Position numbers and translations under genes: made by a program | Assembly: GCA_964602985.1 (NCBI GenBank) | Contig: CAZRTJ010000005.1 | Span: 73,198 to 137,197, forward strand | Origin: an uncultured Bacteroidota bacterium | GTDB taxonomy: Bacteria > CLD3 > SB21 | Length of the DNA: 64,000 nucleotides | Direction: 5' to 3' | Part shown: piece by piece, positions 1 through 64,000 of the stretch | Layout: each line of letters starts with the position of its first letter | How positions within the stretch are numbered: position 1 is the first letter of the stretch | Notes under the pieces: model-generated | What the model was told of the DNA's origin: nothing | Databases searched by the model: none | The model's input: only the letters and a program-made list of their open reading frames with translations

Positions 1-301
1 GAGCATACAAATTATACACGCGATAGTCGGGATTTTCCCCTGCTTCCGCTCCCAAATCGACCATCCCGCGGACATAGCCATGGACGGACAGCGACGGCAT
101 GACCACTTCACGTGCATCAAATACAATCGACTGAAATGCCCGCAGGCTCCTGGCGGATTCGTACGTCGAGTCTACGAATTGGTTTTCCCAGGCGTAGAAC
201 GACGTCGACGTGCGAAGCGACAGCGATTGCGCAGAGAGATCATGAACGACCAGCAAGATCAAGGAGCAGCAGATGATCCATGGAAAGGTTCGGTTCTGCA
301 T
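1..301 (-). CDS. N-terminal ~100 aa of a secreted hypothetical protein that continues beyond the window edge
   Basis: Reverse strand reads ATG (plus 299-301) then MQNRTFPWIICCSLILLVVHDLSAQS..., a signal-peptide-like start with no stop before position 1. It is not in the ORF track because it runs off the edge. Confidence 0.35.
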   Translation of the reverse strand, partial: MQNRTFPWIICCSLILLVVHDLSAQSLSLRTSTSFYAWENQFVDSTYESARSLRAFQSIVFDAREVVMPSLSVHGYVRGMVDLGAEAGENPDYRVYNLYA

Positions 302-321
302 AGTGTTACCTGTAGTAAGAA

Positions 322-344
322 GGGCGCCTCAGCATAAGGCGCCC
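322..344 (-). terminator. GC hairpin (GGGCGCC-loop-GGCGCCC) just downstream of the multihaem cytochrome gene
   Basis: 7-bp perfect inverted repeat with a 9-nt loop, 20 nt past the stop at 364. A modest U-rich tail follows on the minus-strand transcript. Confidence 0.45.
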
Positions 345-363
345 CATGACAAAAAGCAAGCCT

Positions 364-1725
364 CTACAAAGGACGGGCACCGGTCGGTGTCACTCCAAAC
401 GCCTCAATCGAATCGAAAATCAACTGAGCCGCATATTTGTAGTTGTGGTATCCGTACCCCTTGGATCGAACGACCAGGAAATAATTATACAGCGCACCAG
501 CCCGGTCTTTGGACAATTGAACCGAGATGCTGGAACTCGTCCACTTACCGGTCGTCGAATTGAAGGTAGCTGTTCGCTGCACACGGACCGCGTCGTGATA
601 GATATTTGCAAAACGGGTGGTCGCGTTCGAACTCAAGACCGGATCTGATGATGAGGCCAGCGAATCCAGCACATATTCCGTCGGTGCGTCCACCTGGCTC
701 AGCAGACCGGCGGTCGCAGGACCCGTGCTGTCGGGATCAAACGTGTTCAGAATATCCTGCAACTGCTTCAACAGCGTCTCGAGATTGGCCACTGAAGCAG
801 ACTGGATGGAACTGATATCTGTGGCGCCTGTATGGCATCCGGACACGGCACACGACGCGACTTTTGGAGAAAAATCATGGTTCCCGTAATTGCCGTTTTC
901 GGTGATTCCCGGCATATGACAGGTCACACACGCCTTGTTCAGAGCCGCCACGTGCGTCGAATTGGAATAGGTTTCGCCTGTGAACTCATATCCGCCTTCA
1001 CCGGAATACAAGTCCGCGCCCGGGCCTTCATGTGGACCCCAGTGACGCGATGTCAGTGACACGTTCGTCGTCTTGATAAAATCCGTGACATCCTTACGGG
1101 ATTTATGGCACATCATGCAGGTATTACCTGTCCCGTAATTGGGCATTTGAGTCCCCGTCGCCGAGGCCGTCGTCGCGCTCTTTTCAATATAAATGCCCTG
1201 CGTGGTAGACGTGCGAAGTGGATAATTGCCCGGCACATAGATCGAAGTCACGTGCTGGTTTGTCGAATCGGTCTTGGGTTCGTGACAGGTCAGACACTGG
1301 ATTTGTGCAAAGTTGGCATTGCCGTCGTACCCCGCTTCATAGATTTTGTTGTCCCCGGTGTTCTTATACAGGATTTGACCCAGAAGAACATTCGCCACTG
1401 TGCCCCCGGAATTTGAAACCGCTCCATCCAGCCGAGAAGCGAGGGCATCCTTGGCATGACACATTCCACAGGACCGGCCGGTGTTGTTCGTAAATGTCTC
1501 CTGCTCTTCGGTCAGCAGGATCTCCGCAAAATGAGACGAATTGCTGTACTGTTCCCATATGCCGCCGCTGTTATGACAGGGAGCCAAACATGCATTGGCA
1601 TTGACGCCGTCGATACCGTCTTCGCCATTCGTTCCGGCCGGACCGCGTGGCCCTTCGCAGGACAATAACGACACGGCAAAGAGGGTGACAAACAGATTAA
1701 TGAATTTCAGAAGAGATCTATTCAT
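364..1725 (-). CDS. Multihaem c-type cytochrome lipoprotein; 4 canonical CXXCH plus one CX3CH and one CX4CH; short collagen-like G-X-Y stretch after the lipobox
   Basis: Signal peptide with lipobox LLSC. GPRGPAGTNGEDGIDG is five G-X-Y triplets. Haem motifs in order: CLAPCH, CGMCH, CLTCH, CMMCH, CVTCH, CAVSGCH. Strong RBS AAAGGAGG before the ATG. Confidence 0.85.
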   Translation of the reverse strand: MNRSLLKFINLFVTLFAVSLLSCEGPRGPAGTNGEDGIDGVNANACLAPCHNSGGIWEQYSNSSHFAEILLTEEQETFTNNTGRSCGMCHAKDALASRLDGAVSNSGGTVANVLLGQILYKNTGDNKIYEAGYDGNANFAQIQCLTCHEPKTDSTNQHVTSIYVPGNYPLRTSTTQGIYIEKSATTASATGTQMPNYGTGNTCMMCHKSRKDVTDFIKTTNVSLTSRHWGPHEGPGADLYSGEGGYEFTGETYSNSTHVAALNKACVTCHMPGITENGNYGNHDFSPKVASCAVSGCHTGATDISSIQSASVANLETLLKQLQDILNTFDPDSTGPATAGLLSQVDAPTEYVLDSLASSSDPVLSSNATTRFANIYHDAVRVQRTATFNSTTGKWTSSSISVQLSKDRAGALYNYFLVVRSKGYGYHNYKYAAQLIFDSIEAFGVTPTGARPL

Positions 1726-1977
1726 GACATCCGCCTCCTTTCGGGTGGGTTGATTACGAATTATCTATGACAAGTGTAACCGATTCGATTTTACAAAGAA
1801 ATGACAATCGTCAAGGCCAAATATGATTGAATACCGGGAGGGGTTTGGGACGCTATTTGGTCATACGGACAGCCCTCCCAGACACACCATACCAGTTTCT
1901 GATAACCGGTCCCTGGAAGGACGGTTCGTAAAGAAACCGTCCTCCATCTGGATTCGACTAATTTACCCTATTTTACC

Positions 1978-2538
1978 CTATTTGGGTCGAGGGTGACTGA
2001 TGAGGGAATGCATTTCTGAGTAGGTAAATGGCTTGTAAGTCGGAGATTCCTCATTATGACACGTCTTACAACGCGCTTCATCGGGCTTGATCAGGCCGAC
2101 CGATTCGCCCGGAGTTTTGCCGTCTGTTATGGCTTGCATGACTTCCTTCGTCCAGTAATCACCTCCAGCGCCATGGCAGGACTCGCAGCTGACGCCGTCT
2201 TCCTTGCGGTATTTCTCCGTGTAAAACTTGGCGTCTAGCCCAGCACCGTCGATGTGACACTTCAGACAGGCCAACTCCGTTTGAGGATTGCCCAGTCCCT
2301 TGGCAGTTGCAATTTCCTTTGCCTTGTCGCTTCCAAGCGTCTCGAAGGCTTGCGCATGCTTGCTTTCTTTCCAGGATTTGTATTGTGCACCCTTCTTGGG
2401 AGACATGTGACACGGCTTGCATTTATCGGCTCCGACATAGGCGTGCTCGTTGGGATCGGTCCATTCAAGTTCAGCATAGTCTTTGACGTTCCACGAAACA
2501 AGAAATCCCACGATCATGGCGAGTATCAGCGTTTTCAT
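1978..2538 (-). CDS. Tetrahaem cytochrome c (cytochrome c554-like family), periplasmic
   Basis: I place the start at the internal Met (MKTLILAMIVGFLVSW, signal peptide) with a GGAG RBS. Four CXXCH: CKPCH, CLKCH, CESCH, CKTCH. The ORF-track start at 2712 adds 58 non-signal residues, so I reject it. Confidence 0.8.
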   Translation of the reverse strand: MKTLILAMIVGFLVSWNVKDYAELEWTDPNEHAYVGADKCKPCHMSPKKGAQYKSWKESKHAQAFETLGSDKAKEIATAKGLGNPQTELACLKCHIDGAGLDAKFYTEKYRKEDGVSCESCHGAGGDYWTKEVMQAITDGKTPGESVGLIKPDEARCKTCHNEESPTYKPFTYSEMHSLISHPRPK

Positions 2539-2574
2539 AATGTGACTCCTTTGTTGCAGTCCCAAGCACCGCGG

Positions 2575-2605
2575 CCTCCAACAAACGTACAGCTCCGTTG
2601 GAGGC
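2575..2605. promoter_or_regulatory. 9-bp inverted repeat (GCCTCCAAC...GTTGGAGGC) in the divergent promoter region between the tetrahaem cytochrome and the clpX-like gene
   Basis: Perfect 9-bp stem with a 13-nt spacer, 37-67 nt upstream of the cytochrome start. It could be an operator palindrome or a 5'-UTR stem-loop. Confidence 0.3.
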
Positions 2606-2835
2606 AAAACAATGATGATTTTCCGCCTTCCAATTCCACAATACGGCCAGCCCCTTCGACAAGAAATGACGATCGTCAGTGATAAGAACATCGTCAGAGG
2701 AAGCTTGCCCACGCGAGACCGGAAGCCGCTTCGCGTCCAGGGCCCCTCTCATCCCGTCACGCCACGGAAGTCCTGGGTTGTCTCAAAGGCGGTTGCTATT
2801 CTGCTCCCTCGCGTGTAAGTTATTATCGAAATTTC

Positions 2836-4392
2836 GTGGTTCATCGGACGTTATATTATCGCATTGAACATGAAAGGAATGCAGTGAATATCTCCTCGCA
2901 TACCAATACGGACCAGTTCAAGAAGGAATTTGAAGAATTCCTCAAGCAGAAATACGCCCAGCCGGATCCGGAACAGGATACCAGCGGAAGCAAGGCCGGT
3001 GTGAAGGGAACACAGGACCAGACTCCGGCCGATTTCGATCTGAAGCCGGAAGAACTCGAAGCATATTTGAATCAGTATGTCGAGTGCCAGCAGGAAGCGA
3101 TTGAAATCATCGCCACGAAAATCGCTACGCACTACAACCGGATGAAACTCGAAGACACGCTCACCGACGAGCAAAAACTGGTCGGCAACATCAAGAGCAA
3201 TGTCCTCCTGATCGGACCGACCGGCGTGGGCAAGACGTATATCGTCAAACTGATTGCCAAGAAGATCGGCGTGCCCTTCGTCAAAGGAGACGCGACAAAA
3301 TTCAGCGAGACCGGCTACGTGGGCGGCGATGTCGAGGACCTGATCCGTGAACTCGTCAAGGAAGCCGACGGCGATATCAAACGCGCGGAATACGGCATCG
3401 TCTATCTGGACGAAATTGACAAGATCGCCTCCTCGACAAACAATCGCGGGCTCGATGTGTCCCGATCCGGCGTCCAGCGAAACCTCCTCAAACTGATGGA
3501 GGAGTCGGAAGTCGATCTGCGTGTCCCTCACGACATGGCCTCGCAGATGGAAGCCGCGATGGAAGCACAACGTACTGGAAAAGTCCAGCGCAAGAAGGTC
3601 AACACGAAAAACATCCTGTTCGTCGTGAGCGGCGCGTTCTCGGGTCTGGAAGATATTATCTCCCGACGCCTCAATCAAAAGCGGATCGGCTTCGGTGCGC
3701 AGCATGTCTCCGCATCGAAAGTTTCCAAGGCCGAGGTATTCAAATCCGTCACGACCGAAGATCTCGTCGAATACGGATTCGAATCCGAGTTCGTCGGTCG
3801 ATTACCGGTCGTCGCCAACCTCAATGAATTGACCATCGACGCCCTGTTCAACATTCTGAAAAACCCGAACAGTTCCGTAACCCTCAGCAAGAAACGCGAC
3901 TTCGAGGCGTACGGAATTCAAATCGAATTTGACGACGACGCTCTGCAACTGCTGGCCGAGCGTGCCTACCAACAGAAAACGGGAGCGCGCGGCCTGGTCA
4001 ACATCCTGGAAAACGTTCTCATCAAGTTTGAAAAGAAATTGCCGTCTACATCGATTCGGACGTTCCGCGTCACGCGGGCCGTGGTCGAGAATCCGGAATC
4101 AGAACTGCGCGTCGTACTGGCCGAAGGAGCCATCCGAGCCTTCCAGCGTACGTTTCTGGAACAGCATGGGATCGTTCTGGAATTTCCGGATACCGCGCTG
4201 ACACGCCTGACGCAGCAGGCTGAGCGCGAACACCGCGCGGTCGATCAACTGCTTCACCAGCTGTTCAAAGACTATGAATATGGCCTCAAACTGGCGGGTG
4301 TTTCGACCTTCCGCGTGTCCGAAGAAGTTGTGGAAGATCCGAGGAAATACCTCGATGCACTCGTCAAGAACTCGTACGCAAACAAATCCTGA
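2836..4392 (+). CDS. ClpX-family AAA+ unfoldase paralogue lacking the N-terminal C4 zinc-binding domain
   Basis: Walker A LLIGPTGVGKT, GYVG pore-1 loop, Walker B IVYLDEIDK, sensor SRSGVQRNLLKLMEES, and an IGF loop (KRIGFGA) that suggests ClpP docking. No Cys-rich zinc finger. The start is GTG. Confidence 0.8.
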   Translation: MVHRTLYYRIEHERNAVNISSHTNTDQFKKEFEEFLKQKYAQPDPEQDTSGSKAGVKGTQDQTPADFDLKPEELEAYLNQYVECQQEAIEIIATKIATHYNRMKLEDTLTDEQKLVGNIKSNVLLIGPTGVGKTYIVKLIAKKIGVPFVKGDATKFSETGYVGGDVEDLIRELVKEADGDIKRAEYGIVYLDEIDKIASSTNNRGLDVSRSGVQRNLLKLMEESEVDLRVPHDMASQMEAAMEAQRTGKVQRKKVNTKNILFVVSGAFSGLEDIISRRLNQKRIGFGAQHVSASKVSKAEVFKSVTTEDLVEYGFESEFVGRLPVVANLNELTIDALFNILKNPNSSVTLSKKRDFEAYGIQIEFDDDALQLLAERAYQQKTGARGLVNILENVLIKFEKKLPSTSIRTFRVTRAVVENPESELRVVLAEGAIRAFQRTFLEQHGIVLEFPDTALTRLTQQAEREHRAVDQLLHQLFKDYEYGLKLAGVSTFRVSEEVVEDPRKYLDALVKNSYANKS

Positions 4393-4394
4393 CC

Positions 4395-5681
4395 ATGAAA
4401 AAAGTAGTTATCGTAGACGGAGTGCGAACACCTTACGTGAAAGCCGGCACGCTGTTTCAAAAACTGACGGCGATCGATCTCGGCAACCTGGCGATGAGAG
4501 AACTCCTCAGCCGCACGGAACAACGGAGTGACGTAGTCGACGAAATCATCGTCGGCAATATCGCCCAGCCGCCCGAAGCGACCAATATCGCGCGGATTGT
4601 GGCGTTGGAGGCGGGCATCCCGAAAGACGTTCCTGCTTTTACCGTGCAACGCAATTGCGCATCCGGTATGCAGGCGATCGTCGATGCGTATCTGCGCATT
4701 CAAGCCGGACTCGCCGATACCATCATTGCGGGCGGCGTGGAATCGATGAGCAACATTCCCCTGCTGTTTCAACAAGCCTTCACCGACAAGTTCGCGGAGG
4801 TGTACAAAGCCCGATCGTTTGGACAGAAATTGGGCGCCTTGAGTAAGATCAAACTGCGCGACCTCAAACCCGTCATTGGTCTCCAGGTCGGGCTGACCGA
4901 CGGATTTTGCGGTCTCAACATGGGTGAAACGGCAGAGGTGCTTGCCAAAGAATTCAGCGTCACGCGCGCAGAGCAGGATGAACTAGCGTTGATGAGCCAC
5001 CAGCGCGCCGCCACGGCCACGGACAACGGCATTCTCAAACAGGAAATCGTCCCCGTTCAGCTCGGTGCGGACTTCAAAACCCTTGTGGACGAGGACAACG
5101 GCATTCGAAAGAATCAGACCATGGAGGCCCTTGGAAAACTTCGTCCGGTCTTTGATCGACGATACGGCACAGTCACAGCCGGCAATTCGTCCCAGATCAC
5201 GGACGGCGCGGCGTTTGTACTGGTGATGTCTGAGGAAAAAGCAAAATCTCTCGGGCTTCAGCCGCTGGGCGTGATCCGCGGATTCGGTTTTGCCGGTCTC
5301 GATCCGGAGCGAATGGGGCTGGGTCCGGTTTTCAGTACGCCGATCGCGCTGAAGCAGGCCGGCCTGACGATGAAGGACATCCAGCGTATCGAGATGAATG
5401 AGGCGTTCGCCGCACAAGTGATCGCCAACGAACGGTGTTTCGCGTCCAAACAATTTGCAAACGAACAACTCGACCTGCCGGACGCCCTGGGCGAAATCGA
5501 TCGGGGCATCCTGAATGTCAATGGCGGCGCGATTGCGCTGGGACATCCGGTCGGATCGTCCGCAACGCGTCTCGTCATTACACTACTGAAGGAATTGAAA
5601 CGTCAGCAACTGCAGTTTGGTCTCGCGACGTTGTGCATCGGCGGTGGTCAGGGCGGCGCGATGGTTCTCGAACAAGCCTGA
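4395..5681 (+). CDS. 3-ketoacyl-CoA thiolase / acetyl-CoA acyltransferase
   Basis: Thiolase signatures NCASGMQAI and NVNGGAIALGHPVGSSATR, and C-terminal CIGGGQG. It begins 3 nt after the clpX-like stop. Confidence 0.9.
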   Translation: MKKVVIVDGVRTPYVKAGTLFQKLTAIDLGNLAMRELLSRTEQRSDVVDEIIVGNIAQPPEATNIARIVALEAGIPKDVPAFTVQRNCASGMQAIVDAYLRIQAGLADTIIAGGVESMSNIPLLFQQAFTDKFAEVYKARSFGQKLGALSKIKLRDLKPVIGLQVGLTDGFCGLNMGETAEVLAKEFSVTRAEQDELALMSHQRAATATDNGILKQEIVPVQLGADFKTLVDEDNGIRKNQTMEALGKLRPVFDRRYGTVTAGNSSQITDGAAFVLVMSEEKAKSLGLQPLGVIRGFGFAGLDPERMGLGPVFSTPIALKQAGLTMKDIQRIEMNEAFAAQVIANERCFASKQFANEQLDLPDALGEIDRGILNVNGGAIALGHPVGSSATRLVITLLKELKRQQLQFGLATLCIGGGQGGAMVLEQA

Positions 5682-5693
5682 TCCCTTGCCACG

Positions 5694-6833
5694 ATGGCCG
5701 CTCTAACAACCGACGAACTCCGTCGGTATTCGCGTCACCTCATTCTCCCGCACTTTGGAAGAGAAGGACAGGAAAAGCTTAAGTCCGCTCGTGTCTTGGT
5801 GATCGGCGCCGGTGGACTGGGCAGTCCGCTGCTTCTGTATCTCGCCAGCGCGGGAGTCGGTCACATCGGCGTCGTCGATGAAGATGTTGTCGATGTGTCC
5901 AATCTGCAACGACAGGTTCTCTACGCCACTCACGATGTCGGCCGCGCCAAGGCCGAGGTTGCCGCGGAGCGCATCCGCGCCCTGAATCCACACGTATCGG
6001 TTGAGACCTATCCAGTGCGATTGAATTCCGACAATGCCATGTCCATTATCGGATCGTACGACGTGGTCGCCGACGGAACCGATAATTTTCCCACGCGATA
6101 CCTAACTAACGATGCCTGCGTGCTATTGGGAAAACCGCTGGCGTATGCTTCGATCTTCCGTTTTGACGGGCAAGCGTCCATTTTCAATGTACCACGTGCG
6201 GATGGAAGCCGCGGGCCGAACTACCGGGACTTATTTCCGTCCCCGCCGCCGCCCTCCTCCGTCCCCAGTTGCGCCGAGGGAGGCGTTTTGGGCGTGCTTC
6301 CCGGAATGATGGGATGCATCCAAGCCAATGAAGTAATCAAGGTGATCACGGGAATCGGCCGTCCGCTCAGCGGTCGACTCCTGCTGTTTGACGCACTCCG
6401 GTTCGAAACCCGTATGATCGAATTTGCTTGCGATCCCAAGAATCCGCTAAGCGGCGACCACCCGACGATCACTGAATTGATCGACTACGAAGGCTTCTGC
6501 GGACTCCGCGGCCAGACGACTCGAGGAATTGCTGTAGAAGAGCTTCAGATCATGATTCAGGAAGGGCGTCCTTTTCAACTCATCGACGTGAGAACAAAAG
6601 AGGAATACGATCTGGCCAATCTCGGCGGCATCCTCATTCCACTCGCCGCGCTACAGGAGCATTTGTCCAAGATCCGACGGGATTGTCCGGTGGTCGTTCA
6701 TTGCAAGACCGGAATACGAAGCGCGCAAGCCGTGTCGCTCCTGCAGCAACAGGGCTTTCACAACGTGAGCAATCTGGAAGGCGGGATTGTCGCATTTGCA
6801 AAATCCTTCCGCCCGGACTTGATCGTCTACTAA
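5694..6833 (+). CDS. moeB: MoeZ/MoeB-type adenylyltransferase (ThiF/E1-like) with a C-terminal rhodanese domain
   Basis: VLVIGAGGLGSP nucleotide loop, two CxxC pairs, and a rhodanese catalytic loop CKTGIRS near the C-terminus. Confidence 0.85.
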   Translation: MAALTTDELRRYSRHLILPHFGREGQEKLKSARVLVIGAGGLGSPLLLYLASAGVGHIGVVDEDVVDVSNLQRQVLYATHDVGRAKAEVAAERIRALNPHVSVETYPVRLNSDNAMSIIGSYDVVADGTDNFPTRYLTNDACVLLGKPLAYASIFRFDGQASIFNVPRADGSRGPNYRDLFPSPPPPSSVPSCAEGGVLGVLPGMMGCIQANEVIKVITGIGRPLSGRLLLFDALRFETRMIEFACDPKNPLSGDHPTITELIDYEGFCGLRGQTTRGIAVEELQIMIQEGRPFQLIDVRTKEEYDLANLGGILIPLAALQEHLSKIRRDCPVVVHCKTGIRSAQAVSLLQQQGFHNVSNLEGGIVAFAKSFRPDLIVY

Positions 6834-6835
6834 AG

Positions 6836-6863
6836 CAAAAAGCCGCCCCGAAGGCGGCTTTTC
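6836..6863. terminator. Bidirectional intrinsic terminator (AAAAAGCCGCC-CCGAA-GGCGGCTTTT) between convergent genes
   Basis: A perfect GC-rich stem flanked by A-run and T-run, sitting exactly between the moeB stop and the convergent lipoprotein stop. Confidence 0.7.
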
Positions 6864-6881
6864 TTGTCGTATCCAAATGTC

Positions 6882-7424
6882 TTAACGAAAACTCTGATAG
6901 AGTCCTTCCAAAGCTGCGAGTAACGTCGCCGGCTGACTGTCCGCAACGGACACGCCGAGGGTAGTGAGAATTTGCACCACACGGGTGTAATTGCCCTGGT
7001 GAAACTGCCCGTACCCTTCATGAACCAGCAAGTCACTCGCAGTGACAGTACGGTCATGCGTAAAAACATATGAAGCGTTGCGTCTCACGACAAACTGTGC
7101 GCGTGCCACGGTTTGTGCGTGTTGCGTTTTCGCGAAGGCAATCGCAGTCCATCCGGCGTACGCATCCGTGAGAGAATCGCCGGCCACGACCGCAAAGTAC
7201 GCATCCGACGCATCCAGCGAATCCACCGACATGCGCATCGTTGTCCAACCCAGACCCACGTATGCCTCTCGCTCGTCCGGAATCAGTTCCGTAAACGCCG
7301 CGTGGGCGTCAGCGTATTCTCCTGCACGAAATTTCTGCCAGGCGACATCCAGTGGATCATCCTCACCGCACGCACTGAATAGCAGTCCGAGCGCAACCAC
7401 ACACACTGCCCATTTCTTCATCAT
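6882..7424 (-). CDS. Hypothetical lipoprotein
   Basis: GAGGAG RBS 6 nt before MMKKWAVCVVALGLLFSAC (lipobox). I recognise no domain. Confidence 0.55.
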   Translation of the reverse strand: MMKKWAVCVVALGLLFSACGEDDPLDVAWQKFRAGEYADAHAAFTELIPDEREAYVGLGWTTMRMSVDSLDASDAYFAVVAGDSLTDAYAGWTAIAFAKTQHAQTVARAQFVVRRNASYVFTHDRTVTASDLLVHEGYGQFHQGNYTRVVQILTTLGVSVADSQPATLLAALEGLYQSFR

Positions 7425-7466
7425 TTGCCGCTCCTCACTTTTCATTTTCAATATATTCTTCTTCCT

Positions 7467-10400
7467 TTACTTCAGCAACAGCATCTTCCGCGAGACCACT
7501 CCCTGGGAGGACTCGAGGCGATACAGATAGACGCCGCTGGCCACCTGCCGGCCCAGATCGTTTCGGCCATTCCACACCACCGTGTGATAACCCGCCCGGC
7601 GGCTGCCGTTGAACAATTCGGCGACTTTCTGACCGAGAATATTGTATACGACCAGACGCACTCGACTCTCATCCGGCAGACCAAACTGAATAGTCGTTGT
7701 CGGGTTGAAAGGATTCGGGTAATTTTGCGACAGCTCGAGTTTCTTCGGCAAGAACGCATGGTCCGGATTGTAGAAAACGGCGAACGTTCCGCCTCGTCCT
7801 GTCTTGAACTGCACTGCACCCGACTGTCCTTCCCCACCCAAATATTCCCACGTGTCCCCGACGCGTTCGTACACTCCGACTTTGCGTTCGTCATAGGACG
7901 CATCCGTTGCGCGGTTCGCAGCAAGCGCCTTGGCATCGTACGGGACGGTCACCGTCAGGCGATCGCCCCTGTTCATATCGGTCGTCAGCAGGAGGTCCAG
8001 ATCACCCAAAGACAACCAATTGGCAGTCGCGGCCTTCTGCATGCCCAAAGTCAGTTCATCCGCACGATACGACCCGAGGAGGAAGCCGTCGGAGGACACG
8101 CCGCCTTTCGGTATGCCGACTCTTACTCCATCAAATTCGCCTGTCAACGCCTTGCTGGTCAGCGAAAGGACAGAGTACGTCTTCGAGGCTGTGGCCGGAT
8201 TGCCGACCGAATCCTGCGCGGAAACATCCAGCACCAGCGAACCCGTCGAGCGGATCGCGTAGGAAGTCGAGAATACCCGTGAATTGGAGCCCGTCATAGT
8301 CAGATTCGTGGTACCACCCAACGTCGCCGTACCGGTGATGCCGGCCAGACCTTCATTGGAGACCACGACTAATTGCACGCTGCTCTTGGCAATCGTACTG
8401 CGCAGGACTCCCAGCGTCAGAACGGGCGGCACGTTTTCCAGGCCCGTACCTCGCAACACCACACGAAGTGGCGTGCCGCCGGTCGAATTGGAAGTCACCT
8501 TCAGCGTATCGATCCGCGATCCGGTTTGCTGAGGTCGGAACCACACGGTCAACTGGAGCGAGTCATTCGACGTACCAATCGTATCAGGCAGAACGACTGC
8601 GTCTGATCGGTAGTCTGTGGTTGCATTCTGGATCTGACTCACGATCACGTTGCCAATCGTTGCCGTCAGTTTAACGACCGCCGAAATACTGTCGCCCACA
8701 CGCGTGGGAATATAATCGATCGCTGTGACTCCGGAACCCAGCAAACCGGCGGCTACGATGCCGTTCCCATGAAGAATGATCACCAGAGGATTCGTGGCCG
8801 ATGAATTGGAGAACTCTATGGTGTCCGCATACGAACCCAGAGCGGTCGGCGCAAAGCGGACGACAGCGCGCATGGTGTCGCCGGGCGCTACAGTGTCGGG
8901 CGTCGAGAAATTCGACGAGACTGCCGAGAATGGAACTTGCGGAGGTGCACCGGCGCTGGGAAAGATGACAATGCCGTTCTGCGGAATAATCATCAGGGTT
9001 TGGAAGGCGCTGTCGCCAAGCACTACGTTGCCGAAATCAAAATCGGTTCCGTTGGGCGTCGACAGGACCCCCAGCAGAGGTATGAACATGGCCAGTTCGG
9101 AAGAATGGCCGGCGCTGTCCTGCATCGCGGTAATGATGTCGCCCGACCCAAACGAGACCGTGGCCGTCCAATCCCCGGACCCATTGGCCGTTGTGGTTGC
9201 CAGGATCGTGCGCCCCTGGTTACCGTGCAGCCGGTCCGCATAAACCTGAACGAATGCATTCGGGGCCGACTTTCCGGTCACAGTCGTCGCAGTCACACTG
9301 GTGATCCGCGGCGGCGCGACACCTTTCTGAACTCCATCGCCGGGCTTGAACAGAATACCGCCCCATTGATTTTCAAGAATCAGGTTCTGCCAAAACACAT
9401 TGCTGTCCGTCAGAGCGCCCGCGACGCCAATTCCCGCCTGGCCATTAAAGGCAATGATGTTGCCCTGGACCGTATCCGCGGTCGATCCGCTGTGGAGATC
9501 GACGCCCATCCCCAGATTGGGGATCGGCAACACGCCCGTCACGTCCGTCCCGATGTAGTTACCCGCGATCCTCGTGCGGTAGGTGCTGTCCATCGAGATT
9601 CCACTTCGGATATTACCCGAAATAACATTGCGCATGCCGGCAGTGCCGTCACCAATCCAGTGATCTTGAGAGGTTGAACCGAAATAATCGCCCAAGATGA
9701 GAATGCCCGATCCATTGCCGATCGGCGCTGTCCCTGCCGCGTTGGTGCCAATGTTGTTCCTGAACATGCGAACATATTCAGCGCTCTGAATCAGTATGCC
9801 AGCGCCCGCTGTGTCGCCGCCGGCATCCACGTAAAAGTGTCCCGAAATGACATTCTCATATACAAGGCTGGAATCGGCGCCTCCGAAGATCGTCACACCG
9901 TCCATGCCGTTCTTGCGATTCTGATTGCCCGTTATGTCAACACCTACATAATTACCGGCGATAATGGAGTGGGGCGCATCAAAACCTTCGATGACGACTC
10001 CGCTGAGTCCATTACTGCTGATCAGGTTACGACCCGTACCAGAAGCGTCACCAATCTCATTGTATCGCGCCGGTCCCCAGATGCCGAATTCTTCCGTGAC
10101 ATAGTACCCGGAAATTCGGACACCGTGACCGCCATTTCCAAGAGAGGTTGAGCCACTCTGGTCGAGACCGACGATATTGGCCTTCACCTTGTTGAAATTC
10201 GAGGAGTCTCCGGGACTGTCTCCACCGCGAATCCAGATGCCATCCAATGCATTGGCAGAAATGACATTTCCAGTGTTGGCAGCATTACTACCAATCCAGT
10301 TCCTGCTTCCACCATGCATGATGATGCCGGCACCGGCATTTCCGAGGGGCGTGACGCCATCGGCTCCGAGACCGACCAGATTGTTGAACACCTTGCAGTC

Positions 10401-13400
10401 ATTTGAGAATTCTATTTCAATCCCCGGCGAATCGTTTTCGTTATTGCCGGACACGACATTTCTGCCTTGTCCGGTGGCGTCTCCGATGTCCGTCTGATTG
10501 GACAAATTGACATGGATACCGCCCCCACCGTTGGACAGAGCCGCCAATCCGTTGGCGGTGGTACCGATGAAATTGCCCAAGATGTCGTTGTAGTCGGCTG
10601 CGTAAATCTCCACGCCTTCCTCAAAGTTGCCGGAGATCAGATTGCCGGTGATTTTATTATTCTCCGCCCCGTTCTTGATTTCAACGCCCTTCTTATTCTC
10701 GGTGGGGAACTGACCTGTGATGTCCGGGCCGATGTAGTTGCCGGAAATATCGTTGTAGTCCGTGCCGATACCCTCCACCAGAACTCCGAACCTCTCATGG
10801 CCTGCAAATACATTTCGCCCGAATGACGTGTTGTCGCCGATCATGTTGTATTGGGCGCCGTCTGCGATTTTGATTCCACCTGTCGCGGACCGGAGTTCGA
10901 CGCCATCCGTTCCAAAGTAACAGGATGTAATTCGGTTATTTTGAGCGTTACTGCCGCTGATCACGACGGATGTGTCGAAGCCCAGAAACCGGAAGCCTGA
11001 TAGATGATTGTCAGACATGGTGATTCGGAAAGCGTTGGTCAGTATGGATCCCAGCAAAGTCACATCCGGAACACCGTCGTTGTTGAGGTCGCCATTGATG
11101 CGGGTGTTGTCGCCATTGACGGCGATCGGCCCGTAGGCGTCGTTCACCTCCAATTTTTCTCCGGCTAACGAGGCGTGGATTTTGATGGAATCGGGGCCCG
11201 CGTGGAAGACCGCCGCATACCAGGTCGCAAATCGAAGCGTTCCAGGTTCAGTTGCGCTGTCGTGCGTTTTTGTCACGACCAGGGAGTCAGAAATCACAAT
11301 ATTCATCGCATTGGAGAATGGACCGGTGCGTCCGTTCAAGTCCTGTAAGGCCGTCACAAACAGCCCTTGGGGCACGGTCACGCTCAATGACCAGCTCCCT
11401 CCACCATCTGACGTGGTTTCGCCGAGATAGAACTTGCCTTCATCGCCAATATCCGCATACACATGGATCTTCGCATTTGCATTGGCTGTCCCCAGCACTG
11501 TATTGGGCAGAAGGCTGGTTACTGCCGGGGCAATCGGATCCCCCTGCTGTCCCGCGTAGACCTTGATGCCGGATGCAGGATGATCGAAGATGGCATTGCG
11601 GTACATGATCACGCTGTCCACGTGGCCCGAGCCGCTGGACTGAATCACAATACCCGTATCATTGTCCGCGATCCGGTTGAACGCGATGGAATCGCCGATA
11701 ATGTTGTCATTGAAGGCGCTCAGATGAATTCCATGTCCGGTATTGCCGACACCGACCGCGAATCCGTCTTTGTTCGTGCCGATGTAATTGCCCAGAATTT
11801 TGTTGCCGATAACACGAAAGCTCTGAGTCGAAATACGAATCCCCGCGCCATTATTGCCGCTGATCAGATTCCGGCCGTCAGGGAATCCGGTACCGATCCA
11901 GTTACTGTCCGAGTCCTCGATCTCGACGCCCTCGTCATTCCCTATGCTGGAAGTGCCGCCGATATTTAGACCAATCGTGTTTTGATACAGACGGTGGTGG
12001 GCGCCTCCGAGGATAGCCACACCGGTCGCATTGCCGCTGATGACGTTGCCGCTCCCCGGAGTCGTTCCGCCGACAAAGATATCAAACGAATACTCCAGCC
12101 GAATTCCCGCGCCGTCATTTCCCGCATCGTTATTTCCGGACTGGTCCGTTCCGATCCGGTTCGACTCGATCCAGCTGTCATACGAATCCTGGAAGTAGAC
12201 GCCCTCCGAACTGTTGAAGGAAATCGTGTTCCCTTCGGCCACGGTCGGTCCGCCGATTCGATTGAATTTAGAATTATTGACAAAAACACCGTGACGCGAA
12301 TTTCCAATGGTTCCGCCTGCCGGGTCGACGCCGATGAGGTTCCCGACAATCACGTTCGAGTCGGAGCCGTCTATCGTTATCCCATCTACATAATTCCGGC
12401 CGATGTAATTTCTTTCCTGGACATCGGATGAACCGATCTGATTGGCGTTGGAACTGTCGAGCAGAATTCCGCTCCCTGCGTTCGAATGCGCTAGCATGTA
12501 AATATCGACGCCGATGTAGTTGCCGCGAATGCCGGTGCCGCGTGCGCCGTTCTCAAGAAGAATTCCTTCGGCTCCGTTTGCGCCGATCACATTGCCGAGA
12601 TTGGAAGGACCTCCGATGAGCGTTCCGATAGCCTGATCGACACGAATCCCAACACTAAAATTACCCATGTCGCTATTCCCGCCCGGATCCAGGCCGATCT
12701 TATTGCCTCTCACGCTGTTGGAATCCGTCCCCACGCCGGAGATGACTATACCTTCTTGAAGATTGTTGGAAATCGTATTGCTCTGAGTGGAATAGTCGTC
12801 GCCAATCACATTGTGATGAGCGCCTCCATCCACAAGAATTCCGATATAGTTCGGCTGAGGCGTGCCGGTAAAGTCCAGGCCAAACCAGCAACGTCGGATG
12901 ATGTTGTTATGAGCGCCCGTACCTGAGATCCTCAGACCTGCATTGCCGGCTGCGGAATTCCCGCCGATTCGAAGTTCTTCGAGGACATTGGAGTGAGACA
13001 AAATCGTCAGCCCGTGTTCTCCGGCCGACAGAGAGGACGCATTGATGCTTGTCGAGCTATTAGAGATAATCGTGGTGAAGGGGTCCGTCAGCGCCGGTAG
13101 CTCGCTGACCAGATCGATTTCACCGACGTTATCGAACTCAATACGATCCGCGCCGGGCCGAGTGTTGGCGGTGTCCAGAGCCGCGCGGAAACTCCCGGCT
13201 CCGGCGTCATTAAGATTCATCACCCGGATCGGTTCATTCAGGTTGCCTGATGAGACGGATGCAACCGTGATGTATGCGCCATTCGGCACAGAGACATCAT
13301 TCTTGTCAACCTTGGTCGGGTCCCAGTAGTTGTCATTGGTCAGGACGCTCGCATTGCTGAAGTCGCCGTCCGTGTCGATCAGAATCCGCATCGAGGAAGG

Positions 13401-14426
13401 ATCCGAGACCACCAGTGGGGTGACGTCAAACGACAGATTCACCTGATGAGGCGGTCCCTCCGTCTCCACTCGCCACACCCGCGAGAGTCGACGGGCGACC
13501 CCAAACGGCAATCCCGTAGTCACCGGGGCATACGGTCCATCGTCATGCCCGAAGAGAACATGTTCGCCGGGATTTAAGGACTGCGCATTCCACTCGGTGA
13601 GGGCCAGGAGATCGGACTTCGCCGATTCCGTCTCGCCGTACGGCCATGCGTCCTCTCTGACCCCTGCCCATATGGCGCGAAGATCAGACAGAGTGAGTGA
13701 TGGCATCGGAATCGTGGATGACGGACGAAGAAAATTGCCTTTCAGCACGCCCGTCCTGGCCGCAGGGGAGCCGTCCGTCAAAGTACCGCCACCGACTTCA
13801 TCCATCTTGTAATACAGAAGTAGATTCGCATAATTCGGATGTCCTGCATTCAGCGGACGATGCACCCATTCACGGATGTCGTCCGGACCAACCACGCTAC
13901 CGAAGACTCTCAACTCATCGATCGTACCGATGAGTGAATCGGAGGGGGCCGCCAAGCGCCGTCCCACAAGTGCGGAATCCGTGCTGAGGGGGAATGTCAC
14001 GATCGCGATGTTGCCTCCGTCGTCAAGACCGTTCACGTAGATTTCCGACTGCCCGGATGACGCATCATACGTAGCGGCAACATGGTACCATGTGTTGCTG
14101 GCCATGACTATGTTCGTCCCTGCAGCAGTATGGGTTCCTGATCCACCGTCCACCTGCAGGTAAACATAGCCGCCTTGCGCCAGCGTCTGAATTCCAAAGG
14201 AGATTCCATTCAGGTCCCCGCTCCGAGGCTGACTAAAGATGATATGGTTGTTTGGCGTCGTCGCATCCGGAAGCAGGACCCAGGATTCGATGGTGAAGTT
14301 GGAACCGTTCAGCGGCAACGCAGAGACCCTTGCGTGTCCTCCATCCAAGTCGAGAGCCCGGACGGCGGTTTGGGACCACAGATTGGAAACGGACAGGAAA
14401 CTCGAAAGCAGTAACAGTATCCTCAT
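7467..14426 (-). CDS. Giant (2319 aa) secreted protein with N-terminal LamG/concanavalin-like domain, a long right-handed parallel beta-helix (PbH1/NosD-like) repeat array, Ig-like region and C-terminal T9SS sorting domain
   Basis: Signal peptide; LamG_3-like block (FTIESWVLLPD...ASNTWYHVAATYD); dozens of G-N-x-I-G beta-helix rungs. The last ~80 aa (LSQNYPNPFNPTTTIQF...GVYLYRLES...KMLLLK) match the Por/T9SS C-terminal domain. Confidence 0.9.
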   Translation of the reverse strand: MRILLLLSSFLSVSNLWSQTAVRALDLDGGHARVSALPLNGSNFTIESWVLLPDATTPNNHIIFSQPRSGDLNGISFGIQTLAQGGYVYLQVDGGSGTHTAAGTNIVMASNTWYHVAATYDASSGQSEIYVNGLDDGGNIAIVTFPLSTDSALVGRRLAAPSDSLIGTIDELRVFGSVVGPDDIREWVHRPLNAGHPNYANLLLYYKMDEVGGGTLTDGSPAARTGVLKGNFLRPSSTIPMPSLTLSDLRAIWAGVREDAWPYGETESAKSDLLALTEWNAQSLNPGEHVLFGHDDGPYAPVTTGLPFGVARRLSRVWRVETEGPPHQVNLSFDVTPLVVSDPSSMRILIDTDGDFSNASVLTNDNYWDPTKVDKNDVSVPNGAYITVASVSSGNLNEPIRVMNLNDAGAGSFRAALDTANTRPGADRIEFDNVGEIDLVSELPALTDPFTTIISNSSTSINASSLSAGEHGLTILSHSNVLEELRIGGNSAAGNAGLRISGTGAHNNIIRRCWFGLDFTGTPQPNYIGILVDGGAHHNVIGDDYSTQSNTISNNLQEGIVISGVGTDSNSVRGNKIGLDPGGNSDMGNFSVGIRVDQAIGTLIGGPSNLGNVIGANGAEGILLENGARGTGIRGNYIGVDIYMLAHSNAGSGILLDSSNANQIGSSDVQERNYIGRNYVDGITIDGSDSNVIVGNLIGVDPAGGTIGNSRHGVFVNNSKFNRIGGPTVAEGNTISFNSSEGVYFQDSYDSWIESNRIGTDQSGNNDAGNDGAGIRLEYSFDIFVGGTTPGSGNVISGNATGVAILGGAHHRLYQNTIGLNIGGTSSIGNDEGVEIEDSDSNWIGTGFPDGRNLISGNNGAGIRISTQSFRVIGNKILGNYIGTNKDGFAVGVGNTGHGIHLSAFNDNIIGDSIAFNRIADNDTGIVIQSSGSGHVDSVIMYRNAIFDHPASGIKVYAGQQGDPIAPAVTSLLPNTVLGTANANAKIHVYADIGDEGKFYLGETTSDGGGSWSLSVTVPQGLFVTALQDLNGRTGPFSNAMNIVISDSLVVTKTHDSATEPGTLRFATWYAAVFHAGPDSIKIHASLAGEKLEVNDAYGPIAVNGDNTRINGDLNNDGVPDVTLLGSILTNAFRITMSDNHLSGFRFLGFDTSVVISGSNAQNNRITSCYFGTDGVELRSATGGIKIADGAQYNMIGDNTSFGRNVFAGHERFGVLVEGIGTDYNDISGNYIGPDITGQFPTENKKGVEIKNGAENNKITGNLISGNFEEGVEIYAADYNDILGNFIGTTANGLAALSNGGGGIHVNLSNQTDIGDATGQGRNVVSGNNENDSPGIEIEFSNDCKVFNNLVGLGADGVTPLGNAGAGIIMHGGSRNWIGSNAANTGNVISANALDGIWIRGGDSPGDSSNFNKVKANIVGLDQSGSTSLGNGGHGVRISGYYVTEEFGIWGPARYNEIGDASGTGRNLISSNGLSGVVIEGFDAPHSIIAGNYVGVDITGNQNRKNGMDGVTIFGGADSSLVYENVISGHFYVDAGGDTAGAGILIQSAEYVRMFRNNIGTNAAGTAPIGNGSGILILGDYFGSTSQDHWIGDGTAGMRNVISGNIRSGISMDSTYRTRIAGNYIGTDVTGVLPIPNLGMGVDLHSGSTADTVQGNIIAFNGQAGIGVAGALTDSNVFWQNLILENQWGGILFKPGDGVQKGVAPPRITSVTATTVTGKSAPNAFVQVYADRLHGNQGRTILATTTANGSGDWTATVSFGSGDIITAMQDSAGHSSELAMFIPLLGVLSTPNGTDFDFGNVVLGDSAFQTLMIIPQNGIVIFPSAGAPPQVPFSAVSSNFSTPDTVAPGDTMRAVVRFAPTALGSYADTIEFSNSSATNPLVIILHGNGIVAAGLLGSGVTAIDYIPTRVGDSISAVVKLTATIGNVIVSQIQNATTDYRSDAVVLPDTIGTSNDSLQLTVWFRPQQTGSRIDTLKVTSNSTGGTPLRVVLRGTGLENVPPVLTLGVLRSTIAKSSVQLVVVSNEGLAGITGTATLGGTTNLTMTGSNSRVFSTSYAIRSTGSLVLDVSAQDSVGNPATASKTYSVLSLTSKALTGEFDGVRVGIPKGGVSSDGFLLGSYRADELTLGMQKAATANWLSLGDLDLLLTTDMNRGDRLTVTVPYDAKALAANRATDASYDERKVGVYERVGDTWEYLGGEGQSGAVQFKTGRGGTFAVFYNPDHAFLPKKLELSQNYPNPFNPTTTIQFGLPDESRVRLVVYNILGQKVAELFNGSRRAGYHTVVWNGRNDLGRQVASGVYLYRLESSQGVVSRKMLLLK
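9750..13230 (-). repeat. Highly repetitive coding DNA for the parallel beta-helix rungs of the giant protein
   Basis: The recurring peptide motifs (GNxIGxD, NxIxGN) produce many imperfect ~66-75-nt DNA repeats. Boundaries are approximate. Confidence 0.55.
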
Positions 14427-14640
14427 GACTTCTCCTCGCGATTAGTCAATTACGATTGAAATTTCTTTTTGCGGTGCAGACTCTTAACATCCACTAGTCG
14501 GATGACCCATTCGATCATTTTTTCGGTGAAAATGCATGAAAACCATAGCCAGAATATGCTAAAGCACGCGGGCTAGCGGTGACCGGAATCACTTTCTGTC
14601 ACGGTATTGTACAGAAATGTATACGGCTCGACCCCGAGCA

Positions 14641-15072
14641 TCATCGACTTTGCTCAACTGAGTCTAACCTCTGACGAATGTCATCTGGAAGTGGGGTTTT
14701 TAAGTTGGTCCTGTAGTCATAGATCACGATCACTCCCTCACCTTCCGCGACGATCCCACCCAGATTCTCACTGGCGATTGCATAATTCATGATAAATCGG
14801 TCGTTTAGGATATTGCTCGTTCTCGCACCGACCTTCACACGGTCAGGATATCGAAGAGGCTTGCGGAATTTACAGCTGGTGAAACCCAGAATCGGTCCGA
14901 TCCCCGTTTCCTGCATGTATTCCCAAAATCCCATTTTCTGGAAGTACAACATCCGGGCGCTTTCGAAATAACGAAAGTAGACGATGTTGTTCACGTGACC
15001 AAGGGCGTCCATTTCGCCCCACGCGACGGGCGTCTCCAGTACGACTGGAAATTCCGACAGCATATTTCCCAT
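14641..15072 (-). CDS. Acyl-CoA thioesterase, hotdog fold (4HBT/YbgC-like)
   Basis: GHVNNIVYFRYFESARMLYF motif. The start ATG overlaps the upstream gene's TGA (ATGA coupling). The ORF-track N-terminal extension is basic junk. Confidence 0.7.
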   Translation of the reverse strand: MGNMLSEFPVVLETPVAWGEMDALGHVNNIVYFRYFESARMLYFQKMGFWEYMQETGIGPILGFTSCKFRKPLRYPDRVKVGARTSNILNDRFIMNYAIASENLGGIVAEGEGVIVIYDYRTNLKTPLPDDIRQRLDSVEQSR

Positions 15073-16844
15073 CAGGCTCCGCCGAGTTTCGATTTCTTGC
15101 GGCCTTTGTTTTGTTCCACAAGCCAATCCATCAGCGGCTGATAGTACTCCAGCATCGCCTTCGCGGACATGTCTTCTCCGGTTTTTTCTTTCAGGACGAT
15201 CCTCCAATCGCGGCTGGCTCCCGGGGTCATGATGCCCTTGAGGAAGTCCCCGACTTCCTTATTGCCGTAGTAATTACAATTTCGCGGATCTTGTTTCAGT
15301 ATCTTCGTTGCGATGTGCCGATGCAACTGAAATTTCAATATGCAAGACATCGCATAATCGTAATACTGCGCGGGGTCGTCGATGATATGCGTCTTCGTGG
15401 CCGCATCGGCAAACTCCTCGCCTCGATCGGCAGGCGGAACGACGCCCTGGTACATTCGGACGTGTTCCCACCAGCGGCGGTTCAGTTCGTCGACGGGGAG
15501 ATTCTTTTCGTACAGATCATACTCGTACTGCGTCATCGTTCCCGCGGACCAGGGAATGAAGACCACAGAGGAATTGGACAAGGCATCATTCAATAAAACC
15601 TGGATGTCATCGGTTTTGTCCTGATCCGAGGCGAGGCCCATCTGAATGAGATAGGGTCGTTGCGCGGCAGCCATAGCCATCAGGTCGCCGATTCCCTCAT
15701 GGTATCCCCGGTTGGCGCCCGCCCGTAGCATCAGGGGAACTTCGGGATTGGTGTAACAGATATAGTAGTAGATGTGACCCAATTCATGATGGGTGGTTTT
15801 GAACCACTGCATGTTGGGTTCCACGCTCATTAGGGAGCGATAGTCCTGGTCGAGGTCCAGGTGCCAGGCGGACGCGTGGGTGTTTTTCTTTCGCCCTGTG
15901 GCAGGATCTGCGGGGTACAGATCGGATTCTTTCCAGAAACGGTCATTCAGCTCTTCAAAGCCCAAACTCACGTAAAAATTCTCCGCCTGTTCGACCACCC
16001 ACTCCCGCGTCCGATTGGGAAATTCGCCTTCTGATGCAACGTTGACGACGCCGGGCCAGTTCTGCGCCCACTTGTTCGTCAGCCAATGAGCGGGGATCTC
16101 GTCCGGAACCGGCTGCTTGTACTTTTTCGCCAACTCGTATCGGATGTACGTGTGCAGTTCCTCATACAGCGGCCGCAATTCATCGACGAATCGCGCCATA
16201 ATGTCGCGCATGTCATCCGACGTCATGCCGTAATCGGCAGTCTCCAGTCCAAAGAACGACGAATAACCCATCTCGCGGGCGATCTCGTTACGCAGGTCGC
16301 GCAGTTTGATCAAATCTCCGCGAAGTCCCGTCCCGACTGCTTTGGCGGACTCCCACACCTGCAGGCGTTCCCGCAGGTCGCCAGACTTCATCAGGACGCG
16401 GTCGATGTCGTTCGGCGTCAGCGTTTTGTCGCCGACTTTAAATTCGTGGCTGTACATCGTGTTCACGGCGGCGGCCTGCACGCGAAACAACTCCTCGACG
16501 GCGTCGGAGATGTGTCCGGGCTGGTGCGAGGCATCCAGCCAGATCTTGTCCAACTGGCGCGCCTGCAGATCGTCGAGCCGGTCTCGCTTTTTCAGAAACT
16601 CCCGCACGCGTTCGATGTTTTCCTTACTGCCGACAAACCGGGCGTAGTCCTTCTGACGCTCCACCGCGAGGCTGTCGTGTTCCTTCCGAATATCCGTGGA
16701 CGCGAGCCACTGGGCTTTGGCCGCTTCGTAATAGACATCCTTTAATTTCTGACCGTAGGAATCCAGGAATTCCTGGGCGTCTTTCTTGGGATTCGAGCAT
16801 CCGAGGATGACAAGGACGCCGAAAATTGCACTTCGTCGTTTCAT
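15072..16844 (-). CDS. Peptidyl-dipeptidase of the M2 (angiotensin-converting-enzyme-like) family, lipoprotein
   Basis: HHELGHIYYY (ACE HHEMGH zinc motif) and downstream HEGIGDLMAMA (ACE HEAIGD glutamate ligand). Lipoprotein signal MKRRSAIFGVLVILGCS; GGAGAC RBS. Confidence 0.85.
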   Translation of the reverse strand: MKRRSAIFGVLVILGCSNPKKDAQEFLDSYGQKLKDVYYEAAKAQWLASTDIRKEHDSLAVERQKDYARFVGSKENIERVREFLKKRDRLDDLQARQLDKIWLDASHQPGHISDAVEELFRVQAAAVNTMYSHEFKVGDKTLTPNDIDRVLMKSGDLRERLQVWESAKAVGTGLRGDLIKLRDLRNEIAREMGYSSFFGLETADYGMTSDDMRDIMARFVDELRPLYEELHTYIRYELAKKYKQPVPDEIPAHWLTNKWAQNWPGVVNVASEGEFPNRTREWVVEQAENFYVSLGFEELNDRFWKESDLYPADPATGRKKNTHASAWHLDLDQDYRSLMSVEPNMQWFKTTHHELGHIYYYICYTNPEVPLMLRAGANRGYHEGIGDLMAMAAAQRPYLIQMGLASDQDKTDDIQVLLNDALSNSSVVFIPWSAGTMTQYEYDLYEKNLPVDELNRRWWEHVRMYQGVVPPADRGEEFADAATKTHIIDDPAQYYDYAMSCILKFQLHRHIATKILKQDPRNCNYYGNKEVGDFLKGIMTPGASRDWRIVLKEKTGEDMSAKAMLEYYQPLMDWLVEQNKGRKKSKLGGA

Positions 16845-16977
16845 GAGGTCTCCGGGGTTGGAAAATTCGGTGCTAATGTACATCCTGCGTACGGAAATAC
16901 AACAAAAAATCCCTTTGCCCCGTGGAAGGGAATTTGTTACCGTCCCTTAGCGCGGAAATCATGGAACGAAAAACCTT

Positions 16978-17469
16978 ATGAAAAAGAAAATCCTCCTCAT
17001 TCTGGTCGTGATTCTCGCTGGAATCCAGCTCATCCAACCCGAGCGATCCAATCCGCCCATCGATCCTCAACGAACAATTCAATCGAGGATGACCGTCCCG
17101 GCGGACATCGACGATGTATTGAAACGCGCCTGCAATGATTGCCACTCACACGAAACGGTCTGGCCCTGGTACAGCTACGTGGCGCCCGTGTCGTGGCTCG
17201 TCGCCCATGACGTGAACGAAGGTCGTCGGGAGCTGAATTTTTCAGATTGGGCGAAATACAAACCGGATCGTCTCGTTGATAAGCTGGAAGAAGTATCGGA
17301 ATTGGTTTCCGAAAGAGACATGCCGATGAAGATCTATCTCCCCCTTCATCCGGAGGCAAGACTGACCGACGATGAAATCCGGCGATTGTCAGAATGGGCG
17401 AAAGACGCGGCCGCCCAGATTCCCAGACCAGGCTCCCAGGATCATCAGAAAAGCCAGAAAAAAGATTGA
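16978..17469 (+). CDS. Small haem-binding-domain protein (single CXXCH; PF14376-like)
   Basis: N-terminal TM/signal, then CNDCHSHETVWPWYSYVAPVSWLVAHDVNEGR, typical of the 'haem-binding domain' family. Confidence 0.7.
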   Translation: MKKKILLILVVILAGIQLIQPERSNPPIDPQRTIQSRMTVPADIDDVLKRACNDCHSHETVWPWYSYVAPVSWLVAHDVNEGRRELNFSDWAKYKPDRLVDKLEEVSELVSERDMPMKIYLPLHPEARLTDDEIRRLSEWAKDAAAQIPRPGSQDHQKSQKKD

Positions 17470-17573
17470 TTTTGCGATGTCCGGACGATACATTGCACGC
17501 CCATGAATGTCTGTAAGACTTATGTTTTTAATGTACTTAAGTTCATACAATAAGTTAATGTGAAGGACAAACA

Positions 17574-18893
17574 ATGACGGTCGCAGAAAAGACGACGTAT
17601 CTCCCCTACAAGGTCAAAGACTTGTCCCTTGCCGAATGGGGTCGCAAGGAGATCAAGTTGGCGGAGGCCGAAATGCCCGGCTTGATGGCATTGCGCGCAG
17701 AGTATGGCAAGCAGAAGCCGCTCAAGGGCGCGCGGATCGCAGGATGTCTGCACATGACGATCCAAACTGCAGTATTGATTGAAACATTGGTTGAACTGGG
17801 CGCCGAGGTGACGTGGTCGTCATGCAACATCTTCTCGACGCAGGACCATGCGGCCGCGGCTATTGCTGCGGCGGGTATCCCCGTCTATGCCTGGAAGGGA
17901 CAGAATGAAGAGGAATTTAACTGGTGCATTGAGCAGACTCTTTTCTTCGGAAAGGATCGCAGACCGCTGAATATGATCCTCGACGATGGCGGCGACCTGA
18001 CCAACATGGTCCTAGACAAATATCCTGAACTCGTCAAGGACATCCGGGGCATCAGCGAAGAAACGACGACGGGCGTGCATCGTCTGTATGATCGGATGCG
18101 CAACGGCACTCTTCCCGTACCGGCGATCAATGTGAACGACTCCGTGACCAAATCGAAATTTGACAACAAGTACGGATGCCGGGAGTCGCTCGTCGACGCC
18201 ATCCGGCGCGCGACGGACCTGATGCTGGCCGGCAAGGTGGCGGTCGTCGCGGGATACGGAGACGTTGGCAAGGGATCGGCCGACTCGCTGAAGCACGCGG
18301 GCGTGCGGGTGATCGTCACCGAGATCGACCCCATTTGTGCCCTGCAGGCGGCGATGGAGGGGTACGAAGTGAAGAAAATGGAGGATGCGGTCAAGGAAGC
18401 CGACATTGTCGTCACCGCGACCGGCAATTGCGATATCGTCACCGAAAAGCATTTCCGCGCGATGAAGCACAACGCCGTCGTATGCAACATCGGTCACTTT
18501 GATATCGAGATTGACATGGCCTGGCTGAATGGGAAGTACGGGCACACCAAAGACGTCATCAAGCCGCAGGTGGACAAGTACACCATCGATGGCAAAGACA
18601 TCATTGTCCTGGCGGAAGGCCGTCTGGTCAATCTCGGCTGTGCGATGGGTCATCCTTCGTTTGTCATGTCCAATAGCTTCACCAACCAGGTTTTGGCGCA
18701 GATCGAGCTCTGGACACGTTCGGAAAATTACGAAGCCAAGGTGTACACACTCCCCAAACATTTGGACGAGATGGTCGCGAGACTGCATCTGGCGAAACTC
18801 GGCGTGGAACTGGAAGCGCTTTCCAAAAAGCAGGCCGACTATATCGGGGTCGACGTCAAAGGACCGTACAAACCGGAGTGGTATCGTTACTGA
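17574..18893 (+). CDS. ahcY: Adenosylhomocysteinase (S-adenosyl-L-homocysteine hydrolase)
   Basis: Full-length match to AhcY hallmarks (NAD-binding GYGDVGKG; C-terminal [11 protein letters not shown]). Confidence 0.95.
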
Positions 18894-18918
18894 AGACGTC
18901 ATGAGCATCCAACAGTTT

Positions 18919-18960
18919 CGGGCTGGTTTCCGCTTCCGTGGACAATCAGCCCTTTTTTTT
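18919..18960 (+). terminator. Intrinsic terminator/attenuator after ahcY, abutting the metH RBS
   Basis: CGGGCTG...CAGCCC hairpin followed by T9. The metH ATG is only 12 nt downstream. Confidence 0.6.
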
Positions 18961-18971
18961 GCAGAGGCGGC

Positions 18972-20789
18972 ATGAAATCGTTTCTCGATGTGCTCAATGA
19001 AAAAATCGTGGTGTTCGACGGCGCCACCGGAACGAATCTCCAGACGCAGAATCTGACGGCAGATGATTTCGGAGGTGAGGAATACAACGGCTGCAACGAA
19101 TACCTCCTGATCTCCAAACCGGCCGCGATGGAAAAAGTCCATGTCGATTTTCTCCAAGCCGGAGCCGATGTGATCGAGACGAATACGTTTGGCAGTACTT
19201 CGATTGTTCTGGCGGAATACGACTTGCAGACCCGCGCGTACGAGATGAACCGGCTGGGCGCCGCGCTGGCCAGGAATTGCGCGCAGATGTTTTCCACCCC
19301 GGACAAGCCTCGCTTTGTCGCGGGCTCGATTGGTCCTACAACCAAATTGCCGTCGCTGGGACACATCGACTTCGAGACCTTACGGGCGTCCTTTTATGAG
19401 CAGATGGCGGGCCTGCTCGATGGAGGCGCGGACTTGTTCAGTATCGAAACGTGTCAGGACATTCTTCAAACCAAAATCGCGTTGTGTGCGGCCCAGGACC
19501 TCTTTCGCGACCGCAGGACGCGCATTCCGATCATCACCTCCGTGACGGTCGAAACGACCGGCACCATGCTCATGGGAACGGAGATCGCCTCCGCGCTCAC
19601 CACCCTCGAACCGTACGACATTGTCGACGTGGTCGGCATGAACTGCGCCACGGGCCCGCAGGAGATGTCGGAAAACATCCGGTATTTGTGCCACAATTCC
19701 CCGAAACCCGTTTTCTGCATGCCGAACGCCGGCATTCCGGAAAACAGAGGCGGCAAAGCTCATTATCATCTTTCACCGGACGACTTGGTCAAATGGATGT
19801 CTCATTTTGTGCAGGATCTCGGCGTGCGAGTCGTCGGCGGCTGTTGTGGCACAACGCCTTCCCACATCGCCCGCCTCGCAGATGCCGCCACGAGGCTGAC
19901 GCCTGCCCAACGCACATGGGATTTTGTCCCGTCGGCATCCTCGATGTATTCGTCCGTTCCGTTGCACCTGGATCCGCCTCCGATCATCATCGGCGAACGC
20001 ACGAACGCCAACGGCTCCAGGAAGTTCCGCGATCTCCTGCTTCAGGAAAACTGGGAGGAAATGGTTTCCCTCGCCAAAGAGCAGGTGCGGGAAGGCGCGC
20101 ATGTGTTGGATGTCTGCGTCGCGTATGTCGGACGAAATGAAGTTCGGGATATGGAAGAGACCATTCGCCGTTTCAACACGCAGGTTTCGATCCCGATCAT
20201 GGTCGACTCGACGGAGACTCCCGTCATGGAGCGTGCCTTGCAACTCCTGGGCGGACGCGCAATTGTCAACTCGATCAATCTCGAGGATGGTGAGGAACGC
20301 ATGAGGCACATTCTGCCTTTGTGCAAGCGCTATGGGGCCGCGGTCGTCGCGTTGACCATTGACGAAGATGGTATGGCCAAAACCGCTCAGAAAAAGTTCG
20401 AGATTGCCACGCGCATCCGGAACCTGGCAACAGGCAAATACGGGATGCGGGAACAGGACTTGATCTTTGACACGCTGACGTTCACACTGGGATCCGGTGA
20501 GGAAGAATTCCGAAAAGCCGGCATGGAGACCCTTGAGGCCATCCGACTCATCAAGTCCCACTATCCGAATGTCAAGACACTCCTCGGGGTGAGCAATATT
20601 TCATTTGGACTCAACCCCGACGCCCGGCACGTGATCAATTCCGTCTTTCTTCATTACGCCATCGAAGCGGGATTGGATATGGCCATTGTCAACGCGCAGA
20701 AGATCCGGCCGCTGTATAAAATTGACGACCAGGAGCGGGAGCTGGCGCGGCAGTTGATTTTCGACGAACGCCGTTGGGAAGCGGCCTAA
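18972..20789 (+). CDS. metH: Methionine synthase core (homocysteine S-methyltransferase domain plus pterin-binding domain); cobalamin-binding and reactivation domains absent from this ORF
   Basis: 605 aa with homocysteine-binding and pterin-binding motifs and a GCCGTTP-type Zn motif. The ORF stops cleanly where the B12-binding domain would begin. Confidence 0.8.
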   Translation: MKSFLDVLNEKIVVFDGATGTNLQTQNLTADDFGGEEYNGCNEYLLISKPAAMEKVHVDFLQAGADVIETNTFGSTSIVLAEYDLQTRAYEMNRLGAALARNCAQMFSTPDKPRFVAGSIGPTTKLPSLGHIDFETLRASFYEQMAGLLDGGADLFSIETCQDILQTKIALCAAQDLFRDRRTRIPIITSVTVETTGTMLMGTEIASALTTLEPYDIVDVVGMNCATGPQEMSENIRYLCHNSPKPVFCMPNAGIPENRGGKAHYHLSPDDLVKWMSHFVQDLGVRVVGGCCGTTPSHIARLADAATRLTPAQRTWDFVPSASSMYSSVPLHLDPPPIIIGERTNANGSRKFRDLLLQENWEEMVSLAKEQVREGAHVLDVCVAYVGRNEVRDMEETIRRFNTQVSIPIMVDSTETPVMERALQLLGGRAIVNSINLEDGEERMRHILPLCKRYGAAVVALTIDEDGMAKTAQKKFEIATRIRNLATGKYGMREQDLIFDTLTFTLGSGEEEFRKAGMETLEAIRLIKSHYPNVKTLLGVSNISFGLNPDARHVINSVFLHYAIEAGLDMAIVNAQKIRPLYKIDDQERELARQLIFDERRWEAA

Positions 20790-22375
20790 CGCCATAGCCA
20801 GAATTTGTCTATTTCCCCCAGAGGTGAGGTTTGGGTATTCCCGACGCGACCGCGGAACGCAATGATTTCATGCCTCCAATACAGAAAGGTAGCCGGTTGA
20901 TCTTCGTGCAGAATTTCCTGGAAACGTCTCCAAATCGGCGCCGCATCCTGTGCGTTTCGGACTCTTTTTCCTTCCGCCAGTAACCGATCCACCTCTGCAT
21001 TCTGATACGACACGTCGTTATATGGATAGCGTGCAAGGTCCGAGTGCCACTCGCTTGTGGGGTCGATTTGAAGCGGGACACCAATCCCGGAAATGAAGGC
21101 GTCGTACTTCTTGTTCATTTCATCGTCATAGAAAACATTCGTCTCCACGGTCCGGACCGCGACACGGATGCCGACGGCTCGCAATCCTTTTTCAATGACC
21201 GACGCCGCAAACGCGCGCCGTTCATTTCCCGCATCATACACCAGGTCAAATGCAAACGGGACGCCATCCCGGTCGAGTACGCCGTCGCCGTCATGATCCT
21301 GCCAGCCTTCCTGTGCCAGCCACTCCCTCGCTCGCGTCGGATCATAAGGCCACGGCTGCAACGAGTCGTGCAACGCCCAGCGAAACATCGGCGAGATCGG
21401 AGACACAGCCACTTCCGCGAACGTGCCGTCAAAATATCCGTCGATGATCTCCTGCCTGGGAATCGCCATCGTAAGGGCCTGGCGAACTCGCCTGGAACCA
21501 AAGAGCCGGTGTGGACGGATATGCTTTGACGTTCGATAGAGTTCGGCGTCGATATTCTGCCATCCGACATAGTCGTAATACCGGTACCGCATCAATTCGA
21601 TCCGGCAATCCGGCACCGCCGCACGCAAACGATCCACATCCTGTGGTGACACCGGGTACATGACGTCGATTTCACCTGTCTGAAAGCTCGACAACCGAGT
21701 GGTATACTCAGGAATCACGCGAAAGATCACAGTCTGGAATCCCTCACCGGAATTTCTTTCCAACACGATCTGTTCCTGACGTTTCCACTCCACCAGGCGG
21801 AAGGGACCTCCAGACAGCGGTTTCGAATTGATCCAATGCCGTCGCACATCGCTTACCGAATCGACAATATGGGAAGGCAAGAAGCCGGGCTGAAGATTGG
21901 TGTCAAACACAGCGAGCGGATAGGCTTCGCGAAAGTGAAAGGCGATCGTAGAATCGTCGACGATCTCGACGGCTTGTGAAATGTCCGCGCCCTCCGGCAG
22001 GTCCAACATCAGCAGATGTTCTTTCTTCGTGCTGGCGACGGAAGAATCACGGATCTTTCGAAACGTGGATTGGACGTCGTGAGCGGACAGAGGATGCCCG
22101 TCGCTCCATCTCCAGTCGCCGCGAAGGTGGTACGTCAGTGTCTTGCCATCGTCCGAAAACTCCCAGCGCGTGGCCCACGACGGCGAATAATGAATGACCC
22201 CTGCACTATCCCACTCCGACTCCAGCAGTCTCGGCAGAATTCCGCTGCATAAGATCCGTTCGAACGCCGTTACATGCGTGACCGGATTGATCTGCTGGGC
22301 ATCGGCCTTCACGCCAATCACGACGATCTGCGGCCTCTCGTGACGACAGGCGCCACACAGAAACAGCAAGACCAT
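20786..22375 (-). CDS. ABC transporter substrate-binding protein, family 5 (peptide/nickel type)
   Basis: SBP_bac_5-like sequence. Start chosen at internal Met (MVLLFLCGAC lipoprotein-like signal). The longer ORF-track start would add 64 non-signal residues. Confidence 0.75.
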   Translation of the reverse strand: MVLLFLCGACRHERPQIVVIGVKADAQQINPVTHVTAFERILCSGILPRLLESEWDSAGVIHYSPSWATRWEFSDDGKTLTYHLRGDWRWSDGHPLSAHDVQSTFRKIRDSSVASTKKEHLLMLDLPEGADISQAVEIVDDSTIAFHFREAYPLAVFDTNLQPGFLPSHIVDSVSDVRRHWINSKPLSGGPFRLVEWKRQEQIVLERNSGEGFQTVIFRVIPEYTTRLSSFQTGEIDVMYPVSPQDVDRLRAAVPDCRIELMRYRYYDYVGWQNIDAELYRTSKHIRPHRLFGSRRVRQALTMAIPRQEIIDGYFDGTFAEVAVSPISPMFRWALHDSLQPWPYDPTRAREWLAQEGWQDHDGDGVLDRDGVPFAFDLVYDAGNERRAFAASVIEKGLRAVGIRVAVRTVETNVFYDDEMNKKYDAFISGIGVPLQIDPTSEWHSDLARYPYNDVSYQNAEVDRLLAEGKRVRNAQDAAPIWRRFQEILHEDQPATFLYWRHEIIAFRGRVGNTQTSPLGEIDKFWLWR

Positions 22376-22445
22376 GAATCGCACCGATCCTGCTCGAATG
22401 GATGTACGGAATTCGGTCACAGAAAAGAAAGACGGTTGGGTCGGT

Positions 22446-23786
22446 TCAATGAAGGACGTTCCACATTTCGCTGACGGTTGTAAATTTGACGCGAGGTCGA
22501 TTCTGTGACGCACCGCGGCTCTGCTCGATCTGGTCGATCTTCTGCCAGTCGGAATAGCTGAAGACACGGGTGCCCCTTGTCTTCAGCAAAACAGTGATGT
22601 CCGTGTCGGTCGGCGCAGGGAGCGTCGGTGCATCCTCCAACACCGCATTTGCCGTTTCAATGCCATCGGGCTTGTTCGTGCCGATCACTCCGGAAGGTCC
22701 GCGTTTGATCCACCCTGCGACGTAGGCGCCTTTCATCGTCACGCCGCCGCTCATCACGCGACCCCGGACGTTCGGAATAATCCCCGCCTTTTCGTCGAAT
22801 GGCAAGTCCGGTACCGGCACACCTTTGTATCCGATGGATCGAAAAACCAGTCCGACGGGAATGGTCACCGTACGGTCCGTGGCTTTTGGACGTAGACTTC
22901 CGTCTTCTGTTTTTATCAGAATGTTCTGTCGCAATACCATGGACTCGACACGCTCTGTGCCCGCAAGGGCGTCGGGGGAAACGAGAAACTTCGCAATGAT
23001 TCTCTTGGGTCTGCCGGATGGAGCGCGCCAGGCAAACTCCTTCATGATCTCCAGATTGCGCGCCACGCTTGTGTCCGGGTGGACTGCGAGAAACTCCTGC
23101 GTCAACGGATCCAACTCCAGTTCGTCGGGAGCGATCAGAATATCGGCCTCAGCCATCTCTCCCAGTTCCTTGATTTCCGTATTCGTGAAGGCCGCTTGTG
23201 CCGGTCCCCGTCGCCCGAGCAGGTAAATTTCGCGAACCTGAGAATGACGCAAGGCCTCCAAAGCGTAGTCCGCGATATCAGTCCGCGCCAGTTCCTCGTG
23301 CGAGCTTGCGAGGATACGTACGACATCCATCGCCACGTTCCCATTGCCGACGACAGCCACCTGTTTCTGACTCAGGTCGAAGCGGCACTGAACAAAGTCC
23401 GGGTGTCCGTTGTACCAGGCGACGAACTCCGTGGCGGCATGACTGCCCGCCAGATCTTCTCCGGGAATGCCCATCTGGCGGTCACTTTGGGCGCCGACCG
23501 CATAGACGATCGCGTGATACACGCGCTGCAATTCCGCATGCCGGATGTCTTTCCCGATTTCGACATTTCCAAAGAAACGAAATCCTTTTTGGAGCGCGAT
23601 TTTGTCATACACCTTTGTGACCGACTTGATCTTCTGGTGATCCGGCGCCACGCCGCCGCGAACCAAACCGAACGGCGTCGGCAGTTTTTCAAACATGTCC
23701 ACCGCACAGGACTGCTTCAACAAATGATCCGCGGCATAGAAGGCCGCGGGACCGGAACCGACAACGGCTACACGGATTGCCGACAT
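22446..23786 (-). CDS. FprA/adrenodoxin-reductase-like NADPH:ferredoxin oxidoreductase
   Basis: N-terminal VAVVGSGPAAFYAA FAD fold plus a second NAD(P) fold (VAVVGNGNVAMDV). Length and architecture fit FprA. Confidence 0.75.
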   Translation of the reverse strand: MSAIRVAVVGSGPAAFYAADHLLKQSCAVDMFEKLPTPFGLVRGGVAPDHQKIKSVTKVYDKIALQKGFRFFGNVEIGKDIRHAELQRVYHAIVYAVGAQSDRQMGIPGEDLAGSHAATEFVAWYNGHPDFVQCRFDLSQKQVAVVGNGNVAMDVVRILASSHEELARTDIADYALEALRHSQVREIYLLGRRGPAQAAFTNTEIKELGEMAEADILIAPDELELDPLTQEFLAVHPDTSVARNLEIMKEFAWRAPSGRPKRIIAKFLVSPDALAGTERVESMVLRQNILIKTEDGSLRPKATDRTVTIPVGLVFRSIGYKGVPVPDLPFDEKAGIIPNVRGRVMSGGVTMKGAYVAGWIKRGPSGVIGTNKPDGIETANAVLEDAPTLPAPTDTDITVLLKTRGTRVFSYSDWQKIDQIEQSRGASQNRPRVKFTTVSEMWNVLH

Positions 23787-23875
23787 ACTCTTCCTTAAAC
23801 TTCGGTATGAAATACTCTGCGAGAGTGTACAGAAATCGCCCCCGCCAGGAAAGAACTTTTGTCATCTGCGGAGAT

Positions 23876-23903
23876 CAGAAAAAACGCCGGGGTTTCCGGC
23901 GTT
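23876..23903 (-). terminator. Intrinsic terminator for the thiolase II gene
   Basis: On the minus strand: AACGCCGG-AAAC-CCGGCGUU followed by UUUUUUC, 25 nt after the stop. Confidence 0.65.
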
Positions 23904-23928
23904 ACGTGGACTGCGCCAATTTGTTTGA

Positions 23929-25104
23929 TCAGATGCTTTCGACGATGACCGCGCTGGCCTCTCCGCCGCCGATGCAGATCGCCGCCATGCCCGTCTTCTT
24001 CTGATGACGCCTCATCGCATGGATGAGCGTGGTCAGAATCCGGGCTCCGGAGGCTCCGATCGGATGACCCAGCGCGATCGCGCCGCCGTGCACGTTCAGT
24101 TTTTCCGCCGGGATCTTCAGCTCATGGGCCGCCGCGAGGCTGACGACCGCAAACGCTTCGTTGATTTCGAACAGATCGATACTGTCGATCGATCGACCGG
24201 CTTTCCTCAGGACTTTGTGAATGGCATCGATCGGCGCGGTCGTGAACCATTCCGGTTTTCGCGCGGAGGACGCCTGTGCGACGATTCGGGCGAGAGGCCT
24301 GATGCCCAGCGAGGATGCGCGATCCGCGCTCATGACGACGAGGGCGGCCGCCCCATCGTTGATGCTGGATGCATTGGCCGCGGTGATGGTTCCGTCCTTC
24401 TGAAAGGCAGGTTTCAAGGTCGGCATTTTTTCAAAGTTGGCTTTCTTGGGGCCCTCGTCTTCCGCGACGGAAATTTCCCCCTTCTTGTCGTGGATCTTCA
24501 CCGCGACGATTTCGTTGCCAAATGCGCCGTCTTTTTGTGCTTTTAACGCCCGTTCAAAACTCTGCCTGGCGAAAGCATCCTGGGCTTCCCGCGGCACGTT
24601 GCACTCCTTGGCGCATAATTCCGCTGCACTGCCCATATGAAAATTGTTGTACACATCCCAGAGACCATCCTTGATCATGCCATCGATCAATTGTCCGTGT
24701 CCCATCCGGTATCCCGTGCGTGCCTTCTCCAATAGATACGGCACATTGGACATGCTTTCCATTCCCCCGGCAACCACGATATCGGCATCGTCGCACTGAA
24801 CGGCTTGGGCCGCGAGCATCACGGCTTTCAGACCGGAACCGCACACTTTGTTCACCGTCAGGCAGGTCACACCTTCCGGAAGACCCGCGAATAGAGCGGC
24901 CTGGCGTGCAGGGGCTTGTCCGAGGCCGGCCGTGAGTACATTCCCCATAATGACTTCGTCGACCAGATCGTTCGCGATGCCGGCCCGCTGGATGGCCTCT
25001 CGCACGGCAATCGCTCCCAGTTGGGTCGCCGTCAAGCTGCTGAGCGAGCCCTGAAGGACACCAATGGGTGTTCGCACGGCGCTGACAATGACAACTTCTT
25101 TCAT
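23929..25104 (-). CDS. Acetyl-CoA C-acetyltransferase (thiolase II)
   Basis: Classic thiolase II N-terminus MKEVVIVSAVRTPIG, catalytic Cys region VNKVCGSGLKAV, C-terminal CIGGGEA. Confidence 0.9.
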   Translation of the reverse strand: MKEVVIVSAVRTPIGVLQGSLSSLTATQLGAIAVREAIQRAGIANDLVDEVIMGNVLTAGLGQAPARQAALFAGLPEGVTCLTVNKVCGSGLKAVMLAAQAVQCDDADIVVAGGMESMSNVPYLLEKARTGYRMGHGQLIDGMIKDGLWDVYNNFHMGSAAELCAKECNVPREAQDAFARQSFERALKAQKDGAFGNEIVAVKIHDKKGEISVAEDEGPKKANFEKMPTLKPAFQKDGTITAANASSINDGAAALVVMSADRASSLGIRPLARIVAQASSARKPEWFTTAPIDAIHKVLRKAGRSIDSIDLFEINEAFAVVSLAAAHELKIPAEKLNVHGGAIALGHPIGASGARILTTLIHAMRRHQKKTGMAAICIGGGEASAVIVESI

Positions 25105-25127
25105 ATCGGTTTCCTTTCTTTCATCGA

Positions 25128-26138
25128 TTATTCGCCGCCGCGTTTCAGCGAAAGCGAAGACGGCGGTTGACCGTGCTGATCGTACGCGTCGATAATGTCG
25201 CGCACCAGGCGATGACGCACGACGTCCTTTTTATCAAAAGTTACAAAGGCAATCCCGTCGATGCCCTTCAGAATCATCTGGACCTCACGCAAACCCGACG
25301 TCATGCCGCGTGGCAGATCGCTCTGGGTCGTATCGCCTGTGACGATCGCCCGGGAGTTTGCCCCCAGGCGGGTCAGAAACATCTTCATCTGTGTCGGCGT
25401 CGTGTTTTGCGCTTCGTCCAGGATCACAAATGCGTTATTGAGCGTGCGTCCGCGCATGTAGGCGAGGGGGACGATCTCGATCGCGCCTTGTTGCAGGTAT
25501 TTTTCCAAACGACTCGGCGGCAACATGTCGTGCAGTGCATCGTAGAGCGGGCGCAGGTAAGGATCGATCTTATCCCGAAGATCTCCCGGCAGGTACCCCA
25601 GACTCTCGCCGGTCTCGACGGCCGGCCGACTCAGGACGATTCGATCGATCTCCTTGTTCTTCAGCGCCGACACGGCCAGGGCGACCGCCAGATAAGTCTT
25701 GCCGGTCCCGGCCGGTCCGGTCGCAAAGACAATGTCGTTTTGCCGTGCCTGACGAACGTATTCCCGTTGTCCGTCGGTCTTGACTTCAATGACCTCACGA
25801 TCGGTGAACAGGACAACCGAATCCAGATCTTTGTGATGGACCGGTTCTGTTTCTTCCTCCGGCTCCGCCTGACCCATTTTCACCAAACGGATCATCGTCT
25901 CCACATCCACCCGATCCAAATAGCGCTTCTTGTGGCACAGGAAGATGAGTTCCGTGAACAATTCGTTGATCTTGTCGGCGTCCTCCTGGCGACCGCGAAT
26001 GTGGATGGTATCGCCGCGCACAATGATCCGCGCATCAAATTGATTCTCGATCAGTCGCAGATACGAATCATTGGGACCAAGCAGAACAACCGGACTCACC
26101 CCTTTGATTTTGAGGGTTCGATCTGACTTTTCTTCCAA
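25128..26138 (-). CDS. phoH: PhoH-family ATPase
   Basis: GPAGTGKTYLAVALA Walker A and the conserved PhoH core. Confidence 0.9.
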   Translation of the reverse strand: MEEKSDRTLKIKGVSPVVLLGPNDSYLRLIENQFDARIIVRGDTIHIRGRQEDADKINELFTELIFLCHKKRYLDRVDVETMIRLVKMGQAEPEEETEPVHHKDLDSVVLFTDREVIEVKTDGQREYVRQARQNDIVFATGPAGTGKTYLAVALAVSALKNKEIDRIVLSRPAVETGESLGYLPGDLRDKIDPYLRPLYDALHDMLPPSRLEKYLQQGAIEIVPLAYMRGRTLNNAFVILDEAQNTTPTQMKMFLTRLGANSRAIVTGDTTQSDLPRGMTSGLREVQMILKGIDGIAFVTFDKKDVVRHRLVRDIIDAYDQHGQPPSSLSLKRGGE

Positions 26139-26154
26139 TCCGACCTCCTTACAA

Positions 26155-26194
26155 ACAAAAAGCTCTCAAATGCACGGCATTTGAGAGCTTTTTA
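26155..26194 (-). terminator. Strong intrinsic terminator (13-bp perfect stem AAGCTCTCAAATG/CATTTGAGAGCTT) after the LysM gene
   Basis: Perfect 13-bp stem with a 5-nt loop and U-runs on both strands. It lies between the LysM gene stop and the phoH start. Confidence 0.75.
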
Positions 26195-26233
26195 TAGTTT
26201 CGAAATCGCAAACGCGAATCACACGACAATAGG

Positions 26234-27091
26234 CTAATCCCTCGGGATAATCAGGATCGTATGCGGGAAGATACGAGAAGCATCTTCACCGATAATGCTC
26301 TTGTTCGCGTTATAGATCTTGACCCAGTTGGAGGGCGAGCCGAAGACCGACGTCGAGATGGACTTCAAATTGTCCCCTCGCTGTACCCAGTATTCGTTGG
26401 ACTCCTGCGCCCGTGGGATCACGAATGTCTGATTCGGGAAGATCAAGTCCGGATTCCGAATCTGATCGCGGTTGGCGCTGTAGATCTTCATCCACTGGAA
26501 CGGATCCGCATAAATATCTTTTTTACCCGAAATTCTCCACAAGTAATCTCCGAGCGCCACGGAGTACGAGTCGTGACGAGGCTTGGGCGGAACATAGTTC
26601 TTCCCGCGCTGAATCAACTGCTCGCATCGATTGGAGAGATCGTTGACCTTGTTGAAAATCTCCGTCAACGCATACCGGCGATCCTTCTTGTTGGCATCGA
26701 CTTCACCTTTCAGGGCCTCCAATTCGCTCACAATCTTGCTCAGCGATTCGTCGCTCTGACGCGCATAGTCCCCAATGCGCTGTTCCAAAGCGGACAGTTT
26801 GGATTTCATCTCATCCACGCCGGCCTTGTCAGTTCCGACGGCTGCGTAGATTTCATTCCACAAATCCTCTGCTTCTTTGTCGAGTTTCGTTCCCTCGTCT
26901 TTCAGACCGGTGATATCCTTGTTCAAGCTATCGACGGTCTTCTGGAGACCGCCCAGTTGCTGGTCGAGACCGTTCATCTCATTTTGCCAGTCCTCTTTCT
27001 TCATCTTGACCTCTTCCTGAGCGAAGGAAGCGCCCGTAAAGATCACCAGCATCAATCCCGCGATAATCCAATTGAGTTTCATATCATTCAT
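26234..27091 (-). CDS. Secreted coiled-coil protein with two C-terminal LysM peptidoglycan-binding domains
   Basis: Signal peptide, ~150 aa heptad-rich region, then two LysM-like blocks (YSVALGDYLWRISGKK...; YWVQRGDNLKSIS...). Confidence 0.75.
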   Translation of the reverse strand: MNDMKLNWIIAGLMLVIFTGASFAQEEVKMKKEDWQNEMNGLDQQLGGLQKTVDSLNKDITGLKDEGTKLDKEAEDLWNEIYAAVGTDKAGVDEMKSKLSALEQRIGDYARQSDESLSKIVSELEALKGEVDANKKDRRYALTEIFNKVNDLSNRCEQLIQRGKNYVPPKPRHDSYSVALGDYLWRISGKKDIYADPFQWMKIYSANRDQIRNPDLIFPNQTFVIPRAQESNEYWVQRGDNLKSISTSVFGSPSNWVKIYNANKSIIGEDASRIFPHTILIIPRD

Positions 27092-27103
27092 TCTCCGTAT
27101 GCG

Positions 27104-27388
27104 TTACTGACCTTGGTTGGACTTTTCGATTTCTTGCAAGCGCTGCAGGACCAATTCCTTTTCCTTCTTGGCCTGATCGAGTTTTTGGCGCTTCTGCTGG
27201 ACATCTTGTTCAGCCTTCTTGCGGTCGTTGGTCAGCGTTGTGATCTGGTTTTCCATCGACTTCACCTTCGCACGCCGCTCATCCAGCTGGGTCAACTCCT
27301 CTTTCGAGGCGTACGAGGTGCAACTCGCGACCAGCGCCATGCTCATGAATCCACATGTCATCAGCATGCGTCGGAATGTTAAGTTCAT
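27104..27388 (-). CDS. Small coiled-coil lipoprotein (Lpp-like)
   Basis: Lipobox LVASC, then ~70 aa of charged heptad repeats. Confidence 0.55.
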   Translation of the reverse strand: MNLTFRRMLMTCGFMSMALVASCTSYASKEELTQLDERRAKVKSMENQITTLTNDRKKAEQDVQQKRQKLDQAKKEKELVLQRLQEIEKSNQGQ

Positions 27389-27736
27389 AGTTCCTCCTTA
27401 TGTGGTATTATATCTGTATGACGCAAGGATAGATTAATACTAACTTTAGCCTAAGTTAATGGCGAATGCCGTATTTGTCAATCAAAATTTTGAAAAATAA
27501 CAGGTTACCTGTCCAGTACCGGATGTGCGAACCGCGGACCTATCTGTACTTGAAGTCCAGGACATTCTTGCTTCCACATCCAACACAGTAGAATTGCGGA
27601 TACTCAGAAAGATAATCGACGCTCACATCGTTGACCCGCTGACACTTGATGCACCAATACCGCAGGGCCAGACGTTTCCCCCACACAGTCACGACGGATC
27701 TCCAGAATCTCACACGAAAAGGAGTCCTGGCCAACA

Positions 27737-30682
27737 TCAGCGGTTTCCTTCCAAACCCACGACCCATCGCAATTTCCAATGCGATTCGCCCGGGCCATTC
27801 CGATCCGGATGGGACACCCAGAAGGGAAATTCTGCGCGTACTCGATATGTACCGACCCACGCCGGCACGAGGGGAATTCGATAGGTCAATCCCACTCCCG
27901 CATCCTGCAGAAAGGAACGACGAAAAATGGCGGCATCGGCAAACAGAAAGGGTTGCGACTCCGTGAGCAGTAGAACGGAAGTCTTGAGGATGGACTTGAA
28001 TGGGTTGGACGTTGCGATCTCTCCGTTCACCGCGCCAAGCCACGTCGTTTGGAGGTTCGCTGTGTGATATCCGCTCAGACTTCCCTGCCCGTCCATGTAC
28101 CAATGACGCTGGCCTCGGTTCAACCACAACCGATCCGGTACTGTGCCGCGTGACCGGTAGAACGGACTTGCGAATTGTTCGCGCGGAGAGGCGCCGCTGA
28201 CGTAGAAGCGATCTTGGATGGGAATTTCTCCAAACGCAGCTCCCCCAAAAGCCCGAAGGGACGATTTGATGTGCCGGCCGCCCCCCGGGAGCGGGATCCT
28301 TGCCTCCCCTGTCATTTTCCAAAAAACCGACCGCGTGGATGGCAAGGGCAATTCCGCAGAGACCGACCATCTCGACCGGGCCGATCGTTTCCACGTCACT
28401 ACCAGACGTGAGGTGCGCTCCGAATTCCAGTTTGAGCCGATTGGCAAATACCCGGGCTCATCGAGGTCGTCAAACTGGATCTCCGCGGACAAATCATGAA
28501 TGGGAGAACTACGGAAGGTCGAGCCGTAGATTGTCTTCGAAACTCCGGTCCCGACATGTCGGCGGCCCTCCAGGCGGTATGCGTTTCCATATACCATCGT
28601 CTGCCTACCCCACGAATACACCGGTGTCGAATAGTGAAGTTCAAAGTCTGGTTTTTGAGAAGAAACTCCGTAGTACACACCAGCCCGCAAAGCATGATCC
28701 TTTTCGTCATAGCGGCCGCGCGACTTCCAACCGATGCGAAGCCGATCGAGTCGATTGTACCAAATGGACGGACGATGTTCGATGATATAACTCTCGATCG
28801 TCGCGGGGTATCGCACGGGCATCTGCCAATGGACGTCGAAGGGAACGTATGATGAATTGTTCAGCCGGTTCGTCTCGGGCAGTCGCTGGGTCGTGTCGAT
28901 GCGAACCTCCGAGACCGGTTCGTCCACAGGGATGAGAAACGCTCTGGAAGATTCATTTTGATCCCACTCATCGAGGACACGCAATCCGGAAGGGACCGGA
29001 TGCGTGCGGTGCAGAGGGACACGGAATCCGTACGTCAGGCCGGAACGACCACGAACATACACATCGACGGGCATTCGCAAATCCCCTCGCCGCGCGACCT
29101 GTACACGCACGTTCGGACCGGACGTGGATACGGAGGACAACTCGTAATCGCACGTCTGGGTCGTACGAAGCCACGACTCGAACATCCATTCCAGATTCGA
29201 ATTCAACCGACGTTCAAAAAAACTCCGCATCGTTTTGAGCGACACGTGACGACATCTGTACTCTGCAAAAAACTCTCTCATGCACTGATCCAGCGTGTCC
29301 CGTCCGAGCAAGTACTCCATCGCATTCATGAAGATCTGGCCTTTGTAATACGCACCGTACGAATACGACTCATCCGTCGCAAAGCTGTCGGCATGCGTCG
29401 TCGCGGGCTCTTCAAATCCTCCTTTGGCCCACTGCCGGTATCCGGTTATGGTTTTCACAAAAGCATCCTCTTTCGGAAAATGCTTCTTCTGGAAATCGCC
29501 CTCGTATTCCGACATGGCATAATTCCCAAACACGTGCTCCATGATCCGGGTCGTGTAGTACGAGGTAATGCCTTCATCAAACCAGGCGTCTTTCAGTTCG
29601 TTATTCGCCAGCATGCCTTGAAACCAGTTATGCACGATCTCGTGAGCCATGACACTGGCAAGCGAGAATTCGCCACGATTACCCGTGATGAACGTGAGCG
29701 TTGGATATTCCATGCCCCCGTCGCCGCCCTGGGCCACCGTCAGAATCGGATACGGGTAAGCTCCGACGTGATCTCTCATGTAGTGGAGAATCTTCGTTGC
29801 AAATTCACCGGCGCGTGACCACTTCCCGGCCACCTCGGCGGTATGCAGGAGCCGGACCGTCGTGCCGTCCACGTCGATCTCACGGACGAGGTACTGAGGG
29901 TCGGATCCCCACGCGAAGTCATGAACCGGGCTGGCCGTGTAAGTGTACGTCCGCGTCTGCACGGAATCCTGAATCTTCAACTGATCGGACCAGAAGCCCA
30001 AAATCCGATTCAGTCTGTCCAGCGCATCCGATCCACCGGACGGCCAGCCGGTCGCGCCGACCACGTACGGGGCAGGAACGGTGATCGACACGTCAAACGA
30101 TCCAAATTCTCCGTAAAATTCCCTCGCCAGATACGGTTCGCGGTGCCAACCCTCCTCGTCGTACGCGCAAATCCTGGGATACCATTGCGCCATGGTGTAT
30201 TCAATCCCCTCCCGGCTAACCCATCCCATCCTGCGAATCAGCGCCGGAACCTGAACCGCAAAATCCAGTTCGACGGTGACCGAATCGTCCGGTAACAGAT
30301 TGTGAGTCAATGGCACTGTGAGAATCGTTCCGGAAGTCCGGAAGGGAAGGGATTGTCCATCTGCGAGGCGCGCGGAAGTGACAATGTTCTTTCCATGAAG
30401 CGCCTCGGGGAGGGCATCGATCACGCTCCGGCCGTATCGACGGATTTGGTAGCGGTGCATGTCGCTGTTCCGTTGGAAGGCGTTGACGTAGAGGTGGAAA
30501 TGCAGTTCGCGCAATGTGTCCGGTGAATGATTGATGTAGGTCAGTCGCTCAATTCCCAGGACGAGGCGATGCGCCGGAAAAAGCCGACAGGCAATGGTCG
30601 TTCGAACTTCCTGCTGCCAGTCCGACTGTGCCACAAGATAATTTCCCGTAAACACGAGAAGCGACAACACCCCGCGCGTCAT
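27737..30682 (-). CDS. M1-family zinc metallopeptidase with a ~450-aa C-terminal beta-rich extension (possible outer-membrane barrel)
   Basis: Signal peptide; GGMEY (GAMEN variant); HEIVHNWFQGM...(18)...E gluzincin motif. The C-terminal half has alternating aromatic/hydrophilic beta-strand-like segments. Confidence 0.8.
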   Translation of the reverse strand: MTRGVLSLLVFTGNYLVAQSDWQQEVRTTIACRLFPAHRLVLGIERLTYINHSPDTLRELHFHLYVNAFQRNSDMHRYQIRRYGRSVIDALPEALHGKNIVTSARLADGQSLPFRTSGTILTVPLTHNLLPDDSVTVELDFAVQVPALIRRMGWVSREGIEYTMAQWYPRICAYDEEGWHREPYLAREFYGEFGSFDVSITVPAPYVVGATGWPSGGSDALDRLNRILGFWSDQLKIQDSVQTRTYTYTASPVHDFAWGSDPQYLVREIDVDGTTVRLLHTAEVAGKWSRAGEFATKILHYMRDHVGAYPYPILTVAQGGDGGMEYPTLTFITGNRGEFSLASVMAHEIVHNWFQGMLANNELKDAWFDEGITSYYTTRIMEHVFGNYAMSEYEGDFQKKHFPKEDAFVKTITGYRQWAKGGFEEPATTHADSFATDESYSYGAYYKGQIFMNAMEYLLGRDTLDQCMREFFAEYRCRHVSLKTMRSFFERRLNSNLEWMFESWLRTTQTCDYELSSVSTSGPNVRVQVARRGDLRMPVDVYVRGRSGLTYGFRVPLHRTHPVPSGLRVLDEWDQNESSRAFLIPVDEPVSEVRIDTTQRLPETNRLNNSSYVPFDVHWQMPVRYPATIESYIIEHRPSIWYNRLDRLRIGWKSRGRYDEKDHALRAGVYYGVSSQKPDFELHYSTPVYSWGRQTMVYGNAYRLEGRRHVGTGVSKTIYGSTFRSSPIHDLSAEIQFDDLDEPGYLPIGSNWNSERTSRLVVTWKRSARSRWSVSAELPLPSTRSVFWKMTGEARIPLPGGGRHIKSSLRAFGGAAFGEIPIQDRFYVSGASPREQFASPFYRSRGTVPDRLWLNRGQRHWYMDGQGSLSGYHTANLQTTWLGAVNGEIATSNPFKSILKTSVLLLTESQPFLFADAAIFRRSFLQDAGVGLTYRIPLVPAWVGTYRVRAEFPFWVSHPDRNGPGESHWKLRWVVGLEGNR

Positions 30683-30728
30683 CAGGCCAAGCGCAGATTG
30701 TCTGTAAAACCGTTCTGAATGCGGCGCT

Positions 30729-32801
30729 TCATCGAAGCTTCAGCGCTCCGGACTCCACGGCCGCATCCAGCAAACGGGTCACGTCATCCAGGGTAACGGA
30801 TCCATAATACCATTCTCCCTCACTGATCGACTCCGCACGGACGGCTTTGTAAATTTCGTAATACGATCGTTTTCCGTCGACAAAATTAAAGACCTCCTGC
30901 CTCATGATCGGATGCAACTTGGTTTCGACCGCGAGACGCTGACGAGCGGCGAAGTAGTCTTTCAAGGAGCTCGAATTCGACGGGATCTTGCGCGCGGCTA
31001 GCTCCTCCTCTTTCGTCGGTTTCCAGGGCTGATTGCTCGCACGACGGATAAAGACCAGCGCATCGTCATGTTGCTTTTGGAGATGCGCACGCACATCCGC
31101 GATTCGCTTATTGAAATCGCGGTCATTGACCGAAAATACCTGCGTGGACTCGATGGCCCGGAGACCGCGTTGCAGTGCCTGTTCCACGAGTAACTCCGCG
31201 TCCCGGATCGAGGCGGGATTTCGCACGATCATCTGAAGCGCGGTCTGCACGTCTCGACTGAAATGACGCGTGGCCTGTCCGTGGGTCACGGCCAGGATCA
31301 TGGGAGCCTGTGTCCCATCCGCGCGTCCGAGGACGTACGCGAGCGAGGCGATGATAAATGCGTTTCGCTCCAACTGCGTCGCGTCGATCTGCCACAGATC
31401 GTCGTCCGACGAATGAATGTACGAGTCATCCCAGTTGATCAAAGCCACAGCCGGCACCCCGATAATACCCTCGACGAAACACATGTTATCGGATGATCCA
31501 AAGTACGGAACGAAGGCGGCCGTGTATCCTTCCCGCGTACCCCGCGTCGCATAGATCGGCCTAGTGAACGGGCGCGGAAAGCCTCCCGAACGACTGGCGG
31601 CCAGAAAGGCCGTGTTCGTTTGGATCACATACATCCCGATGTCTTCGAAAAGCGCATCCAGATAGGAGCGTCGGCTGTGCGGCGCGTAAATCAGATGCTG
31701 CACACGACTCCCGGCGGACAGACGAGCGCCCACCATATCCTGGTGGAGATTGACGAGGAATTTCTTCGGTTCATCCGGATGCTCTTTGAACCACTCGTAT
31801 TCCGAATAGATTTCGTCGGTCCACCAAAATCGGATGTCGCGCAACGGGCGCTGCATTTTGCCCTCCTCGATCAGTTTCTTCATCGTGCGGCCGATCTCGA
31901 GGATATTTCCGCAGCCGCTGCCGTCGTCATTGGCGGAACCTTGTTCCTCCTGGAGGTGCGCGGTCAGGACAATCTGTTGGTCATGGTATTTTGTGCCACG
32001 GATCCACGCTTCGACAAATCCCGTTCGTCCGGGAGTGGCCGAAACTTCTGTTTCGATTCTGGCGCGCACGACCACTCGCCCCCCGCGGACCTTTTTCCCC
32101 ATGGCAAAAAAGTCTTTCGTTTCGTCGCTGTGCAGAAATTCCCGAAGGGTGTTCCCAAGTCGCGGGGAAATAGAAAAGGCAAACGTGGGTCGAGTGGAGT
32201 CGTACGGGATGCGTGTCCACGCTATCTGGTCCGGAAAATCCAACGGGGAGCGACCCTCGCTGGTTTCATACGAGATGACGCCGATGGCCCCTTGTTTCCA
32301 TACCGCCCGCCGAACCGCGCCGAATGCGCTCCGGCTGGTCAGTACGATCTTGCCGCGGAGGTCTGTGTCCATCCGGTTCCCGGCCTCTTCATCTCCGATC
32401 CACACCACTTCCGCCGTGGTATCGGCGCTGGAACTGCCATCTGCGAGGATCGTCGCATGATCGCCCAGGTCGGCGAGCTTCACCTCCATCGGTTCGACCA
32501 TCCACAATTCGGCTCGGCGCGCCGTGTAGTTGGGATGATTGAGTCTTTGTTCGATGAACTGTACGTCTTCGAGTCCGGCGGATTTGGCGGACTCCATGAT
32601 GTAGTCGGCGGCCTTGAAATATCCGTCCATGCCGGAATCTCGATGCCAACGGGACAGCACGCGAATGTGTTCAAACGAACGATCGCCGGAGAGTTCATTC
32701 ACCAGCATGTTGATTTCGTCGTTGTTGAGAAGTGCGGTCGACTGGGCCCACAGTCCCGCCGACAAGGACAGCCACAAACAAAGGCATGAGAGGAAGCGCA
32801 T
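30729..32801 (-). CDS. M28-family zinc peptidase with PA domain
   Basis: Signal peptide; AHLQEEQGSANDDGSGCG zinc-ligand region typical of M28; PA-domain-like insert. Confidence 0.8.
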   Translation of the reverse strand: MRFLSCLCLWLSLSAGLWAQSTALLNNDEINMLVNELSGDRSFEHIRVLSRWHRDSGMDGYFKAADYIMESAKSAGLEDVQFIEQRLNHPNYTARRAELWMVEPMEVKLADLGDHATILADGSSSADTTAEVVWIGDEEAGNRMDTDLRGKIVLTSRSAFGAVRRAVWKQGAIGVISYETSEGRSPLDFPDQIAWTRIPYDSTRPTFAFSISPRLGNTLREFLHSDETKDFFAMGKKVRGGRVVVRARIETEVSATPGRTGFVEAWIRGTKYHDQQIVLTAHLQEEQGSANDDGSGCGNILEIGRTMKKLIEEGKMQRPLRDIRFWWTDEIYSEYEWFKEHPDEPKKFLVNLHQDMVGARLSAGSRVQHLIYAPHSRRSYLDALFEDIGMYVIQTNTAFLAASRSGGFPRPFTRPIYATRGTREGYTAAFVPYFGSSDNMCFVEGIIGVPAVALINWDDSYIHSSDDDLWQIDATQLERNAFIIASLAYVLGRADGTQAPMILAVTHGQATRHFSRDVQTALQMIVRNPASIRDAELLVEQALQRGLRAIESTQVFSVNDRDFNKRIADVRAHLQKQHDDALVFIRRASNQPWKPTKEEELAARKIPSNSSSLKDYFAARQRLAVETKLHPIMRQEVFNFVDGKRSYYEIYKAVRAESISEGEWYYGSVTLDDVTRLLDAAVESGALKLR

Positions 32802-32811
32802 ACGATCTCCT

Positions 32812-33552
32812 TTATTTTTCCGTCAATTTGGAATGCAATTGAACCGGCGATTGAACCCTTTTCATTCGCAGATTGAGCATCTCCACCAGGATCGAAAACG
32901 CCATGGCAAAGTAGATGTATCCTTTGGAGATGTGCTGGTCCAGCCCTTCAGCGATGAGCGTGACGCCGATCAATAGCAGGAAGGCCAGGGCGAGCATCTT
33001 CACCGTCGGATGACCTTCGACAAAACGACTGATGGCGCCCGCAAAGATCATCATGAAGATCACTGCGATGACCACCGCCAGGATCATCACCATGATTTCA
33101 TTGGCCATTCCGACAGCCGTGATCACGGAATCGAGCGAGAAGACAATGTCCAGAAGGAGAATCTGGATGATCGTTCCGGCAAAAGACGCCGCGCCCTTTG
33201 CGGAATCCGATCCGTGAGGACCTTCCAATTTCGCGTGAATCTCGTGGGTGCTCTTTGCAAGGAGGAACAGACCGCCGATCAGTAGAATGAGATCACGACC
33301 GGAAATCTCCTGAGCGAGGACGGTGAATAAAGGATCGATGAGGCGCATGATCCAGGTCAAGGACATGAGCAAACCCACTCGGGTGACCATCGCCAGGGCC
33401 AGACCCAGCATTCGAGCGCGAGCCTGCTGTTCCGACGGCAGTTTGCCGCTGAGAATGGAGATGAAAATGATATTGTCGATGCCCAGTACGATTTCGAGCA
33501 CCGTCAACGTCAGCAGGGCGATCCACGATTCGGGTTGAGCGATCCATTCCAT
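32812..33552 (-). CDS. TerC-family integral membrane protein
   Basis: VLEIVLGIDNIIFISIL and the repeated TerC membrane motifs. Confidence 0.85.
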   Translation of the reverse strand: MEWIAQPESWIALLTLTVLEIVLGIDNIIFISILSGKLPSEQQARARMLGLALAMVTRVGLLMSLTWIMRLIDPLFTVLAQEISGRDLILLIGGLFLLAKSTHEIHAKLEGPHGSDSAKGAASFAGTIIQILLLDIVFSLDSVITAVGMANEIMVMILAVVIAVIFMMIFAGAISRFVEGHPTVKMLALAFLLLIGVTLIAEGLDQHISKGYIYFAMAFSILVEMLNLRMKRVQSPVQLHSKLTEK

Positions 33553-33614
33553 ACTTGACCTCGAGGGTTAGGATTTCGTCGATATGATGAAAATTGGGTT
33601 ATGACATTCTTGTT

Positions 33615-35327
33615 TCATCCGGCCACTTTTTTTACACGATATACGGCGATCGGCTGGTTGTATGTTTTCTCCAAAAAGTCCTCAGAGATCTTTTCGAATC
33701 GCAGGGACAGCCCGTAAAATTCAAGGCAGTATCGCTGCAGCAGGTCATTGTAATCGGGAGAGGACGCCAAGAGAAGTCTGGATTCGCTCCGTGCGGCGGC
33801 ACGCATGACATCCCCCAACGACGCACGACCCGAGAGGCGTTCTAGTCGGTCGCGAACGTAAGAATACCGTGTAGTCCAGCCCGAGCAAACGGTCACAGAG
33901 GTCTCGGGAGAATCCCAAAGAGACTTTCCGAAGACAGGGAACCCTGTCCACAGGTGCATCGCGTGGCCAATGAAAAGCAGATCAGCGCCTGGGTATTCGT
34001 TCTGCAAGAGCTGTAGCGTTTGCATGTTCACCTGGGCGCGTGATTTCAGGAAGGTCCGCTGCTGCGTCTGTCGCCAAGACGCGACCAGCAGAGTCGATCC
34101 CAGGATTGCCATGGCGAGTGCTCGCCCCAGGCGAGGAAAACGGGTGTGAGCCCGCGGACGGATCATGAAGAAGTGTCCCAATGTGTAAAGGACGATGGCG
34201 GGCTCCGCGACCCGATTTCGCATGCGAAGAAACACTTCGACTGTGCAAAGCAATATCCAGAATCCAACGTGATACGATGCATAAACCCCCGAGTGTTTCC
34301 AACGCCCTGTCTCGCCGCGAATACGGATCCAAAACATCCCCAGGAAAAGCACATTCAACCCAAGCACCAACATGTTGTTCTTGACCAACAGGCGAATCTG
34401 GCGAAAGAGAGAGTGCCCAATCGACTGCCACGCAATCGTCGGAACGCTCTCATCGATCCTCTGCTGCCATCCAGATAAGATTTCAGCCGTCAGAACATCG
34501 CGATCCCACATCACACCCTTAACCACCGACTCCTCGATCAGTTTGCTCCTCAGATCCTTTCCGATGGGATCTCTCGGTTGTACCGCATAATCGTTGATCG
34601 CGACAAGTGTCCGGTGATCCGTGGTGGAAATGGCGCGATCCAGCGGGAGCCATTGCAGGCTGAGGGACAGGACGTATAGGACGACTCCTGCCGGAATCAC
34701 CCGCCACGATGTGCGCACCCAATTACCCAAAATGACACTTCTGCAGACGGTCGCAAGAGCGATGATGAGGTATGCAAGCAGGACCGATTCCGGTCGGACC
34801 AGGAGAACGACGAAGACCAACCCCCATTGGGCGTATACACCAGGACCCCGGGCCTTCCACAAGAAGAGAATGGCGAATGCACTACCTGCGGTCAGGATGC
34901 AGACTCGTGTAAAGTTTAACAACACGACCGAGTTACCTGAAGCCAAGGTAGCCAGCACCAGCAGACCGAGCGCTTGCTGCCAGAAGGGAAATCGACTCTT
35001 GGTGGACATCAGAAAGACGTACGCGACATTTGCCAATCCGGAGGCTAGCATGGCATAGCAAAAAAGACCATACCAGGGAATTCCGGGAAGCATCTGATAC
35101 AGCCTGGCCATCACCTCGCCGACACCGTAAAACCAAAAACCGGTGCTTCCGACGGGTCGATCTAGAATGGCCCCACGCATCATGAGCTCAAACAGCGGAT
35201 CGTCCTGTGTTTCGAAATACAATCCGACCAGTGCACGGATCAGAACGATAACGACTACGGCCAGCGCAAACATCTGCACCCATGGCAGGCGAACGCCCAG
35301 AAACACTCCTTGCTCCGAACGCTTCAC
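33615..35327 (-). CDS. Large polytopic membrane protein of unknown function; last gene of the glycosylation-like operon
   Basis: More than 10 predicted TM segments. Its start overlaps the stop of the upstream gene by 4 nt. No recognisable family. Confidence 0.55.
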   Translation of the reverse strand: MKRSEQGVFLGVRLPWVQMFALAVVVIVLIRALVGLYFETQDDPLFELMMRGAILDRPVGSTGFWFYGVGEVMARLYQMLPGIPWYGLFCYAMLASGLANVAYVFLMSTKSRFPFWQQALGLLVLATLASGNSVVLLNFTRVCILTAGSAFAILFLWKARGPGVYAQWGLVFVVLLVRPESVLLAYLIIALATVCRSVILGNWVRTSWRVIPAGVVLYVLSLSLQWLPLDRAISTTDHRTLVAINDYAVQPRDPIGKDLRSKLIEESVVKGVMWDRDVLTAEILSGWQQRIDESVPTIAWQSIGHSLFRQIRLLVKNNMLVLGLNVLFLGMFWIRIRGETGRWKHSGVYASYHVGFWILLCTVEVFLRMRNRVAEPAIVLYTLGHFFMIRPRAHTRFPRLGRALAMAILGSTLLVASWRQTQQRTFLKSRAQVNMQTLQLLQNEYPGADLLFIGHAMHLWTGFPVFGKSLWDSPETSVTVCSGWTTRYSYVRDRLERLSGRASLGDVMRAAARSESRLLLASSPDYNDLLQRYCLEFYGLSLRFEKISEDFLEKTYNQPIAVYRVKKVAG

Positions 35328-37348
35328 TTCCGCCTCAGGATTTGAATGCCGCTGTCCAAAAAGGCGGGCTCCAGCATGGTCTGCCAGTCAAAATGCAGTG
35401 AATCGGTCGATCTCAGGTAGATATACTCGATGTCGTAATTCACGAGGATGGCCTGGGCGCTGTCCAAAGAGCGCGTGTCGTAAAACGTGTGAACATCGCG
35501 GCGCACTCGCGACAGGCGCTCCATGTAGGGTTTGTCCTTTTCAGCGAAAGCAAAAACATAGGCCACGCCTTCGGTGACAACGGGTTTTCTCGAAAAGACT
35601 TGCACAGCCATATACGATTCGTCACCCGGCTCAGAGAGATCGTAGTATTTCGTGAGAATGCGCCCCTGCCCCGGAGCGGTGCGAAGAAATTCAAAGCTCT
35701 TCATCGTCGCGCGGTCCAGGATCAGGCGGGTGCCCGATGCACCGTTGAGTCCGACGACTGCAAACGACCAGACGCCGGATAACATCAAGAGCAGGGAGAC
35801 ACCGGCCCAACAACGAGGCACCCATCCCTTCCGAGAAAAAAACGAAGAGAGTCGCTCGACGGAGTAGATATTCAAGATGAAGATGATTAAAAGAAAAAAC
35901 CACATCGAATCGTGTTTACGCAATTCGTTGGCCGTGAGAACGAATGCTCCCATACCGCCAAGAATGCTGAAAAGAAGAAATGTGTGGCCATCCGGTTGAT
36001 GAGCGATATTGCGCAATCTCATCCGGGAAATGAAATAGGACAGACCCAGCCAGCGGAAGTGAAGCAGGCCGAGGTAGTAAACAAGGAGGGTCAGAACAAA
36101 CCATCCGACGCCCTTCATCGACTGGGGAAATCCATGTTGAACCACTTCGGCACGGAGACTTTCACTGATCAAATGAGAGCGAACGCCAAAGTTTAGTGGA
36201 AAGAACCATTCGGAAAAGCGAACACCGTTGCGAGCCTCTGATGCAGAGTCCCAGAAGATAGGTATGCTGAGAATCACGACCCATCCGGCAAGCAACAGCA
36301 TGTGACGGCGCCGGAATCGAACTACTTGCAGAACCGCGACCACGCATAACGCCGACACACCGACAAGAAAGGCCGTAATCTTTGCCTTGATCATGAAAAC
36401 CCAGCCGATCAAGCACAGGAAGAACCAGAGTTTGGCGGGCTGTCGATCATAGAGAATCGTGGTTCCGCACAGCCCGCAGAATAGTCCCGTAGAAAAAAGA
36501 TAAGAGGGATTGTGAAAGAGCTGAAACTGCGTGATGATCGGGGTCCACACCGACAGAAAAGTCGGATACCCGGATCCGAACCACGCTTCGCCTTCCACCA
36601 CCACTCCACGAACCCACAAAATCAGCGCCGAAGGATCGAAACAGAACAATGTCACAAAAACGGCACCGAGCGCAATGCGGTGGCGGTTCCAAAGTAGTCG
36701 GGTCAAACCGTACACATGAATCGCCAGCATCATCATGCAAAGCGGAACAAAAAAATAAACGTACAGAACAAAATGGTTGGTCACACCAGCGGACGATGAA
36801 AACAAGTGAATAAAGAGATTGGCAAAATAGTGGTAATGACTCCGATCCGCAGGAACGGCATGAATCGTCTGAGGAAGCACGTCATAGTCCAAGTCCGCGA
36901 CGATTGTCAGATGGTGCATCACCTCGGTTGCAAACAGGTCGTAGGCCTCCAGCCGGTCTCCTGTTAAGCCGTTCCGGAATAGATAAGGCGTGATTCCCAC
37001 AAAGAACGCAAGAATCAACACGCCAAAGACTGCGGACCGGAAATGTACCAGCTTCCAGAAGAAGCCTCCAAAAATCGCAAACGTTCTGTTCGTGCGACAT
37101 TGAATGAGAACAATCGTCAGAACGACACCCGGCACACCCACCACGCACAACAGCGCCGCCACCGGCGACGGCAAGAAAAACCGGAGGATCCAATACAGTG
37201 TGGTGGAACCCACGACGGCAATCGTGAGTGACACGGACAAGATCGTGCCGGCCGGAACATCCAGATTTCTGGTCAGGTACACACATGCAGCCAGGCAACA
37301 AGCCGTCAGGAACAGAAAGAAGACATAAGGTAGGATGGACTCAGCCAT
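35324..37348 (-). CDS. Polytopic membrane protein with ~200-aa C-terminal soluble domain; paralogue of 38620-40560; putative GT-C-type glycosyltransferase
   Basis: Shares with its paralogue EVMHHL, Y(H/Y)FFANxFI, YVYFFxP, QFQxxNNPSYL and KAKITxFL. Start chosen at MAESILPYVFF, which couples to the small upstream ORF. Confidence 0.6.
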   Translation of the reverse strand: MAESILPYVFFLFLTACCLAACVYLTRNLDVPAGTILSVSLTIAVVGSTTLYWILRFFLPSPVAALLCVVGVPGVVLTIVLIQCRTNRTFAIFGGFFWKLVHFRSAVFGVLILAFFVGITPYLFRNGLTGDRLEAYDLFATEVMHHLTIVADLDYDVLPQTIHAVPADRSHYHYFANLFIHLFSSSAGVTNHFVLYVYFFVPLCMMMLAIHVYGLTRLLWNRHRIALGAVFVTLFCFDPSALILWVRGVVVEGEAWFGSGYPTFLSVWTPIITQFQLFHNPSYLFSTGLFCGLCGTTILYDRQPAKLWFFLCLIGWVFMIKAKITAFLVGVSALCVVAVLQVVRFRRRHMLLLAGWVVILSIPIFWDSASEARNGVRFSEWFFPLNFGVRSHLISESLRAEVVQHGFPQSMKGVGWFVLTLLVYYLGLLHFRWLGLSYFISRMRLRNIAHQPDGHTFLLFSILGGMGAFVLTANELRKHDSMWFFLLIIFILNIYSVERLSSFFSRKGWVPRCWAGVSLLLMLSGVWSFAVVGLNGASGTRLILDRATMKSFEFLRTAPGQGRILTKYYDLSEPGDESYMAVQVFSRKPVVTEGVAYVFAFAEKDKPYMERLSRVRRDVHTFYDTRSLDSAQAILVNYDIEYIYLRSTDSLHFDWQTMLEPAFLDSGIQILRRK

Positions 37349-37637
37349 GAAGGTTGGATCTTGTGATATGTCCGGCTTGTCGCAATCCCGTAAGACCAAT
37401 CGCGGAGACGATGCCCGCACCGGCAATGCCGGCGAGTAGGCCTGTCAGGGATCCCGCCAGAGACCCGGCCAACGCACCAGCCACCAGCCAGCACAAAGCG
37501 CCGAGCGTTAACATGTGAAGTGTCCGGCGTGAGGGCGAAACAACGAGCAGGACCACTCCCACCATGCAGTACAAAACGACACCCAGGACAACACAAGTCA
37601 CCCATACCCCATCCGCCGTCAGATACTTTCCAATCAC
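37341..37637 (-). CDS. Small two-TM glycine-zipper membrane protein
   Basis: GTG start overlapping the upstream stop. AGALAGSLAGSLTGLLAGIAGAGIVSAIGLTG is a GxxxG zipper. Weak; could be a frame artefact. Confidence 0.4.
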   Translation of the reverse strand: MIGKYLTADGVWVTCVVLGVVLYCMVGVVLLVVSPSRRTLHMLTLGALCWLVAGALAGSLAGSLTGLLAGIAGAGIVSAIGLTGLRQAGHITRSNLHG

Positions 37638-38623
37638 TTCGACACCGACAGTATTTTCCTGATCAGGTCCGCATCGTTGGGCAGCAGGCCCGCCTCAGTC
37701 AGCCGTGATACCAGGATCGCCCAATTTTTGTCTTTGGAAAAAATCTCCTTGAAAATCGGAAGAGATTCATCCAGACGCTTCATGTTCACCAACGAAACGG
37801 CGTACCAAAATTTCATTTCCAGATTGTCCGGAAACATCTTCTGTGCGGCCAGGTATTCTGCGAGCGCCTGTTCTTCGTTGTGATTTTCCACGGCCAGATC
37901 TCCGGCGTTCATGTGCTCGTAGGCTTCGTGTACTCGGAGGAGTCGGCGCAATTCCCGCAGCGGTTCGGCATGATCCTCAACGCGAAGTTCCATCACGCGA
38001 TCGGCCCACGGCCGGCCCGTCGAGCGACTCTTGACAATCAGGATCGCCGCGGATTGTTTTCCGCGGATATCTCCTCCTGCTCCCTCTGCGGCCTCCAAGG
38101 CTCGCATCAGGCGTTCGGCCAGCGGACCGTTTGCGGATTCGTACGCCTGCGACATCGCGCCCCAAATTCTGTCATTGAGCATCAGATTTGCTTGGACCGC
38201 GTACCCGCGTCCAACGATATGCCCGGCCGATGCAATGCAATTCCTCCCCGTGTGTACGGCCACATTCCCCTGTGCATCCACCATCGCGACCTGCCGAACG
38301 TCGCGCCCCGGATCCCCCGCCACCAGCGATTCCAGCGCCTGATTTGCGGTTTTGCCTGCTCGCATCAACTCCAATCCCAGCTTGCCGTACGAAGGATCGA
38401 CAAACGACTGAGTCGCGACGGCGCCCACTCCCGCTTCCGCCCAGGTGACCAGCGATCCCACAGAGAACCAGTGCGACTGGACGGCCACTCCCATTTCCCC
38501 GGTCACGGAGTCCCTGGCAACGATCGAGTATGTGTGAATGGGACGGAGGGAACTTTGAGCGAGCAAGTCGCAGGTGAGAGCGATCGTCAAACAGAACACA
38601 CGCATAGGAAGTCCTTTCGTCAT
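37634..38623 (-). CDS. Secreted DUF1028-family (Ntn-hydrolase-like) protein
   Basis: Signal peptide, then TYSIVARD..., the characteristic start of DUF1028 proteins. ATGA overlap with the upstream gene. Confidence 0.7.
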   Translation of the reverse strand: MTKGLPMRVFCLTIALTCDLLAQSSLRPIHTYSIVARDSVTGEMGVAVQSHWFSVGSLVTWAEAGVGAVATQSFVDPSYGKLGLELMRAGKTANQALESLVAGDPGRDVRQVAMVDAQGNVAVHTGRNCIASAGHIVGRGYAVQANLMLNDRIWGAMSQAYESANGPLAERLMRALEAAEGAGGDIRGKQSAAILIVKSRSTGRPWADRVMELRVEDHAEPLRELRRLLRVHEAYEHMNAGDLAVENHNEEQALAEYLAAQKMFPDNLEMKFWYAVSLVNMKRLDESLPIFKEIFSKDKNWAILVSRLTEAGLLPNDADLIRKILSVSK

Positions 38624-40560
38624 GGTCTAATCTCATACAGTCGAACGGTCGGACCGGCATACCTCATCGACCACGTCGACAGCGGTTGAAAATGCAGCGG
38701 AGCATCCGCCGTTTCCATCACAAGTGAAACGTCGTATTTTTTCAAAATAGCTGCTGCGCCGGCGCTGTCCTGCGTTGCAAAAAAATAATCTGCGTCTTCA
38801 CGGGCCTCCTTCAGCACACGAATTTGGTCGCCAGACAAGAGCGGCTCATAGTACGTGGATTGTTCGGCCACCAGCCGTTTTTCCGAATACACCCCGTTCA
38901 GAATGTTCGGCATGGTAGAGTCTGTGTGAAAAAGGAATCGTCCGGTGGACTCGTATGTGCGCGCCGCACCCAGGGCCTGCATATGGTCTGCGGAATACGT
39001 GTACGAGCCGCGTCTGACGCTCTTGCGCAGAACCGGCACCGCAAAGGTCAGCATCGACGATATCATGAGCAGCGCCCCACCCGCAAGCACCCATCTGCGA
39101 CCGCTGAGTTGCCGCCACCGCCGCACGGCATACGCCGACAGAATGGGCATGAGGCCCAAATAGAACCACATAGAATCGAACACCACAAGCTGATTAACAA
39201 TCAGTACAAACGCGCCCAGACCCGCCAAAATAGAGACCAGGCTGAGTCGATGCGGCGAATCGGAAAATAGCATACGCAGGATGAATCGCCAATCCGTCCG
39301 AAGGAACGCCAATGCGCGAAATCCGAGCAATCCTGCGTGCCACAGCGGAAATAGAATCACAAATTTCGTCATCTGCATGGCGTCGGTGATCACGCCGCGT
39401 TGGCGTAACTCCTGAATGGCCGCCGCAGACAACAACCCGAATTTCTGTGCAAATTCAGCCACGAAGAATCCGTTTGAGAATTGAACCTCATGATGTCCGT
39501 ACGATCCGGTCAGTTGAAGAATTCCAAAAAAAAGTGTGACGAGTCCGGCCAGGGTCATCGTGACTACCTGCCTTCTTCTCCACATGTCCACGCCCGCCAC
39601 CCACAACAATCCGGCAAATGCAGGAAGAAACGTAGTGATCTTTGCCTTCAACAAGACCAACCAGAGAATGAGCGTGACCGCAAAGACAAATGCGGAACGG
39701 TTCCTTTGCATCTGCCAGGTTGACAAGAACACGGCTGGAAGCAACGCGATGGAAGTAAGGTAAGAAGGATTGTTGTACTGCTGAAAAAACGTAATCACAG
39801 GATACCAAATCGACCAAGCCATCATCTTGTAGGAATTCATCCACACGAACAGACTTGAAACATCATACACCAGCCAGACAACCAGTACGGTCCAAAATGC
39901 CACCCTCATGTCTCTCCACAACGCCACACAAAACGCTGCTGAATTGACACCGAGAAGGAGCAGGAAGACAGGAGTGAAAAAGTACACGTACGCATACACC
40001 TTGTCCAGGGCAGGAAGCGAGTAACTGAACGCGCTGATAAAGTAGTTCGCGAAGAAGTGATACTCCGATCGATCATACTGCGTGACATCCATGGTCACAG
40101 GCCACGATTGCACGTTGATCTGGGTCACCAGGGCCAAATGATGCATGACCTCTTTCGCCACAATGTCCACCAGCCGCAGGTTGCCAGAGTCGTCATAACC
40201 ATTTTGTCCGATGTAAAAGCCGGCGATGAGGAAGAATGTCAGGGCAGCCAGGACGAATGGCAAACACTGCCGAAGAAATCTCCCCGCAAACACTTCCAAC
40301 AGTGCGCGTCGTTTGCGGAAAGCGCTCGCCGCAGAAATGACTGTCAGCAAACCCAACATCCCCACTACGATCCAGCGCGGACAATAGGTAATTCGAAGAA
40401 CAAAATAGACCACGACAATTGCGACTGTCGCAAGCGTCAGGCTGAGCGCCAGGTGTTCAGCGCGGCCTCCCTTCCATCGACCTCGCAGAAATGCGACGAT
40501 TCCAAGAAACCAAAGACCCAGCACCAGATAACAAACGCCTACCCAGAACCACACCGACAT
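38620..40560 (-). CDS. Polytopic membrane protein with C-terminal soluble domain; paralogue of 35324-37348; putative GT-C-type glycosyltransferase
   Basis: Start at MSVWFWVGV, overlapping the GT2 stop (TGATG). Conserved blocks are shared with its paralogue. The ORF-track N-terminus (46 aa, Ala/Gly/Asp-rich) is rejected. Confidence 0.6.
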   Translation of the reverse strand: MSVWFWVGVCYLVLGLWFLGIVAFLRGRWKGGRAEHLALSLTLATVAIVVVYFVLRITYCPRWIVVGMLGLLTVISAASAFRKRRALLEVFAGRFLRQCLPFVLAALTFFLIAGFYIGQNGYDDSGNLRLVDIVAKEVMHHLALVTQINVQSWPVTMDVTQYDRSEYHFFANYFISAFSYSLPALDKVYAYVYFFTPVFLLLLGVNSAAFCVALWRDMRVAFWTVLVVWLVYDVSSLFVWMNSYKMMAWSIWYPVITFFQQYNNPSYLTSIALLPAVFLSTWQMQRNRSAFVFAVTLILWLVLLKAKITTFLPAFAGLLWVAGVDMWRRRQVVTMTLAGLVTLFFGILQLTGSYGHHEVQFSNGFFVAEFAQKFGLLSAAAIQELRQRGVITDAMQMTKFVILFPLWHAGLLGFRALAFLRTDWRFILRMLFSDSPHRLSLVSILAGLGAFVLIVNQLVVFDSMWFYLGLMPILSAYAVRRWRQLSGRRWVLAGGALLMISSMLTFAVPVLRKSVRRGSYTYSADHMQALGAARTYESTGRFLFHTDSTMPNILNGVYSEKRLVAEQSTYYEPLLSGDQIRVLKEAREDADYFFATQDSAGAAAILKKYDVSLVMETADAPLHFQPLSTWSMRYAGPTVRLYEIRP

Positions 40561-41495
40561 CACCGGACTTCGTCGATGATGTACGGGGGTCGGCGACGCA
40601 CCTGATCCAGGGCACGCCACAGATACTCTCCAATCACGCCAAGCATCAGCATCTGAAGCCCCGACAAGAGCAGGATCAACACCATCAGCGGCGCCCACCC
40701 TTCAAAAGGCACGTTGCCAAACAACCGGTTGTACACGATCACCAAGGCATAGACAAATCCACACACGGCGGTGATCAATCCCGTCACCGACATAACCCGC
40801 AATGGCACATACGAATACCCCATCACACCGTCCAGCAGGTACTTCACCTTCATGCCAAACCTCCAGCGGGACTTGCCGTACGGTCGATCCAGCCGCTTAT
40901 ACGGAATCATCTTTCTCTTGAATCCGCTCCAAAGAATCTGGCCCTGAAAAAAGGGATTGGACTCGGGATTATCCAGCATCATGCGCACGACACGCTCTCC
41001 CAGAAGCATATAATCAAAACCGCCCGCGGGCATGTCCGGAAAGCTCAGCCTTCGCATCAGCATATAGAATACTCTTGATGTCCACCGCCGAAACACCGTC
41101 TCCTCCCGATCCGCGCGCGAACAAATCACCACGTCGTATCCCTCTTCGAAGTGACACTGCAGCATTTGCACAATCAACTCCGGCGGATCCTGCAAATCCG
41201 CCGAAATAGTCACGACGCATTTGCCCCTCGCATGCGCAAATCCGGCCATCAGCGCCGAGACCTGTCCGAAATTCCTCGTGAAGCGAATCACCGTGACCCA
41301 ATCCGGATGCTCGTTCTTAATCTCCAGAATCCTGGAATACGACTGATCCCCCGACCCGTCATCGATCAGTACAATCTGACAGGACCGCGAGGGCTGGAGG
41401 GAAATCACCTCACGGACGATCTTGTCGAAGGTTAACCGAATCGACTCTTCGTTATAATAGACGGGAATGATGATGGAGTAATCGACTTTTTCCAC
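40560..41495 (-). CDS. Family-2 glycosyltransferase of the polyprenyl-phosphate sugar transferase type (ArnC/GtrB/DPM1-like) with C-terminal TM helices
   Basis: YSIIIPVYNEE, DDGSGD, SADLQDPPE, and two C-terminal TM helices, which is the typical undecaprenyl-phosphate GT2 layout. Confidence 0.85.
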   Translation of the reverse strand: MEKVDYSIIIPVYYNEESIRLTFDKIVREVISLQPSRSCQIVLIDDGSGDQSYSRILEIKNEHPDWVTVIRFTRNFGQVSALMAGFAHARGKCVVTISADLQDPPELIVQMLQCHFEEGYDVVICSRADREETVFRRWTSRVFYMLMRRLSFPDMPAGGFDYMLLGERVVRMMLDNPESNPFFQGQILWSGFKRKMIPYKRLDRPYGKSRWRFGMKVKYLLDGVMGYSYVPLRVMSVTGLITAVCGFVYALVIVYNRLFGNVPFEGWAPLMVLILLLSGLQMLMLGVIGEYLWRALDQVRRRPPYIIDEVR

Positions 41496-41500
41496 GGCTC

Positions 41501-42637
41501 TCAGGCGTTCTTGCGATTCTTCATCGACCCGATCATTTCGCAGATCGCATCGACGTGAGGGAGCGAAAGATTGCCGTACATGGGAAGACAGAGAACTTGC
41601 TTCGCCACGCGCTCCGCCACCGGTAATCGACCGGGCGCGGCAGACGGCAATTCCCGATACGGTGGAAAGTGACTGATCAACGGATAAAAGTAGCGGCGTG
41701 AATACACGTTGTTCGTTTTGAGTCGATCGTACACGGCGTCCCGATCGGCTCCAAAGATCGCGGGATCGATGAGAATCGGAAAGTAGGAATGATTGTGCGA
41801 CACCTTGGGGAGATCGCCGAGGACGCGCACACCATCCAGTCCGGACAGATTCTCCCGGTACCGGGCCGCCACAGCTCGTCGACGATCCACTTCGCCGCGA
41901 AATCTCTCCATCTGCAAGAGACCCATGATCGCCTGAAATTCGTTCATCTTGGCATTAATGCCCACACTGACAACCGACGTCTCACCTGCGAATCCAAAGT
42001 TTTTCAGATAATCGATCCGTTGCTTGAGTTTTTCGTCCCCATGTACAATCGCCCCGCCCTCAAATGTCTGGAACACTTTCGTCGCATGGAAACTCAGAAT
42101 GCTCATATCGCCGTGGCGGAGTATGGACTTCCCGTCCACTGTCACCCCGAACGCGTGCGCGGCATCGTACAGGACTCGCAGTCCATAGATGTCGGCGATC
42201 CTTTGAATCTCTTCCACCCGGCACGGATTTCCGTACACATGCACCGGCAGGATTCCCGTCGTTTGATTGGTGATCAGGGATTCCACCTTCGTGGCGTCCA
42301 GGTTAAACGTCTGCTCTTCAATATCGCAGAATACCGGAGTGATCCCGTTCCAATGAAGGGAATGCGTGGTGGCCACGAAGCTGAACGGCGTGGTAATCAC
42401 CTCCCCCGTCATCCGCAACGCCTTCAGGCCAAGAAGGAGCGCCAACGTCCCATTGCTGAACAGATTCAGATACGGTACGCCGAGAAATTCAAGGAGTTTC
42501 TCCTCCAGTTGAACGTGATACGCGCCGTTGTTGGTGAGGATCTTGGACTTCCACAGTGTCTCCAGATGCGGAAGGACGGACTCCAACGGCGGAAGATCCG
42601 GTTCCGTGACATAAATCGGATGGTCGAACTTTGGCAT
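41501..42637 (-). CDS. DegT/DnrJ/EryC1/StrS-family PLP-dependent sugar aminotransferase
   Basis: Family hallmarks including the SFHATK lysine region. Start at MPKFDHPIYVTEP; the upstream 20 aa in the ORF track are unlikely to be translated. Confidence 0.8.
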   Translation of the reverse strand: MPKFDHPIYVTEPDLPPLESVLPHLETLWKSKILTNNGAYHVQLEEKLLEFLGVPYLNLFSNGTLALLLGLKALRMTGEVITTPFSFVATTHSLHWNGITPVFCDIEEQTFNLDATKVESLITNQTTGILPVHVYGNPCRVEEIQRIADIYGLRVLYDAAHAFGVTVDGKSILRHGDMSILSFHATKVFQTFEGGAIVHGDEKLKQRIDYLKNFGFAGETSVVSVGINAKMNEFQAIMGLLQMERFRGEVDRRRAVAARYRENLSGLDGVRVLGDLPKVSHNHSYFPILIDPAIFGADRDAVYDRLKTNNVYSRRYFYPLISHFPPYRELPSAAPGRLPVAERVAKQVLCLPMYGNLSLPHVDAICEMIGSMKNRKNA

Positions 42638-42814
42638 GCGTGATTGAACAGCGATTGAAACTTGCGTAGAGTAGGAAATTTTTCCGCCGAGTTCCAATGA
42701 AAAGTGCCGACCCGGTCTGCGACGAGATTGCTGGAAGCGGTGTACACGGTCTGACCTGAAGCGGCTGGTCTTCAGCGAACAGGGCCCACACCGCCAGCCT
42801 GAACGATGGAACTG

Positions 42815-45800
42815 CTAAAAATCCGCGCCAAACCAGAATTGAAAGAAGATTCCCTTCGACCAGCGCCGGTATTCACGCAACGTCTCCTCGTCCAGCCGGC
42901 CGCCAAAACCCAGGTCCCCGGTTTCCTTCAACTTCGTCGCGATAAATCGATCCCGATTGCCCGGCAGTCTAATGCCGAACACCTCTGCGTCGCGTGCGTC
43001 AAACATTTTTCCGAAATCAAATCGCAGGACAATAAATCCCAGCATGTTCACTCGAAACCCCGTCCCCACGCTCCCGATCAATCCGTCGAAATTGACATGA
43101 TCGACCACAACCGCTCCATCCGTAATCTGCGACCCCCACGCACTGCCGATATCCATGAACGCCGCGCCACGGATTCCGCGAAAGCCCAGTCCGCCAAACG
43201 GCAATTTCAAACTGATCACATCGACGAGTGGAAATCGAAGTTCCTGATTCACGACAAAGAACCGAGAGCCCGGCAGATTCCATCGTGGATATCCGCGCAG
43301 GTCCCAACTGCCGCCGAGAATGAAATTCTGCGGGTTCTTCCCCTCGTTCCACTGCACCATCGACCGCATCGCATACGTCGAACGGCTCGTGAGCCGAACA
43401 TACTTTCGATAATCCAGGATGACCGTGTAGTAATTCTGCTGCGATCGTTGAACGTCGCTCGTATATCCGCCGGAAACGGTGAAGCGATTCCCATCGATCG
43501 GCCCGGTGATCCCCCACAGCGCGTTGTCGTACGTGTAGCCGCCGAAGTTGCTCAGGATCAAGCCGTCCACGGGCAACACCTGACCGAACACGCTTTCCCG
43601 CCGATACTTGCTGAAATTCAACGACGACTCCAGCCGCTGGAAACGCGAGATCGGATAGACCACCTGGAGAAATCCGCCGAATCGATTTTGATCGACTTGT
43701 GCGATGTCGCCCACGTCGTCGATCTCGATAAAATCACCGCGGAAACGATAAAATCCGTACGCGAAATTGACCCGCTTCCCCAAATCCACTTTTGTCAGGA
43801 CAAGATTCCAATTGGTCAGCAGTTGAGACGTCGTTCGGGAGGTGTTAAAGACTAGGAGATAGTACTGCTGATCACCGAGCACGTCGGTCACTCCGACGAG
43901 ACCGCCGCCGCCATTCCCAAAAACCGGATCGACGTGAAAGGAACCCTGCACAAAGTCGAGGCCGTAGCGCTTGGAGTAGGGCCGTGCGGCTACACCTTCC
44001 GCCGCCACACGGGGCGTGGACCACAAGGTTTTCGCGGCAAGGGTCTCTACGTTCGCCGGTTGCGTGGCTTCGGCCTTGGCGCGGGCATTCGGCAACCGCC
44101 GAATTTGAAATCCGAATTTTTCAAACGTCGTCAGGATGATGTCCCCGTTGCGCGTCCACACCGGATCGAATCCAGCCGCCGTCAGTCGGACCAGTTCGCG
44201 CCCACGAAACGCGCTCAGCGAATCTCCCGCCTCGGCCGCATCGACAAAGTTCTTGTCGCCAGTGACAAACGGCAACACCCACAGGTCCGTCGGCTCCCCC
44301 GGTCGGTTCGACGTATACGCCAGCCATCGCCCGTCGCGCGACCAGGAGGGCGCGTCATCCCGCGTCCGACCCGCCGTCAAAGCAAACATCTTCATCGTGC
44401 CGACATCGCATAGATAGAGATTGTACGCACCCATCAGACCTTCTTCTGTACGATCCGACGAAAAGGCGATCCATCGACCGTCCGGACTCCACGCGGGCTC
44501 CTTGTCGTCGTACATATCGTTGGTTAGGCGGGTGAGACGCCCGTCTTCGGAATCGCCGGTCACTTCGAGAATATACAGGTCCGAATTGCCGCTCATCGCC
44601 AGCCCCGAGAACACAATCCTCTTGCAGTCCGGCGACCAGTTGGGCGAGGACAATCCGACCAGATCCTTATAGGAGTACCGATGCGTGACGGTCTTGCGGT
44701 TCACGTCGTACACATGCAGGACATCCTTCTCGCCGCTCTTGGTCACAAAGGCCAATTCACCCCTGGCATTGATGTCAATCTTGCTCTTGAAGAAATGAAA
44801 CGTTTCAAAATCTTCGGAGCGCTCGCCTTTGATGACGATTTCCTCCTTCTTCGTGTCCAGTCGATTGCGATAGATGTTCGTATATCCGTCGCGATTGGCA
44901 ACATAGAAGACCTCCTCGATGCCGTCGTGTTCCCAGTACGCCGGCTTCACGTGAAAACCTGCCGGACTGATTTTTTCCGTGATCGCCCCGGGTTCTTCGC
45001 GATTGGCCAGCGTCGGGAAGTATTTCTTTTTCAACCACTGCATCCAGCGTTCCGTCAATTCCTCATACGACACGCCGAGCGACAGGGCGACGACTTTTTC
45101 AAACGACTCGGTCTTCCACAGGTTGTCCAGGATCAACATAACTTTTTCGGAACCGAACGATTCGGAGACAAACTGGAGGAGATTCTCGCTCAACTTGTAC
45201 ATGTAGTACGTCCCCTGCACCGTCCAGAAATTCTGCACGGGCACGACGGTCCCATTGATCGTTGCATCGCGCATGACCATTTCCGCCTGGAAGTCCGGTT
45301 GTCCGCTCCAGTGTTCGGCGATTCCCTCGGTAAACCACAGGGGCGCGCCGGGATGGTTCAGCTTTCGATGCTCGGAGAGTATGCGCTCCATTTTGTACGT
45401 GGCAAATACGTGCACCAGTTCGTGCCGAAGCACGCGTCGAAACGCGTGAATCGATCCATCGCTTGGCAGTACGACGCGCCCTTTGAAGAACTCGAAGAAT
45501 CCGCCGACGCCCTCCGGAATCTCAAACGGCGACACATTCGTCTGCTGAAAATGCAGGTGCGAGCTGTAGACGATCATGGGCACCTTGCTCTTGAGCGAGT
45601 AGTTGAACAGATTTTGTAACTCCGCGTACTGCTCCTCGGCGAATCCCGCCGCCCGCTCCGCCAGTTCCTTCATTTCCGGATAATAATAGATCTCGAAATG
45701 CTCCGTCTCGAGCACCTGCCAGTGGAATCGCGTGTAATTGACCTTGTTCGTACCGAAGTAGTTGTCGTAATACTGCCCGTGCAACGCTGTGGTCAGCCAG

Positions 45801-45823
45801 ATCGCCCACATCCACACTCTCAT
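42815..45823 (-). CDS. Outer-membrane protein: N-terminal HExxH zinc-peptidase-like domain, TolB-like (PD40) beta-propeller repeats, C-terminal Omp85/D15-like beta-barrel
   Basis: Signal peptide; HELVHVF...EGIAEHW gluzincin-like motif; PD40 repeats (KEPAWSPDGRWIAFSSDR; DDAPSWSRDGRWLAYTSNR); C-terminal region with VLRFDFG and a terminal F. Confidence 0.75.
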   Translation of the reverse strand: MRVWMWAIWLTTALHGQYYDNYFGTNKVNYTRFHWQVLETEHFEIYYYPEMKELAERAAGFAEEQYAELQNLFNYSLKSKVPMIVYSSHLHFQQTNVSPFEIPEGVGGFFEFFKGRVVLPSDGSIHAFRRVLRHELVHVFATYKMERILSEHRKLNHPGAPLWFTEGIAEHWSGQPDFQAEMVMRDATINGTVVPVQNFWTVQGTYYMYKLSENLLQFVSESFGSEKVMLILDNLWKTESFEKVVALSLGVSYEELTERWMQWLKKKYFPTLANREEPGAITEKISPAGFHVKPAYWEHDGIEEVFYVANRDGYTNIYRNRLDTKKEEIVIKGERSEDFETFHFFKSKIDINARGELAFVTKSGEKDVLHVYDVNRKTVTHRYSYKDLVGLSSPNWSPDCKRIVFSGLAMSGNSDLYILEVTGDSEDGRLTRLTNDMYDDKEPAWSPDGRWIAFSSDRTEEGLMGAYNLYLCDVGTMKMFALTAGRTRDDAPSWSRDGRWLAYTSNRPGEPTDLWVLPFVTGDKNFVDAAEAGDSLSAFRGRELVRLTAAGFDPVWTRNGDIILTTFEKFGFQIRRLPNARAKAEATQPANVETLAAKTLWSTPRVAAEGVAARPYSKRYGLDFVQGSFHVDPVFGNGGGGLVGVTDVLGDQQYYLLVFNTSRTTSQLLTNWNLVLTKVDLGKRVNFAYGFYRFRGDFIEIDDVGDIAQVDQNRFGGFLQVVYPISRFQRLESSLNFSKYRRESVFGQVLPVDGLILSNFGGYTYDNALWGITGPIDGNRFTVSGGYTSDVQRSQQNYYTVILDYRKYVRLTSRSTYAMRSMVQWNEGKNPQNFILGGSWDLRGYPRWNLPGSRFFVVNQELRFPLVDVISLKLPFGGLGFRGIRGAAFMDIGSAWGSQITDGAVVVDHVNFDGLIGSVGTGFRVNMLGFIVLRFDFGKMFDARDAEVFGIRLPGNRDRFIATKLKETGDLGFGGRLDEETLREYRRWSKGIFFQFWFGADF

Positions 45824-46620
45824 GCCAGAATCCTCTTTTGCAGAAACGCGACGTGATTTCGAATGTAGCCGCTTGCGCGCGCCGTGCGTGTGCCGTACCA
45901 GCAGAAGTAGGAACCTTGGACGAATTCGATTTCAGCATCCGCGGCCCATGACTGACTTTGAATTTCGTCCCGATGCCGATCCTGAAACAGAAAAGGTTCA
46001 TCTGGAAGCAAGATCAGTTCCGGGCGAGACTCATGGAGAAACTCCGTGGTCAGGATCGGATAGCGATCCGCGAGATCTGCGCAGACATTTTTCATGCCGT
46101 GCGATTCCAGTACGTCATGAATGTACGTGTCGCGGTTGATCGACATCCACGGCTGCCGCCAGATCAGATACAACGTGCGGATCGACGCGCGAACCGGACG
46201 CAGGGCGCGAATCGCACGGACGAACGGAAACGCCCGTTCTTCCACGCCGAATATCTTTCCCATCGACTCCACGGTGTCCGCCGAATCGCTCAGCGTCCGC
46301 GGAAAGGTAACCCACGTGCGATAGCGGTCGTTGAGAAATTCCACATCTTCATTGCGATTTTCCTCCGTGTTCAGGATGACCAGATCGGGACAGAGTTCGG
46401 CGATCGCCGACAGGTCCGGATTTTTTGGTCCGCCGACTTTGGCTTTGTGAATGACTTGTTCTGCGGGTTCCGTGCAGAATTTCGTCACACCGACCACGCG
46501 ATCTCCGAGACCGAGTTCGAAAAGACTTTCTGTCAAACTGGGGATGAGGCACACCACACGCTGCGGCGGCGAAGTGAATCGGATTTTTCGTTGGAGAGCG
46601 TCTGATAGGACCGTGTCCAT
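45820..46620 (-). CDS. Periplasmic-binding-protein family 2 (BtuF/FhuD-like, cobalamin/iron-siderophore type) substrate-binding protein
   Basis: RVVCLIPSLTESLFELGLGDRVVGVT and PDLVIL motifs. Start ambiguous (46620 or 46674); no clear signal peptide. Confidence 0.65.
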   Translation of the reverse strand: MDTVLSDALQRKIRFTSPPQRVVCLIPSLTESLFELGLGDRVVGVTKFCTEPAEQVIHKAKVGGPKNPDLSAIAELCPDLVILNTEENRNEDVEFLNDRYRTWVTFPRTLSDSADTVESMGKIFGVEERAFPFVRAIRALRPVRASIRTLYLIWRQPWMSINRDTYIHDVLESHGMKNVCADLADRYPILTTEFLHESRPELILLPDEPFLFQDRHRDEIQSQSWAADAEIEFVQGSYFCWYGTRTARASGYIRNHVAFLQKRILA

Positions 46621-46721
46621 GCGGCTAAGATAGCACCGACCTTTCTCCCAAGTCAAGATACGGATGCAAATCAACCCGTTTAGGGTATGCGTGGGTCAGC
46701 CGGTAGCAACCCCTGCATGTG

Positions 46722-46743
46722 GGTGTGCCGCGCGGCTTTTTTT
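46722..46743 (+). terminator. Orphan intrinsic terminator (GCCGCGCGGC plus T7) with no upstream plus-strand gene
   Basis: A self-complementary GC decamer preceded by GTGGGTGT and followed by 7 T, ~75 nt upstream of the M64 peptidase ATG. Confidence 0.45.
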
Positions 46744-46819
46744 ATTGTCTCCTGAGACAGCGACCTTGCAAATCTTCCTGTGTGAAACTAAGTTGCGATA
46801 CCATCTGAAAGGGGTTCCT

Positions 46820-48103
46820 ATGATTCGGTTTGCAATACTCGTATGGGCCGGCACCGCTCTGTGGGCGCAAGATGCGCCGAGATTTGATGACCATTTCATC
46901 AACGGCGTGCTGAGATTTGATTTCTATCACGGATTTGACAAGTCGTCGCACACGATCGTACCGTATCGCTGGCGCGAGGAGCCATTCTACGCAGGAAGCA
47001 AGACGGTTCTTGTCCCGCCGATGGATATGGGAAATTTCCGATACGACGTCATGGATTCCGCCAGCGGCCAGTTGATCTATTCCGAAGGCTATTCGGACCT
47101 GTTTGAGGAGTGGAAGAGTACACGGGAGGCGCTGGAGGGCGGCCGGCAAGTATTTCTGGAATCCGTCCGATTCCCCTATCCGAGGGCAACGGTCGTCCTC
47201 AAACTATTCGCGCGGGATCGGAGCGGCGCGTACTTCGAAATGTATTCCGAAACCCTCAATCCCCGATCCCTTCGCATCGACCGGTCCCGGCCTTCGCGCG
47301 CGTTTGAAACGGGAGATATTTCCCTGAGCGGTCTGCCGGAAGACAAGATCGATGTGCTGTTTCTGGCGGAGGGATACACCTCCGGACAAACCGCGAAATT
47401 CAAAGCGGACGCGAGGAAGCTCGCCGATTATCTGGTGAGCAAGGAGCCGTTTCGGACGTACCGGGACCGATTCAATTTCCGCTATGTCGCTGCCGTATCG
47501 GAAGAAGGAGGAACGGACGAACCCGACCGAGGCATTTTCAAACGAACCATCCTCAGCAGTTCGTTCAACACATTCAACATCGAACGGTACATCACCACGA
47601 TGGATCACCACACCCTGCGCGAACTCGCCTCGGCGGTACCGTACGATCACGTGGTGGTCCTGACAAATCACGAGCGATACGGCGGCGCGGGTTTTTATAA
47701 CTTCTATTCGATCTTCTGTTCCGACATGCCCGAACTCGGCGACGTATTCGTTCACGAGTTCGGTCACCAGTTCGCGGGACTGGCCGACGAGTACGACGGA
47801 GATTTCACGCAGGGCGAACCGTTTTATAATTTGAAAATCGAGCCGTGGGAAGCGAACATCACGACGTCGCGCAAGCGTCAAAACATCAAGTGGAACTCCG
47901 TGATCTCCAAGGACACGCCCATCCCGACACCAAACGACGCGAAGTACGCAAACGTCGTCGGGTGTTTCGAAGGCGGCGGATATTCCACGAAAGGAATTTT
48001 CCGTTCGCAACTGTATTGCCTGATGCGCGGCTGGGAGGTTCGCGAGTTTTGCCATGCCTGCCGCGAACAGTGCGTGAAGATGCTGAAGCTGTATACGAGG
48101 TAG
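46820..48103 (+). CDS. M64-family (IgA-peptidase-like) zinc metallopeptidase, secreted
   Basis: Signal peptide MIRFAILVWAGTALWAQ and HEFGHQFAGLADEY. Start at the internal Met with an AAAGGGG RBS. Confidence 0.8.
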   Translation: MIRFAILVWAGTALWAQDAPRFDDHFINGVLRFDFYHGFDKSSHTIVPYRWREEPFYAGSKTVLVPPMDMGNFRYDVMDSASGQLIYSEGYSDLFEEWKSTREALEGGRQVFLESVRFPYPRATVVLKLFARDRSGAYFEMYSETLNPRSLRIDRSRPSRAFETGDISLSGLPEDKIDVLFLAEGYTSGQTAKFKADARKLADYLVSKEPFRTYRDRFNFRYVAAVSEEGGTDEPDRGIFKRTILSSSFNTFNIERYITTMDHHTLRELASAVPYDHVVVLTNHERYGGAGFYNFYSIFCSDMPELGDVFVHEFGHQFAGLADEYDGDFTQGEPFYNLKIEPWEANITTSRKRQNIKWNSVISKDTPIPTPNDAKYANVVGCFEGGGYSTKGIFRSQLYCLMRGWEVREFCHACREQCVKMLKLYTR

Positions 48104-48217
48104 GGGGTGTGGGGTCCGAGCACATCACGGGTCTCCTGGCGGTTTGTCAAGAAATGAGAAGGAAGCAAGAGGCCCTACCCGACGACACGATTTGGGCTAA
48201 TCTGAAGTACATCGGGT

Positions 48218-48985
48218 ATGGCTCATAAGAAACAACCCAGTCGTGCCGCTGCTTGGACCATCCGTACACTTGTTGATGCCATGTGCAGAACGGACAAGTT
48301 TATCACTGCGCGAGTCGGCATGGCTGTCAACGTTGGTATTACGATTCGAAACTGGATCACTGGATTCTACATTTATGAGTACGAACAACGAGGAACCGAT
48401 CGCGCCAGATACGGAGAGCGCCTCCTTGACGTTCTCTCTGAAAAACTCTCCAGCGCAGGCATTCAGGGAACAGCTTCTCGGACATTGCGGTTGTGCCGAC
48501 AGTTCTACACTGCCTACCAACAAATTCAGCAGACGCTGACTGCCAAATCGGAATGGTTGGCTTCTTCCGATAGAATTTGGCAGACGCTGTCTGCCAAATC
48601 AGACAATACGTCGAACAAAACGATTGGGTGGACGGCATCCACCCAATTCAAAATACCCGAAGCGAAACTCCTTGAGCGACTTTCCTTTTCCCATTTTGCC
48701 GAGCTTATCGAAATTGACGATCCTCTCAAACGCTGCTTCTACGAAATCGAATGTACCCGCGACAACTGGTCGGTGCGTGAACTGAAACGCCAGATCGGAA
48801 CTCTCTACTACGAGCGCCCCGGATTGTCAAAGAACAAGAGGAAACTTGCGGAGCTCGTGCGAAAAGGAGACCGCCGAGCCGAAGCTCCGCTGCAACAACA
48901 AAACCTTTTGATTTCGACCGGGCCTCTGACTATCTTGTCCGGTCGCGCTAACGCGACCTGTCCGTTGAATTCTCACTTTCTTTGA
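48218..48985 (+). pseudogene. Truncated DUF1016 (YhcG-like PDDEXK nuclease) remnant; N-terminal region only, with an internal 21-bp duplication
   Basis: GFYIYEYEQRG, RTLRLCRQFY and WSVRELKRQ match the YhcG N-terminal half. The nuclease domain is missing. Local GC is clearly lower than the flanks. Confidence 0.5.
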
Positions 48986-49027
48986 CTGTCTGCAATCGGT
49001 GTAACTCCGTAACACGAGCGTTTAACC

Positions 49028-49270
49028 ATGCCGGTCAAAAGTTATCTTCTTCAACCCGTCCGTGGAATGGACGATGAACTCAAATCAGCGCTAAGCCCCT
49101 TGGGCGGGTGCGAACTGATCGAGACCACCCGTCCAGACCTTTACGTTTTGCTCACCGACACTTCCTCCCGCGAAGAAGAAAAAAAACTGGAAACTGCGTT
49201 GGAGACGCTCCCGGGAGTCGCGTGTCTGAGCCTGGTGTCCGCCTACGATGACAGGGAGATTGAAATATGA
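49028..49270 (+). CDS. napD: NapD-like chaperone for periplasmic nitrate reductase
   Basis: 80-aa protein directly upstream of, and overlapping by 4 nt, napA. NapD-like pattern (hydrophobic core, acidic tail, conserved V..L.L). Confidence 0.65.
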   Translation: MPVKSYLLQPVRGMDDELKSALSPLGGCELIETTRPDLYVLLTDTSSREEEKKLETALETLPGVACLSLVSAYDDREIEI

Positions 49271-51570
49271 ATCGTCGGGAATTGATCAAAAAGATGGCCA
49301 CGCTGGCCGCCATGACCGCCGCCGCGTCCGTGATTCCGGGCGTCACCTTCGCCCGCAACGTGGACGAATGGACGGAAGATCCCATCGAGTGGAAGAAATC
49401 TCCGTGCCGATTTTGCGGCGTCGGATGCGGCATCCTCATCGGTCTGTCCAATGGCAAAGCCGTCGCCGTCAAAGGCGATCCCAACAGTCCGGTGAATAAA
49501 GGTCTCTGCTGTGTGAAGGGCTATCACTCCGTCATGGCGTTGTACGGCAAGGATCGCCTGACCAAACCCTACATCCGCAAGAACGGACGGCTCGTGCCGG
49601 CCACCATGAAGGAAGCGCTCGACCTGATCGCGGAAAAAATGAAGGAGACGATTTCCAAACACGGCAAGGATTCCGTCGCCGTCTACGGCAGTGGACAGTG
49701 GACGATCCCCGACGGCTATGTCGCGTCAAAGTTCTTCAAAGCCGGCATCGGAACCAACAACGTGGAAGGCAACGCGCGACTGTGCATGGCCAGCGCCGTC
49801 ACGGGCTTCCTCACATCCTTCGGACAGGACGAGCCGATGGGTTGCTATGACGACATCGATCACGCCGACGTATTTGTCCTCTGGGGCAATAACATGGCGG
49901 AAATGCATCCGGTGCTCTTCTCCCGACTGCTGGATCAACGCATGCGGCGCGGCGCCAAAATCATCGACTTTGCCACCCGGACGACCCGCACGAGTATGGC
50001 CGCCGACAAATCGATTCTCTTTCGCCCGCAAACCGATCTTGCCGTCGCGAACGCCATCGCATACGAATGCATCCATAACGGCTGGATCAACGAGCGGTTC
50101 ATCCGTCAGCACACGGTATTCAAGAAAGGCAAGACGAACATCGGATACGGCCTCGAAGATCATTCTAATTTTCAGGACGAACCCAAAGACGCGACGTTCG
50201 ACGAGTACAAGAAATTTCTCGAAGATTACACGCCCGAAAAAGTGGAAAAGATCTCCGGCGTTTCCGCCAACGACATTCGCTACATTGCCCAGATGTACGG
50301 CGACCCGAATAAGAAAATCATGAGCCTGTGGTGCATGGGAATGAACCAGCACACGCGCGGTACGTGGATCAATAACCTCGTGTACAATATTCATCTGCTT
50401 CTCGGAAAAATTTCCACTCCCGGCAACAGTCCCTTCTCTCTGACGGGACAGCCCAGCGCGTGCGGGACCGTGCGCGAAGTCGGCACGCTGACCAATCGCC
50501 TCCCCCACGGTTTTGTGACCAATGAGAAGGATCGCAAACTGGCTTCGGAAATATGGAACGTCCCCGTCGAGAAAATTCCCGACAAGCCGACGTATCACAC
50601 GATGGAGATGTTCCGGGCGCTCGACCGGGGCGACATTCGTTTCATTTGGATCCAGGTGACCAATCCCATGGTCACGTTGCCCAAGCTCACGCGGTATCGC
50701 GAGGGCGCGTTGAAGGAAGATCGGTTCGTGGTCGTCTCCGATGTGTATCCTACGCCGACGACGGATGTGGCCGACGTGATTCTGCCGTCCGCCATGTGGA
50801 TCGAACGCGAAGGCATGTTTGGCAACTCCGAACGGCGCACCCAGCACTTCGAGAAAATGCTCACGCCGCCGGGTGAGGCGATGAGCGACACTTGGCAGTT
50901 GATCGAGGTCGCCCGGCGAATGGGATATGAAAAACTCTTCCCGTGGAAGGAAGAAAACCACATTGAAGAAATTTGGAAAGAATACACACGTTTCCACCAC
51001 GGGCCGGATCATGAAATGGCGACCTATGAAAATCTCAAAGCCAATCCCGGAGTGATGTGGCCTTGTCCGGACGGCAAAGAAACCAAGTGGCGCTACCACG
51101 CCAAAACGGATCCCGCCGCCAAAGGCGACTCGTTCGACTTCTACGGCAAGCCCGATGGCAAAGCGTGGATATGGATCCGCCCGTACGAACCGGTGCCGGA
51201 AGCGCCCGACGACGAATACCCGTTCTGGCTCAATACGGGACGTGTGCTGGAACATTGGCATACGGGCTCTCTGACACGCCGCGTGTCGGTATTGCACAAA
51301 GCAGTCCCGTCATCGTACGTCGAACTGCATCCGGAGGATGCACGCGAACTCGGAATCAAGAACGGCGATCGGGTGCGTCTGATCTCGCGACGCGGAAAGA
51401 TCGTGATGTCCGCCTCCATCAATGAGCGCGGCGTGCCGCCACGCGGACAGGTCTTTGTACCATTCTTTGACGAAGGCTATCTGATCAATGAACTGACGCT
51501 GGACGCATTCTGCCCGATCTCGGGACAGCCGGATTACAAAAAATGCGCGGTGAGAGTCGAACGCGCATGA
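49267..51570 (+). CDS. napA: Periplasmic nitrate reductase catalytic subunit NapA (monomeric short type)
   Basis: Tat signal NRRELIKK; CRFCGVGCG [4Fe-4S] motif; NARLCMASAVTGF Mo-ligand cysteine region; 767 aa. Confidence 0.92.
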   Translation: MNRRELIKKMATLAAMTAAASVIPGVTFARNVDEWTEDPIEWKKSPCRFCGVGCGILIGLSNGKAVAVKGDPNSPVNKGLCCVKGYHSVMALYGKDRLTKPYIRKNGRLVPATMKEALDLIAEKMKETISKHGKDSVAVYGSGQWTIPDGYVASKFFKAGIGTNNVEGNARLCMASAVTGFLTSFGQDEPMGCYDDIDHADVFVLWGNNMAEMHPVLFSRLLDQRMRRGAKIIDFATRTTRTSMAADKSILFRPQTDLAVANAIAYECIHNGWINERFIRQHTVFKKGKTNIGYGLEDHSNFQDEPKDATFDEYKKFLEDYTPEKVEKISGVSANDIRYIAQMYGDPNKKIMSLWCMGMNQHTRGTWINNLVYNIHLLLGKISTPGNSPFSLTGQPSACGTVREVGTLTNRLPHGFVTNEKDRKLASEIWNVPVEKIPDKPTYHTMEMFRALDRGDIRFIWIQVTNPMVTLPKLTRYREGALKEDRFVVVSDVYPTPTTDVADVILPSAMWIEREGMFGNSERRTQHFEKMLTPPGEAMSDTWQLIEVARRMGYEKLFPWKEENHIEEIWKEYTRFHHGPDHEMATYENLKANPGVMWPCPDGKETKWRYHAKTDPAAKGDSFDFYGKPDGKAWIWIRPYEPVPEAPDDEYPFWLNTGRVLEHWHTGSLTRRVSVLHKAVPSSYVELHPEDARELGIKNGDRVRLISRRGKIVMSASINERGVPPRGQVFVPFFDEGYLINELTLDAFCPISGQPDYKKCAVRVERA

Positions 51571-52247
51571 AGGACGTACTCAAACATCGCAAGGTTTTCA
51601 TCTTTCTCGTCATCCTGCTGATGGCTTCGGTGATCTACGTGTTCGGCGAAAGTCTGTCCGGCGAAGACATCACGGCTGTCGGGTCCGAAACGAGATGGGT
51701 GTCGGGTCCCACGTTGCCGCGCGAAGCAGGGGTATTCCGACGCGCCGCCGATGCACTGATTTACCTCGGCCTGATTAACGAAAGCGGCAAGCGAACGATG
51801 CGGACGTACTACGAACGCCGCGCCTACGACGGCGCGCCGCCGATGATCCCGCATGTGGTGGACGACGAACGCGCCTTCGGCGGCAAAGTCTGCCTGACCT
51901 GTCATGAAAACGGCGGCTACGTGCCCAAATACCAGGAGTATGCTCCTGTCGTTCCGCATCCGGAATTGATCAACTGCCGCCAATGTCACGTTCCCGCCAA
52001 AACGAATTCGCTCTTCCGCGCGTCCGACTTCAAACCGGCCGGCGTTCCCGCACTCAAACAGCGCGCGTTGTCGACAAGTCCGCTCCTCATTCCGCATCAA
52101 CTTCACATGCGCGAAAATTGTCTCGCCTGTCATGCCGGACCGGGTGCGCCCCAGGAAATTCGCACCACGCATCCCGAGCGTTCGAATTGTCGGCAATGCC
52201 ACATGGTTCAGCAACCCATGGAAACTTTTTCGAGGCCGGTTCAATAA
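51567..52247 (+). CDS. napB: Membrane-anchored tetrahaem cytochrome made of two tandem NapB-like dihaem modules
   Basis: N-terminal TM helix, then two repeats of the NapB signature: APPMIPH...CLTCH...CRQCHVP and SPLLIPH...CLACH...CRQCHMV. ATGA overlap with the napA stop. Confidence 0.75.
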   Translation: MKDVLKHRKVFIFLVILLMASVIYVFGESLSGEDITAVGSETRWVSGPTLPREAGVFRRAADALIYLGLINESGKRTMRTYYERRAYDGAPPMIPHVVDDERAFGGKVCLTCHENGGYVPKYQEYAPVVPHPELINCRQCHVPAKTNSLFRASDFKPAGVPALKQRALSTSPLLIPHQLHMRENCLACHAGPGAPQEIRTTHPERSNCRQCHMVQQPMETFSRPVQ

Positions 52248-52248
52248 T

Positions 52249-52860
52249 ATGCCACGACCCGACCGTATCCGATGGCTATTCGCCGCGATGTTGTGCGTCT
52301 GGATCAGCGCGTGTTCCAAGCATGAAACGCATGGCCTGGCCGCGATGCTGGACGAGGCGCCGCCGCCCGATTCCGCAACCTCCGCCGCCCAGCCCTCCCT
52401 GGGAGAATGGCCCGCACTGACGGCAGTTCAGGCCGATCTGGAAACGTACGTGGTCTCGCGCACTCCGCGCCTAACGAAATATCCGTGTACGAACTGCCAC
52501 ACGAAGCCGCTGAAGGAGATGAAATCCGTGGAAGTCCGCAAAGCGCATTGGGACATTACTTTACAGCACGCCGCCGAAAACATCATGACCTGTCTCACCT
52601 GTCATACGGAAACGAACCTGGACACCCTGCACAACCTGACGAATCAAACGCTGTCGTTTAACACCAGCCACGAGGTGTGTGGGCAATGTCATTTCACGCA
52701 GCTGCGTGATTGGAAAGGCGGCGCGCATGGCAAACGCGCCGGCGGCTGGGTTCTACCGCGCGTGCTGACGTTGTGCGTGGAGTGCCACAACCCGCATCGT
52801 CCGGCCTTCGACAGCCGGTGGCCCGCCATCCGCAGTAATCTGATGGAGAGGCTCCGATGA
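52249..52860 (+). CDS. Tetrahaem c-type cytochrome lipoprotein (NapM/c3-like)
   Basis: Lipobox WISAC; CTNCH, CLTCH, CGQCH, CVECH. It begins 2 nt after the previous stop. Confidence 0.75.
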   Translation: MPRPDRIRWLFAAMLCVWISACSKHETHGLAAMLDEAPPPDSATSAAQPSLGEWPALTAVQADLETYVVSRTPRLTKYPCTNCHTKPLKEMKSVEVRKAHWDITLQHAAENIMTCLTCHTETNLDTLHNLTNQTLSFNTSHEVCGQCHFTQLRDWKGGAHGKRAGGWVLPRVLTLCVECHNPHRPAFDSRWPAIRSNLMERLR

Positions 52861-53960
52861 AACGCCCTGCGGACAATTCCGGACTGCAATCCATGCTTGC
52901 GGAAAATGCACTCGGCTGGTTTCTCCAGAGAGACGTCGAAGATCGCTATCTGCAGGATTCGTGGCAGCAGGTTCGATTTTGGAATCAGACGCACGATACG
53001 ACCCCCCGTGCTCCCGCCGTCACCGTCGCCGAACTGTCCATGCAGGAAGGCATGTCTCGTCGCGACGCGATGAAAGCGATGACGGGCACTCTGCTCGCGG
53101 GCATGGCGCTGTTTCAGACGGCGTGCAATCCGTTCGCCGATCCGCTCGAACGCGAAAAGGCCAGCCTCGCGTGGGACGAATATTTCCAAAAGAACTTTCG
53201 CAAAATGTCCGAAGGCGAAAGAGAAGAAACCGTCCGACGGCTGGAACGCCAATACGAATTGCAATCCGGTCAACGTGTGCGGATTTCCCGAAGAGAGGCC
53301 ATTCCGGGCGTCCTGTTCGGATATGCGTTTAACATCTCCAAGTGCCGCGGATATCTCGAGTGCATTCGCGGCTGTCTGAAAGAAAACAATCAGGACCGTA
53401 AATCCGGGATGCAGTACATCTCCATTCACGAACACAAAAGAGGTCAAATCAATTTTTCCAACGCACCCGACGACTGGTTCCACGAGGTTCCCTCCGAAGA
53501 TCACTTCTACATAGGCACGCAGTGTTTTCATTGTGAAAATCCGCCTTGTACGGATGTGTGCCCCGTCCAGGCCACGTGGAAAGAACGAGACGGCATTGTC
53601 GTCGTGGACTACAACTGGTGCATTGGATGTCGCTATTGCGAAGCGGCGTGTCCGTACGACGCCCGGCGATTCAACTGGGCCGACCCGGTCGTCCCAGACT
53701 CGGAACTCAACCGCGAGCAGCATTATCTCGGCAATCGCCTGCGCAAGAAAGGCGTGATGGAAAAATGCACATTCTGCATTCAGCGCACGCGCGCGGGCAA
53801 GAATCCGGCCTGCGTCGAAGCCTGTCCGACCGGCGCGAGGATTTTCGGCAATCTGCTCGACCCGGATTCCGAAATTCGATGGGTCCTGAAGAATAAAAAA
53901 GTCTTCCGTCTCAAAGAAGAACTGGGCACCGAGCCCAAGTTTTGGTACTTCATGGATTGA
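52857..53960 (+). CDS. Tat-exported four-cluster [4Fe-4S] ferredoxin subunit (NrfC/PsrB/DmsB family)
   Basis: SRRDAMKAMTGTLLAG Tat motif at residues ~66-80, and four Cys clusters including CxxCxxCxxxCP. ATGA-coupled to the upstream gene. The alternative start at 53040 gives a normal-length Tat peptide. Confidence 0.8.
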   Translation: MKRPADNSGLQSMLAENALGWFLQRDVEDRYLQDSWQQVRFWNQTHDTTPRAPAVTVAELSMQEGMSRRDAMKAMTGTLLAGMALFQTACNPFADPLEREKASLAWDEYFQKNFRKMSEGEREETVRRLERQYELQSGQRVRISRREAIPGVLFGYAFNISKCRGYLECIRGCLKENNQDRKSGMQYISIHEHKRGQINFSNAPDDWFHEVPSEDHFYIGTQCFHCENPPCTDVCPVQATWKERDGIVVVDYNWCIGCRYCEAACPYDARRFNWADPVVPDSELNREQHYLGNRLRKKGVMEKCTFCIQRTRAGKNPACVEACPTGARIFGNLLDPDSEIRWVLKNKKVFRLKEELGTEPKFWYFMD

Positions 53961-54056
53961 CATGTTGCGTTACAAAAACACATACAAGATTTCGTACAGT
54001 GATGAGAACGCAGTCAACCCCCGAAGTTTTCAGGTTTGATCTTAAAAAGCGTGGAA

Positions 54057-54070
54057 TTGATTTGAGTCAA
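54057..54070 (+). promoter_or_regulatory. FNR/CRP-family-like box TTGAT-N4-GTCAA in the intergenic gap inside the nap locus
   Basis: TTGATTTGAGTCAA matches TTGAT-N4-(A/G)TCAA in 9 of 10 positions, ~340 nt upstream of the NrfD-like gene. Confidence 0.25.
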
Positions 54071-54105
54071 TGACAGTTGGTCGAATGAAAGAGATTTCCT
54101 TTCTG

Positions 54106-54132
54106 TTCTTTCTTTTGACGCAAAAGAAAGAA
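54106..54132 (+). other. Perfect 12-bp AT-rich palindrome (TTCTTTCTTTTG-acg-CAAAAGAAAGAA)
   Basis: Seen directly. No U-tract follows, so it is not a canonical terminator. It sits in a 450-nt lower-GC gap. Confidence 0.4.
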
Positions 54133-54412
54133 CCAAAGAAAACAGCGGCTGTGGAAAAAACGCCGGAATCGGAGTTCGCTTATGGAGGCGGAAAACAAGT
54201 TCCTAATGTGGACGTGACGAGTTGCTTTCATACCTGTTCCACGTTTTCCGCATCATGGAGCGCGAACTCCGGTTCTGTTTCGGCGTTTTTTCCAAGGCCG
54301 CCAAGTAGGCTGCGTCCTGCGAGAAAGTTTGATAACAAATGGACGGCGGTTGCCGGGATGAGATCCAAGGCAGACATTCGAAACAGGAACAACGTAGGGA
54401 GAACGGAACTTC

Positions 54413-55699
54413 ATGGCTGATCTCTTTCCCAACGGCGAAGCGGGCAAATTGCGCGAGGAACTGCGGTGGTCCCTCATTCGCTCCTTTCTGCGGGACGGTC
54501 TGGATTCCGTGACGCGCGGTACGCGGCCCTATCATATTTGGATGGGCACGCTGACGTTCTTGATGCTGCTCGGTGCGTACTCGTATTCGATTCAGTTGCA
54601 GGAAGGACTGGTCGTGACCGGGTTGCACGATCGGGTGAGCTGGGGTTTCTATATTTCCAATTTTACTTTTCTCGTCGGCGTCGCGGCCGCCGCGGTCATG
54701 CTGGTGTTACCGACGTACGTGTTGAAGGACATTGATTTCAGCAAAGCCGTGCTGATCGGAGAAGGCGTCGCGGTATCGGCGCTGTTCATGTGTCTGGCGT
54801 TTGTCACCGTCGACATGGGCGGACCGGCTCGCATCTGGCACATGATCCCATTGATCGGCGTGTTTAACTGGCCAAGTTCGATGCTCACATGGGACGTCCT
54901 GGTGCTGAATGGCTACCTGTTTATGAATCTGACGATTCCGTTTTACATTTTACTCTGTCATTATCAGGGGAAGAAACCAAACAAGAAGATCTACGTGCCC
55001 GGCGTTCTCATATCGGTATTCTGGGCATTTGGCATTCACCTGGTCACGGCGTTTTTGTATGCCGGTCTGCCCGCGCGGCCGTTTTGGAATTCGTCCCTGC
55101 TCGGCCCTCGATTCCTTGCTTCCGCCTTTGCCGGCGGTCCGGCATTGATCATTATCGCACTGATGGCGATCCGCCGATTCACGAAATACGCGATCGACAA
55201 CGTCACGCTCGACAAGATCGCCATGGTCGTGACCGTCGCGGCGCAAATCAATCTGATCATGCTGGGATCGGAGTTGTTCAAAGAATTCTACAGGCCGACG
55301 CACCACAGCGAGAGCGCCGTGTATTTGTTCTTCGGCATCGGAGAATTCAACTCGCTGGTCCCATGGATTTGGACGGCCATTTCACTGAATGTCCTGGCCT
55401 CACTCACGCTCACCTATCATCCGTTCCGTCGGAATCACCGCATCCTGAAATACGCATGCGGCGGATTATTTCTCAGCATCTGGATCGAAAAGGGCCTTGG
55501 TTTGATCATTCCGGGATTCATTCCCAATCCCTGGGGCAAGATAACCGAATACACACCGACCCTGGTTGAGATCGGCGTCGCCGTCGGTATCTGGGCGATG
55601 GGATTGTTCATCTTTTCGACGCTCGTCAAGATCGCGCTCCCAATCGAAGAGGGCAGTGTGCGATTTTCCCCTCCCTCCGTACCGCAGAGGAACAGCTAG
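54413..55699 (+). CDS. NrfD/PsrC-family integral membrane quinol-interacting subunit
   Basis: 8-10 TM helices with NrfD-like motifs (WGFYISNFTFLVG); no Cys clusters, so not NapH. Confidence 0.8.
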   Translation: MADLFPNGEAGKLREELRWSLIRSFLRDGLDSVTRGTRPYHIWMGTLTFLMLLGAYSYSIQLQEGLVVTGLHDRVSWGFYISNFTFLVGVAAAAVMLVLPTYVLKDIDFSKAVLIGEGVAVSALFMCLAFVTVDMGGPARIWHMIPLIGVFNWPSSMLTWDVLVLNGYLFMNLTIPFYILLCHYQGKKPNKKIYVPGVLISVFWAFGIHLVTAFLYAGLPARPFWNSSLLGPRFLASAFAGGPALIIIALMAIRRFTKYAIDNVTLDKIAMVVTVAAQINLIMLGSELFKEFYRPTHHSESAVYLFFGIGEFNSLVPWIWTAISLNVLASLTLTYHPFRRNHRILKYACGGLFLSIWIEKGLGLIIPGFIPNPWGKITEYTPTLVEIGVAVGIWAMGLFIFSTLVKIALPIEEGSVRFSPPSVPQRNS

Positions 55700-55797
55700 G
55701 ACGATTTCTTTCACCCGCTGTTGACAGAAAAAACGACAGTCATAGCTAGGAATAGGGGCCCGGAAAGGGCATGGACGTGATGAAAGTCTACCGATTC

Positions 55798-55924
55798 CTC
55801 AAGGCTTTAGCCTTGAGATAGACAAGAGAAACGGACGCCCCACTCGGCGGAATAAATCGATTTGGGCTAAAGCCCGAATTGCATTACCTCCGACAAGGCA
55901 TTCCTCAGGCTGAAGCCTGAGGAA
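55798..55924. other. Three hairpins in a convergent intergenic region sharing a GGCTnnAGCC-like core
   Basis: CTCAAGGCTTTAGCCTTGAG (55798-55817), TTTGGGCTAAAGCCCGAA (55861-55878), TTCCTCAGGCTGAAGCCTGAGGAA (55901-55924). Probably terminators for the NrfD-like gene (+) and the HD-GYP gene (-). Confidence 0.45.
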
Positions 55925-55952
55925 ATGATGCGGAACAAGAATGACGAAAAAA

Positions 55953-57005
55953 TTAGTTCGCGGCTACCAGAGCGGCCTTATCGGAATACCGTTTGTAAAT
56001 TTTCAGAATGTCGGGAATTGCCTCGCGGAAAGCGCCCACAATTGTGGGATCGAAGTCCACACCGGTTCGCTGTTCAATTTCCCTCACCGCCTCCTCCAAA
56101 GTCCATGCATGTTTGTACACCCGCTCCGTCGTGAGCGCGTCGAAAACGTCGCTGACGGAGCAAATCCGCGCAAACAACGGAATTTCCTCCCCGGAGAGTC
56201 CGTTCGGATAACCCGTGCCGTCGTATTTCTCATGATGCGAGAGGGCAATTTCGGCCGCCACCTGGATCAGGCGGGAATTGCTGCCCTGCAGAATCTCGTA
56301 CCCCATGATGGTGTGTTCTTTCATTTCATCATATTCTGATTCCGTAAGGCCGCTTTCCTTCAGCAGGATCTGATCAGGAACGCCGACTTTGCCGATGTCG
56401 TGCATCGGAGCGGCCATCAGAAGCAGTTCCTGTTCCTCTTCGGACAAGGCGAGTTTCGCACCGATGGCCTTGCAGTACAGCGCCATCCGGATGATGTGAG
56501 CGCCGGTTTCCGGACTGCGATATTCCGTCGCTTTGGTCAGACGAAAGATCAATTCCCGCTCGCGCGCGACGAGTTCCCGAGTGGCTTTGCGAACTTCCTC
56601 CGCCAGCCATTCCGCATGATTGGCCAGCGCTTTCTGACTCTTGCGTAATTCCAACAAATTACGAACTCGCGCCATGAGTTCGACATTGTCAATCGGCTTC
56701 GTGAGAAAATCCGTCGCGCCCACCTCCAGCGCTTTGTATCGTACGTCCTTCTCCCCGGCAGCCGTCACCATGACGACGGGGATGTCTTTATAACCGGGCA
56801 GGGTCCGAAAAGCGGTGATGAACTCGATTCCGTCCGGAGTCGGCATCATGTAATCCACCAGCACCAGATCGGGCGGCGTACTCTGGCACCACTCCAGCGC
56901 TTTGGACGAATCGGTATAACAGACGGGCTCGGCCGACACTTTGAGAATCAAGTTACGCAAAATCGTAACGTTGATTTCATTGTCGTCGATGATGAGTACT
57001 TTCAT
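55953..57005 (-). CDS. Response regulator with receiver domain fused to an HD-GYP phosphodiesterase domain
   Basis: MKVLIIDD...DYMMPTPDG receiver, then an HD motif and GYP-type residues (HHEKYDGTGYP). The ORF-track start at 57827 adds 274 aa of GC-rich read-through overlapping the MFS gene, which I reject. Confidence 0.85.
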   Translation of the reverse strand: MKVLIIDDNEINVTILRNLILKVSAEPVCYTDSSKALEWCQSTPPDLVLVDYMMPTPDGIEFITAFRTLPGYKDIPVVMVTAAGEKDVRYKALEVGATDFLTKPIDNVELMARVRNLLELRKSQKALANHAEWLAEEVRKATRELVARERELIFRLTKATEYRSPETGAHIIRMALYCKAIGAKLALSEEEQELLLMAAPMHDIGKVGVPDQILLKESGLTESEYDEMKEHTIMGYEILQGSNSRLIQVAAEIALSHHEKYDGTGYPNGLSGEEIPLFARICSVSDVFDALTTERVYKHAWTLEEAVREIEQRTGVDFDPTIVGAFREAIPDILKIYKRYSDKAALVAAN

Positions 57006-57079
57006 GACATGCGTTCGTGTAGGGACGAGGCAATATACAAATTTTGCCGGGCTTGCAAAACAAAATCTTGGGTGCGGGA

Positions 57080-58303
57080 TTACGCGGCGGTACGTTCCGC
57101 GATGCGATCGGTCGCCGAGAGCGCAGGTTCGGGCACGGCACGCCACACCAGCACGCCCATCAGAAGCACGAAGAAACTGCCCAGTACGGTATTCCCGAAA
57201 AATCCGAGATTGGAATAGACGAGTCCGGCGAATGCACCGCCCAATCCCATTCCAACCTGGCCGAGAGCGATGGTCAGGCTCAGGAAGGCGCCGCGTTGTT
57301 TGGCCGGTACGATTTCTGAAACCAGTGACTGCAATGGACTGATACGCATGGCCACCATCGACATCATCCCGACGAACAGGATGTATGCCTCCCAGAAATG
57401 TGTCAGCACAAACGTGGTGGCAATCATGAGCATTGCCAGACCCAGACAGGAAATCACGATCATCTTGCGTCGCCCGATCCGGTCCGATAACGAACCGGCA
57501 TTCGGCCCGGTGATCACGGAGGCGATTCCGCCGATAAGAAATAGCGATGCGATCTCCGTGCCCCTGAGTTGAAATGTCTCCGTCAGCCACGTCGGCAGGT
57601 AGACGACATACATGGAAAAGCTTAGAAACATCAAACCGTAGACCGCGGCGGTCGCCGCCGTGGTGCGGTTTCGGATCAACTCGACAAAGGACTTGCCGAC
57701 GTGCGCAAGGGTCCATCGGCCGTCGTGGCGTGGGACATTCGGCTGTGGCACGCATCGCCAGATCAGCATGAAGGCCGCCGCCATGGTCACGGCAAAGAAT
57801 GAAAATGGCCCCCTCACTCCGAGCCATCCGGCGAGAATCGTGCCCGTGGGGATTCCCAGAATCTGACCCGCAGAAATTCCCGTTGCGATCCAGCCGTTGG
57901 CCCAGCCTCTTCGTTCGTACGGGAAATAGTCTCCCACGTAGGAGACCGACGCGCCGCTGAGCATCCCGCCGGCCATGCCTGCCGCCGCACGTACGACCAG
58001 CATGGAATAGTAGTCGACGGCCAGATTATGCAGAGCGAGCGACAACGCCATCGAGCCTGTACCCAACAGAAGCACTCTCCTCCGCCCGATGCGATCGCTG
58101 ATCGGCCCCATGATCACCGCAAAAACCGCTAAGGCCACCGCGTATGCGGTCACCAGGGTGCCTTGGAGATTTTCCGGTATGTGTAATTGCCGCCCGATCT
58201 GCGGCAAAATCGGCGCGAGAATCATCAACTGACTGCTGGCGGAGAACATGAGCAGCCAGAGCGAGAGAAGAATCCAGATATCGTGTTTGCGGATGTTTTT
58301 CAA
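57080..58303 (-). CDS. MFS transporter (12 TM)
   Basis: Two 6-TM halves with the GPISDRIGRRRVLL and LSDRIGRRKMIV MFS loop motifs. Confidence 0.85.
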   Translation of the reverse strand: MKNIRKHDIWILLSLWLLMFSASSQLMILAPILPQIGRQLHIPENLQGTLVTAYAVALAVFAVIMGPISDRIGRRRVLLLGTGSMALSLALHNLAVDYYSMLVVRAAAGMAGGMLSGASVSYVGDYFPYERRGWANGWIATGISAGQILGIPTGTILAGWLGVRGPFSFFAVTMAAAFMLIWRCVPQPNVPRHDGRWTLAHVGKSFVELIRNRTTAATAAVYGLMFLSFSMYVVYLPTWLTETFQLRGTEIASLFLIGGIASVITGPNAGSLSDRIGRRKMIVISCLGLAMLMIATTFVLTHFWEAYILFVGMMSMVAMRISPLQSLVSEIVPAKQRGAFLSLTIALGQVGMGLGGAFAGLVYSNLGFFGNTVLGSFFVLLMGVLVWRAVPEPALSATDRIAERTAA

Positions 58304-58431
58304 ATGGGTTTTACTACGGGATTGCGTTCAATCAGTTTCACAAAAAACTCTGGCGAGGACAAATCCAGGACGAAAATGACACTTTCGGGTAAGCGGGACT
58401 CCTGGAACACCGCCCGAAACTCCGAACCCTG

Positions 58432-58498
58432 CCCTTACGCAGTTAGGTTCCTCAAAACAGCAATGGCTCTGTGAGCGTAAGGGAAGGGAAGGGAGGGG
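58432..58498 (+). other. 9-bp inverted repeat (CCCTTACGC...GCGTAAGGG) overlapping a canonical G-quadruplex motif GGGAAGGGAAGGGAGGGG in the purF/MFS divergent region
   Basis: Seen directly. Four G3+ tracts with 1-2-nt loops on the plus strand at 58481-58498, ~130 nt upstream of the purF ATG. Confidence 0.35.
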
Positions 58499-58625
58499 TT
58501 GCAGATGGAATTGCGTCTATCGACAATGGACTTGTGTGCGTGGGGACGGAGTTGCCCAAAACAAACAACTGCATTTGCACTCCCTGACTTTTTTTTATAG
58601 ATTCGGCGCAACTTGAAAGGACCTC

Positions 58626-60017
58626 ATGATCGACGAGATTCGCGAAGAGTGCGGTGTCTTTGGCATTTACGGCCATCCGGACGCCGCGAAATTGACCTAC
58701 CTGGGTTTGTATTCCCTTCAGCACCGCGGTCAAGAATCCACGGGTATCGTCTCCGCGGATGGCGAACATCTGCGACGGCATGTCGGTATGGGACTGGTCG
58801 GTGATGTGTACCGCGACCCGGCCATTTTGGAAAGTCTGACCGGTCCGATCGCGATCGGACACAATCGTTATTCCACGACAGGCGGGAGTTTCTTGCAGAA
58901 CGCTCAACCTCTTCACGCGATCATCAATACGGGAGAAATCGCCGCCGCGCACAACGGCAACCTCATCAATTATCCCGCGCTCCGCGATCGCCTTCAGAAG
59001 GAGGGCGCCATTCTGCAATCCACAAGCGACACGGAGGTGATTCTGCATCTGGCCGCACGCAGCGGCAAGACGGATGTGCGCGAGCAGATCGTGGCCGCCC
59101 TTCAACAAATCCGCGGCGCGTATTCTCTCGTCCTGATCACCAAGGACCGTCTTTTTGCGGCGCGCGATCCTCATGGAATTCGACCGCTTTGCATCGGGAC
59201 GCTGAATGGATCGTTTGTGATCGCCAGTGAGTCGTGTGCGCTCGATATCATCGGGGCGGAGTATGTGCGGGATCTCAAGCCTGGGGAATTGGTGACGGTC
59301 ACCCGGTCGGGCCTGCAGGCGGAGATGCTCTTTGCGGAAATGCCCAAACCGGCGCATTGTATTTTTGAATTTGTCTATTTTTCGCGACCCGACAGCAAAA
59401 TCTTCGGCGACAACGTGGACAAAGCGCGCAGGAAATTGGGCAAGAATCTCGCAGAGGAATTTCCCGTCGATGCCGACATCGTGATCGCGGTTCCCGACTC
59501 CAGCAACACTGCCGCCGTCGGGTATTCAAGGCGGACTGGAATCAAATTCGAACTCGGTCTGATCCGAAATCACTACGTAGGCAGGACCTTTATTAATCCC
59601 GTCCAGTCCTCACGCGATCACAAGGTGAAGTTGAAATTCAACGCCGTGGAAGGCGTCTTGCGGGATCGCAAAGTCGTTGTGATCGACGACTCGATCGTCC
59701 GCGGGACCACCCTGAAACCGCTCATTGCCATGATTCGAAAAGCCGGCGCCAAAGAGGTGCACGTACGAATCAGTTCGCCACCCGTGATCGCACCGTGTTA
59801 CTACGGGATGGACTTCCCGACGCGCGAGGAACTGATTGCCAATCGCATGGACAAGTACGCACTGTGCAAAGAAGTCGGAGCCGACAGTCTCGAATATCTC
59901 TCCATGGAGGGTATGCTGGCATCTGTCCCTCACGAACATCACGGATATTGCACCGCCTGCTTCAGCGGCCAATATCCTGTTGCCGTCGATGAAGAAAAGG
60001 ACAAATTGAAGTGCTGA
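58626..60017 (+). CDS. purF: Amidophosphoribosyltransferase
   Basis: N-terminal catalytic Cys (CGVFGI); PRPP-binding VVVIDDSIVRGTT; C-terminal Cys ligands for the [4Fe-4S] cluster. Confidence 0.95.
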   Translation: MIDEIREECGVFGIYGHPDAAKLTYLGLYSLQHRGQESTGIVSADGEHLRRHVGMGLVGDVYRDPAILESLTGPIAIGHNRYSTTGGSFLQNAQPLHAIINTGEIAAAHNGNLINYPALRDRLQKEGAILQSTSDTEVILHLAARSGKTDVREQIVAALQQIRGAYSLVLITKDRLFAARDPHGIRPLCIGTLNGSFVIASESCALDIIGAEYVRDLKPGELVTVTRSGLQAEMLFAEMPKPAHCIFEFVYFSRPDSKIFGDNVDKARRKLGKNLAEEFPVDADIVIAVPDSSNTAAVGYSRRTGIKFELGLIRNHYVGRTFINPVQSSRDHKVKLKFNAVEGVLRDRKVVVIDDSIVRGTTLKPLIAMIRKAGAKEVHVRISSPPVIAPCYYGMDFPTREELIANRMDKYALCKEVGADSLEYLSMEGMLASVPHEHHGYCTACFSGQYPVAVDEEKDKLKC

Positions 60018-60026
60018 GACACGAAG

Positions 60027-60050
60027 GACCCCGCCGGTAAGGGCGGGGTC
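60027..60050. terminator. GC-rich hairpin (GACCCCGCC-ggtaag-GGCGGGGTC) between convergent purF and lipoprotein genes
   Basis: Perfect 9-bp stem. There is no strong U-tract on either side, so termination efficiency is uncertain. Confidence 0.45.
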
Positions 60051-60071
60051 GTTGCGTGTGTCTGTCGTCCT

Positions 60072-60803
60072 CTAGGGTGTCACCGCGACAAGGTCCTCAA
60101 ATCCCTTTTCCCCTTTGGTTGCAATCGCCCGCACTAGTCCGACTCCCGGCGCGTAGATTTTGTGCTCTTCTATCCCAGGCTCGAGCGGATTGTATTCCAG
60201 CGTCATGAGACAGTTATTGAATGTACCGTATGGCACAGTGATGGTTTCCTGGAGGCTCAATACCTGAGCGACGTCTTCGGCCTCGCCTTCATAGTATTCC
60301 TGACGATACCACATACCGACCAGTGGCTGAGACAGAATGAGAATCCCCGGCAATGCGCCATCGATCCCCGATTCCCATGAGCCGGACGTGTTTGCCACCT
60401 CTCCATTCTTCATCTCGCGTGAATCTTCTCCAAAGTACCAGACGTTGCCGGACCGATCTTGTGCGTACCAGTCGAACGTGTCCTCGACCAGACTGCCCTC
60501 TTCGAATTCGCGGGCCTGGACCACCCGACACTGGACTCCCATGACGACACGAATGCTGTCGGTTACGCGTTCATGCACCTCGACGGCCCTTCCGCGTTCA
60601 TCCTCTCCGACATAGTTCCAACTTCGCCCGATAAGGATCGGAAAATAAGTCGTCCCGGTGATGGAATCCGCCGGCAAGAAATCGGCGGGGTCAATCGATA
60701 CAACGTAAGGCGAATTCCCGGGATTGGTCGGATTGGGATCATCTTCGCAGCCAGATACCACGAAGATCCCCCAAAGCGCCACTACGTGATGGATTCGAAA
60801 CAT
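60072..60803 (-). CDS. Hypothetical lipoprotein
   Basis: Lipobox VVSGC. I recognise no domain. Confidence 0.55.
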   Translation of the reverse strand: MFRIHHVVALWGIFVVSGCEDDPNPTNPGNSPYVVSIDPADFLPADSITGTTYFPILIGRSWNYVGEDERGRAVEVHERVTDSIRVVMGVQCRVVQAREFEEGSLVEDTFDWYAQDRSGNVWYFGEDSREMKNGEVANTSGSWESGIDGALPGILILSQPLVGMWYRQEYYEGEAEDVAQVLSLQETITVPYGTFNNCLMTLEYNPLEPGIEEHKIYAPGVGLVRAIATKGEKGFEDLVAVTP

Positions 60804-60853
60804 GATGTCCTCCTTTCGAAAATTGGGTTATCTGACTTCAACATAGCAGGAGA

Positions 60854-60873
60854 ACCTTAAACCTACCTTAAAC
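60854..60873 (+). promoter_or_regulatory. Tandem direct repeat ACCTTAAAC-nn-ACCTTAAAC with 11-bp periodicity upstream of the OmpR-family regulator
   Basis: Seen directly, ~100 nt upstream of the regulator ATG. OmpR/PhoB-type regulators bind direct repeats with ~11-bp spacing, so this could be an autoregulatory site. Confidence 0.25.
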
Positions 60874-60970
60874 GTCTGTTAATAGTCTTCAGGGTTGGAT
60901 TTACGCGTTGCCATTACCAGGATGGCTGAGGTATATTGAATCGTAATCGACATGACACGAGGAAGAACCA

Positions 60971-61651
60971 ATGAGAATTCTCGTCGTTGAAGACGATCAG
61001 CGCCTTGCCCAATTCCTCAAACATGGACTGACGCGGGATGGGTTTGCCGTCGATGTGTGCGGCGACGGCGAATCGGCAATGATTGAATTTGAGGTCAATT
61101 CGTATGACCTGCTGATTGTAGACTGGATTCTCCCGGGAATGGATGGCATTTCGATTTGCCGGGCGATTCGCTCAAGAGGATCCCATGTCCCGATCCTCTT
61201 TCTCACCGCTCAAGACTCCATTCAGGACAAGGTCGCGGGGCTGGAGTCAGGCGCCGATGATTATCTGACCAAACCTTTTTCGTTCATGGAACTGTCCGCC
61301 CGCCTTCAAGCCCTCTTGCGAAGACGACATGCGCCGATCGAGACATTGCGAATAGACGATCTTGAAATGAACGTACCGGAACGCAAGGTGACGCGCGGAG
61401 GTCGGAGAGTCGAATTGTCCAACAAAGAGTTTTCGATTTTGGAATTTCTCCTTCGCAATCGAAACCGTCTGATCACCCACGCCTCGCTGGCCAGCCACGT
61501 GTGGGAAGTCGACTTTGACTCCGGAACCAATCTGATCTACGTGTACGTTGCGCAACTTCGAAGCAAATTAGATTGCGGCTCACGACGTCCGTTGATTGTT
61601 ACCATCCGTGGGGCTGGATACATGTTGAAGGAGCCGGAGAACCAGCCATGA
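60971..61651 (+). CDS. OmpR-family winged-helix response regulator (CusR/CopR-like)
   Basis: Receiver domain (D-D...D, K) plus a C-terminal wHTH with YVYVAQLRSKLD and TIRGAGYML, typical of heavy-metal CusR/CopR regulators. Confidence 0.9.
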   Translation: MRILVVEDDQRLAQFLKHGLTRDGFAVDVCGDGESAMIEFEVNSYDLLIVDWILPGMDGISICRAIRSRGSHVPILFLTAQDSIQDKVAGLESGADDYLTKPFSFMELSARLQALLRRRHAPIETLRIDDLEMNVPERKVTRGGRRVELSNKEFSILEFLLRNRNRLITHASLASHVWEVDFDSGTNLIYVYVAQLRSKLDCGSRRPLIVTIRGAGYMLKEPENQP

Positions 61652-63795
61652 CCGATCTGCGCCGCGCCGCCTTCGTTGTCGCCTTCCTGGTCGGGACGGT
61701 TTCGCCCCTGTATTCGCAAGAAGGTCTGTTCAAGCTATCCCTCGAAGATCTGCTCAACGTAAATGTGAAGATTTCGACCGCACTCAAAAGCACGTCCACG
61801 CCGGAGGAAGCCCCCGCCGCCGTGTTCGTTCTGACCCGCGACGATCTGGATAACCTCGGAGTGTGGACCCTCGGGGAGGCGCTGAATTACGTTCCGGGAT
61901 TCACCGTCGGAAAATCAATTCAGAGCGGTCAACAAAAAAATATTTATGTGCGCGGTGAATTCGGCTCACTATCCGAGGGGATCCTGCTTCTGTACAATGG
62001 CCAGCGACTCAATGACGGCATCACGGGAGGGCCCATGGCCTTTCGACCCGACATCGCGTTAGACAACATCCGCCAGATCGAAGTCGTCCGCGGTCCGTCC
62101 AGTGGGCTTTACGGCGCCAATGCATTCGTTGCCGTAGTCAATTTGATCCCCTATCGCGGGTCGGACGTTCGATCGTCGGGGGTTTCGGCGCAGGCGGGCA
62201 CGCACGGCTTGGCGAACATTCGCGCCTCCCATCACGTGACCATTGGCCGTCGCGTCTCTGCCGTACTGTTCGGGAGTTTTCATCAACTGGACGAGGAACT
62301 GCGCCAGAACGACGTCGATCAGAACCTCTACGATTCCCTCGCCGCCCGATTCGTTCCCCGCTCGTGGACGGACCGTTTTAATCGTGAGCAGTTTCGCCTC
62401 CACACGTTGGGAACGTCCGTGAGCCTGGGAAGTATGGAAATCGAATCGGCGTACCAGTACTCATCGGCTGCCAATCACTGGGGAATGGGAACGGTGGAAC
62501 GATCCGCTCCGTTAGAAAACCGACACCGCTATTCCTCTTTCCGCGTCGGAGCACGAGGTTCCACGCCTGTATTCTCCCGCCATCGTCTGCATGTAATGGG
62601 TAGTTATGTACAGCATCGGGCAGAAAATGTTTTCAAAGTTGAGAATTTTCGATCCAATTTCGCCGAAGGGTTTGATCCGCCCGGTCGTGCCAGCATTTTT
62701 GAATCGGAACTCGGCACCTCGTCGTTCAACGCAGAAGGATTCGTCGAACTCATTTGGTCGCCCCGTCATGTGACCGTGTCCGGCGTCAACCTGCAGGCCG
62801 ACGTGATCAACAACGTAGACAACTCCACTTCCTTACTCGATGTGAACGGCGATGGGATTTACGACGCCGTGGCTACCGACGACACATTGGATACGCACCT
62901 CGGCCGTGACACCCGGCAGATCTCCGCCGCGTTCTTCCAGCACACGTGGACTCCATGGAAATGGATCACCTTGACGGGCGGAGCCCGGCTCGATCATTAC
63001 AGCGACGTCGGTAATTCGCTCAATCCGAGACTGGGATTCGTTGTCCGGCCGGCCGATCGATGGCGCGTCAAAGGAATGTACGGTCGTGCGTTTCGCGCGC
63101 CCTCGTTCTTTGAGAGAGTACAAAGTGACTTCACTGCGCTCACAGGTCGTCTGATCGAAAACTCCAGTTTGCGTCCCGAAACGATTGAAACGTACGAAAT
63201 TCAGGTTACCTTCTCACCAACCGACGTCCTCTCCTTCAGCGTCAATGGCTTCTACAATGACGTCCAGAACGCCATTCAGCAAGTGAGCATCGAACAGCCC
63301 GGAATTCCGACTCAGACAGGGTGGGAGAATTCCGTCAGTCGGGATTGGAAGGGATTCGAAATCGGGCTGCGATGGTCGCCGGCCCCTCCGCTTTCGATTC
63401 TCGGAAACTATTCGTACACGCAAACCACCGACGAACGCACGGCGGATATAGAATCCCCTGTCGCGGGGATACCCAGTCATGCGCTGAATCTCGCCCTGTG
63501 GGGAAAATGGCGACGCTTTCTTCTGGGAATGAGTATGATTTCCCGCTTTGGATGGAACGACGTTCCACCCCTCACCACGCCGGTTTTGGAGAATCCACGC
63601 ATTGACCTGCCCTCCTATACGCTGCTTCAGGCGCGCCTAGTCGTACGAGAAGTCTGGAACTCGCTCTCCCTCACGCTCGATGGCAGCAATCTGTTGAACC
63701 ACCGCGTCCTTTTCAACGACGGTGGCTCGGTGGTCCCGCAAGGGATCCCCGGGAATGCGCGTCGTTTCACTGTCGGACTGCATTACATGTTCTGA
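61648..63795 (+). CDS. TonB-dependent outer-membrane receptor
   Basis: Signal peptide, plug-domain motifs, 22-strand barrel length, terminal aromatic (YMF). ATGA overlap with the regulator stop. Confidence 0.85.
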   Translation: MTDLRRAAFVVAFLVGTVSPLYSQEGLFKLSLEDLLNVNVKISTALKSTSTPEEAPAAVFVLTRDDLDNLGVWTLGEALNYVPGFTVGKSIQSGQQKNIYVRGEFGSLSEGILLLYNGQRLNDGITGGPMAFRPDIALDNIRQIEVVRGPSSGLYGANAFVAVVNLIPYRGSDVRSSGVSAQAGTHGLANIRASHHVTIGRRVSAVLFGSFHQLDEELRQNDVDQNLYDSLAARFVPRSWTDRFNREQFRLHTLGTSVSLGSMEIESAYQYSSAANHWGMGTVERSAPLENRHRYSSFRVGARGSTPVFSRHRLHVMGSYVQHRAENVFKVENFRSNFAEGFDPPGRASIFESELGTSSFNAEGFVELIWSPRHVTVSGVNLQADVINNVDNSTSLLDVNGDGIYDAVATDDTLDTHLGRDTRQISAAFFQHTWTPWKWITLTGGARLDHYSDVGNSLNPRLGFVVRPADRWRVKGMYGRAFRAPSFFERVQSDFTALTGRLIENSSLRPETIETYEIQVTFSPTDVLSFSVNGFYNDVQNAIQQVSIEQPGIPTQTGWENSVSRDWKGFEIGLRWSPAPPLSILGNYSYTQTTDERTADIESPVAGIPSHALNLALWGKWRRFLLGMSMISRFGWNDVPPLTTPVLENPRIDLPSYTLLQARLVVREVWNSLSLTLDGSNLLNHRVLFNDGGSVVPQGIPGNARRFTVGLHYMF

Positions 63796-63796
63796 T

Positions 63797-64000
63797 ATGC
63801 GAGGCTCCTCGTCACATTCATGGGTTGTTCTGATTTTCTTCGGGTGGATGTTGCCGGATTCCCCGGCCCTCACGCAAAACTCCGATCGCGACTACGAGAT
63901 CTATCACATTCAGGCGGCCTTCATTTATAACTTTATCGACTACGTCACGTGGCCGGAATCGGTTCCGCGCCGACAGCACTTCAGGATCGGCATCCTGGGG
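63797..64000 (+). CDS. YfiR/DUF4154-family protein, N-terminal fragment (continues beyond the window)
   Basis: IQAAFIYNFIDYVTWPE...FRIGILG matches the DUF4154 core (AAFLYNFAKFVEWP...GVLG). It starts 2 nt after the TonB receptor stop. Confidence 0.45.
   Translation, partial: MRGSSSHSWVVLIFFGWMLPDSPALTQNSDRDYEIYHIQAAFIYNFIDYVTWPESVPRRQHFRIGILG

Follow-up and report, generated by a model that had tools for sequence, protein, structure and literature searches.

A six-haem lipoprotein cytochrome with a short collagen-like segment is encoded near the start of the 64,000-nucleotide stretch analysed here (the window), from an uncultured Bacteroidota bacterium. It may be the outer-membrane-anchored lipoprotein cytochrome of a porin-cytochrome conduit, with an NrfA/OcwA-type fold and the collagen-like segment joining body to anchor, a reading that could as easily stand as fall. 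The window start cuts the gene cluster, and genes beyond the start were read from the same contig; the order along the cluster is c554-type tetrahaem, hexahaem lipoprotein, outer-membrane barrel, periplasmic dodecahaem and monohaem lipoprotein. The features within the window are as follows.

1..301, minus strand: first 100 codons of the barrel gene; the rest of this 454-aa gene lies past the window start
322..345, minus strand: GC-rich hairpin in the gap separating the stop codon of the hexahaem gene from the start codon of the barrel gene
364..1725, minus strand: hexahaem lipoprotein gene, 453 aa; collagen-like segment and NrfA/OcwA-like multihaem body
367..831, minus strand: C-terminal domain, residues 299-453 (155 aa), no haem motif
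832..852, minus strand: haem site 6, CAVSGCH, residues 292-298 (CX4CH); aligns with the last haem of NrfA/ONR
916..930, minus strand: haem site 5, CVTCH266, followed by M; aligns with the CxxCHMP site of NrfA/ONR
1105..1119, minus strand: haem site 4, CMMCH203, followed by near-invariant K-S-R-x-D
1282..1296, minus strand: haem site 3, CLTCH144
1456..1470, minus strand: haem site 2, CGMCH86
1573..1590, minus strand: haem site 1, CLAPCH (CX3CH), residues 46-51
1600..1653, minus strand: short collagen-like segment of six G-X-Y triplets (residues 25-42)
1657..1725, minus strand: lipoprotein signal peptide read from sequence, lipobox L-L-S-C, Cys23 presumed lipidated
1978..2538, minus strand: tetrahaem cytochrome c gene, 186 aa, four CXXCH, Pfam Cytochrome_C554; the hydrophobic N-terminus is a signal peptide or anchor

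The hexahaem reading frame has a good ribosome-binding site (GGAGG, 8 nt upstream of the ATG), and the tetrahaem frame starts with an ATG preceded by AGGAG. The original prediction, made from the DNA letters, had paired a c554-like tetrahaem with a six-motif multihaem lipoprotein, and the pair is real, as shown by a PF13435 match for the one and by the lipobox and six haem sites read in the other. CLAPCH, CAVSGCH and a haem-free C-terminus of about the predicted 150 aa are all present, whereas the G-X-Y triplets following the lipid-anchor cysteine, correctly noticed as a run, number six and not five, and the canonical CXXCH motifs, given as three to four, are exactly four. The N-terminus of the 453-aa protein reads MNRSLLKFINLFVTLFAVSLLS up to the cysteine, which places the lipobox L-L-S-C at Cys23, and is made up of MNRSLLKF (n-region), INLFVTLFAVSLLS (h-region) and L-L-S-C23. 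Cys23 is invariant in 67 of the 67 aligned sequences, and with an [LVI][ASTVI][GAS]C lipobox after a signal peptide the protein is, on its sequence, counted as a bacterial lipoprotein. Lipobox, triplets and all six haem sites are kept across the family.

With genes for an outer-membrane barrel and a twelve-haem cytochrome as neighbours, the hexahaem protein is probably part of a trans-outer-membrane electron conduit; the earlier suggestion of outward electron transfer thus fits a context in which barrel and 12-haem periplasmic cytochrome follow just past the window start. A search for homologues near porin-cytochrome genes, which had been proposed as a check, found both barrel and dodecahaem near the hexahaem gene in 34 of the 41 loci that are well flanked, with 8 kb or more to either side, mostly in Polyangiaceae MAGs, and adjoining each other in 34/34 loci having both; the same gene order is also present in the relatives L003 and L007. 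Counting against the conduit, both partners are missing from the other 7/41 well-flanked loci and likewise from the distant relative L085. Other genes around relatives encode NapC/NirT-type quinol dehydrogenases, Rieske/cytochrome b proteins, and cytochromes with 24-34 haem motifs. In the present locus the 65-nt stretch between hexahaem and barrel genes folds at -24.9 kcal/mol (z = -2.8); the hairpin at 322..345 was not picked up by a terminator scan, and promoter and terminator scanning of positions 1-2900 gave sites no commoner than in shuffled sequence.

The adjoining 454-aa protein begins with a signal peptide and ends in an aromatic residue, and a structure prediction on P0121, which is 98% identical to it, gave an outer-membrane beta-barrel with some 22-24 strands. 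Its sequence is recognised by none of the Pfam or NCBIfam models, and pairwise BLASTP and phmmer found no similarity to the 479-aa and 497-aa neighbour proteins of Polyangiaceae loci; jackhmmer started from a Polyangiaceae neighbour joins the barrels of Bacteroidota-labelled and Polyangiaceae loci into one family, with the 497-aa protein of L083 outside it. The dodecahaem begins 4 bp past the barrel gene and comprises 358 aa with 12 CXXCH motifs and a signal peptide without lipobox; the monohaem lipoprotein comes after it on the contig. Against the DmsE/MtrA-type NCBIfam model TIGR03508 it scores 17.8 bits versus 192, and a search with it returned only 29 proteins, mostly unnamed, so that no link by name to Anaeromyxobacter Pcc proteins was obtained. 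For comparison, Pcc clusters include OmaB-OmbB-OmcB of Geobacter as well as a two-gene type, described from Anaeromyxobacter and Kuenenia, in which the porin is accompanied by a periplasmic cytochrome of 338-344 aa carrying 12-14 haems (Shi et al. 2014, PMC4245776). As in Pcc/Mtr-type clusters, a gene for a large predicted outer-membrane beta-barrel lies beside that for a multihaem cytochrome of MtrA/OmaB size, here a periplasmic 12-haem protein of about 350 aa, and a lipoprotein multihaem cytochrome belongs to the same cluster, a likeness of gene order, size and haem count. The lipoprotein partner differs: in place of the 12-haem OmcB type there is an NrfA-fold protein with six haems and a collagen-like segment.

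Assignment of the fold required a family profile, since single-sequence phmmer of the hexahaem protein against PDB sequences gave no match. The profile matches NrfA/ONR (E ~5e-6) in a region comprising the last two haem sites and the C-terminal helices, and the hexahaem protein, sharing the C-terminal haem module and C-terminal helix fold, belongs to the NrfA / ONR / OcwA structural superfamily, the homologous group of Soares et al. 2022 (PMC9250108). Residues 299-453 form long helices with a beta-hairpin insert and end in the G-x-H-N motif common to NrfA/ONR; the CxxCHMP ... CxxCH arrangement of the last two sites and the C-terminal helix with G-x-H-N-P are likewise shared with these enzymes. 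Unlike them, the hexahaem protein lacks a CXXCK active-site haem (all six sites end in CH, as distinct from the five-haem/CXXCK pattern of NrfA), carries one more haem, of the CX3CH kind, at the N-terminus as well as triplets and a lipid anchor, and has barrel and dodecahaem, not NrfH or NrfBCD, as genomic partners. It falls far short of the thresholds of the NrfA models Pfam PF02335 (17.5 bits versus 24.1) and NCBIfam NF008339 (8.7 versus 595). From motif spacing alone, haem site 2 is suggested to be the counterpart of the NrfA active-site haem. An OmcS-type nanowire subunit, which also has six haems, was considered and rejected, as the fold matches were to NrfA and OcwA, with nothing OmcS-like among the matches listed.

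OcwA of Thermincola potens (PDB 6I5B) and OmhA of Carboxydothermus ferrireducens (6QVM) are cell-surface terminal reductases with an NrfA-like module, OcwA being a terminal iron-oxide reductase (PMC6703420), and the hexahaem protein, like them, probably takes part in extracellular electron transfer, either at the cell envelope or outside it. OcwA has 9 haems and OmhA 11, versus 6 here, and both reside in Gram-positive cell walls or S-layers without lipid anchor, collagen-like segment or porin partner. The His-His motifs above their two five-coordinate haems are not conserved in the hexahaem family, in which no invariant His-His pair occurs across the 67-sequence alignment, so that neither the haem number nor this signature of OcwA/OmhA is found. 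Counting against the conduit, the fold is no closer to surface reductases than to the periplasmic enzymes NrfA and ONR.

The haem sites themselves had been expected to be exceptional, with CX3CH and CX4CH marking special ligation, and conservation did not bear this out. The possibility that these cysteines would prove unconserved was not realised either: a C-[LM]-x-P-C-H site 1 is present in 118/120 homologues listed, the remaining two being N-terminally truncated, and the final haem site is never missing among more than 100 homologues. Spacing at this last site is, however, 4 residues in 64 close homologues, 2 in 51 and 3 in 5, and the first motif is plain CXXCH in 67/79 wider-superfamily representatives. 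CX3CH and CX4CH therefore look like ordinary haem sites, the odd spacings apparently being tolerated loop insertions. Met271 as a special haem ligand was also rejected, because the same CHMP context occurs in NrfA and ONR.

On a different reading, the protein would be a periplasm-facing lipoprotein enzyme of the NrfA superfamily. Its small-molecule substrate (nitrite, hydroxylamine, NO or a sulfur oxyanion) would be reduced or oxidised at a five-coordinate haem, with the c554-type tetrahaem as donor. Only five non-motif histidines (H65, H232, H258, H283, H427) are invariant in the 67-sequence alignment, and with six haems to serve, one haem may lack a distal His, as in OcwA/OmhA; the same alignment shows active-site-like conservation of K208/S209/R210/D212, which follow site 4, and of D93/R98, which follow site 2. 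A c554-like tetrahaem recurs nearby, and c554 is the partner of HAO in nitrifiers (PMC9250108), while OcwA itself also reduces nitrite (PMC6703420). Near a distant relative there is, in addition, a rhodanese together with a Metallophos/5'-nucleotidase-family (UshA-like) gene. Set against these points are the want of a CXXCK haem and the low PF02335 and NF008339 scores given above, a cluster without NrfH, NrfBCD or other enzyme-specific partners, and the association with barrel and dodecahaem, which would have no obvious role for a periplasmic small-molecule reductase. On balance an enzyme of this kind appears unlikely.

In the collagen-like segment, residues 25-42 read GPR GPA GTN GED GID GVN, and six in-register glycines are expected by chance at ~3e-4 per protein of such length and Gly content. 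A chance glycine run, and the possibility raised in the original prediction that the triplets would be absent in all relatives, are ruled out by conservation: among 71 homologues listed with intact N-terminus and lipobox, the run totals 5-27 triplets (median 14, hence usually longer than here), mostly begins one residue past the lipid Cys and has Pro at 37% of X positions. Matches to the family profile include collagen chains (E=1.9e-23) and BclA, family member P0183 matches the NCBIfam Scl and Lcl models, and about half of the homologues listed have a precomputed PF01391 match. As in Scl1/Scl2 of Streptococcus, BclA of Bacillus and Lcl of Legionella, a Pro-rich G-X-Y run lies between envelope anchor and globular head; unlike these proteins, the family has a multihaem cytochrome head and an N-terminal lipid anchor, and its runs are short in comparison with Scl2, which has about 79 triplets.

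The triplets had been described as a flexible linker, which found no support; the Pro-rich run of long-run relatives is more likely a rigid trimerising stalk. Collagen rises 0.286 nm per residue, and runs of 10-27 triplets would give a stalk of about 9-23 nm, and in these relatives a trimeric, triple-helical stalk would hold three haem heads 10-20 nm off the membrane. We propose only tentatively that the G-X-Y run is a true collagen triple helix through which the protein trimerises, with 18 haems in a head carried by a rigid, lipid-anchored stalk 5-20 nm long. For the 453-aa protein, six triplets are too few to judge between stalk and linker: the run would span ~5 nm if helical, a stable triple helix is unlikely from six triplets alone without hydroxyproline, and the segment may be a mere short spacer or a trimer nucleus.

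Alternatively, its triplets may be the remnant of a longer ancestral stalk, reduced to a short Gly/Pro-rich tether without structure, and the protein would then be a monomer or dimer like other NrfA-fold cytochromes; this we regard as possible but doubtful. Besides there being just six triplets, the 453-aa protein gave no match to Pfam PF01391 at E<=1, in the closest clade the run amounts to 5-10 triplets, both NrfA and OcwA form dimers (PMC6703420), and the AlphaFold monomer model has residues 21-50 as coil with pLDDT 50-58, a prediction that, made on a monomer, cannot reveal a triple helix. The short form is nevertheless itself conserved, GP-x-GPAG-x-x-G-x-DG-[IV]-D being almost identical in the distant 357-aa relative P0249 and at least 4 triplets being kept in 68/79 wider-superfamily representatives, which argues for selection on the G-X-Y register.

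A point against the conduit is that a long rigid stalk would keep the head off the mouth of the porin, making direct hand-over awkward. The true external partner, moreover, could be a separate haem-rich ORF with 12 CXXCH and 3 CX3-4CH motifs that follows barrel and dodecahaem in four Polyangiaceae loci (L011, L013, L020, L080; lipobox visible in L080 only), and this too counts against such a role for the hexahaem protein. Another reading is an outer-membrane lipoprotein facing inward, the stalk serving as a rigid periplasmic spacer and the head taking electrons from NapC/NirT-type or c554-type donors for the porin-bound dodecahaem. Gram-negative lipoproteins face the periplasm by default, the 9-23 nm stalks of relatives plus head are of the order of the periplasmic width, the haem-rich ORF already holds the external-partner position in the Polyangiaceae loci inspected, and the hexahaem gene adjoins NapC/NirT genes in L084, L011 and L088. 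Yet the six triplets of the 453-aa protein are far too short for the periplasm although the same partners are kept, and we know of no precedent; we consider the inward orientation improbable.

If the hexahaem protein instead serves as the outer component of a conduit, electrons from the quinol pool would reach periplasmic carriers, for example the c554-type tetrahaem, and pass to the dodecahaem rod inside the barrel, which would hand them at the outer face to the hexahaem lipoprotein for reduction of a mineral, humic substance or partner cell as the extracellular acceptor. The flow could alternatively be inward, with the hexahaem protein taking electrons from a donor.

The tetrahaem matches PF13435 (Cytochrome_C554) at 66.5 bits versus a cut-off of 20.8 (E=4.3e-18, profile positions 1-84 of 84) and, like cytochrome c554 (CycA) of Nitrosomonas europaea, has four haems; it is not a CycA orthologue, with 44.1 bits versus a cut-off of 400 for the NCBIfam equivalog NF043010, and HAO is absent from the neighbourhood. 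Comparison with its four close homologues leaves just two non-motif His and a single Met invariant. Close homologues (44-62% identity) recur near hexahaem-family genes in three more loci (L007, L085, L088), which makes a functional link plausible. The tetrahaem as a conserved partner nonetheless failed to hold in Polyangiaceae loci, where it was not detected and the conserved partners are barrel and dodecahaem; that it feeds the hexahaem, as the original prediction had it, is an inference.

A literature search for collagen-like segments with multihaem cytochromes, thin in its coverage of subscription journals, did not find this architecture, and a lipid-anchored NrfA-like hexahaem with collagen-like segment, barrel and dodecahaem is apparently undescribed. 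If the conduit is true, it would add a new type of component to extracellular electron transfer, an NrfA-fold module lipid-anchored in a Gram-negative envelope; this haem module is so far known at Gram-positive cell surfaces, and here it has a collagen-like stalk and porin and dodecahaem partners. Polyangiaceae, other Myxococcota and FCB-group bacteria would be carriers of such conduits, and as Polyangiaceae/Myxococcota are abundant predators of soil and sediment, this would matter for the cycling of iron, manganese and humic substances. A trimeric stalk, if true, would make a stand-off electron-transfer device unlike Mtr-type surface cytochromes and cytochrome nanowires, widespread in the Myxococcota and FCB group, lineages rarely counted as electroactive, and a stalk of set length would raise the question of why the cell fixes the distance between cytochrome and membrane. 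All family members come from metagenomes, two of the scanned loci being labelled as Labilithrix luteola (L022) and Nannocystis exedens (L076) MAGs, both of them cultured species, and neither Pfam nor NCBIfam has a model dedicated to the family; some members are annotated as "collagen-like protein" and nothing more, and the sole informative name from a cluster look-up was "collagen-like protein [Candidatus Neomarinimicrobiota]".

The predicted cytochrome pair was borne out: a hexahaem lipoprotein and a c554-type tetrahaem with four CXXCH motifs were both read in the sequence, with the ORF contents, lipobox, triplets, haem sites and Pfam match given below. The cluster that holds them is cut by the window start and continues on the extended contig (L001), in the following order:

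Window 1978..2538, minus strand: c554-type tetrahaem cytochrome, 186 aa, four CXXCH
Window 364..1725, minus strand: hexahaem lipoprotein, 453 aa, good ribosome-binding site ahead
Window 322-345, minus strand: GC-rich hairpin GGGGCGCC...GGCGCCC, then a weak T-tract
Window 301..1: first 100 codons of a 454-aa protein, the modelled outer-membrane beta-barrel
Next on L001: 358-aa protein with signal peptide and 12 CXXCH (the dodecahaem)
Next on L001: 120-aa monohaem lipoprotein
L001 14320-15548, cluster end: two adjacent paralogous secreted proteins, 205 and 204 aa

The barrel protein has a signal peptide, a C-terminus reading ...NYWIFNRW and no Pfam or NCBIfam match of its own; a faint LptD-barrel Pfam match was found in 3 of 14 homologues. 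The hairpin sits between the stop codon of the hexahaem gene (364-366) and the start codon of the barrel gene (301). RNA of the 65-nt intergenic stretch has a folding energy of -24.9 kcal/mol (z = -2.8); the element could partly terminate transcription or stabilise the mRNA, and so set how much hexahaem is expressed relative to barrel. The terminal paralogues gave no Pfam or NCBIfam match, and no homologue by tblastn in the other loci. Also nearby are a ThiF/MoeB-rhodanese fusion gene (window 5694-6833, 3 kb from the cluster) and a gene for an FCSD-like flavoprotein (Pyr_redox_2, plus an FCSD_central match that is weak; L001 18859-20088, 3.3 kb beyond the cluster).

The hexahaem protein itself reads as follows:

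Signal peptide: lipoprotein type, MNRSLLKFINLFVTLFAVSLLS before C, with Cys23 in the lipobox
Residues 25-42: G-X-Y triplets GPR GPA GTN GED GID GVN
Haem site 1: CLAPCH46 (CX3CH)
Haem site 2: CGMCH86 (CXXCH)
Haem site 3: CLTCH144 (CXXCH)
Haem site 4: CMMCH203 (CXXCH)
Haem site 5: CVTCH266 (CXXCH)
Haem site 6: CAVSGCH292 (CX4CH)

The collagen-like run thus stands, starting one residue past the lipid Cys, with six triplets rather than the five first counted; the canonical sites, put at three to four, number exactly four beside the two longer-spaced ones, and residues 299-453 form the expected C-terminal domain with no haem motif. Fold comparison and profile alignment over the C-terminal helix show this domain to be the helical module that Soares et al. 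(PMC9250108) describe for the NrfA/OcwA group. Fold comparison values were 11.7 and 11.1 against NrfA, 11.1 against octahaem nitrite reductase (ONR), 11.0 against OcwA (the cell-surface reductase of Thermincola), 10.0 against the S-layer cytochrome OmhA and 5.8 against HAO; the top Foldseek match was OcwA, but weak. A collagen-free family profile matched ONR (E=5.8e-6) and NrfA (E=8e-5); the aligned region takes in haem sites 5 and 6 (CxxCHMP ... CxxCH) and also the C-terminal helix, in which A-G-A-L-Y-N-Y ... G-V-H-N-P of the family aligns with A-H-A-L-W-E-Y ... G-F-H-N-P of ONR. The protein is nevertheless not an NrfA, since it does not reach the NrfA family thresholds and, unlike NrfA, has no CXXCK haem; it belongs to the structural superfamily only.

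Searching 5.8 billion proteins returned 518 homologues; motif counts use the 120 that were listed. Of these, 118 have C-[LM]-x-P-C-H (the other two are truncated); all have the four CXXCH sites, and all have the last site at the same place, with a spacing of 4 (n=64), 2 (n=51) or 3 residues (n=5). Both unusual sites are therefore kept, and nothing links their spacing to the special ligation once proposed: last-site spacing varies among close homologues, and in 67 of 79 representatives of the wider superfamily the first motif is an ordinary CXXCH. Only five non-motif histidines are invariant in the family (H65, H232, H258, H283, H427), the last three aligning with conserved histidines of NrfA/ONR in the collagen-free profile alignment. 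As there are six haems for five conserved candidate distal ligands, the alignment would allow one haem to have a sixth position that is open or unusual; judged by motif spacing, our guess would be site 2, which corresponds to the catalytic haem of NrfA.

The triplets are no chance run of glycines. The 71 listed members with intact N-terminus and lipobox carry 5-27 triplets (median 14), mostly starting one residue past the lipid Cys and with Pro in 37% of X positions; about half of the 120 have a precomputed Pfam collagen match, and among PDB entries the family profile matched collagen chains with E=1.9e-23. In long-run relatives the segment probably forms a trimeric stalk. Collagen-type structure rises 0.286 nm per residue, so that 14 triplets would span ~12 nm and 23 triplets ~20 nm. 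The window protein, from a short-run clade (5-10 triplets), lacks a Pfam collagen match; its six triplets would measure no more than ~5 nm and may be unable to fold by themselves, and it is possible, if doubtful, that here they are a vestigial, unstructured tether.

A scan limited to one genome for each species gave 172 loci. The 80 that were kept come almost entirely from Polyangiaceae or other Myxococcota MAGs, and the window's closest relatives among them form a small Bacteroidota-labelled clade (50-68% identity). Iterated search from a ~460-aa Polyangiaceae neighbour reached the barrels of the window clade, in L001 (4e-14) and in the relative locus L007 (3e-33), so that one barrel family is common to both clades. 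The proposed search near porin-cytochrome genes was answered in the 41 loci flanked by 8 kb or more on each side: barrel and dodecahaem homologues both occur in 34, and adjoin in all 34. A porin with a periplasmic cytochrome of 12-14 haems (338-344 aa) is the Anaeromyxobacter/Kuenenia porin-cytochrome type (PMC4245776). Other ORFs with four or more CXXCH number three per locus in the median, the largest ones having 24-34 motifs; NapC/NirT-type and Rieske/cytochrome b genes occur too. In L007, the relative with 50% identity, the cluster goes on (15193-20164) with cytochromes of 724 aa (13 CXXCH) and 941 aa (19 CXXCH), both with hydrophobic segments and missing from the window's contig, which are candidate inner-membrane electron donors.

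The architecture, fold class, neighbourhood conservation and barrel fold are direct results of the analysis; beyond them, we infer that the hexahaem serves a trans-outer-membrane conduit as its lipoprotein cytochrome. The dodecahaem would sit inside the barrel, periplasmic carriers (the c554-type tetrahaem among them) would connect it to the quinol pool, and the hexahaem would swap electrons with an external partner, in either direction. The fold fits surface reductases and periplasmic enzymes alike, and a periplasmic NrfA-type enzyme is an unlikely alternative given the sub-threshold family scores. An inward-facing hexahaem on a periplasmic spacer seems more improbable still. Against the conduit reading, another haem-rich ORF takes the external-partner position in the inspected Polyangiaceae loci, and the barrel pair is absent from 7 of the 41 well-flanked loci. 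Conduit type and module each have precedent, in porin-cytochrome clusters of Ignavibacteria and Anaeromyxobacter at the genomic level (PMC4245776, PMC7399161) and in NrfA-like surface reductases of Gram-positives (PMC6703420). As no Pfam or NCBIfam model covers the family and full-text literature search (most subscription journals lying outside its coverage) found nothing relevant on collagen with multihaem cytochromes, the combination of known module and known conduit type with a collagen-like stalk is apparently undescribed.

Among 1.84 billion cluster representatives, a profile search reached 97 clusters at E<=1e-30; relaxing the limit to E<=1e-10 raised this to 2,341, a count inflated by collagen repeats. 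Filtering the best 150 representatives left 79 proteins of 300-520 aa (many just 330-400 aa) with a C-terminal G-x-H-[NQ] motif; six haem motifs are present in 71, a lipobox in 68 and at least four triplets in 68, and one bears the annotation "collagen-like protein [Candidatus Neomarinimicrobiota]". Gene contexts of four members of this wider group differ:

L085 5945-13234: hexahaem relative (29% identity), Metallophos/5'-nucleotidase-family (UshA-like) protein, Crp-type regulator, rhodanese lipoprotein, c554-like tetrahaem; no barrel
L086 2534-5091: tandem pair of collagen-hexahaem paralogues (377 and 392 aa, each with a Pfam collagen match), adjoining a Crp/FNR-type regulator and a DUF5777 protein
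L087: multihaem gene, 519-aa gene of unknown type, hexahaem gene
L088: c554-like, NapC/NirT, hexahaem

The upstream tetrahaem is of c554 type as proposed (Pfam Cytochrome_C554, E=4.3e-18), lying far below the Nitrosomonas c554 equivalog cut-off (44 vs 400 bits). Because it is 44-62% identical to c554-like tetrahaems of L007, L085 and L088, its association with the hexahaem recurs in FCB-type genomes; it was not detected in the Polyangiaceae loci. Four close homologues of the tetrahaem have just two invariant non-motif His (H61, H182) and one invariant Met (M134) for four haems, and by analogy with Nitrosomonas c554 one haem may be five-coordinate. A further match of the tetrahaem is to the NCBIfam model 'UshA-like (seleno)protein', in its C-terminal domain (E=5e-17); this match and the L085 context hint that part of the superfamily may be involved in sulfur or selenium chemistry.

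Elsewhere in the window, a 2319-aa secreted protein (7467-14426, minus strand) with Laminin_G_3 and beta-helix/NosD-like repeats ends in a type IX secretion sorting domain (Por_Secre_tail), which places the source organism in the FCB group. A run of minus-strand genes (570, 700, 329 and 692 aa) at 34001-42000 coincides with a plus-strand AT skew that is strongly positive (0.17-0.28).

What the first reader, a model, noticed from the sequence alone, without database searches (positions are those of the whole stretch)
7467..14426. 2319-aa T9SS cargo protein: LamG domain plus ~1100-residue parallel beta-helix plus Ig-like region plus Por C-terminal domain
This is the largest gene in the window. 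Its C-terminal 80 residues are a textbook type IX secretion sorting domain, which both fixes the broad taxonomy and marks the protein as cell-surface or secreted. The combination of a LamG lectin-like head and a very long PbH1/NosD-like beta-helix suggests a polysaccharide-binding or polysaccharide-degrading adhesin. The underlying DNA (about 9.7-13.2 kb) is internally repetitive and could be recombination-prone.
Basis: partly seen in the sequence, partly recalled or inferred. Interest (0 to 1): 0.5.

Follow-up and report, generated by a model that had tools for sequence, protein, structure and literature searches.

The report
Giant T9SS-tagged beta-helix surface protein
This gene encodes a 2,319-residue rod-like surface protein of a Bacteroidota-type bacterium: a lectin-like tip on two beta-helix shafts, ending in a type IX secretion tag. 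It is an ordinary member of a common class, but it is paired with a small lipoprotein gene that recurs beside other such cargo genes.

Summary
The ORF is real: 7467..14426, minus strand, 2319 aa, ATG start preceded by AGGAG. The domain calls hold up: signal peptide, LamG_3, PbH1/NosD-type beta-helix, Ig-like domains, and a type-A T9SS C-terminal domain (TIGR04183, 37.7 bits against a cutoff of 23; modelled at pLDDT 85-96).

Three corrections:
- **Two helices, not one.** There are two paralogous beta-helix modules (aa 400-1045 and 1046-1785, 30-36% identical). Each has an SLRxAI-like N-cap, about 17-18 regular coils and an Ig-like cap.
- **Two-domain head.** The head is a LamG + DUF8202-like cassette. 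The same cassette occurs alone fused to a CTD in short proteins, so the helices look like an inserted stalk.
- **DNA is not recombination-prone.** The longest exact repeat is 16 nt, and both known alleles are 2319 aa long.

Nothing supports a polysaccharide-degrading enzyme. The best reading is a T9SS-exported, surface-anchored binding fibre.

Taxonomy (AdoHcyase relatives; Gln after 8 of 8 signal-peptide cleavage sites) fits Bacteroidota. T9SS machinery genes could not be checked.

By-product: the small TPR lipoprotein gene just downstream lies directly after a type-A CTD cargo gene in five independent lineages.

Verdict: new member of a known kind, with modest interest.

The parts
14427..14640 (-). 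Upstream intergenic region, with an AGGAG Shine-Dalgarno 6 nt before the ATG
   Evidence: Sequence read directly. No convincing sigma-70 promoter lies in this region.
14373..14426 (-). Sec signal peptide, aa 1-18 (MRILLLLSSFLSVSNLWS|Q). Predicted cleavage exposes Gln19.
   Evidence: Cleavage site judged by inspection of the translation. The same ...A/S/G|Q pattern occurs in 8 of 8 SPI-type signal peptides in the window. The Q-rule is described in PMC5837995.
13875..14342 (-). LamG/pentraxin-type lectin-like domain, aa 29-184
13710..13874 (-). Linker strands, aa 185-239, with a weak DUF4983-like match
   Evidence: PF16356 scores 23.9 bits, below its cutoff of 26.4. Modelled as beta-strands at pLDDT 81-84, included in the 230-240-column superposition on 4dqa.
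13230..13709 (-). DUF8202-like beta-rich domain, aa 240-399 (core about 280-392)
   Evidence: Precomputed PF26628 'weak' hit on the 98% identical P0001. Aligns with five copies in P0009. An exhaustive phmmer search with aa 185-410 finds 761 representatives; most listed hits match the aa 280-392 core. AF2 pLDDT 83-89 for the core.
11547..13229 (-). Beta-helix module I, aa 400-960: N-cap (AGAGSFRAALDTAN) plus about 17 PbH1-type coils
   Evidence: NosD stretches. Module homologues in 27 giant proteins. Coil dissection.
11292..11546 (-). Ig-like cap of module I, aa 961-1045
   Evidence: 34.5% identical to cap II. Weak Big_6 match. The cap consensus recurs in the modules of the hits.
9327..11291 (-). 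Beta-helix module II, aa 1046-1700: second N-cap (EPGTLRFATWYAAV) plus about 18 coils
   Evidence: NosD and Beta_helix best stretches at aa 1133-1287. 30-36% identity to module I, E down to 7e-26. Aligns over query residues 397-1044.
9072..9326 (-). Ig-like cap of module II, aa 1701-1785
   Evidence: Weak Big_6 and Big_13 matches. Homologous caps in P0006 and P0016.
8430..9071 (-). Two ASH/HYDIN-type (choice-of-anchor-D-like) Ig domains, aa 1786-1999
   Evidence: Pfam HYDIN_VesB 30.0, ASH 28.4 and Ig_CFAP65_4th 28.4 bits, all above cutoff in the segment scan. NCBIfam choice_anch_D scores 35.5, below its cutoff of 45.
7722..8429 (-). Pre-CTD region with no family assignment, aa 2000-2235, probably beta-sandwich domains
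   Evidence: No Pfam hit. Only P0011 shares it, and there too it sits directly before the CTD. The AF2 model is low-confidence and beta-rich.
7470..7721 (-). T9SS type-A C-terminal sorting domain, aa 2236-2319
   Evidence: TIGR04183 37.7 bits against a cutoff of 23. AF2 pLDDT 85-96. Foldseek top hit is PorU 6za2, with PorZ 5m11 also listed. Canonical motifs align with 16 other CTDs.
6882..7424 (-). Downstream small TPR-like lipoprotein gene (180 aa, lipobox LLFSA|C), probably co-transcribed
   Evidence: gene call of 180 aa, 42 nt after the giant gene. Homologues lie directly downstream of T9SS CTD genes in L082, L083/L084, L085 and L087.
12651..13220 (-). Strain-polymorphic patch 1, aa 403-592 (18 aa differences, about 10% nt divergence)
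   Evidence: Window compared with L001.
9456..10088 (-). Strain-polymorphic patch 2, aa 1447-1657 (23 aa differences, about 10% nt divergence)
   Evidence: Window compared with L001.

Best explanation

**Proposed route** (inferred from established T9SS biology):
1. Sec export, with signal-peptide cleavage before Gln19.
2. The type-A C-terminal domain is recognised at the outer-membrane translocon and handed to the PorV shuttle.
3. The CTD is removed by the PorU sortase, and the new C-terminus is linked to anionic LPS.

**Resulting geometry.** The C-terminal beta-sandwich domains (pre-CTD region, then two ASH-type Ig domains) lie next to the membrane. The two capped beta-helix rods follow, each about 17-18 coils or roughly 8-9 nm. 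The DUF8202-like domain and the LamG lectin-like domain sit at the distal tip.

**Function.** The head is the working end and probably binds a glycan or other surface ligand. The beta-helices act as a rigid spacer rather than as enzymes.

**Accessory gene.** The small TPR lipoprotein encoded 42 nt downstream is probably a dedicated accessory factor.

**Shown versus inferred.** The domain anatomy, the module duplication, the CTD identity and the modular nature of the head are shown. Secretion, anchoring, ligand binding and the stalk role are inferred.
For: - **ORF and start codon:**
- **CTD:** TIGR04183 scores above cutoff at the extreme C-terminus. It folds confidently, pLDDT 85-96. PorU and PorZ are among the Foldseek hits. 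It aligns with canonical type-A motifs.
- **Type-A pathway knowledge:** PMC12618676; abstracts of PMC9143113, PMC8545088 and PMC4804311.
- **Taxonomy fits a T9SS-bearing lineage:** almost all of the 80 best AdoHcyase matches kept from GTDB species genomes are Bacteroidota, including Ignavibacteria, at 78-85%. Gln follows the cleavage site in 8 of 8 signal peptides.
- **The head is an autonomous module:** P0148, P0187, P0171 and P0107 are just signal peptide, LamG_3, a region matching our linker-plus-DUF8202-like segment, and CTD. P0177 carries the same head on a different body. P0009 has five tandem LamG + DUF8202-like cassettes.
- **The helices look like stalks:** two paralogous capped modules. 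Coils are regular, spaced 24-35 aa, with no large insertions. The same module recurs in multi-domain giant proteins with cadherin, Calx-beta, FG-GAP and DUF11 domains. Strain differences are tolerated inside the helices while the head, caps and CTD are identical.
Against: - No T9SS machinery gene and no second CTD protein lies in the 64-kb window or in 10 kb beyond it. This is uninformative for a genome of several Mb, but it is not positive evidence either.
- Pfam's own Por_Secre_tail model scores just under its gathering threshold.
- No ligand is known for this LamG_3/DUF8202-like head.
- The beta-helix modules and the membrane-proximal domains could not be modelled confidently, so a catalytic groove cannot be excluded structurally.
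- Some type-A cargo is released rather than anchored (PMC12618676).
Confidence: 0.6

Rival explanations
1. It is a secreted carbohydrate-active enzyme. One or both beta-helices would form the catalytic domain of a polysaccharide lyase, hydrolase or epimerase, and LamG would serve as a carbohydrate-binding module.
For: - The NosD and Beta_helix (CASH/PbH1) families include many sugar-active enzymes, and both match above cutoff.
- The LamG fold resembles CBM40 sialic-acid-binding modules, an arabinanase domain and the 'putative carbohydrate-binding' protein 4dqa.
Against: - No pectate-lyase, GH28, PL or epimerase family matches at E <= 0.1.
- phmmer of each module against all PDB sequences finds nothing at E <= 0.1; the best hit, an S-layer protein, has E 0.22.
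- The coils are uniform and lack the long loops that usually build a substrate cleft.
- The module is duplicated in tandem and recurs many times in adhesin-like giant proteins.
- The head exists without any helix in short CTD proteins.
Confidence: 0.12
2. It is a structural surface-layer, matrix or sheath component, or is released into the medium. Its role would be bulk architecture or biofilm scaffolding, with no specific ligand-binding tip.
For: - Giant beta-helix/Ig proteins with T9SS tags can form surface layers. S-layer proteins appear among the weak structural and sequence hits.
- Type-A cargo can be released (PMC12618676).
Against: - The polarised layout, with a lectin-like head farthest from the anchor, is typical of adhesins.
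- The head cassette is conserved as an independent unit.
- The gene is isolated among housekeeping genes, not in an S-layer or glycosylation locus.
Confidence: 0.18
3. The C-terminal domain is only an FlgD-like Ig domain and the protein is not a T9SS substrate. It would be periplasmic or exported by another route.
For: Pfam FlgD_ig scores higher than Por_Secre_tail, which is sub-threshold. No T9SS machinery is seen in about 74 kb.
Against: - TIGR04183 passes its curated cutoff.
- The domain is exactly C-terminal and ends in the usual K-x-L-L-K-type tail.
- It aligns at 45-54% identity with the ten closest CTDs, which come from proteins that carry Por_Secre_tail and/or FlgD_ig hits.
- PorU is the best structural match.
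- The organism shows Bacteroidota markers.
Confidence: 0.06
4. The gene length or structure is an assembly artefact: repeats collapsed or expanded, or strains merged into a chimera.
For: The protein is repetitive at motif level. The two known alleles differ in two sharply bounded patches.
Against: - DNA self-identity is negligible: the longest exact repeat is 16 nt.
- The window allele is on 2 contigs and the other allele on 4, drawn from at least two sequencing runs. All copies are 2319 aa long and fully syntenic.
- Similar mismatch patches occur in neighbouring single-copy genes.
Confidence: 0.03

Closest known systems
T9SS type-A CTD cargo (TIGR04183), e.g. the lectin-domain adhesin RemA of Flavobacterium johnsoniae
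   Same: Sec signal peptide, a C-terminal Ig-like type-A sorting domain, a lectin-like binding domain and a large multi-domain body. The expected pathway is the PorV shuttle followed by surface anchoring or release (PMC12618676).
   Different: No sequence relationship outside the CTD. The head is LamG + DUF8202-like and the body is two capped beta-helices. The host is an uncultured lineage known only from metagenome assemblies. Secretion has not been tested.
Capped parallel beta-helix modules of giant surface proteins ('NosD domain-containing', 'choice-of-anchor Q', CSLREA-type), e.g. P0003 from Tautonia plasticadhaerens and P0046
   Same: The same unit: an SLRxAI..AN-like N-cap, a two-coil supra-repeat (GNxIGxxxxG...NxISGNxxxG) and an Ig-like cap ending in ...ATAtD..GNTSEFS. 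Identity is 29-36% over whole modules.
   Different: The window protein does not reach the NCBIfam choice_anch_Q or CSLREA models. Its caps have lost the GIDL...QNFP/TSEFS signatures. Its partner domains and anchor (T9SS) differ from those of the Planctomycetota and Proteobacteria proteins.
NosD (PF05048), the periplasmic copper-site maturation factor of nitrous-oxide reductase
   Same: PbH1-type coils. The Pfam NosD model matches above cutoff.
   Different: NosD is a periplasmic protein that works with the NosFY ABC transporter and NosZ (established knowledge). Here there are no nos genes nearby, the protein is 2319 aa, and it carries a T9SS tag. It resembles NosD in repeat type only and is not an orthologue.
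Type V autotransporter and TpsA beta-helix adhesins (pertactin, Ag43, FHA)
   Same: It would work the same way: a rigid right-handed beta-helix rod projecting functional parts away from the outer membrane (reviews PMC9289746 and PMC6555100, listed).
   Different: Different secretion system, no translocator barrel, no sequence similarity, and anchoring at the C-terminus through LPS rather than a barrel.
BACOVA_03559 (PDB 4dqa), the PAPP-A LG domain, pentraxins and CBM40
   Different: Sequence identity is only 13-22%. Ligand-binding residues were not compared. 4dqa itself is uncharacterised.
SprB/SprF-type pairs: type-B CTD cargo with an adjacent cognate PorP/SprF-like shuttle gene
   Same: A cargo gene directly followed by a small dedicated envelope-protein gene, with the pairing conserved across lineages (PMC9143113, PMC12618676).
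   Different: Here the cargo has a type-A CTD, and the CHU_C type-B model is sub-threshold. The partner is a 180-aa TPR lipoprotein rather than a PorP/SprF beta-barrel. No such partner is described for type-A cargo in the papers read.

Membership tests
T9SS type-A CTD cargo | N-terminal Sec (SPI) signal peptide | tested here: met
   MRILLLLSSFLSVSNLWS|Q has n-, h- and c-regions by inspection. No predictor was available.
T9SS type-A CTD cargo | C-terminal domain matching TIGR04183 above its curated cutoff, at the very C-terminus | tested here: met
   37.7 bits against a cutoff of 23, aa 2236-2316 of 2319.
T9SS type-A CTD cargo | Pfam Por_Secre_tail (PF18962) above its gathering score | tested here: not met
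   25.4 bits against 27, while FlgD_ig scores 34.5 against 27. This is a near miss; CTDs of this FlgD_ig-like type commonly score this way.
T9SS type-A CTD cargo | Seven-stranded Ig-like beta-sandwich fold | tested here: met
   AF2 pLDDT 85-96, all-beta. PorU 6za2 is the top Foldseek hit and PorZ 5m11 aligns over 121 columns. The rest of that model is poor.
T9SS type-A CTD cargo | Genome encodes the T9SS machinery (SprA/Sov, PorV, PorU, PorKLMN) | not testable with these tools
   None in the 64-kb window or in 10 kb beyond it. The rest of the genome is not available.
T9SS type-A CTD cargo | Host belongs to Bacteroidota/FCB | tested here: met
   AdoHcyase's best GTDB matches are almost all Bacteroidota. 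The Q-rule holds in 8 of 8 signal peptides.
T9SS type-A CTD cargo | CTD-dependent secretion and CTD cleavage | not testable with these tools
   Requires experiment.
Laminin_G_3 (PF13385) | Profile match above the gathering score, and a jelly-roll fold | tested here: met
DUF8202 (PF26628) | Profile match | tested here: inconclusive
   Only a precomputed 'weak' hit on the 98% identical P0001. My Pfam scans returned no PF26628 match. A phmmer search with aa 185-410 found 761 representative proteins at E <= 0.001.
PbH1 / right-handed parallel beta-helix (PF13229, PF05048) | Profile matches above the gathering scores, in several stretches | tested here: met
   Beta_helix 57.3 against 25.9, and NosD 60.5 against 23.6, three stretches each. 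TIGR03804 scores 17.0 against 19.45, which is sub-threshold.
NosD orthologue | nosFY/nosZ genomic context and a periplasmic single-helix protein | tested here: not met
   The neighbours are thioesterase, M2 peptidase, ThiF and thiolase genes. The protein is 2319 aa and carries a CTD.
CAZy-type beta-helix enzymes (pectate lyases, GH28, PL6, C5-epimerases) | Match to a catalytic family profile or to a solved enzyme | tested here: not met
   No such Pfam or NCBIfam hit at E <= 0.1. No PDB sequence hit. Catalytic residues could not be examined without a confident model.
choice-of-anchor D (NF012200) | Score above the curated cutoff | tested here: not met
   35.5 bits against 45. The related Pfam ASH and HYDIN Ig models do pass.
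choice-of-anchor Q / CSLREA N-terminal domain | NCBIfam NF041518 or TIGR04214 match | tested here: not met
   No hit at E <= 0.1. The relative P0046 does match NF041518, and the N-cap motif resembles it by eye.
T9SS type-B CTD cargo | CHU_C (PF13585) / TIGR04131 match and an adjacent PorP/SprF gene | tested here: not met
   CHU_C scores 19.4 against 27. The neighbour is a TPR lipoprotein, not a PorP/SprF protein.
Cargo-linked small TPR lipoprotein (uncurated family) | Lipobox, the EAYVG[LA]GW motif, and a position directly downstream of a type-A CTD gene | tested here: met
   Lipobox LLFSA|C. 30% identity to the L082 copy, E 3e-22. Adjacency in 5 lineages. Generic TPR models are passed by the L084-L086 copies but not by the window copy.

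The most novel reading that the evidence does not exclude
A subset of type-A T9SS cargo genes comes with a dedicated partner: a small (about 180 aa) outer-membrane or periplasm-facing TPR lipoprotein encoded immediately downstream. It might act as a cargo-specific chaperone or pilotin, or as a surface-retention factor.

In the current picture, as read in PMC12618676, all type-A cargo relies on the general PorV shuttle. Cognate adjacent partners are known only for type-B cargo.

The pairing is seen in five independent lineages with 32-55% GC and unrelated cargo bodies: this beta-helix giant, an LRR/cadherin giant, an fn3/Ig giant, an S8 subtilase and a CTD-ending fragment. The family has no curated model.
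Probability: 0.3. Interest if true: 0.6.

Novelty: new member of a known kind. Interest (0 to 1): 0.3.

Why it matters
The protein itself adds one more giant, modular T9SS surface protein from an uncultured Bacteroidota-type lineage.

- **Cautionary example.** A 'beta-helix plus lectin' architecture should not be read as a polysaccharide-degrading enzyme without a catalytic-family match.
- **Evolutionary point.** A compact LamG + DUF8202-like + CTD protein type seems to have been lengthened by inserting two ready-made capped beta-helix modules and Ig domains. This illustrates how surface fibres are built from shared parts.
- **Main lead.** The conserved pairing of type-A cargo genes with a small TPR lipoprotein is the more interesting result. 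If functional, it would mean some type-A substrates need a private helper, which is testable by deletion and pull-down in any cultivable carrier.

Tried and rejected
- **Word-index homologue searches.** Queries with the head (aa 1-410) and the C-terminal stalk (aa 1786-2235) returned one hit and none. They missed even P0001 and P0011, which demonstrably match, so I treated them as uninformative.
- **MAFFT alignment A3 for aa 1-1045.** It placed the LamG/DUF fragments on beta-helix columns, so I abandoned it. As a result no beta-helix model was made.
- **AF2 model of aa 1690-2319.** Poor (mean pLDDT 44) except for the CTD. Its fold hits outside the CTD are not meaningful.
- **AFDB50 fold search.** The library was unavailable.
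- **PDB sequence search of each helix module.** Nothing found.
- **Intragenic repeats driving recombination or collapse.** Rejected. A 16-nt maximum repeat is below the roughly 20-30 nt needed for RecA-type recombination (general knowledge).
- **Positive selection in the polymorphic patches.** Rejected: dN/dS is about 0.14.
- **The lipoprotein accompanies all cargo with similar CTDs.** Rejected: 0 of 5 further loci carry it.
- **The lipoprotein is tied to a CTD subtype.** Rejected: linked-linked identity (34.7%) is no higher than linked-unlinked (38.7%).
- **The lipoprotein is tied to the pre-CTD domain.** Rejected: no pre-CTD match was detected in the L085 subtilase or the partial L087 ORF.
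- **Search for other CTD proteins, T9SS machinery or tRNA/rRNA markers.** None found in the window or in 10 kb beyond it.
- **Finer taxonomy.** AdoHcyase is too conserved. The only syntenic GTDB contig (L002) is labelled just 'bacterium'.
Full report
**1. The observation**

A single ORF occupies 7467..14426 on the minus strand and encodes 2319 aa. The reading frame opens only five codons upstream of the ATG, and AGGAG lies 6 nt before it, so the start is secure. An open frame of this length cannot arise by chance.

Whole-protein scans give these results:
- Laminin_G_3 at aa 29-184, E 1.7e-22.
- NosD (60.5 bits) and Beta_helix (57.3 bits), three stretches each.
- FlgD_ig at aa 2246-2308 (34.5 bits).
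- Por_Secre_tail at aa 2236-2315 (25.4 bits, just under Pfam's cutoff of 27).
- NCBIfam TIGR04183, 'T9SS type A sorting domain', at 37.7 bits against a cutoff of 23.

Scanning ten segments separately adds more detail:
- Two ASH/HYDIN-type Ig domains, above cutoff, in aa 1786-1999.
- Weak Big_6 and Big_13 matches for two roughly 85-aa segments that follow each helix.
- A sub-threshold DUF4983-like stretch at aa 194-237.
- No family for aa 240-400 or aa 2000-2235.

**2. Two helices, not one**

Tiled self-BLASTP shows that aa ~500-1034 and ~1156-1775 are paralogous: 30-36% identity, E down to 7e-26, including the two cap segments at 34.5%. In a multiple alignment, aa 1046-1785 aligns along aa 397-1044 at 31% identity.

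The same unit recurs in the giant proteins found by the homologue search. It consists of an SLRxAIxxAN-type N-cap, a two-coil supra-repeat (GNxIGxxxxG...IGGxxxxxxNxISGNxxxG) and an Ig-like cap. Here the N-caps read AGAGSFRAALDTAN and EPGTLRFATWYAAV.

Using the G-h-x-h strand as an anchor, I count about 17 coils in helix I and about 18 in helix II. Spacing is 24-35 aa, with two spacings of about 40 aa and no large loop insertions. At the usual 4.8 Å rise per coil (general knowledge), each rod is about 8-9 nm long.

**3. DNA repetitiveness**

- The longest exact direct repeat in the gene is 16 nt.
- The best off-diagonal BLASTN hits are 50 nt at 74% and 25 nt at 88%.
- TRF reports only three arrays, with scores 31-47.

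The repetition is therefore at protein-motif level only, and neither recombination between repeats nor assembly collapse is a concern. The window allele is carried by two contigs, one of them in SRR10064596. A 98% identical allele (P0001) is on four contigs. All copies are 2319 aa and fully syntenic.

**4. Strain comparison**

The window and L001 differ at 298 of about 24,400 aligned bases. Of these, 162 nt and 43 aa differences fall in the giant gene. Of the 43 aa differences, 41 lie in two patches, aa 403-592 and 1447-1657, with about 10% nt divergence. The signal peptide, LamG, DUF8202-like domain, caps, ASH domains and CTD show no amino-acid difference, and the pre-CTD region has one.

dN/dS is 0.15 overall and 0.14 within the helices. 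Smaller patches occur in neighbouring genes. This pattern indicates imported recombination tracts, or mixing of strains, under purifying selection. It does not indicate repeat instability or diversifying selection.

**5. The head**

An alignment with LamG instances and with five LamG + DUF cassettes from P0009 is clean. It shows conserved motifs in the second domain: LRAiW, fGHD, WRLnRvWrve and LL.D.DG.FaDA.

AlphaFold on this alignment gives mean pLDDT 70 and pTM 0.62. The LamG core scores 66-89, the linker strands 81-84 and the second domain's core 83-89.

The first 230-240 residues superpose on LamG/pentraxin-type lectin folds:

4dqa is also the only PDB sequence hit, at E 7.8e-5.

An exhaustive phmmer search with aa 185-410 found 761 representative proteins at E <= 1e-3, 232 at <= 1e-10 and 30 at <= 1e-30. 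Most matched the aa 280-392 core. Hits usually carry 2-11 copies inside proteins of 1-7 thousand residues. Among the best 150 listed, none apart from P0001 exceeds about 43% identity over its matched stretches. P0001 carries a precomputed weak PF26628 (DUF8202) hit.

Several short hits are nothing but signal peptide, LamG_3, a region matching our linker-plus-DUF8202-like segment, and a T9SS CTD: P0148 (578 aa), P0187 (497 aa), P0171 (482 aa) and P0107 (616 aa). P0177 has the same head on a Sortilin/BNR body with a CTD.

The head is therefore an autonomous T9SS-cargo module. In the window protein, two capped helices and several Ig-like domains lie between it and the CTD.

**6. The C-terminal part**

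The model of aa 1690-2319 is poor (mean pLDDT 44) except for aa 2234-2319, which scores 85-96 and is all-beta. Its best Foldseek hit in the PDB is PorU (6za2), and PorZ (5m11) also appears. Both are T9SS proteins with CTDs. The other hits are generic FnIII/Ig arrays and are not reliable.

The CTD aligns with 16 other CTDs and shows the canonical pattern: NYPNPFNP.TTI; V.L.VYN..G..V; SGVY.YRL; K.RKM.LLK.

The unassigned aa 2000-2235 region has one clear relative, P0011, where it again lies directly before the CTD. P0011 is a 2369-aa LRR/cadherin/LamG protein that passes TIGR04183.

**7. Context and taxonomy**

The neighbours are housekeeping genes: a thioesterase and an M2 peptidase upstream; ThiF/rhodanese, thiolase and a ClpB-like AAA gene beyond the downstream lipoprotein; and AdoHcyase and MetH further upstream.

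A CTD profile built from 16 CTDs finds no other CTD protein in the window. There are no T9SS machinery genes and no tRNAs, and none in the 10 kb beyond the left edge. With about 74 kb visible, this says nothing about the genome as a whole.

Of the AdoHcyase relatives in GTDB species genomes, the 80 best kept (78-85% identity) are almost all Bacteroidota, including Ignavibacteria. One unclassified MAG contig (L002) shares the thioesterase-AdoHcyase-MetH-SBP5 order, with MetH at 80% identity.

By inspection, all eight SPI-type signal peptides I could recognise in the window place Gln right after the cleavage site. These belong to the giant protein, the M1, M28 and M64 peptidases, the Omp85/PD40 protein, the LysM protein, the DUF1028 protein and a TonB-dependent receptor. 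This is the 'Bacteroidetes Q-rule' of PMC5837995, which that paper reports as typical of Bacteroidetes but not of the whole FCB group.

The organism is therefore a Bacteroidota-type bacterium (55% GC, uses Shine-Dalgarno sequences), which fits T9SS.

**8. Mechanism**

From established T9SS biology, type-A cargo is exported by Sec, recognised through the CTD, taken from the translocon by PorV, and cleaved by PorU. It is then linked to anionic LPS or released (PMC12618676, read; abstracts of PMC9143113, PMC8545088 and PMC4804311).

Applied here, the C-terminus is proximal to the membrane and the LamG + DUF8202-like head is distal, carried on two rigid rods and several Ig-like domains.

I consider a surface-anchored binding fibre the best explanation (confidence about 0.6; the T9SS-cargo part alone about 0.85).

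An enzyme role for the helices has no positive support:
- No catalytic family or solved relative matches.
- The coils are regular.
- The module is duplicated and widely reused in adhesin-like giants.

It cannot be excluded structurally, because the helices were not modelled.

**9. A conserved neighbour**

Forty-two nt downstream lies a 180-aa ORF (6882..7424, minus strand). It has a lipobox (LLFSA|C), TPR-like sequence and no Pfam family.

P0011's locus has a 189-aa ORF in the same position. The two are 30% identical over 178 aa, E 3e-22.

A metagenome scan seeded with their alignment found six loci. Combining these with the earlier ones, the homologue lies directly downstream of a T9SS-CTD gene, on the same strand, in five independent lineages:

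| Locus | Upstream cargo gene | Gap to lipoprotein start |
|---|---|---|
| Window / L001 | beta-helix giant (this protein) | 21-45 nt |
| L082 | LRR/cadherin giant (P0011) | 77-104 nt |
| L083 / L084 | 2582-aa fn3/Big_13 giant; in L083 an S8 subtilase with a CTD-type FlgD_ig domain also follows | 346 nt |
| L085 (32% GC) | 680-aa S8 subtilase with near-threshold Por_Secre_tail | 7-nt overlap |
| L087 | CTD-ending ORF | 13 nt |

L086 is too short to judge and L088 is a spurious match.

All copies have a lipobox and the EAYVG[LA]GW motif. The L084-L086 copies pass generic TPR models. No curated family exists, and there are only weak resemblances to SycD/LcrH, PilW, Tgl, BamD and the PorE N-terminus.

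In 1.31 Mb of unrelated Bacteroidota loci there is no copy of the lipoprotein and only four CTD ORFs of this type. Five out of five adjacency is therefore far from chance.

The converse does not hold. Five other cargo loci with close CTDs lack the lipoprotein. Linked CTDs are no more similar to each other than to unlinked ones. No pre-CTD domain was detected in the L085 subtilase or in the partial L087 ORF.

The papers I read describe cognate adjacent partners only for type-B cargo (PorP/SprF-like) and mention no such lipoprotein. A dedicated accessory role is an inference from gene order only.

**10. Verdict**

The object is a new member of a known kind: a giant modular T9SS surface protein with a unique combination of known modules. 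In the full-length word-index search of about 5.8 billion proteins (8,000 candidates scored), the only full-length relative was the 98% identical allele.

Interest is modest at 0.3. The cargo-lipoprotein pairing is the one lead worth following up.

Noticed in passing
window 6882-7424 (minus strand); L082:7434-7973; L084:8433-9029; L085:3183-3743; L087:1219-2256; L086:772-1428: A small TPR lipoprotein family (lipobox plus the EAYVG[LA]GW motif, no curated model) lies directly downstream of type-A T9SS cargo genes in five independent lineages. It is absent from 1.3 Mb of unrelated Bacteroidota loci and from five other cargo loci.
   Followed up: yes
window 9456-10088 and 12651-13220 (also 1-300, 5400-6300, 18600-18900, 20700-21000, 22500-22800): The two alleles known from metagenome assemblies differ in sharply bounded patches of about 10% divergence against a nearly identical background. 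The two largest patches lie inside the beta-helix modules. dN/dS is about 0.14, so these are probably imported recombination tracts.
   Followed up: partly
window: N-termini of the genes at 7467-14426, 27737-30682, 30729-32801, 46664-48103, 42815-45823, 26234-27091, 37634-38623 and 61573-63795: All eight recognisable SPI-type signal peptides put Gln directly after the predicted cleavage site (the Bacteroidetes Q-rule). This is a useful taxonomic marker in the absence of rRNA or tRNA genes. It was judged by eye only.
   Followed up: partly
window 364-2712, continuing in L095:11425-14228: A cluster of multihaem c-type cytochromes (MtrC/MtrF-like, c554-like, c7-like), at least five genes in a row, hinting at extracellular or periplasmic electron transfer.
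   Followed up: no
window 49267-55699: A molybdopterin oxidoreductase followed by DsrO-like (FeS) and DsrP-like (membrane) subunits, i.e. a Psr/Ttr/ACIII-type respiratory module. DsrP scores 411 bits, above its cutoff; DsrO scores 192, just below 200.
   Followed up: no
window 33615-40698: Three large ORFs (570, 700 and 692 aa) have no Pfam match at E <= 0.001; two of the three also had no NCBIfam match. They lie in a stretch with unusually high AT skew (0.17-0.28), next to GT2 glycosyltransferase and DegT aminotransferase genes. They may be membrane proteins of a glycan pathway.
   Followed up: no
window 15072-16883, 27737-30682, 30729-32801, 42815-45823, 46664-48103: Many exported metallopeptidases occur in one window: an M2 angiotensin-converting-enzyme-like peptidase, M1, M28 and M64 peptidases, and a 1002-aa fusion of Peptidase_MA, PD40 repeats and an Omp85 barrel. 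None has a T9SS CTD.
   Followed up: no
P0009 (3507 aa); P0148, P0187, P0171, P0107, P0177: The LamG + DUF8202-like cassette occurs as five tandem copies in one giant protein. It also forms the whole body of short T9SS cargo proteins, and so behaves as a mobile two-domain unit.
   Followed up: partly
L083:1-1717: The 3' end of the giant fn3 gene is split into two overlapping frames (1-1116 and 947-1717), whereas L084 has it intact. This is a probable frameshift or sequencing error in that contig.
   Followed up: no
(tool behaviour): The word-index homologue search failed to return P0001, which is 100% identical in these regions, and P0011 when queried with sub-regions of the protein. 'No hits' from that tool is not evidence of absence for such sequences.
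   Followed up: partly

Follow-up and report, generated by a model that had tools for sequence, protein, structure and literature searches.

An M1 aminopeptidase fused to a divergent, POTRA-less Omp85-type barrel in uncultured Bacteroidota

What kind of domain follows the catalytic module of an unusually long M1 aminopeptidase, and on which side of the outer membrane would it place the enzyme? The question is raised by a gene within the 64,000-nucleotide stretch analyzed here (the window), which derives from an uncultured Bacteroidota bacterium. The gene (27737..30682, minus strand, as are all features below; stop codon 27737-27739) is a complete, uninterrupted ORF of 981 aa, encoding an M1 peptidase followed by an Omp85-type barrel. 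It is a real gene: an identical protein was found in two independent assemblies, and complete M1-plus-barrel proteins accounted for 82 of the 149 top representative clusters in a tally made with local HMMs. Separate versions of both parts exist elsewhere, as 612-aa M1 enzymes and as stand-alone barrels of ~410 aa, which would suit an artefact of assembly or gene calling that joined an M1 peptidase gene to an adjacent outer-membrane protein gene. This explanation retains practically no probability: it is effectively refuted by the single ORF, by the identity of the protein in two independent read sets, and by the same fusion in 82 diverged clusters from Bacteroidota, Ignavibacteriales and Zixibacteria MAGs.

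The protein begins with a Sec-type signal peptide lacking a lipobox cysteine (aa 1-19, MTRGVLSLLVFTGNYLVAQ; 30626..30682), read from the sequence, with a putative cleavage site; the model places a helix at residues 2-20. A similar h-region was present in 102 of 120 full-length family members, and a lipobox-like site in one of the 120. The N-terminal β domain, domain I (aa 22-285; 29828..30619), was delimited by AF2 secondary structure and Foldseek, the latter matching the M1 module to IRAP, ERAP1, ERAP2 and PSA (E ~1e-24, 620-690 columns). The thermolysin-like catalytic domain II (aa 286-508; 29159..29827) is the most conserved domain, with 52-70% identity within the close clade; Pfam Peptidase_M1 (PF01433) matches aa 339-504 with 65.6 bits against a cut-off of 27.7, and the PDB sequence matches include the cold-active aminopeptidase 3cia and LTA4 hydrolase. 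The GxMEN exopeptidase motif, which binds the free amino terminus of the substrate, appears as the variant GGMEY (aa 322-326; 29705..29719). The 40-sequence alignment shows no variation at G322, G323, E325 and Y326 and almost none at M324, and all five residues are invariant in the alignment including barrel-less relatives; Tyr takes the place of the final Asn in the fusion family and in those relatives. The zinc motif HEIVH-x18-E (29573..29644), with HEIVH at aa 347-351 and E370 lying 18 residues past H351, has all its residues (H347, E348, H351 and E370) invariant in the 40 sequences; a candidate transition-state tyrosine, Y445, sits in a YxKG context and hardly varies among them. Domain III (aa 509-610; 28853..29158), a small β-sandwich that is all-β in the model, ends in the conserved IDTTQRLPETNRLNN, in which the same alignment shows little or no variation at D596, D603, N608 and N609.

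Zinc motif, exopeptidase motif, profile and fold all place the protein in the M1 family, and the module spanning aa 22-610 is predicted to be a secreted, catalytically competent three-domain zinc aminopeptidase with intact active-site motifs. The first-pass annotation had given the ORF with exact coordinates and had correctly recognized an M1 unit carrying GGMEY and HEIVH...E; its estimate of ~530 residues for that unit was too short, since domain III extends it to ~aa 610. It had also contrasted the C-terminus with the ERAP-type helical C-domain. That canonical domain (domain IV, ARM/HEAT-like), whose presence without a barrel the annotation had named as the refuting outcome, was looked for in the predicted model and none was seen after aa 505. 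It is likewise missing from the nearest barrel-less relatives, three-domain M1 metallopeptidases of ~612 aa from Bacteroidota (P0027, Membranihabitans marinus, 'M1 family metallopeptidase') with 33-37% identity over aa 1-610. These enzymes have in common with the 981-aa protein the signal peptide type, GGMEY, HExxH-x18-E and a terminal IDxxxRLxDxNRxNN, and they end at this last motif, exactly where the barrel attaches in the fusion. Since they already lack domain IV, the barrel is not a substitute for the ERAP-type domain, contrary to that contrast; the absence of domain IV is a subfamily feature and the domain is not needed for M1 membership.

Beyond a short linker (aa 611-631; 28790..28852), for which the AF2 model gives one 5-residue strand (615-619), aa 632-981 (27740..28789) are modelled as a 16-stranded β-barrel of the Omp85 superfamily with the BamA/TamA/FhaC fold. 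Pfam returned no POTRA match at E ≤ 1 in the 981-aa protein, and in the model the pre-barrel region is all-β, with no β-α-α-β-β unit of the POTRA type. Loop L6 (aa 819-880; 28043..28228), located between strands 11 and 12 from the model and conservation, is the most conserved segment of the barrel, at 48-61% identity compared with 34-47% for the barrel as a whole. Omp85 proteins carry a (V/L/M)RG(F/Y/W) motif in L6, and FxDxG on strand 13 is the partner of its arginine. The representative alignment gives a family consensus of GGxNLRGY in L6 (R in 119, G in 127 and Y/F in 126 of 147 representatives) and of FxDxG on strand 13 (F 133/147, D 120/148, G 121/146). The 981-aa protein has a degenerate form of the L6 lid-lock motif, DGQGSLSGY (aa 864-872; 28067..28093), and belongs to a clade (P0001-P0018) in which the arginine is replaced throughout by Ser, Ala or Thr, here reading SLSGY. 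Its strand-13 motif is FADAA (aa 914-918; 27929..27943, in strand 909-920), with F914 and D916 kept and the glycine changed to A918.

The domain might instead be another type of barrel (porin-, autotransporter- or LptD-like) or a soluble β-sandwich array, with a superficial likeness to Omp85. Several searches leave room for this: aa 550-981 lie outside every Pfam and NCBIfam match, PF01103 (Omp85) gave no match at E ≤ 1 in the 981-aa protein and none in ten stand-alone or other-fusion barrel relatives, and phmmer and profile searches of PDB sequences with the C-terminal domain returned only antibody chains at noise level (E ≥ 0.09). The amphipathicity of the barrel strands is also no higher than that of soluble β domains (mean β hydrophobic moment of 1.26, against 1.49 for the soluble strands of M1 domains I and III); this measure does not separate the two kinds of strand and was rejected as a barrel test. 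PF01103 did match the C-terminal sequence of one of 16 relatives (E 0.0024), and a wide profile-profile comparison built on the 149-sequence alignment linked the barrel to Omp85 (E 7.7e-6, 65.6% probability), whereas hhalign with the narrow 40-sequence alignment gave no Omp85 match. The predicted fold, together with the L6 and strand-13 motifs of the wider family and these two matches, supports an Omp85-class outer-membrane barrel and speaks against both a β-sandwich array and the helical domain IV of M1 enzymes; a superficial likeness appears very improbable. Of the two options named in the first-pass annotation for an added β domain of ~450 aa, the outer-membrane barrel is borne out and the β-sandwich array is not. 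The extra β domain is present but measures ~350 aa, and the alternating polarity that had drawn attention to it is visible in many barrel strands without being diagnostic.

A second peptidase-Omp85 fusion, suggested at the same time and confirmed by its Pfam domains, lies less than 15 kb away in the same genome (42815..45823, minus strand; 12 kb between the genes). This 1002-aa protein, of the 'WD40-Omp85' class and annotated as a BamA/TamA family outer membrane protein, is encoded by a separate gene outside the operon of the M1-barrel protein and comprises Peptidase_MA_2 (aa 65-265), a propeller of PD40 repeats and an Omp85 barrel (aa 677-945, E 4.9e-11). Both proteins have a zinc peptidase N-terminal to an Omp85-type barrel. 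They differ in the peptidase (MA_2 versus M1, of the same clan), in the TolB-like propeller inserted in the 1002-aa protein, and in its barrel being recognizable by Pfam, unlike that of the M1 protein. Comparison of the two C-termini, as had been proposed, showed the same Omp85 fold class, with a profile-profile link obtained solely with the 149-sequence alignment (65.6% probability). A close paralogous relationship was ruled out by BLASTP (E 0.095, out of register), by hmmsearch of the 1002-aa barrel with the M1-family profile (E 1.6) and by the narrow hhalign comparison, which returned nothing.

The barrel clade extends to at least 812 clusters at 50% identity, from uncultured Bacteroidota, Ignavibacteria and Zixibacteria. 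A complete M1 aminopeptidase is joined to the barrel in most members; some are stand-alone barrels (P0247, P0261, P0283) and one is fused to a VWA domain. Database labels are limited to "M1 family peptidase" or "hypothetical". Synteny is kept only within clades and involves housekeeping genes (STAS, LysE, DnaE, PhoH, thiolase), and no conserved partner gene, whether a TpsA-like cargo, a TamB-like protein or a transporter, was found near the M1-barrel genes. An M28-M1 operon was dropped as a general feature because the M28-like neighbour is not conserved beside homologues. With 40-52% identity, compared to 67-83% for its syntenic neighbours, the M1-barrel protein evolves faster than its surroundings, as surface-exposed proteins often do, and this speaks against a periplasmic tether.

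Building on the observed domain architecture, active-site motifs, Omp85 fold and motifs, and conservation of the fusion, we propose that BAM would insert the 16-stranded barrel into the outer membrane and that the barrel, through its ~20-residue POTRA-free linker, would hold the M1 enzyme as an integral outer-membrane protein. The N-terminal domains of Omp85 proteins are periplasmic (PMC11358297), and for this reason a periplasm-facing tether is the default reading: given the topology that every characterised Omp85 protein adopts, the enzyme module would hang from the periplasmic face. There, it would most likely trim oligopeptides from their N-terminal end once these have passed the outer membrane, and so contribute to the peptide catabolism in which the organism invests heavily. 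We consider such a periplasm-facing aminopeptidase, tethered by an Omp85-type barrel, somewhat better than an even prospect. The first-pass view that the organism displays peptidases as integral outer-membrane proteins is accordingly retained for the barrel domain, found in both proteins, and not for surface exposure. Weighing on the other side are the faintness of the Omp85 signal in sequence comparisons (no Pfam match, a single relative, nothing from the narrow profile) and the precedent of PlpD-type (type Vd) proteins, whose Omp85-like barrel can export a globular enzyme lying N-terminal to it (PMC4104836, PMC8151025). The conservation of L6 above all other barrel segments suggests that the domain does more than anchor.

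One such role would be self-export of a type-V-like kind, closest to type Vd, in which the barrel moves its own M1 passenger across the outer membrane and the displayed or released aminopeptidase trims environmental peptides before uptake. The succession of a passenger and a 16-stranded Omp85-like barrel is that of T5dSS proteins (PMC8151025, PMC4104836), the PlpD passenger is likewise a globular enzyme, and Heinz and Lithgow left this alternative open for the 'Metallo' Omp85 class (PMC4104836). The strongly conserved L6 and the fast divergence agree with it, and the lack of a separate cargo gene nearby fits a self-contained system. We nevertheless regard self-export as rather unlikely: T5dSS proteins have one POTRA by definition (PMC8151025) and here it is absent, the linker is very short, L6 is predicted at the lumen-filling loop position, the passenger would be a ~590-aa three-domain zinc enzyme, the barrel-less relatives resemble ordinary periplasmic enzymes, and the organism has a T9SS for surface proteins. 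Distinctly less probable still is that the barrel works as an active Omp85 insertase or translocase on other substrates, with the M1 module as a periplasmic-side accessory that might process or quality-control its clients. Stand-alone barrels exist, as do noNterm Omp85s with a suggested assembly role (PMC4104836), and the lid-lock motifs are kept in most of a family whose most constrained barrel segment is L6. M1 enzymes, however, are exopeptidases, and stalled, folded clients are not what such enzymes degrade well; substrate-receiving POTRA domains are absent, the clade of the 981-aa protein has lost the L6 arginine, and conserved partner or cargo genes were not found near the family's genes. 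The parallel with BepA, which works at BAM, is a loose one.

More tentatively, the M1-barrel proteins could form a new POTRA-less Omp85 export branch, i.e., a further type-V-like class, or the Arg-less barrel could act as a peptide conduit to the docked aminopeptidase; we hold this doubtful, and if true, no Omp85 protein is known to have either function. Surface exposure of the M1 enzyme would define a new self-export route. Under the tether reading, some of the peptidases of these uncultured peptide-degrading bacteria would be fixed to the outer membrane and not soluble.

Omp85 proteins are universal outer-membrane assembly and export machines, and the catalogues of their architectures rest on sequence profiles that miss the M1-protein barrel. 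The M1-Omp85 fusion adds a new, widespread and undescribed member to the known enzyme-Omp85 architectures; a full-text literature search found no paper on it, with subscription journals thinly covered, so that this absence is no proof. The family offers a natural test of whether a POTRA-less Omp85 barrel serves as anchor, exporter or channel, and its Arg-less clade a natural test of the loss of the lid-lock arginine.

Compared with BamA, TamA and Sam50, the M1-protein barrel has 11-16% sequence identity, no POTRA domains and, in its own clade, no L6 arginine; its L7 comprises only 2 residues, which makes a BamA-like L4/L6/L7 dome unlikely. Type Vd, represented by PlpD of Pseudomonas aeruginosa (patatin-like Omp85), resembles it in joining an N-terminal globular hydrolase and a 16-stranded Omp85-like barrel in one polypeptide. 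Passenger export is demonstrated for PlpD, its barrel is of a different lineage, and a single POTRA separates passenger and barrel in type Vd, so that the 981-aa protein, whose passenger-like module is joined to a 16-stranded barrel with no POTRA, falls outside that type. Lack of POTRA does not exclude Omp85 membership, because the accepted Omp85/TpsB classes of Heinz and Lithgow (2014) include three without it, 'Metallo' (PF00149), 'WD40-Omp85' and 'noNterm' (PMC4104836). Like the M1-barrel protein, these have a C-terminal 16-stranded barrel preceded by a non-POTRA module or by none, and the stand-alone versions of the M1-protein barrel recall the noNterm class in particular. An M1 aminopeptidase as N-terminal module is absent from the ten-plus classes of that survey (PMC4104836); the barrel that carries it here is too divergent for PF01103, the kind of profile on which such surveys rest, and forms a large clade of its own.

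The M1-barrel gene is a single uninterrupted open reading frame at window positions 27737-30682 on the minus strand, and its 981-aa product is encoded identically on contigs of two independent sequencing runs (SRR10064596 and SRR12262942); it is clearly no chance feature. The N-terminus (MTRGVLSLLVFTGNYLVAQ|SD) resembles a Sec signal peptide and contains no lipobox cysteine. Pfam identified Peptidase_M1 alone (aa 339-504, 65.6 bits against a cut-off of 27.7), NCBIfam matched the protein only weakly and in part, with LTA4 hydrolase and PepN models, and aa 550-981 were covered by no model of either library. GGMEY occupies aa 322-326 and HEIVH aa 347-351, with E370 exactly 18 residues past H351. 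These motifs are invariant or nearly so in a 40-sequence homologue alignment, and the catalytic domain is the best-conserved part of the protein (52-70% identity). The M1 active site is intact, and the claim of the first-pass annotation, M1 motifs followed by a further C-terminal domain, was borne out by the reading frame, GGMEY, HEIVH-x18-E370 and the Pfam match.

An AlphaFold2 model built from the 40-sequence alignment (mean pLDDT 89.1, pTM 0.85, no segment below 50) comprises a signal helix (aa 2-20), a beta domain (aa 25-280), a helical catalytic domain (approximately aa 290-505) and a small all-beta domain (aa 513-595), joined by a short linker to 16 long beta strands within aa 632-980. 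Connections from one strand to the next alternate in length (7, 3, 5, 7, 2, 9, 16, 3, 7, 6, 62, 17, 2, 9 and 17 residues), the sole very long loop being aa 819-880, which joins strands 11 and 12. Predicted independently and on their own from a 16-sequence alignment, aa 560-981 formed the same 16 strands (pLDDT 80.8). Structure prediction, the check proposed for the C-terminal region, thus yields a 16-stranded barrel and no canonical helical M1 domain. IRAP, ERAP1/2 and puromycin-sensitive aminopeptidase align with the full model over 620-690 columns (E ~1e-24), in keeping with an enzyme that has M1 domains I-III and no domain IV.

Relatives recovered by searching 5.8 billion proteins fall into two kinds. 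Those of about 1000 aa match end to end, at 39-53% identity for P0002-P0018 of the window protein's own clade and at about 30% for a second tier. Many Bacteroidota proteins of about 612 aa, named 'M1 family metallopeptidase', cover the first 55-62% of the query only and stop, in the alignment, right past an IDxxxRLxDxNRxNN motif (query aa 595-609). This end point indicates that the M1 unit is a complete enzyme that also exists alone and that the extra domain begins at about aa 611; the two modules originally proposed stand, but the M1 end at about 530 aa does not. Like the window protein, the short relatives have no helical domain IV of the kind that classical M1 enzymes possess, indicating that a short M1 enzyme gained the C-terminal domain as an addition and not in place of an ERAP-type domain.

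In Omp85 proteins, the 'lid-lock' is a (L/M)RG(W/Y) motif on L6, the arginine of which binds the FxDxG aspartate on strand 13 (PMC11358297). The long loop of the window protein (aa 819-880) occupies this L6 position. Searched exhaustively as a profile, the C-terminal alignment gave 812 clusters at E <= 1e-3, of which 524 reached E <= 1e-10, and the consensus of the best 149 of the 812 reads GGxNLRGY ... FxDxG ... DAGxG ... FRWxxG. Among these representatives, the L6 arginine, glycine and tyrosine/phenylalanine are kept in 119, 127 and 126 of 147, and the strand-13 phenylalanine, aspartate and glycine in 133/147, 120/148 and 121/146, respectively. The window protein has DGQGSLSGY (aa 864-872, nt 28067-28093) inside the long loop and FADAA (aa 914-918, nt 27929-27943) on strand 13, both at the positions expected of an Omp85 barrel. 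All four rows of the 40-sequence alignment with VRGY/F have the strand-13 aspartate too, and clades without the L6 arginine have mostly lost the aspartate too; this joint retention or loss would fit a paired interaction. The exception is P0001-P0018, the window protein's clade, in which arginine is uniformly replaced by serine, alanine or threonine and aspartate or glutamate is mostly kept. L6 is the best-conserved part of the barrel, at 48-61% identity versus 34-47% for the whole.

Pfam Omp85 did not match the window protein, and PF01103 was matched by one of 16 relatives (E 0.0024) and by none of 10 stand-alone or other-fusion relatives. With the 149-sequence alignment only, hhalign aligned the domain to the Omp85 barrel of the family of the 1002-aa comparator protein (65.6% probability, E 7.7e-6, 292 columns, motifs in register). 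At the sequence level, Omp85 homology is weakly supported. No POTRA Pfam model matches the window protein, and the modeled region before the barrel contains no beta-alpha-alpha-beta-beta unit. We conclude that the domain belongs to the Omp85 superfamily as a POTRA-less barrel, in a divergent clade unrecognised by current profile libraries; of the two folds initially considered, the outer-membrane barrel is retained, as an Omp85 type, and the beta-sandwich array is not.

Classification of the 149 best representatives of the 812 clusters with local HMMs revealed 82 complete M1+barrel proteins and 37 N-terminally truncated fragments of this architecture. About 10 genuinely stand alone, as barrels of 404-418 aa that carry a signal peptide of their own (those of ~410 aa being P0243, P0247, P0248, P0261, P0264, P0266, P0278, P0283 and P0286), and five have a different N-terminal region, one of them (P0287, 637 aa) with a VWA domain; N-terminal regions of ~230 aa without a Pfam match sit on the same barrel in P0251, P0279 and P0267. 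The VWA and other fusions, together with the stand-alone forms, indicate that the barrel clade is modular. A signal-peptide-like h-region is present in 102 of 120 full-length members and a lipobox-like site in one. Outer-membrane proteins typically end in an aromatic residue; 107 of 185 family members do so, and the window protein ends in ...VVGLEGNR. The species-representative genomes that encode the barrel are uncultured MAGs labelled Bacteroidota, Ignavibacteriales and Candidatus Zixiibacteriota, and one relative is annotated Candidatus Kapaibacterium. The M1-barrel fusion is conserved across many lineages.

The LysM, PhoH and thiolase genes found downstream show synteny with four of five close relatives, with identities of 67-83%. 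Compared between window 23929-30682 and the related loci L003, L004, L005 and L007, the M1-barrel protein is 40-52% identical and thus evolves markedly faster than its neighbours. Just downstream, a secreted 285-aa protein with a long coiled coil and two C-terminal LysM domains (26234-27091, minus) is kept in place in four related genomes and may be functionally linked to the M1-barrel protein. A 690-aa M28-like peptidase (30729-32801, minus; PA and M28 regions by Pfam, ~200 C-terminal residues without a domain match) lies 46 bp upstream on the same strand, an adjacency not conserved in relatives. No neighbour recurs across clades, the flanks being STAS, LysE, DnaE, CDP-diglyceride synthase and similar genes, so that neither a TpsA-like cargo nor a TamB-like partner is present.

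In the 64-kb window, genes for peptidases and peptide uptake are unusually dense, which suggests a protein- and peptide-degrading lifestyle: besides the M28-like gene, the window encodes an ACE-like Peptidase_M2 (15072-16883, minus, E 2e-107), an SBP_bac_5 oligopeptide-binding protein (20786-22567, minus), DUF1028 (37634-38623, minus), the MA-PD40-Omp85 comparator (42815-45823, minus) and Peptidase_M64 (46664-48103, plus). A 2319-aa protein (7467-14426, minus) combines Laminin_G_3, a right-handed beta-helix/NosD region, Ig-like domains and a C-terminal Por_Secre_tail; this tail shows that surface proteins use type IX secretion, which makes the protein a giant cargo and the organism a member of the T9SS-bearing FCB group. 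No Pfam model matches three large polytopic membrane proteins of 570, 700 and 692 aa (33615-35327, 35324-37426 and 38620-40698, all minus); the latter two share EVMHHL...YH(Y/F)FAN motifs and look paralogous. With the adjacent candidate GT2 glycosyltransferase (40560-41495) and DegT-type aminotransferase (41501-42697), both recognized by eye, they could make up an uncharacterised envelope-glycan locus. The plus-strand AT skew is high across 34-42 kb (0.17-0.28). A multihaem cytochrome (364-1725, minus; weak MtrC/c7/NrfB-like matches) together with a molybdopterin oxidoreductase (49267-51570, plus) and an NrfD-type membrane subunit (54413-55699, plus), point to anaerobic respiration.

An Omp85-type barrel is covalently attached to the M1 enzyme, and this architecture, taken alone, is close to certain. 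Anchoring in the outer membrane is highly probable: after Sec export, BAM would insert the barrel, so that the enzyme would become an integral outer-membrane protein, most likely suspended from the periplasmic face, where it would probably trim the N-termini of imported oligopeptides near the outer membrane. As a whole, this periplasm-facing, outer-membrane-anchored trimming enzyme is somewhat probable. With 16 strands and L6 outside, strand 1 starts at the periplasmic side, which argues for a periplasmic enzyme, and Omp85 proteins combine a barrel with 'variable periplasmic functional domains' (PMC11358297). Of five barrel-less relatives inspected, four have a plain Sec signal without a lipobox cysteine and none extends beyond the M1 unit, as would be expected of soluble periplasmic enzymes in this group.

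The main competing explanation, PlpD-like self-export of the M1 enzyme to the surface, appears unlikely. In type Vd proteins the domains follow one another in the same order, but a POTRA domain, lacking in the M1-barrel protein, is included (PMC8151025). Strand 1 (632) follows the last pre-barrel strand (615-619) after only ~12 residues, leaving little room to thread the chain through the lumen that L6 should fill. Surface 'display' is the less likely orientation. The high pTM suggests a predicted fixed arrangement of the M1 and barrel halves. The strong L6 constraint suggests that the barrel is not a purely passive anchor, and so does the fast overall divergence.

The 1002-aa comparator was correctly read as a peptidase with a propeller and an Omp85 barrel (Peptidase_MA_2 at aa 65-265, PD40 repeats, Omp85 at aa 677-945, E 4.9e-11). 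Its thousands of homologues in Ignavibacteria and Bacteroidota are named 'BamA/TamA family outer membrane protein' or 'PD40 domain-containing protein', and its counterpart in the survey of Heinz & Lithgow 2014 (PMC4104836) is the 'WD40-Omp85' class. The proposed comparison of the two C-termini held for the fold and failed for the sequence: the barrels share no significant sequence similarity and are independent members of one fold superfamily. Our full-text literature search, in which coverage was incomplete and an earlier report is possible, found no description of an M1-Omp85 fusion. Such proteins are already in public databases, named, where a name is given, 'M1 family aminopeptidase/metallopeptidase' or 'hypothetical protein', with the barrel unannotated. 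The fusion is of interest for outer-membrane biogenesis and peptide use by uncultured FCB-group bacteria, and it is not categorically new. Known enzyme-Omp85 fusions include patatin (PlpD), the PF00149 'Metallo' class and WD40 (PMC4104836), classes among which an M1 aminopeptidase does not figure. POTRA-less 'noNterm' Omp85 proteins are also known, three in Leptospira among them (PMC11358297), and for the 'Metallo' class, Heinz & Lithgow left open both a periplasmic anchor and surface export (PMC4104836).
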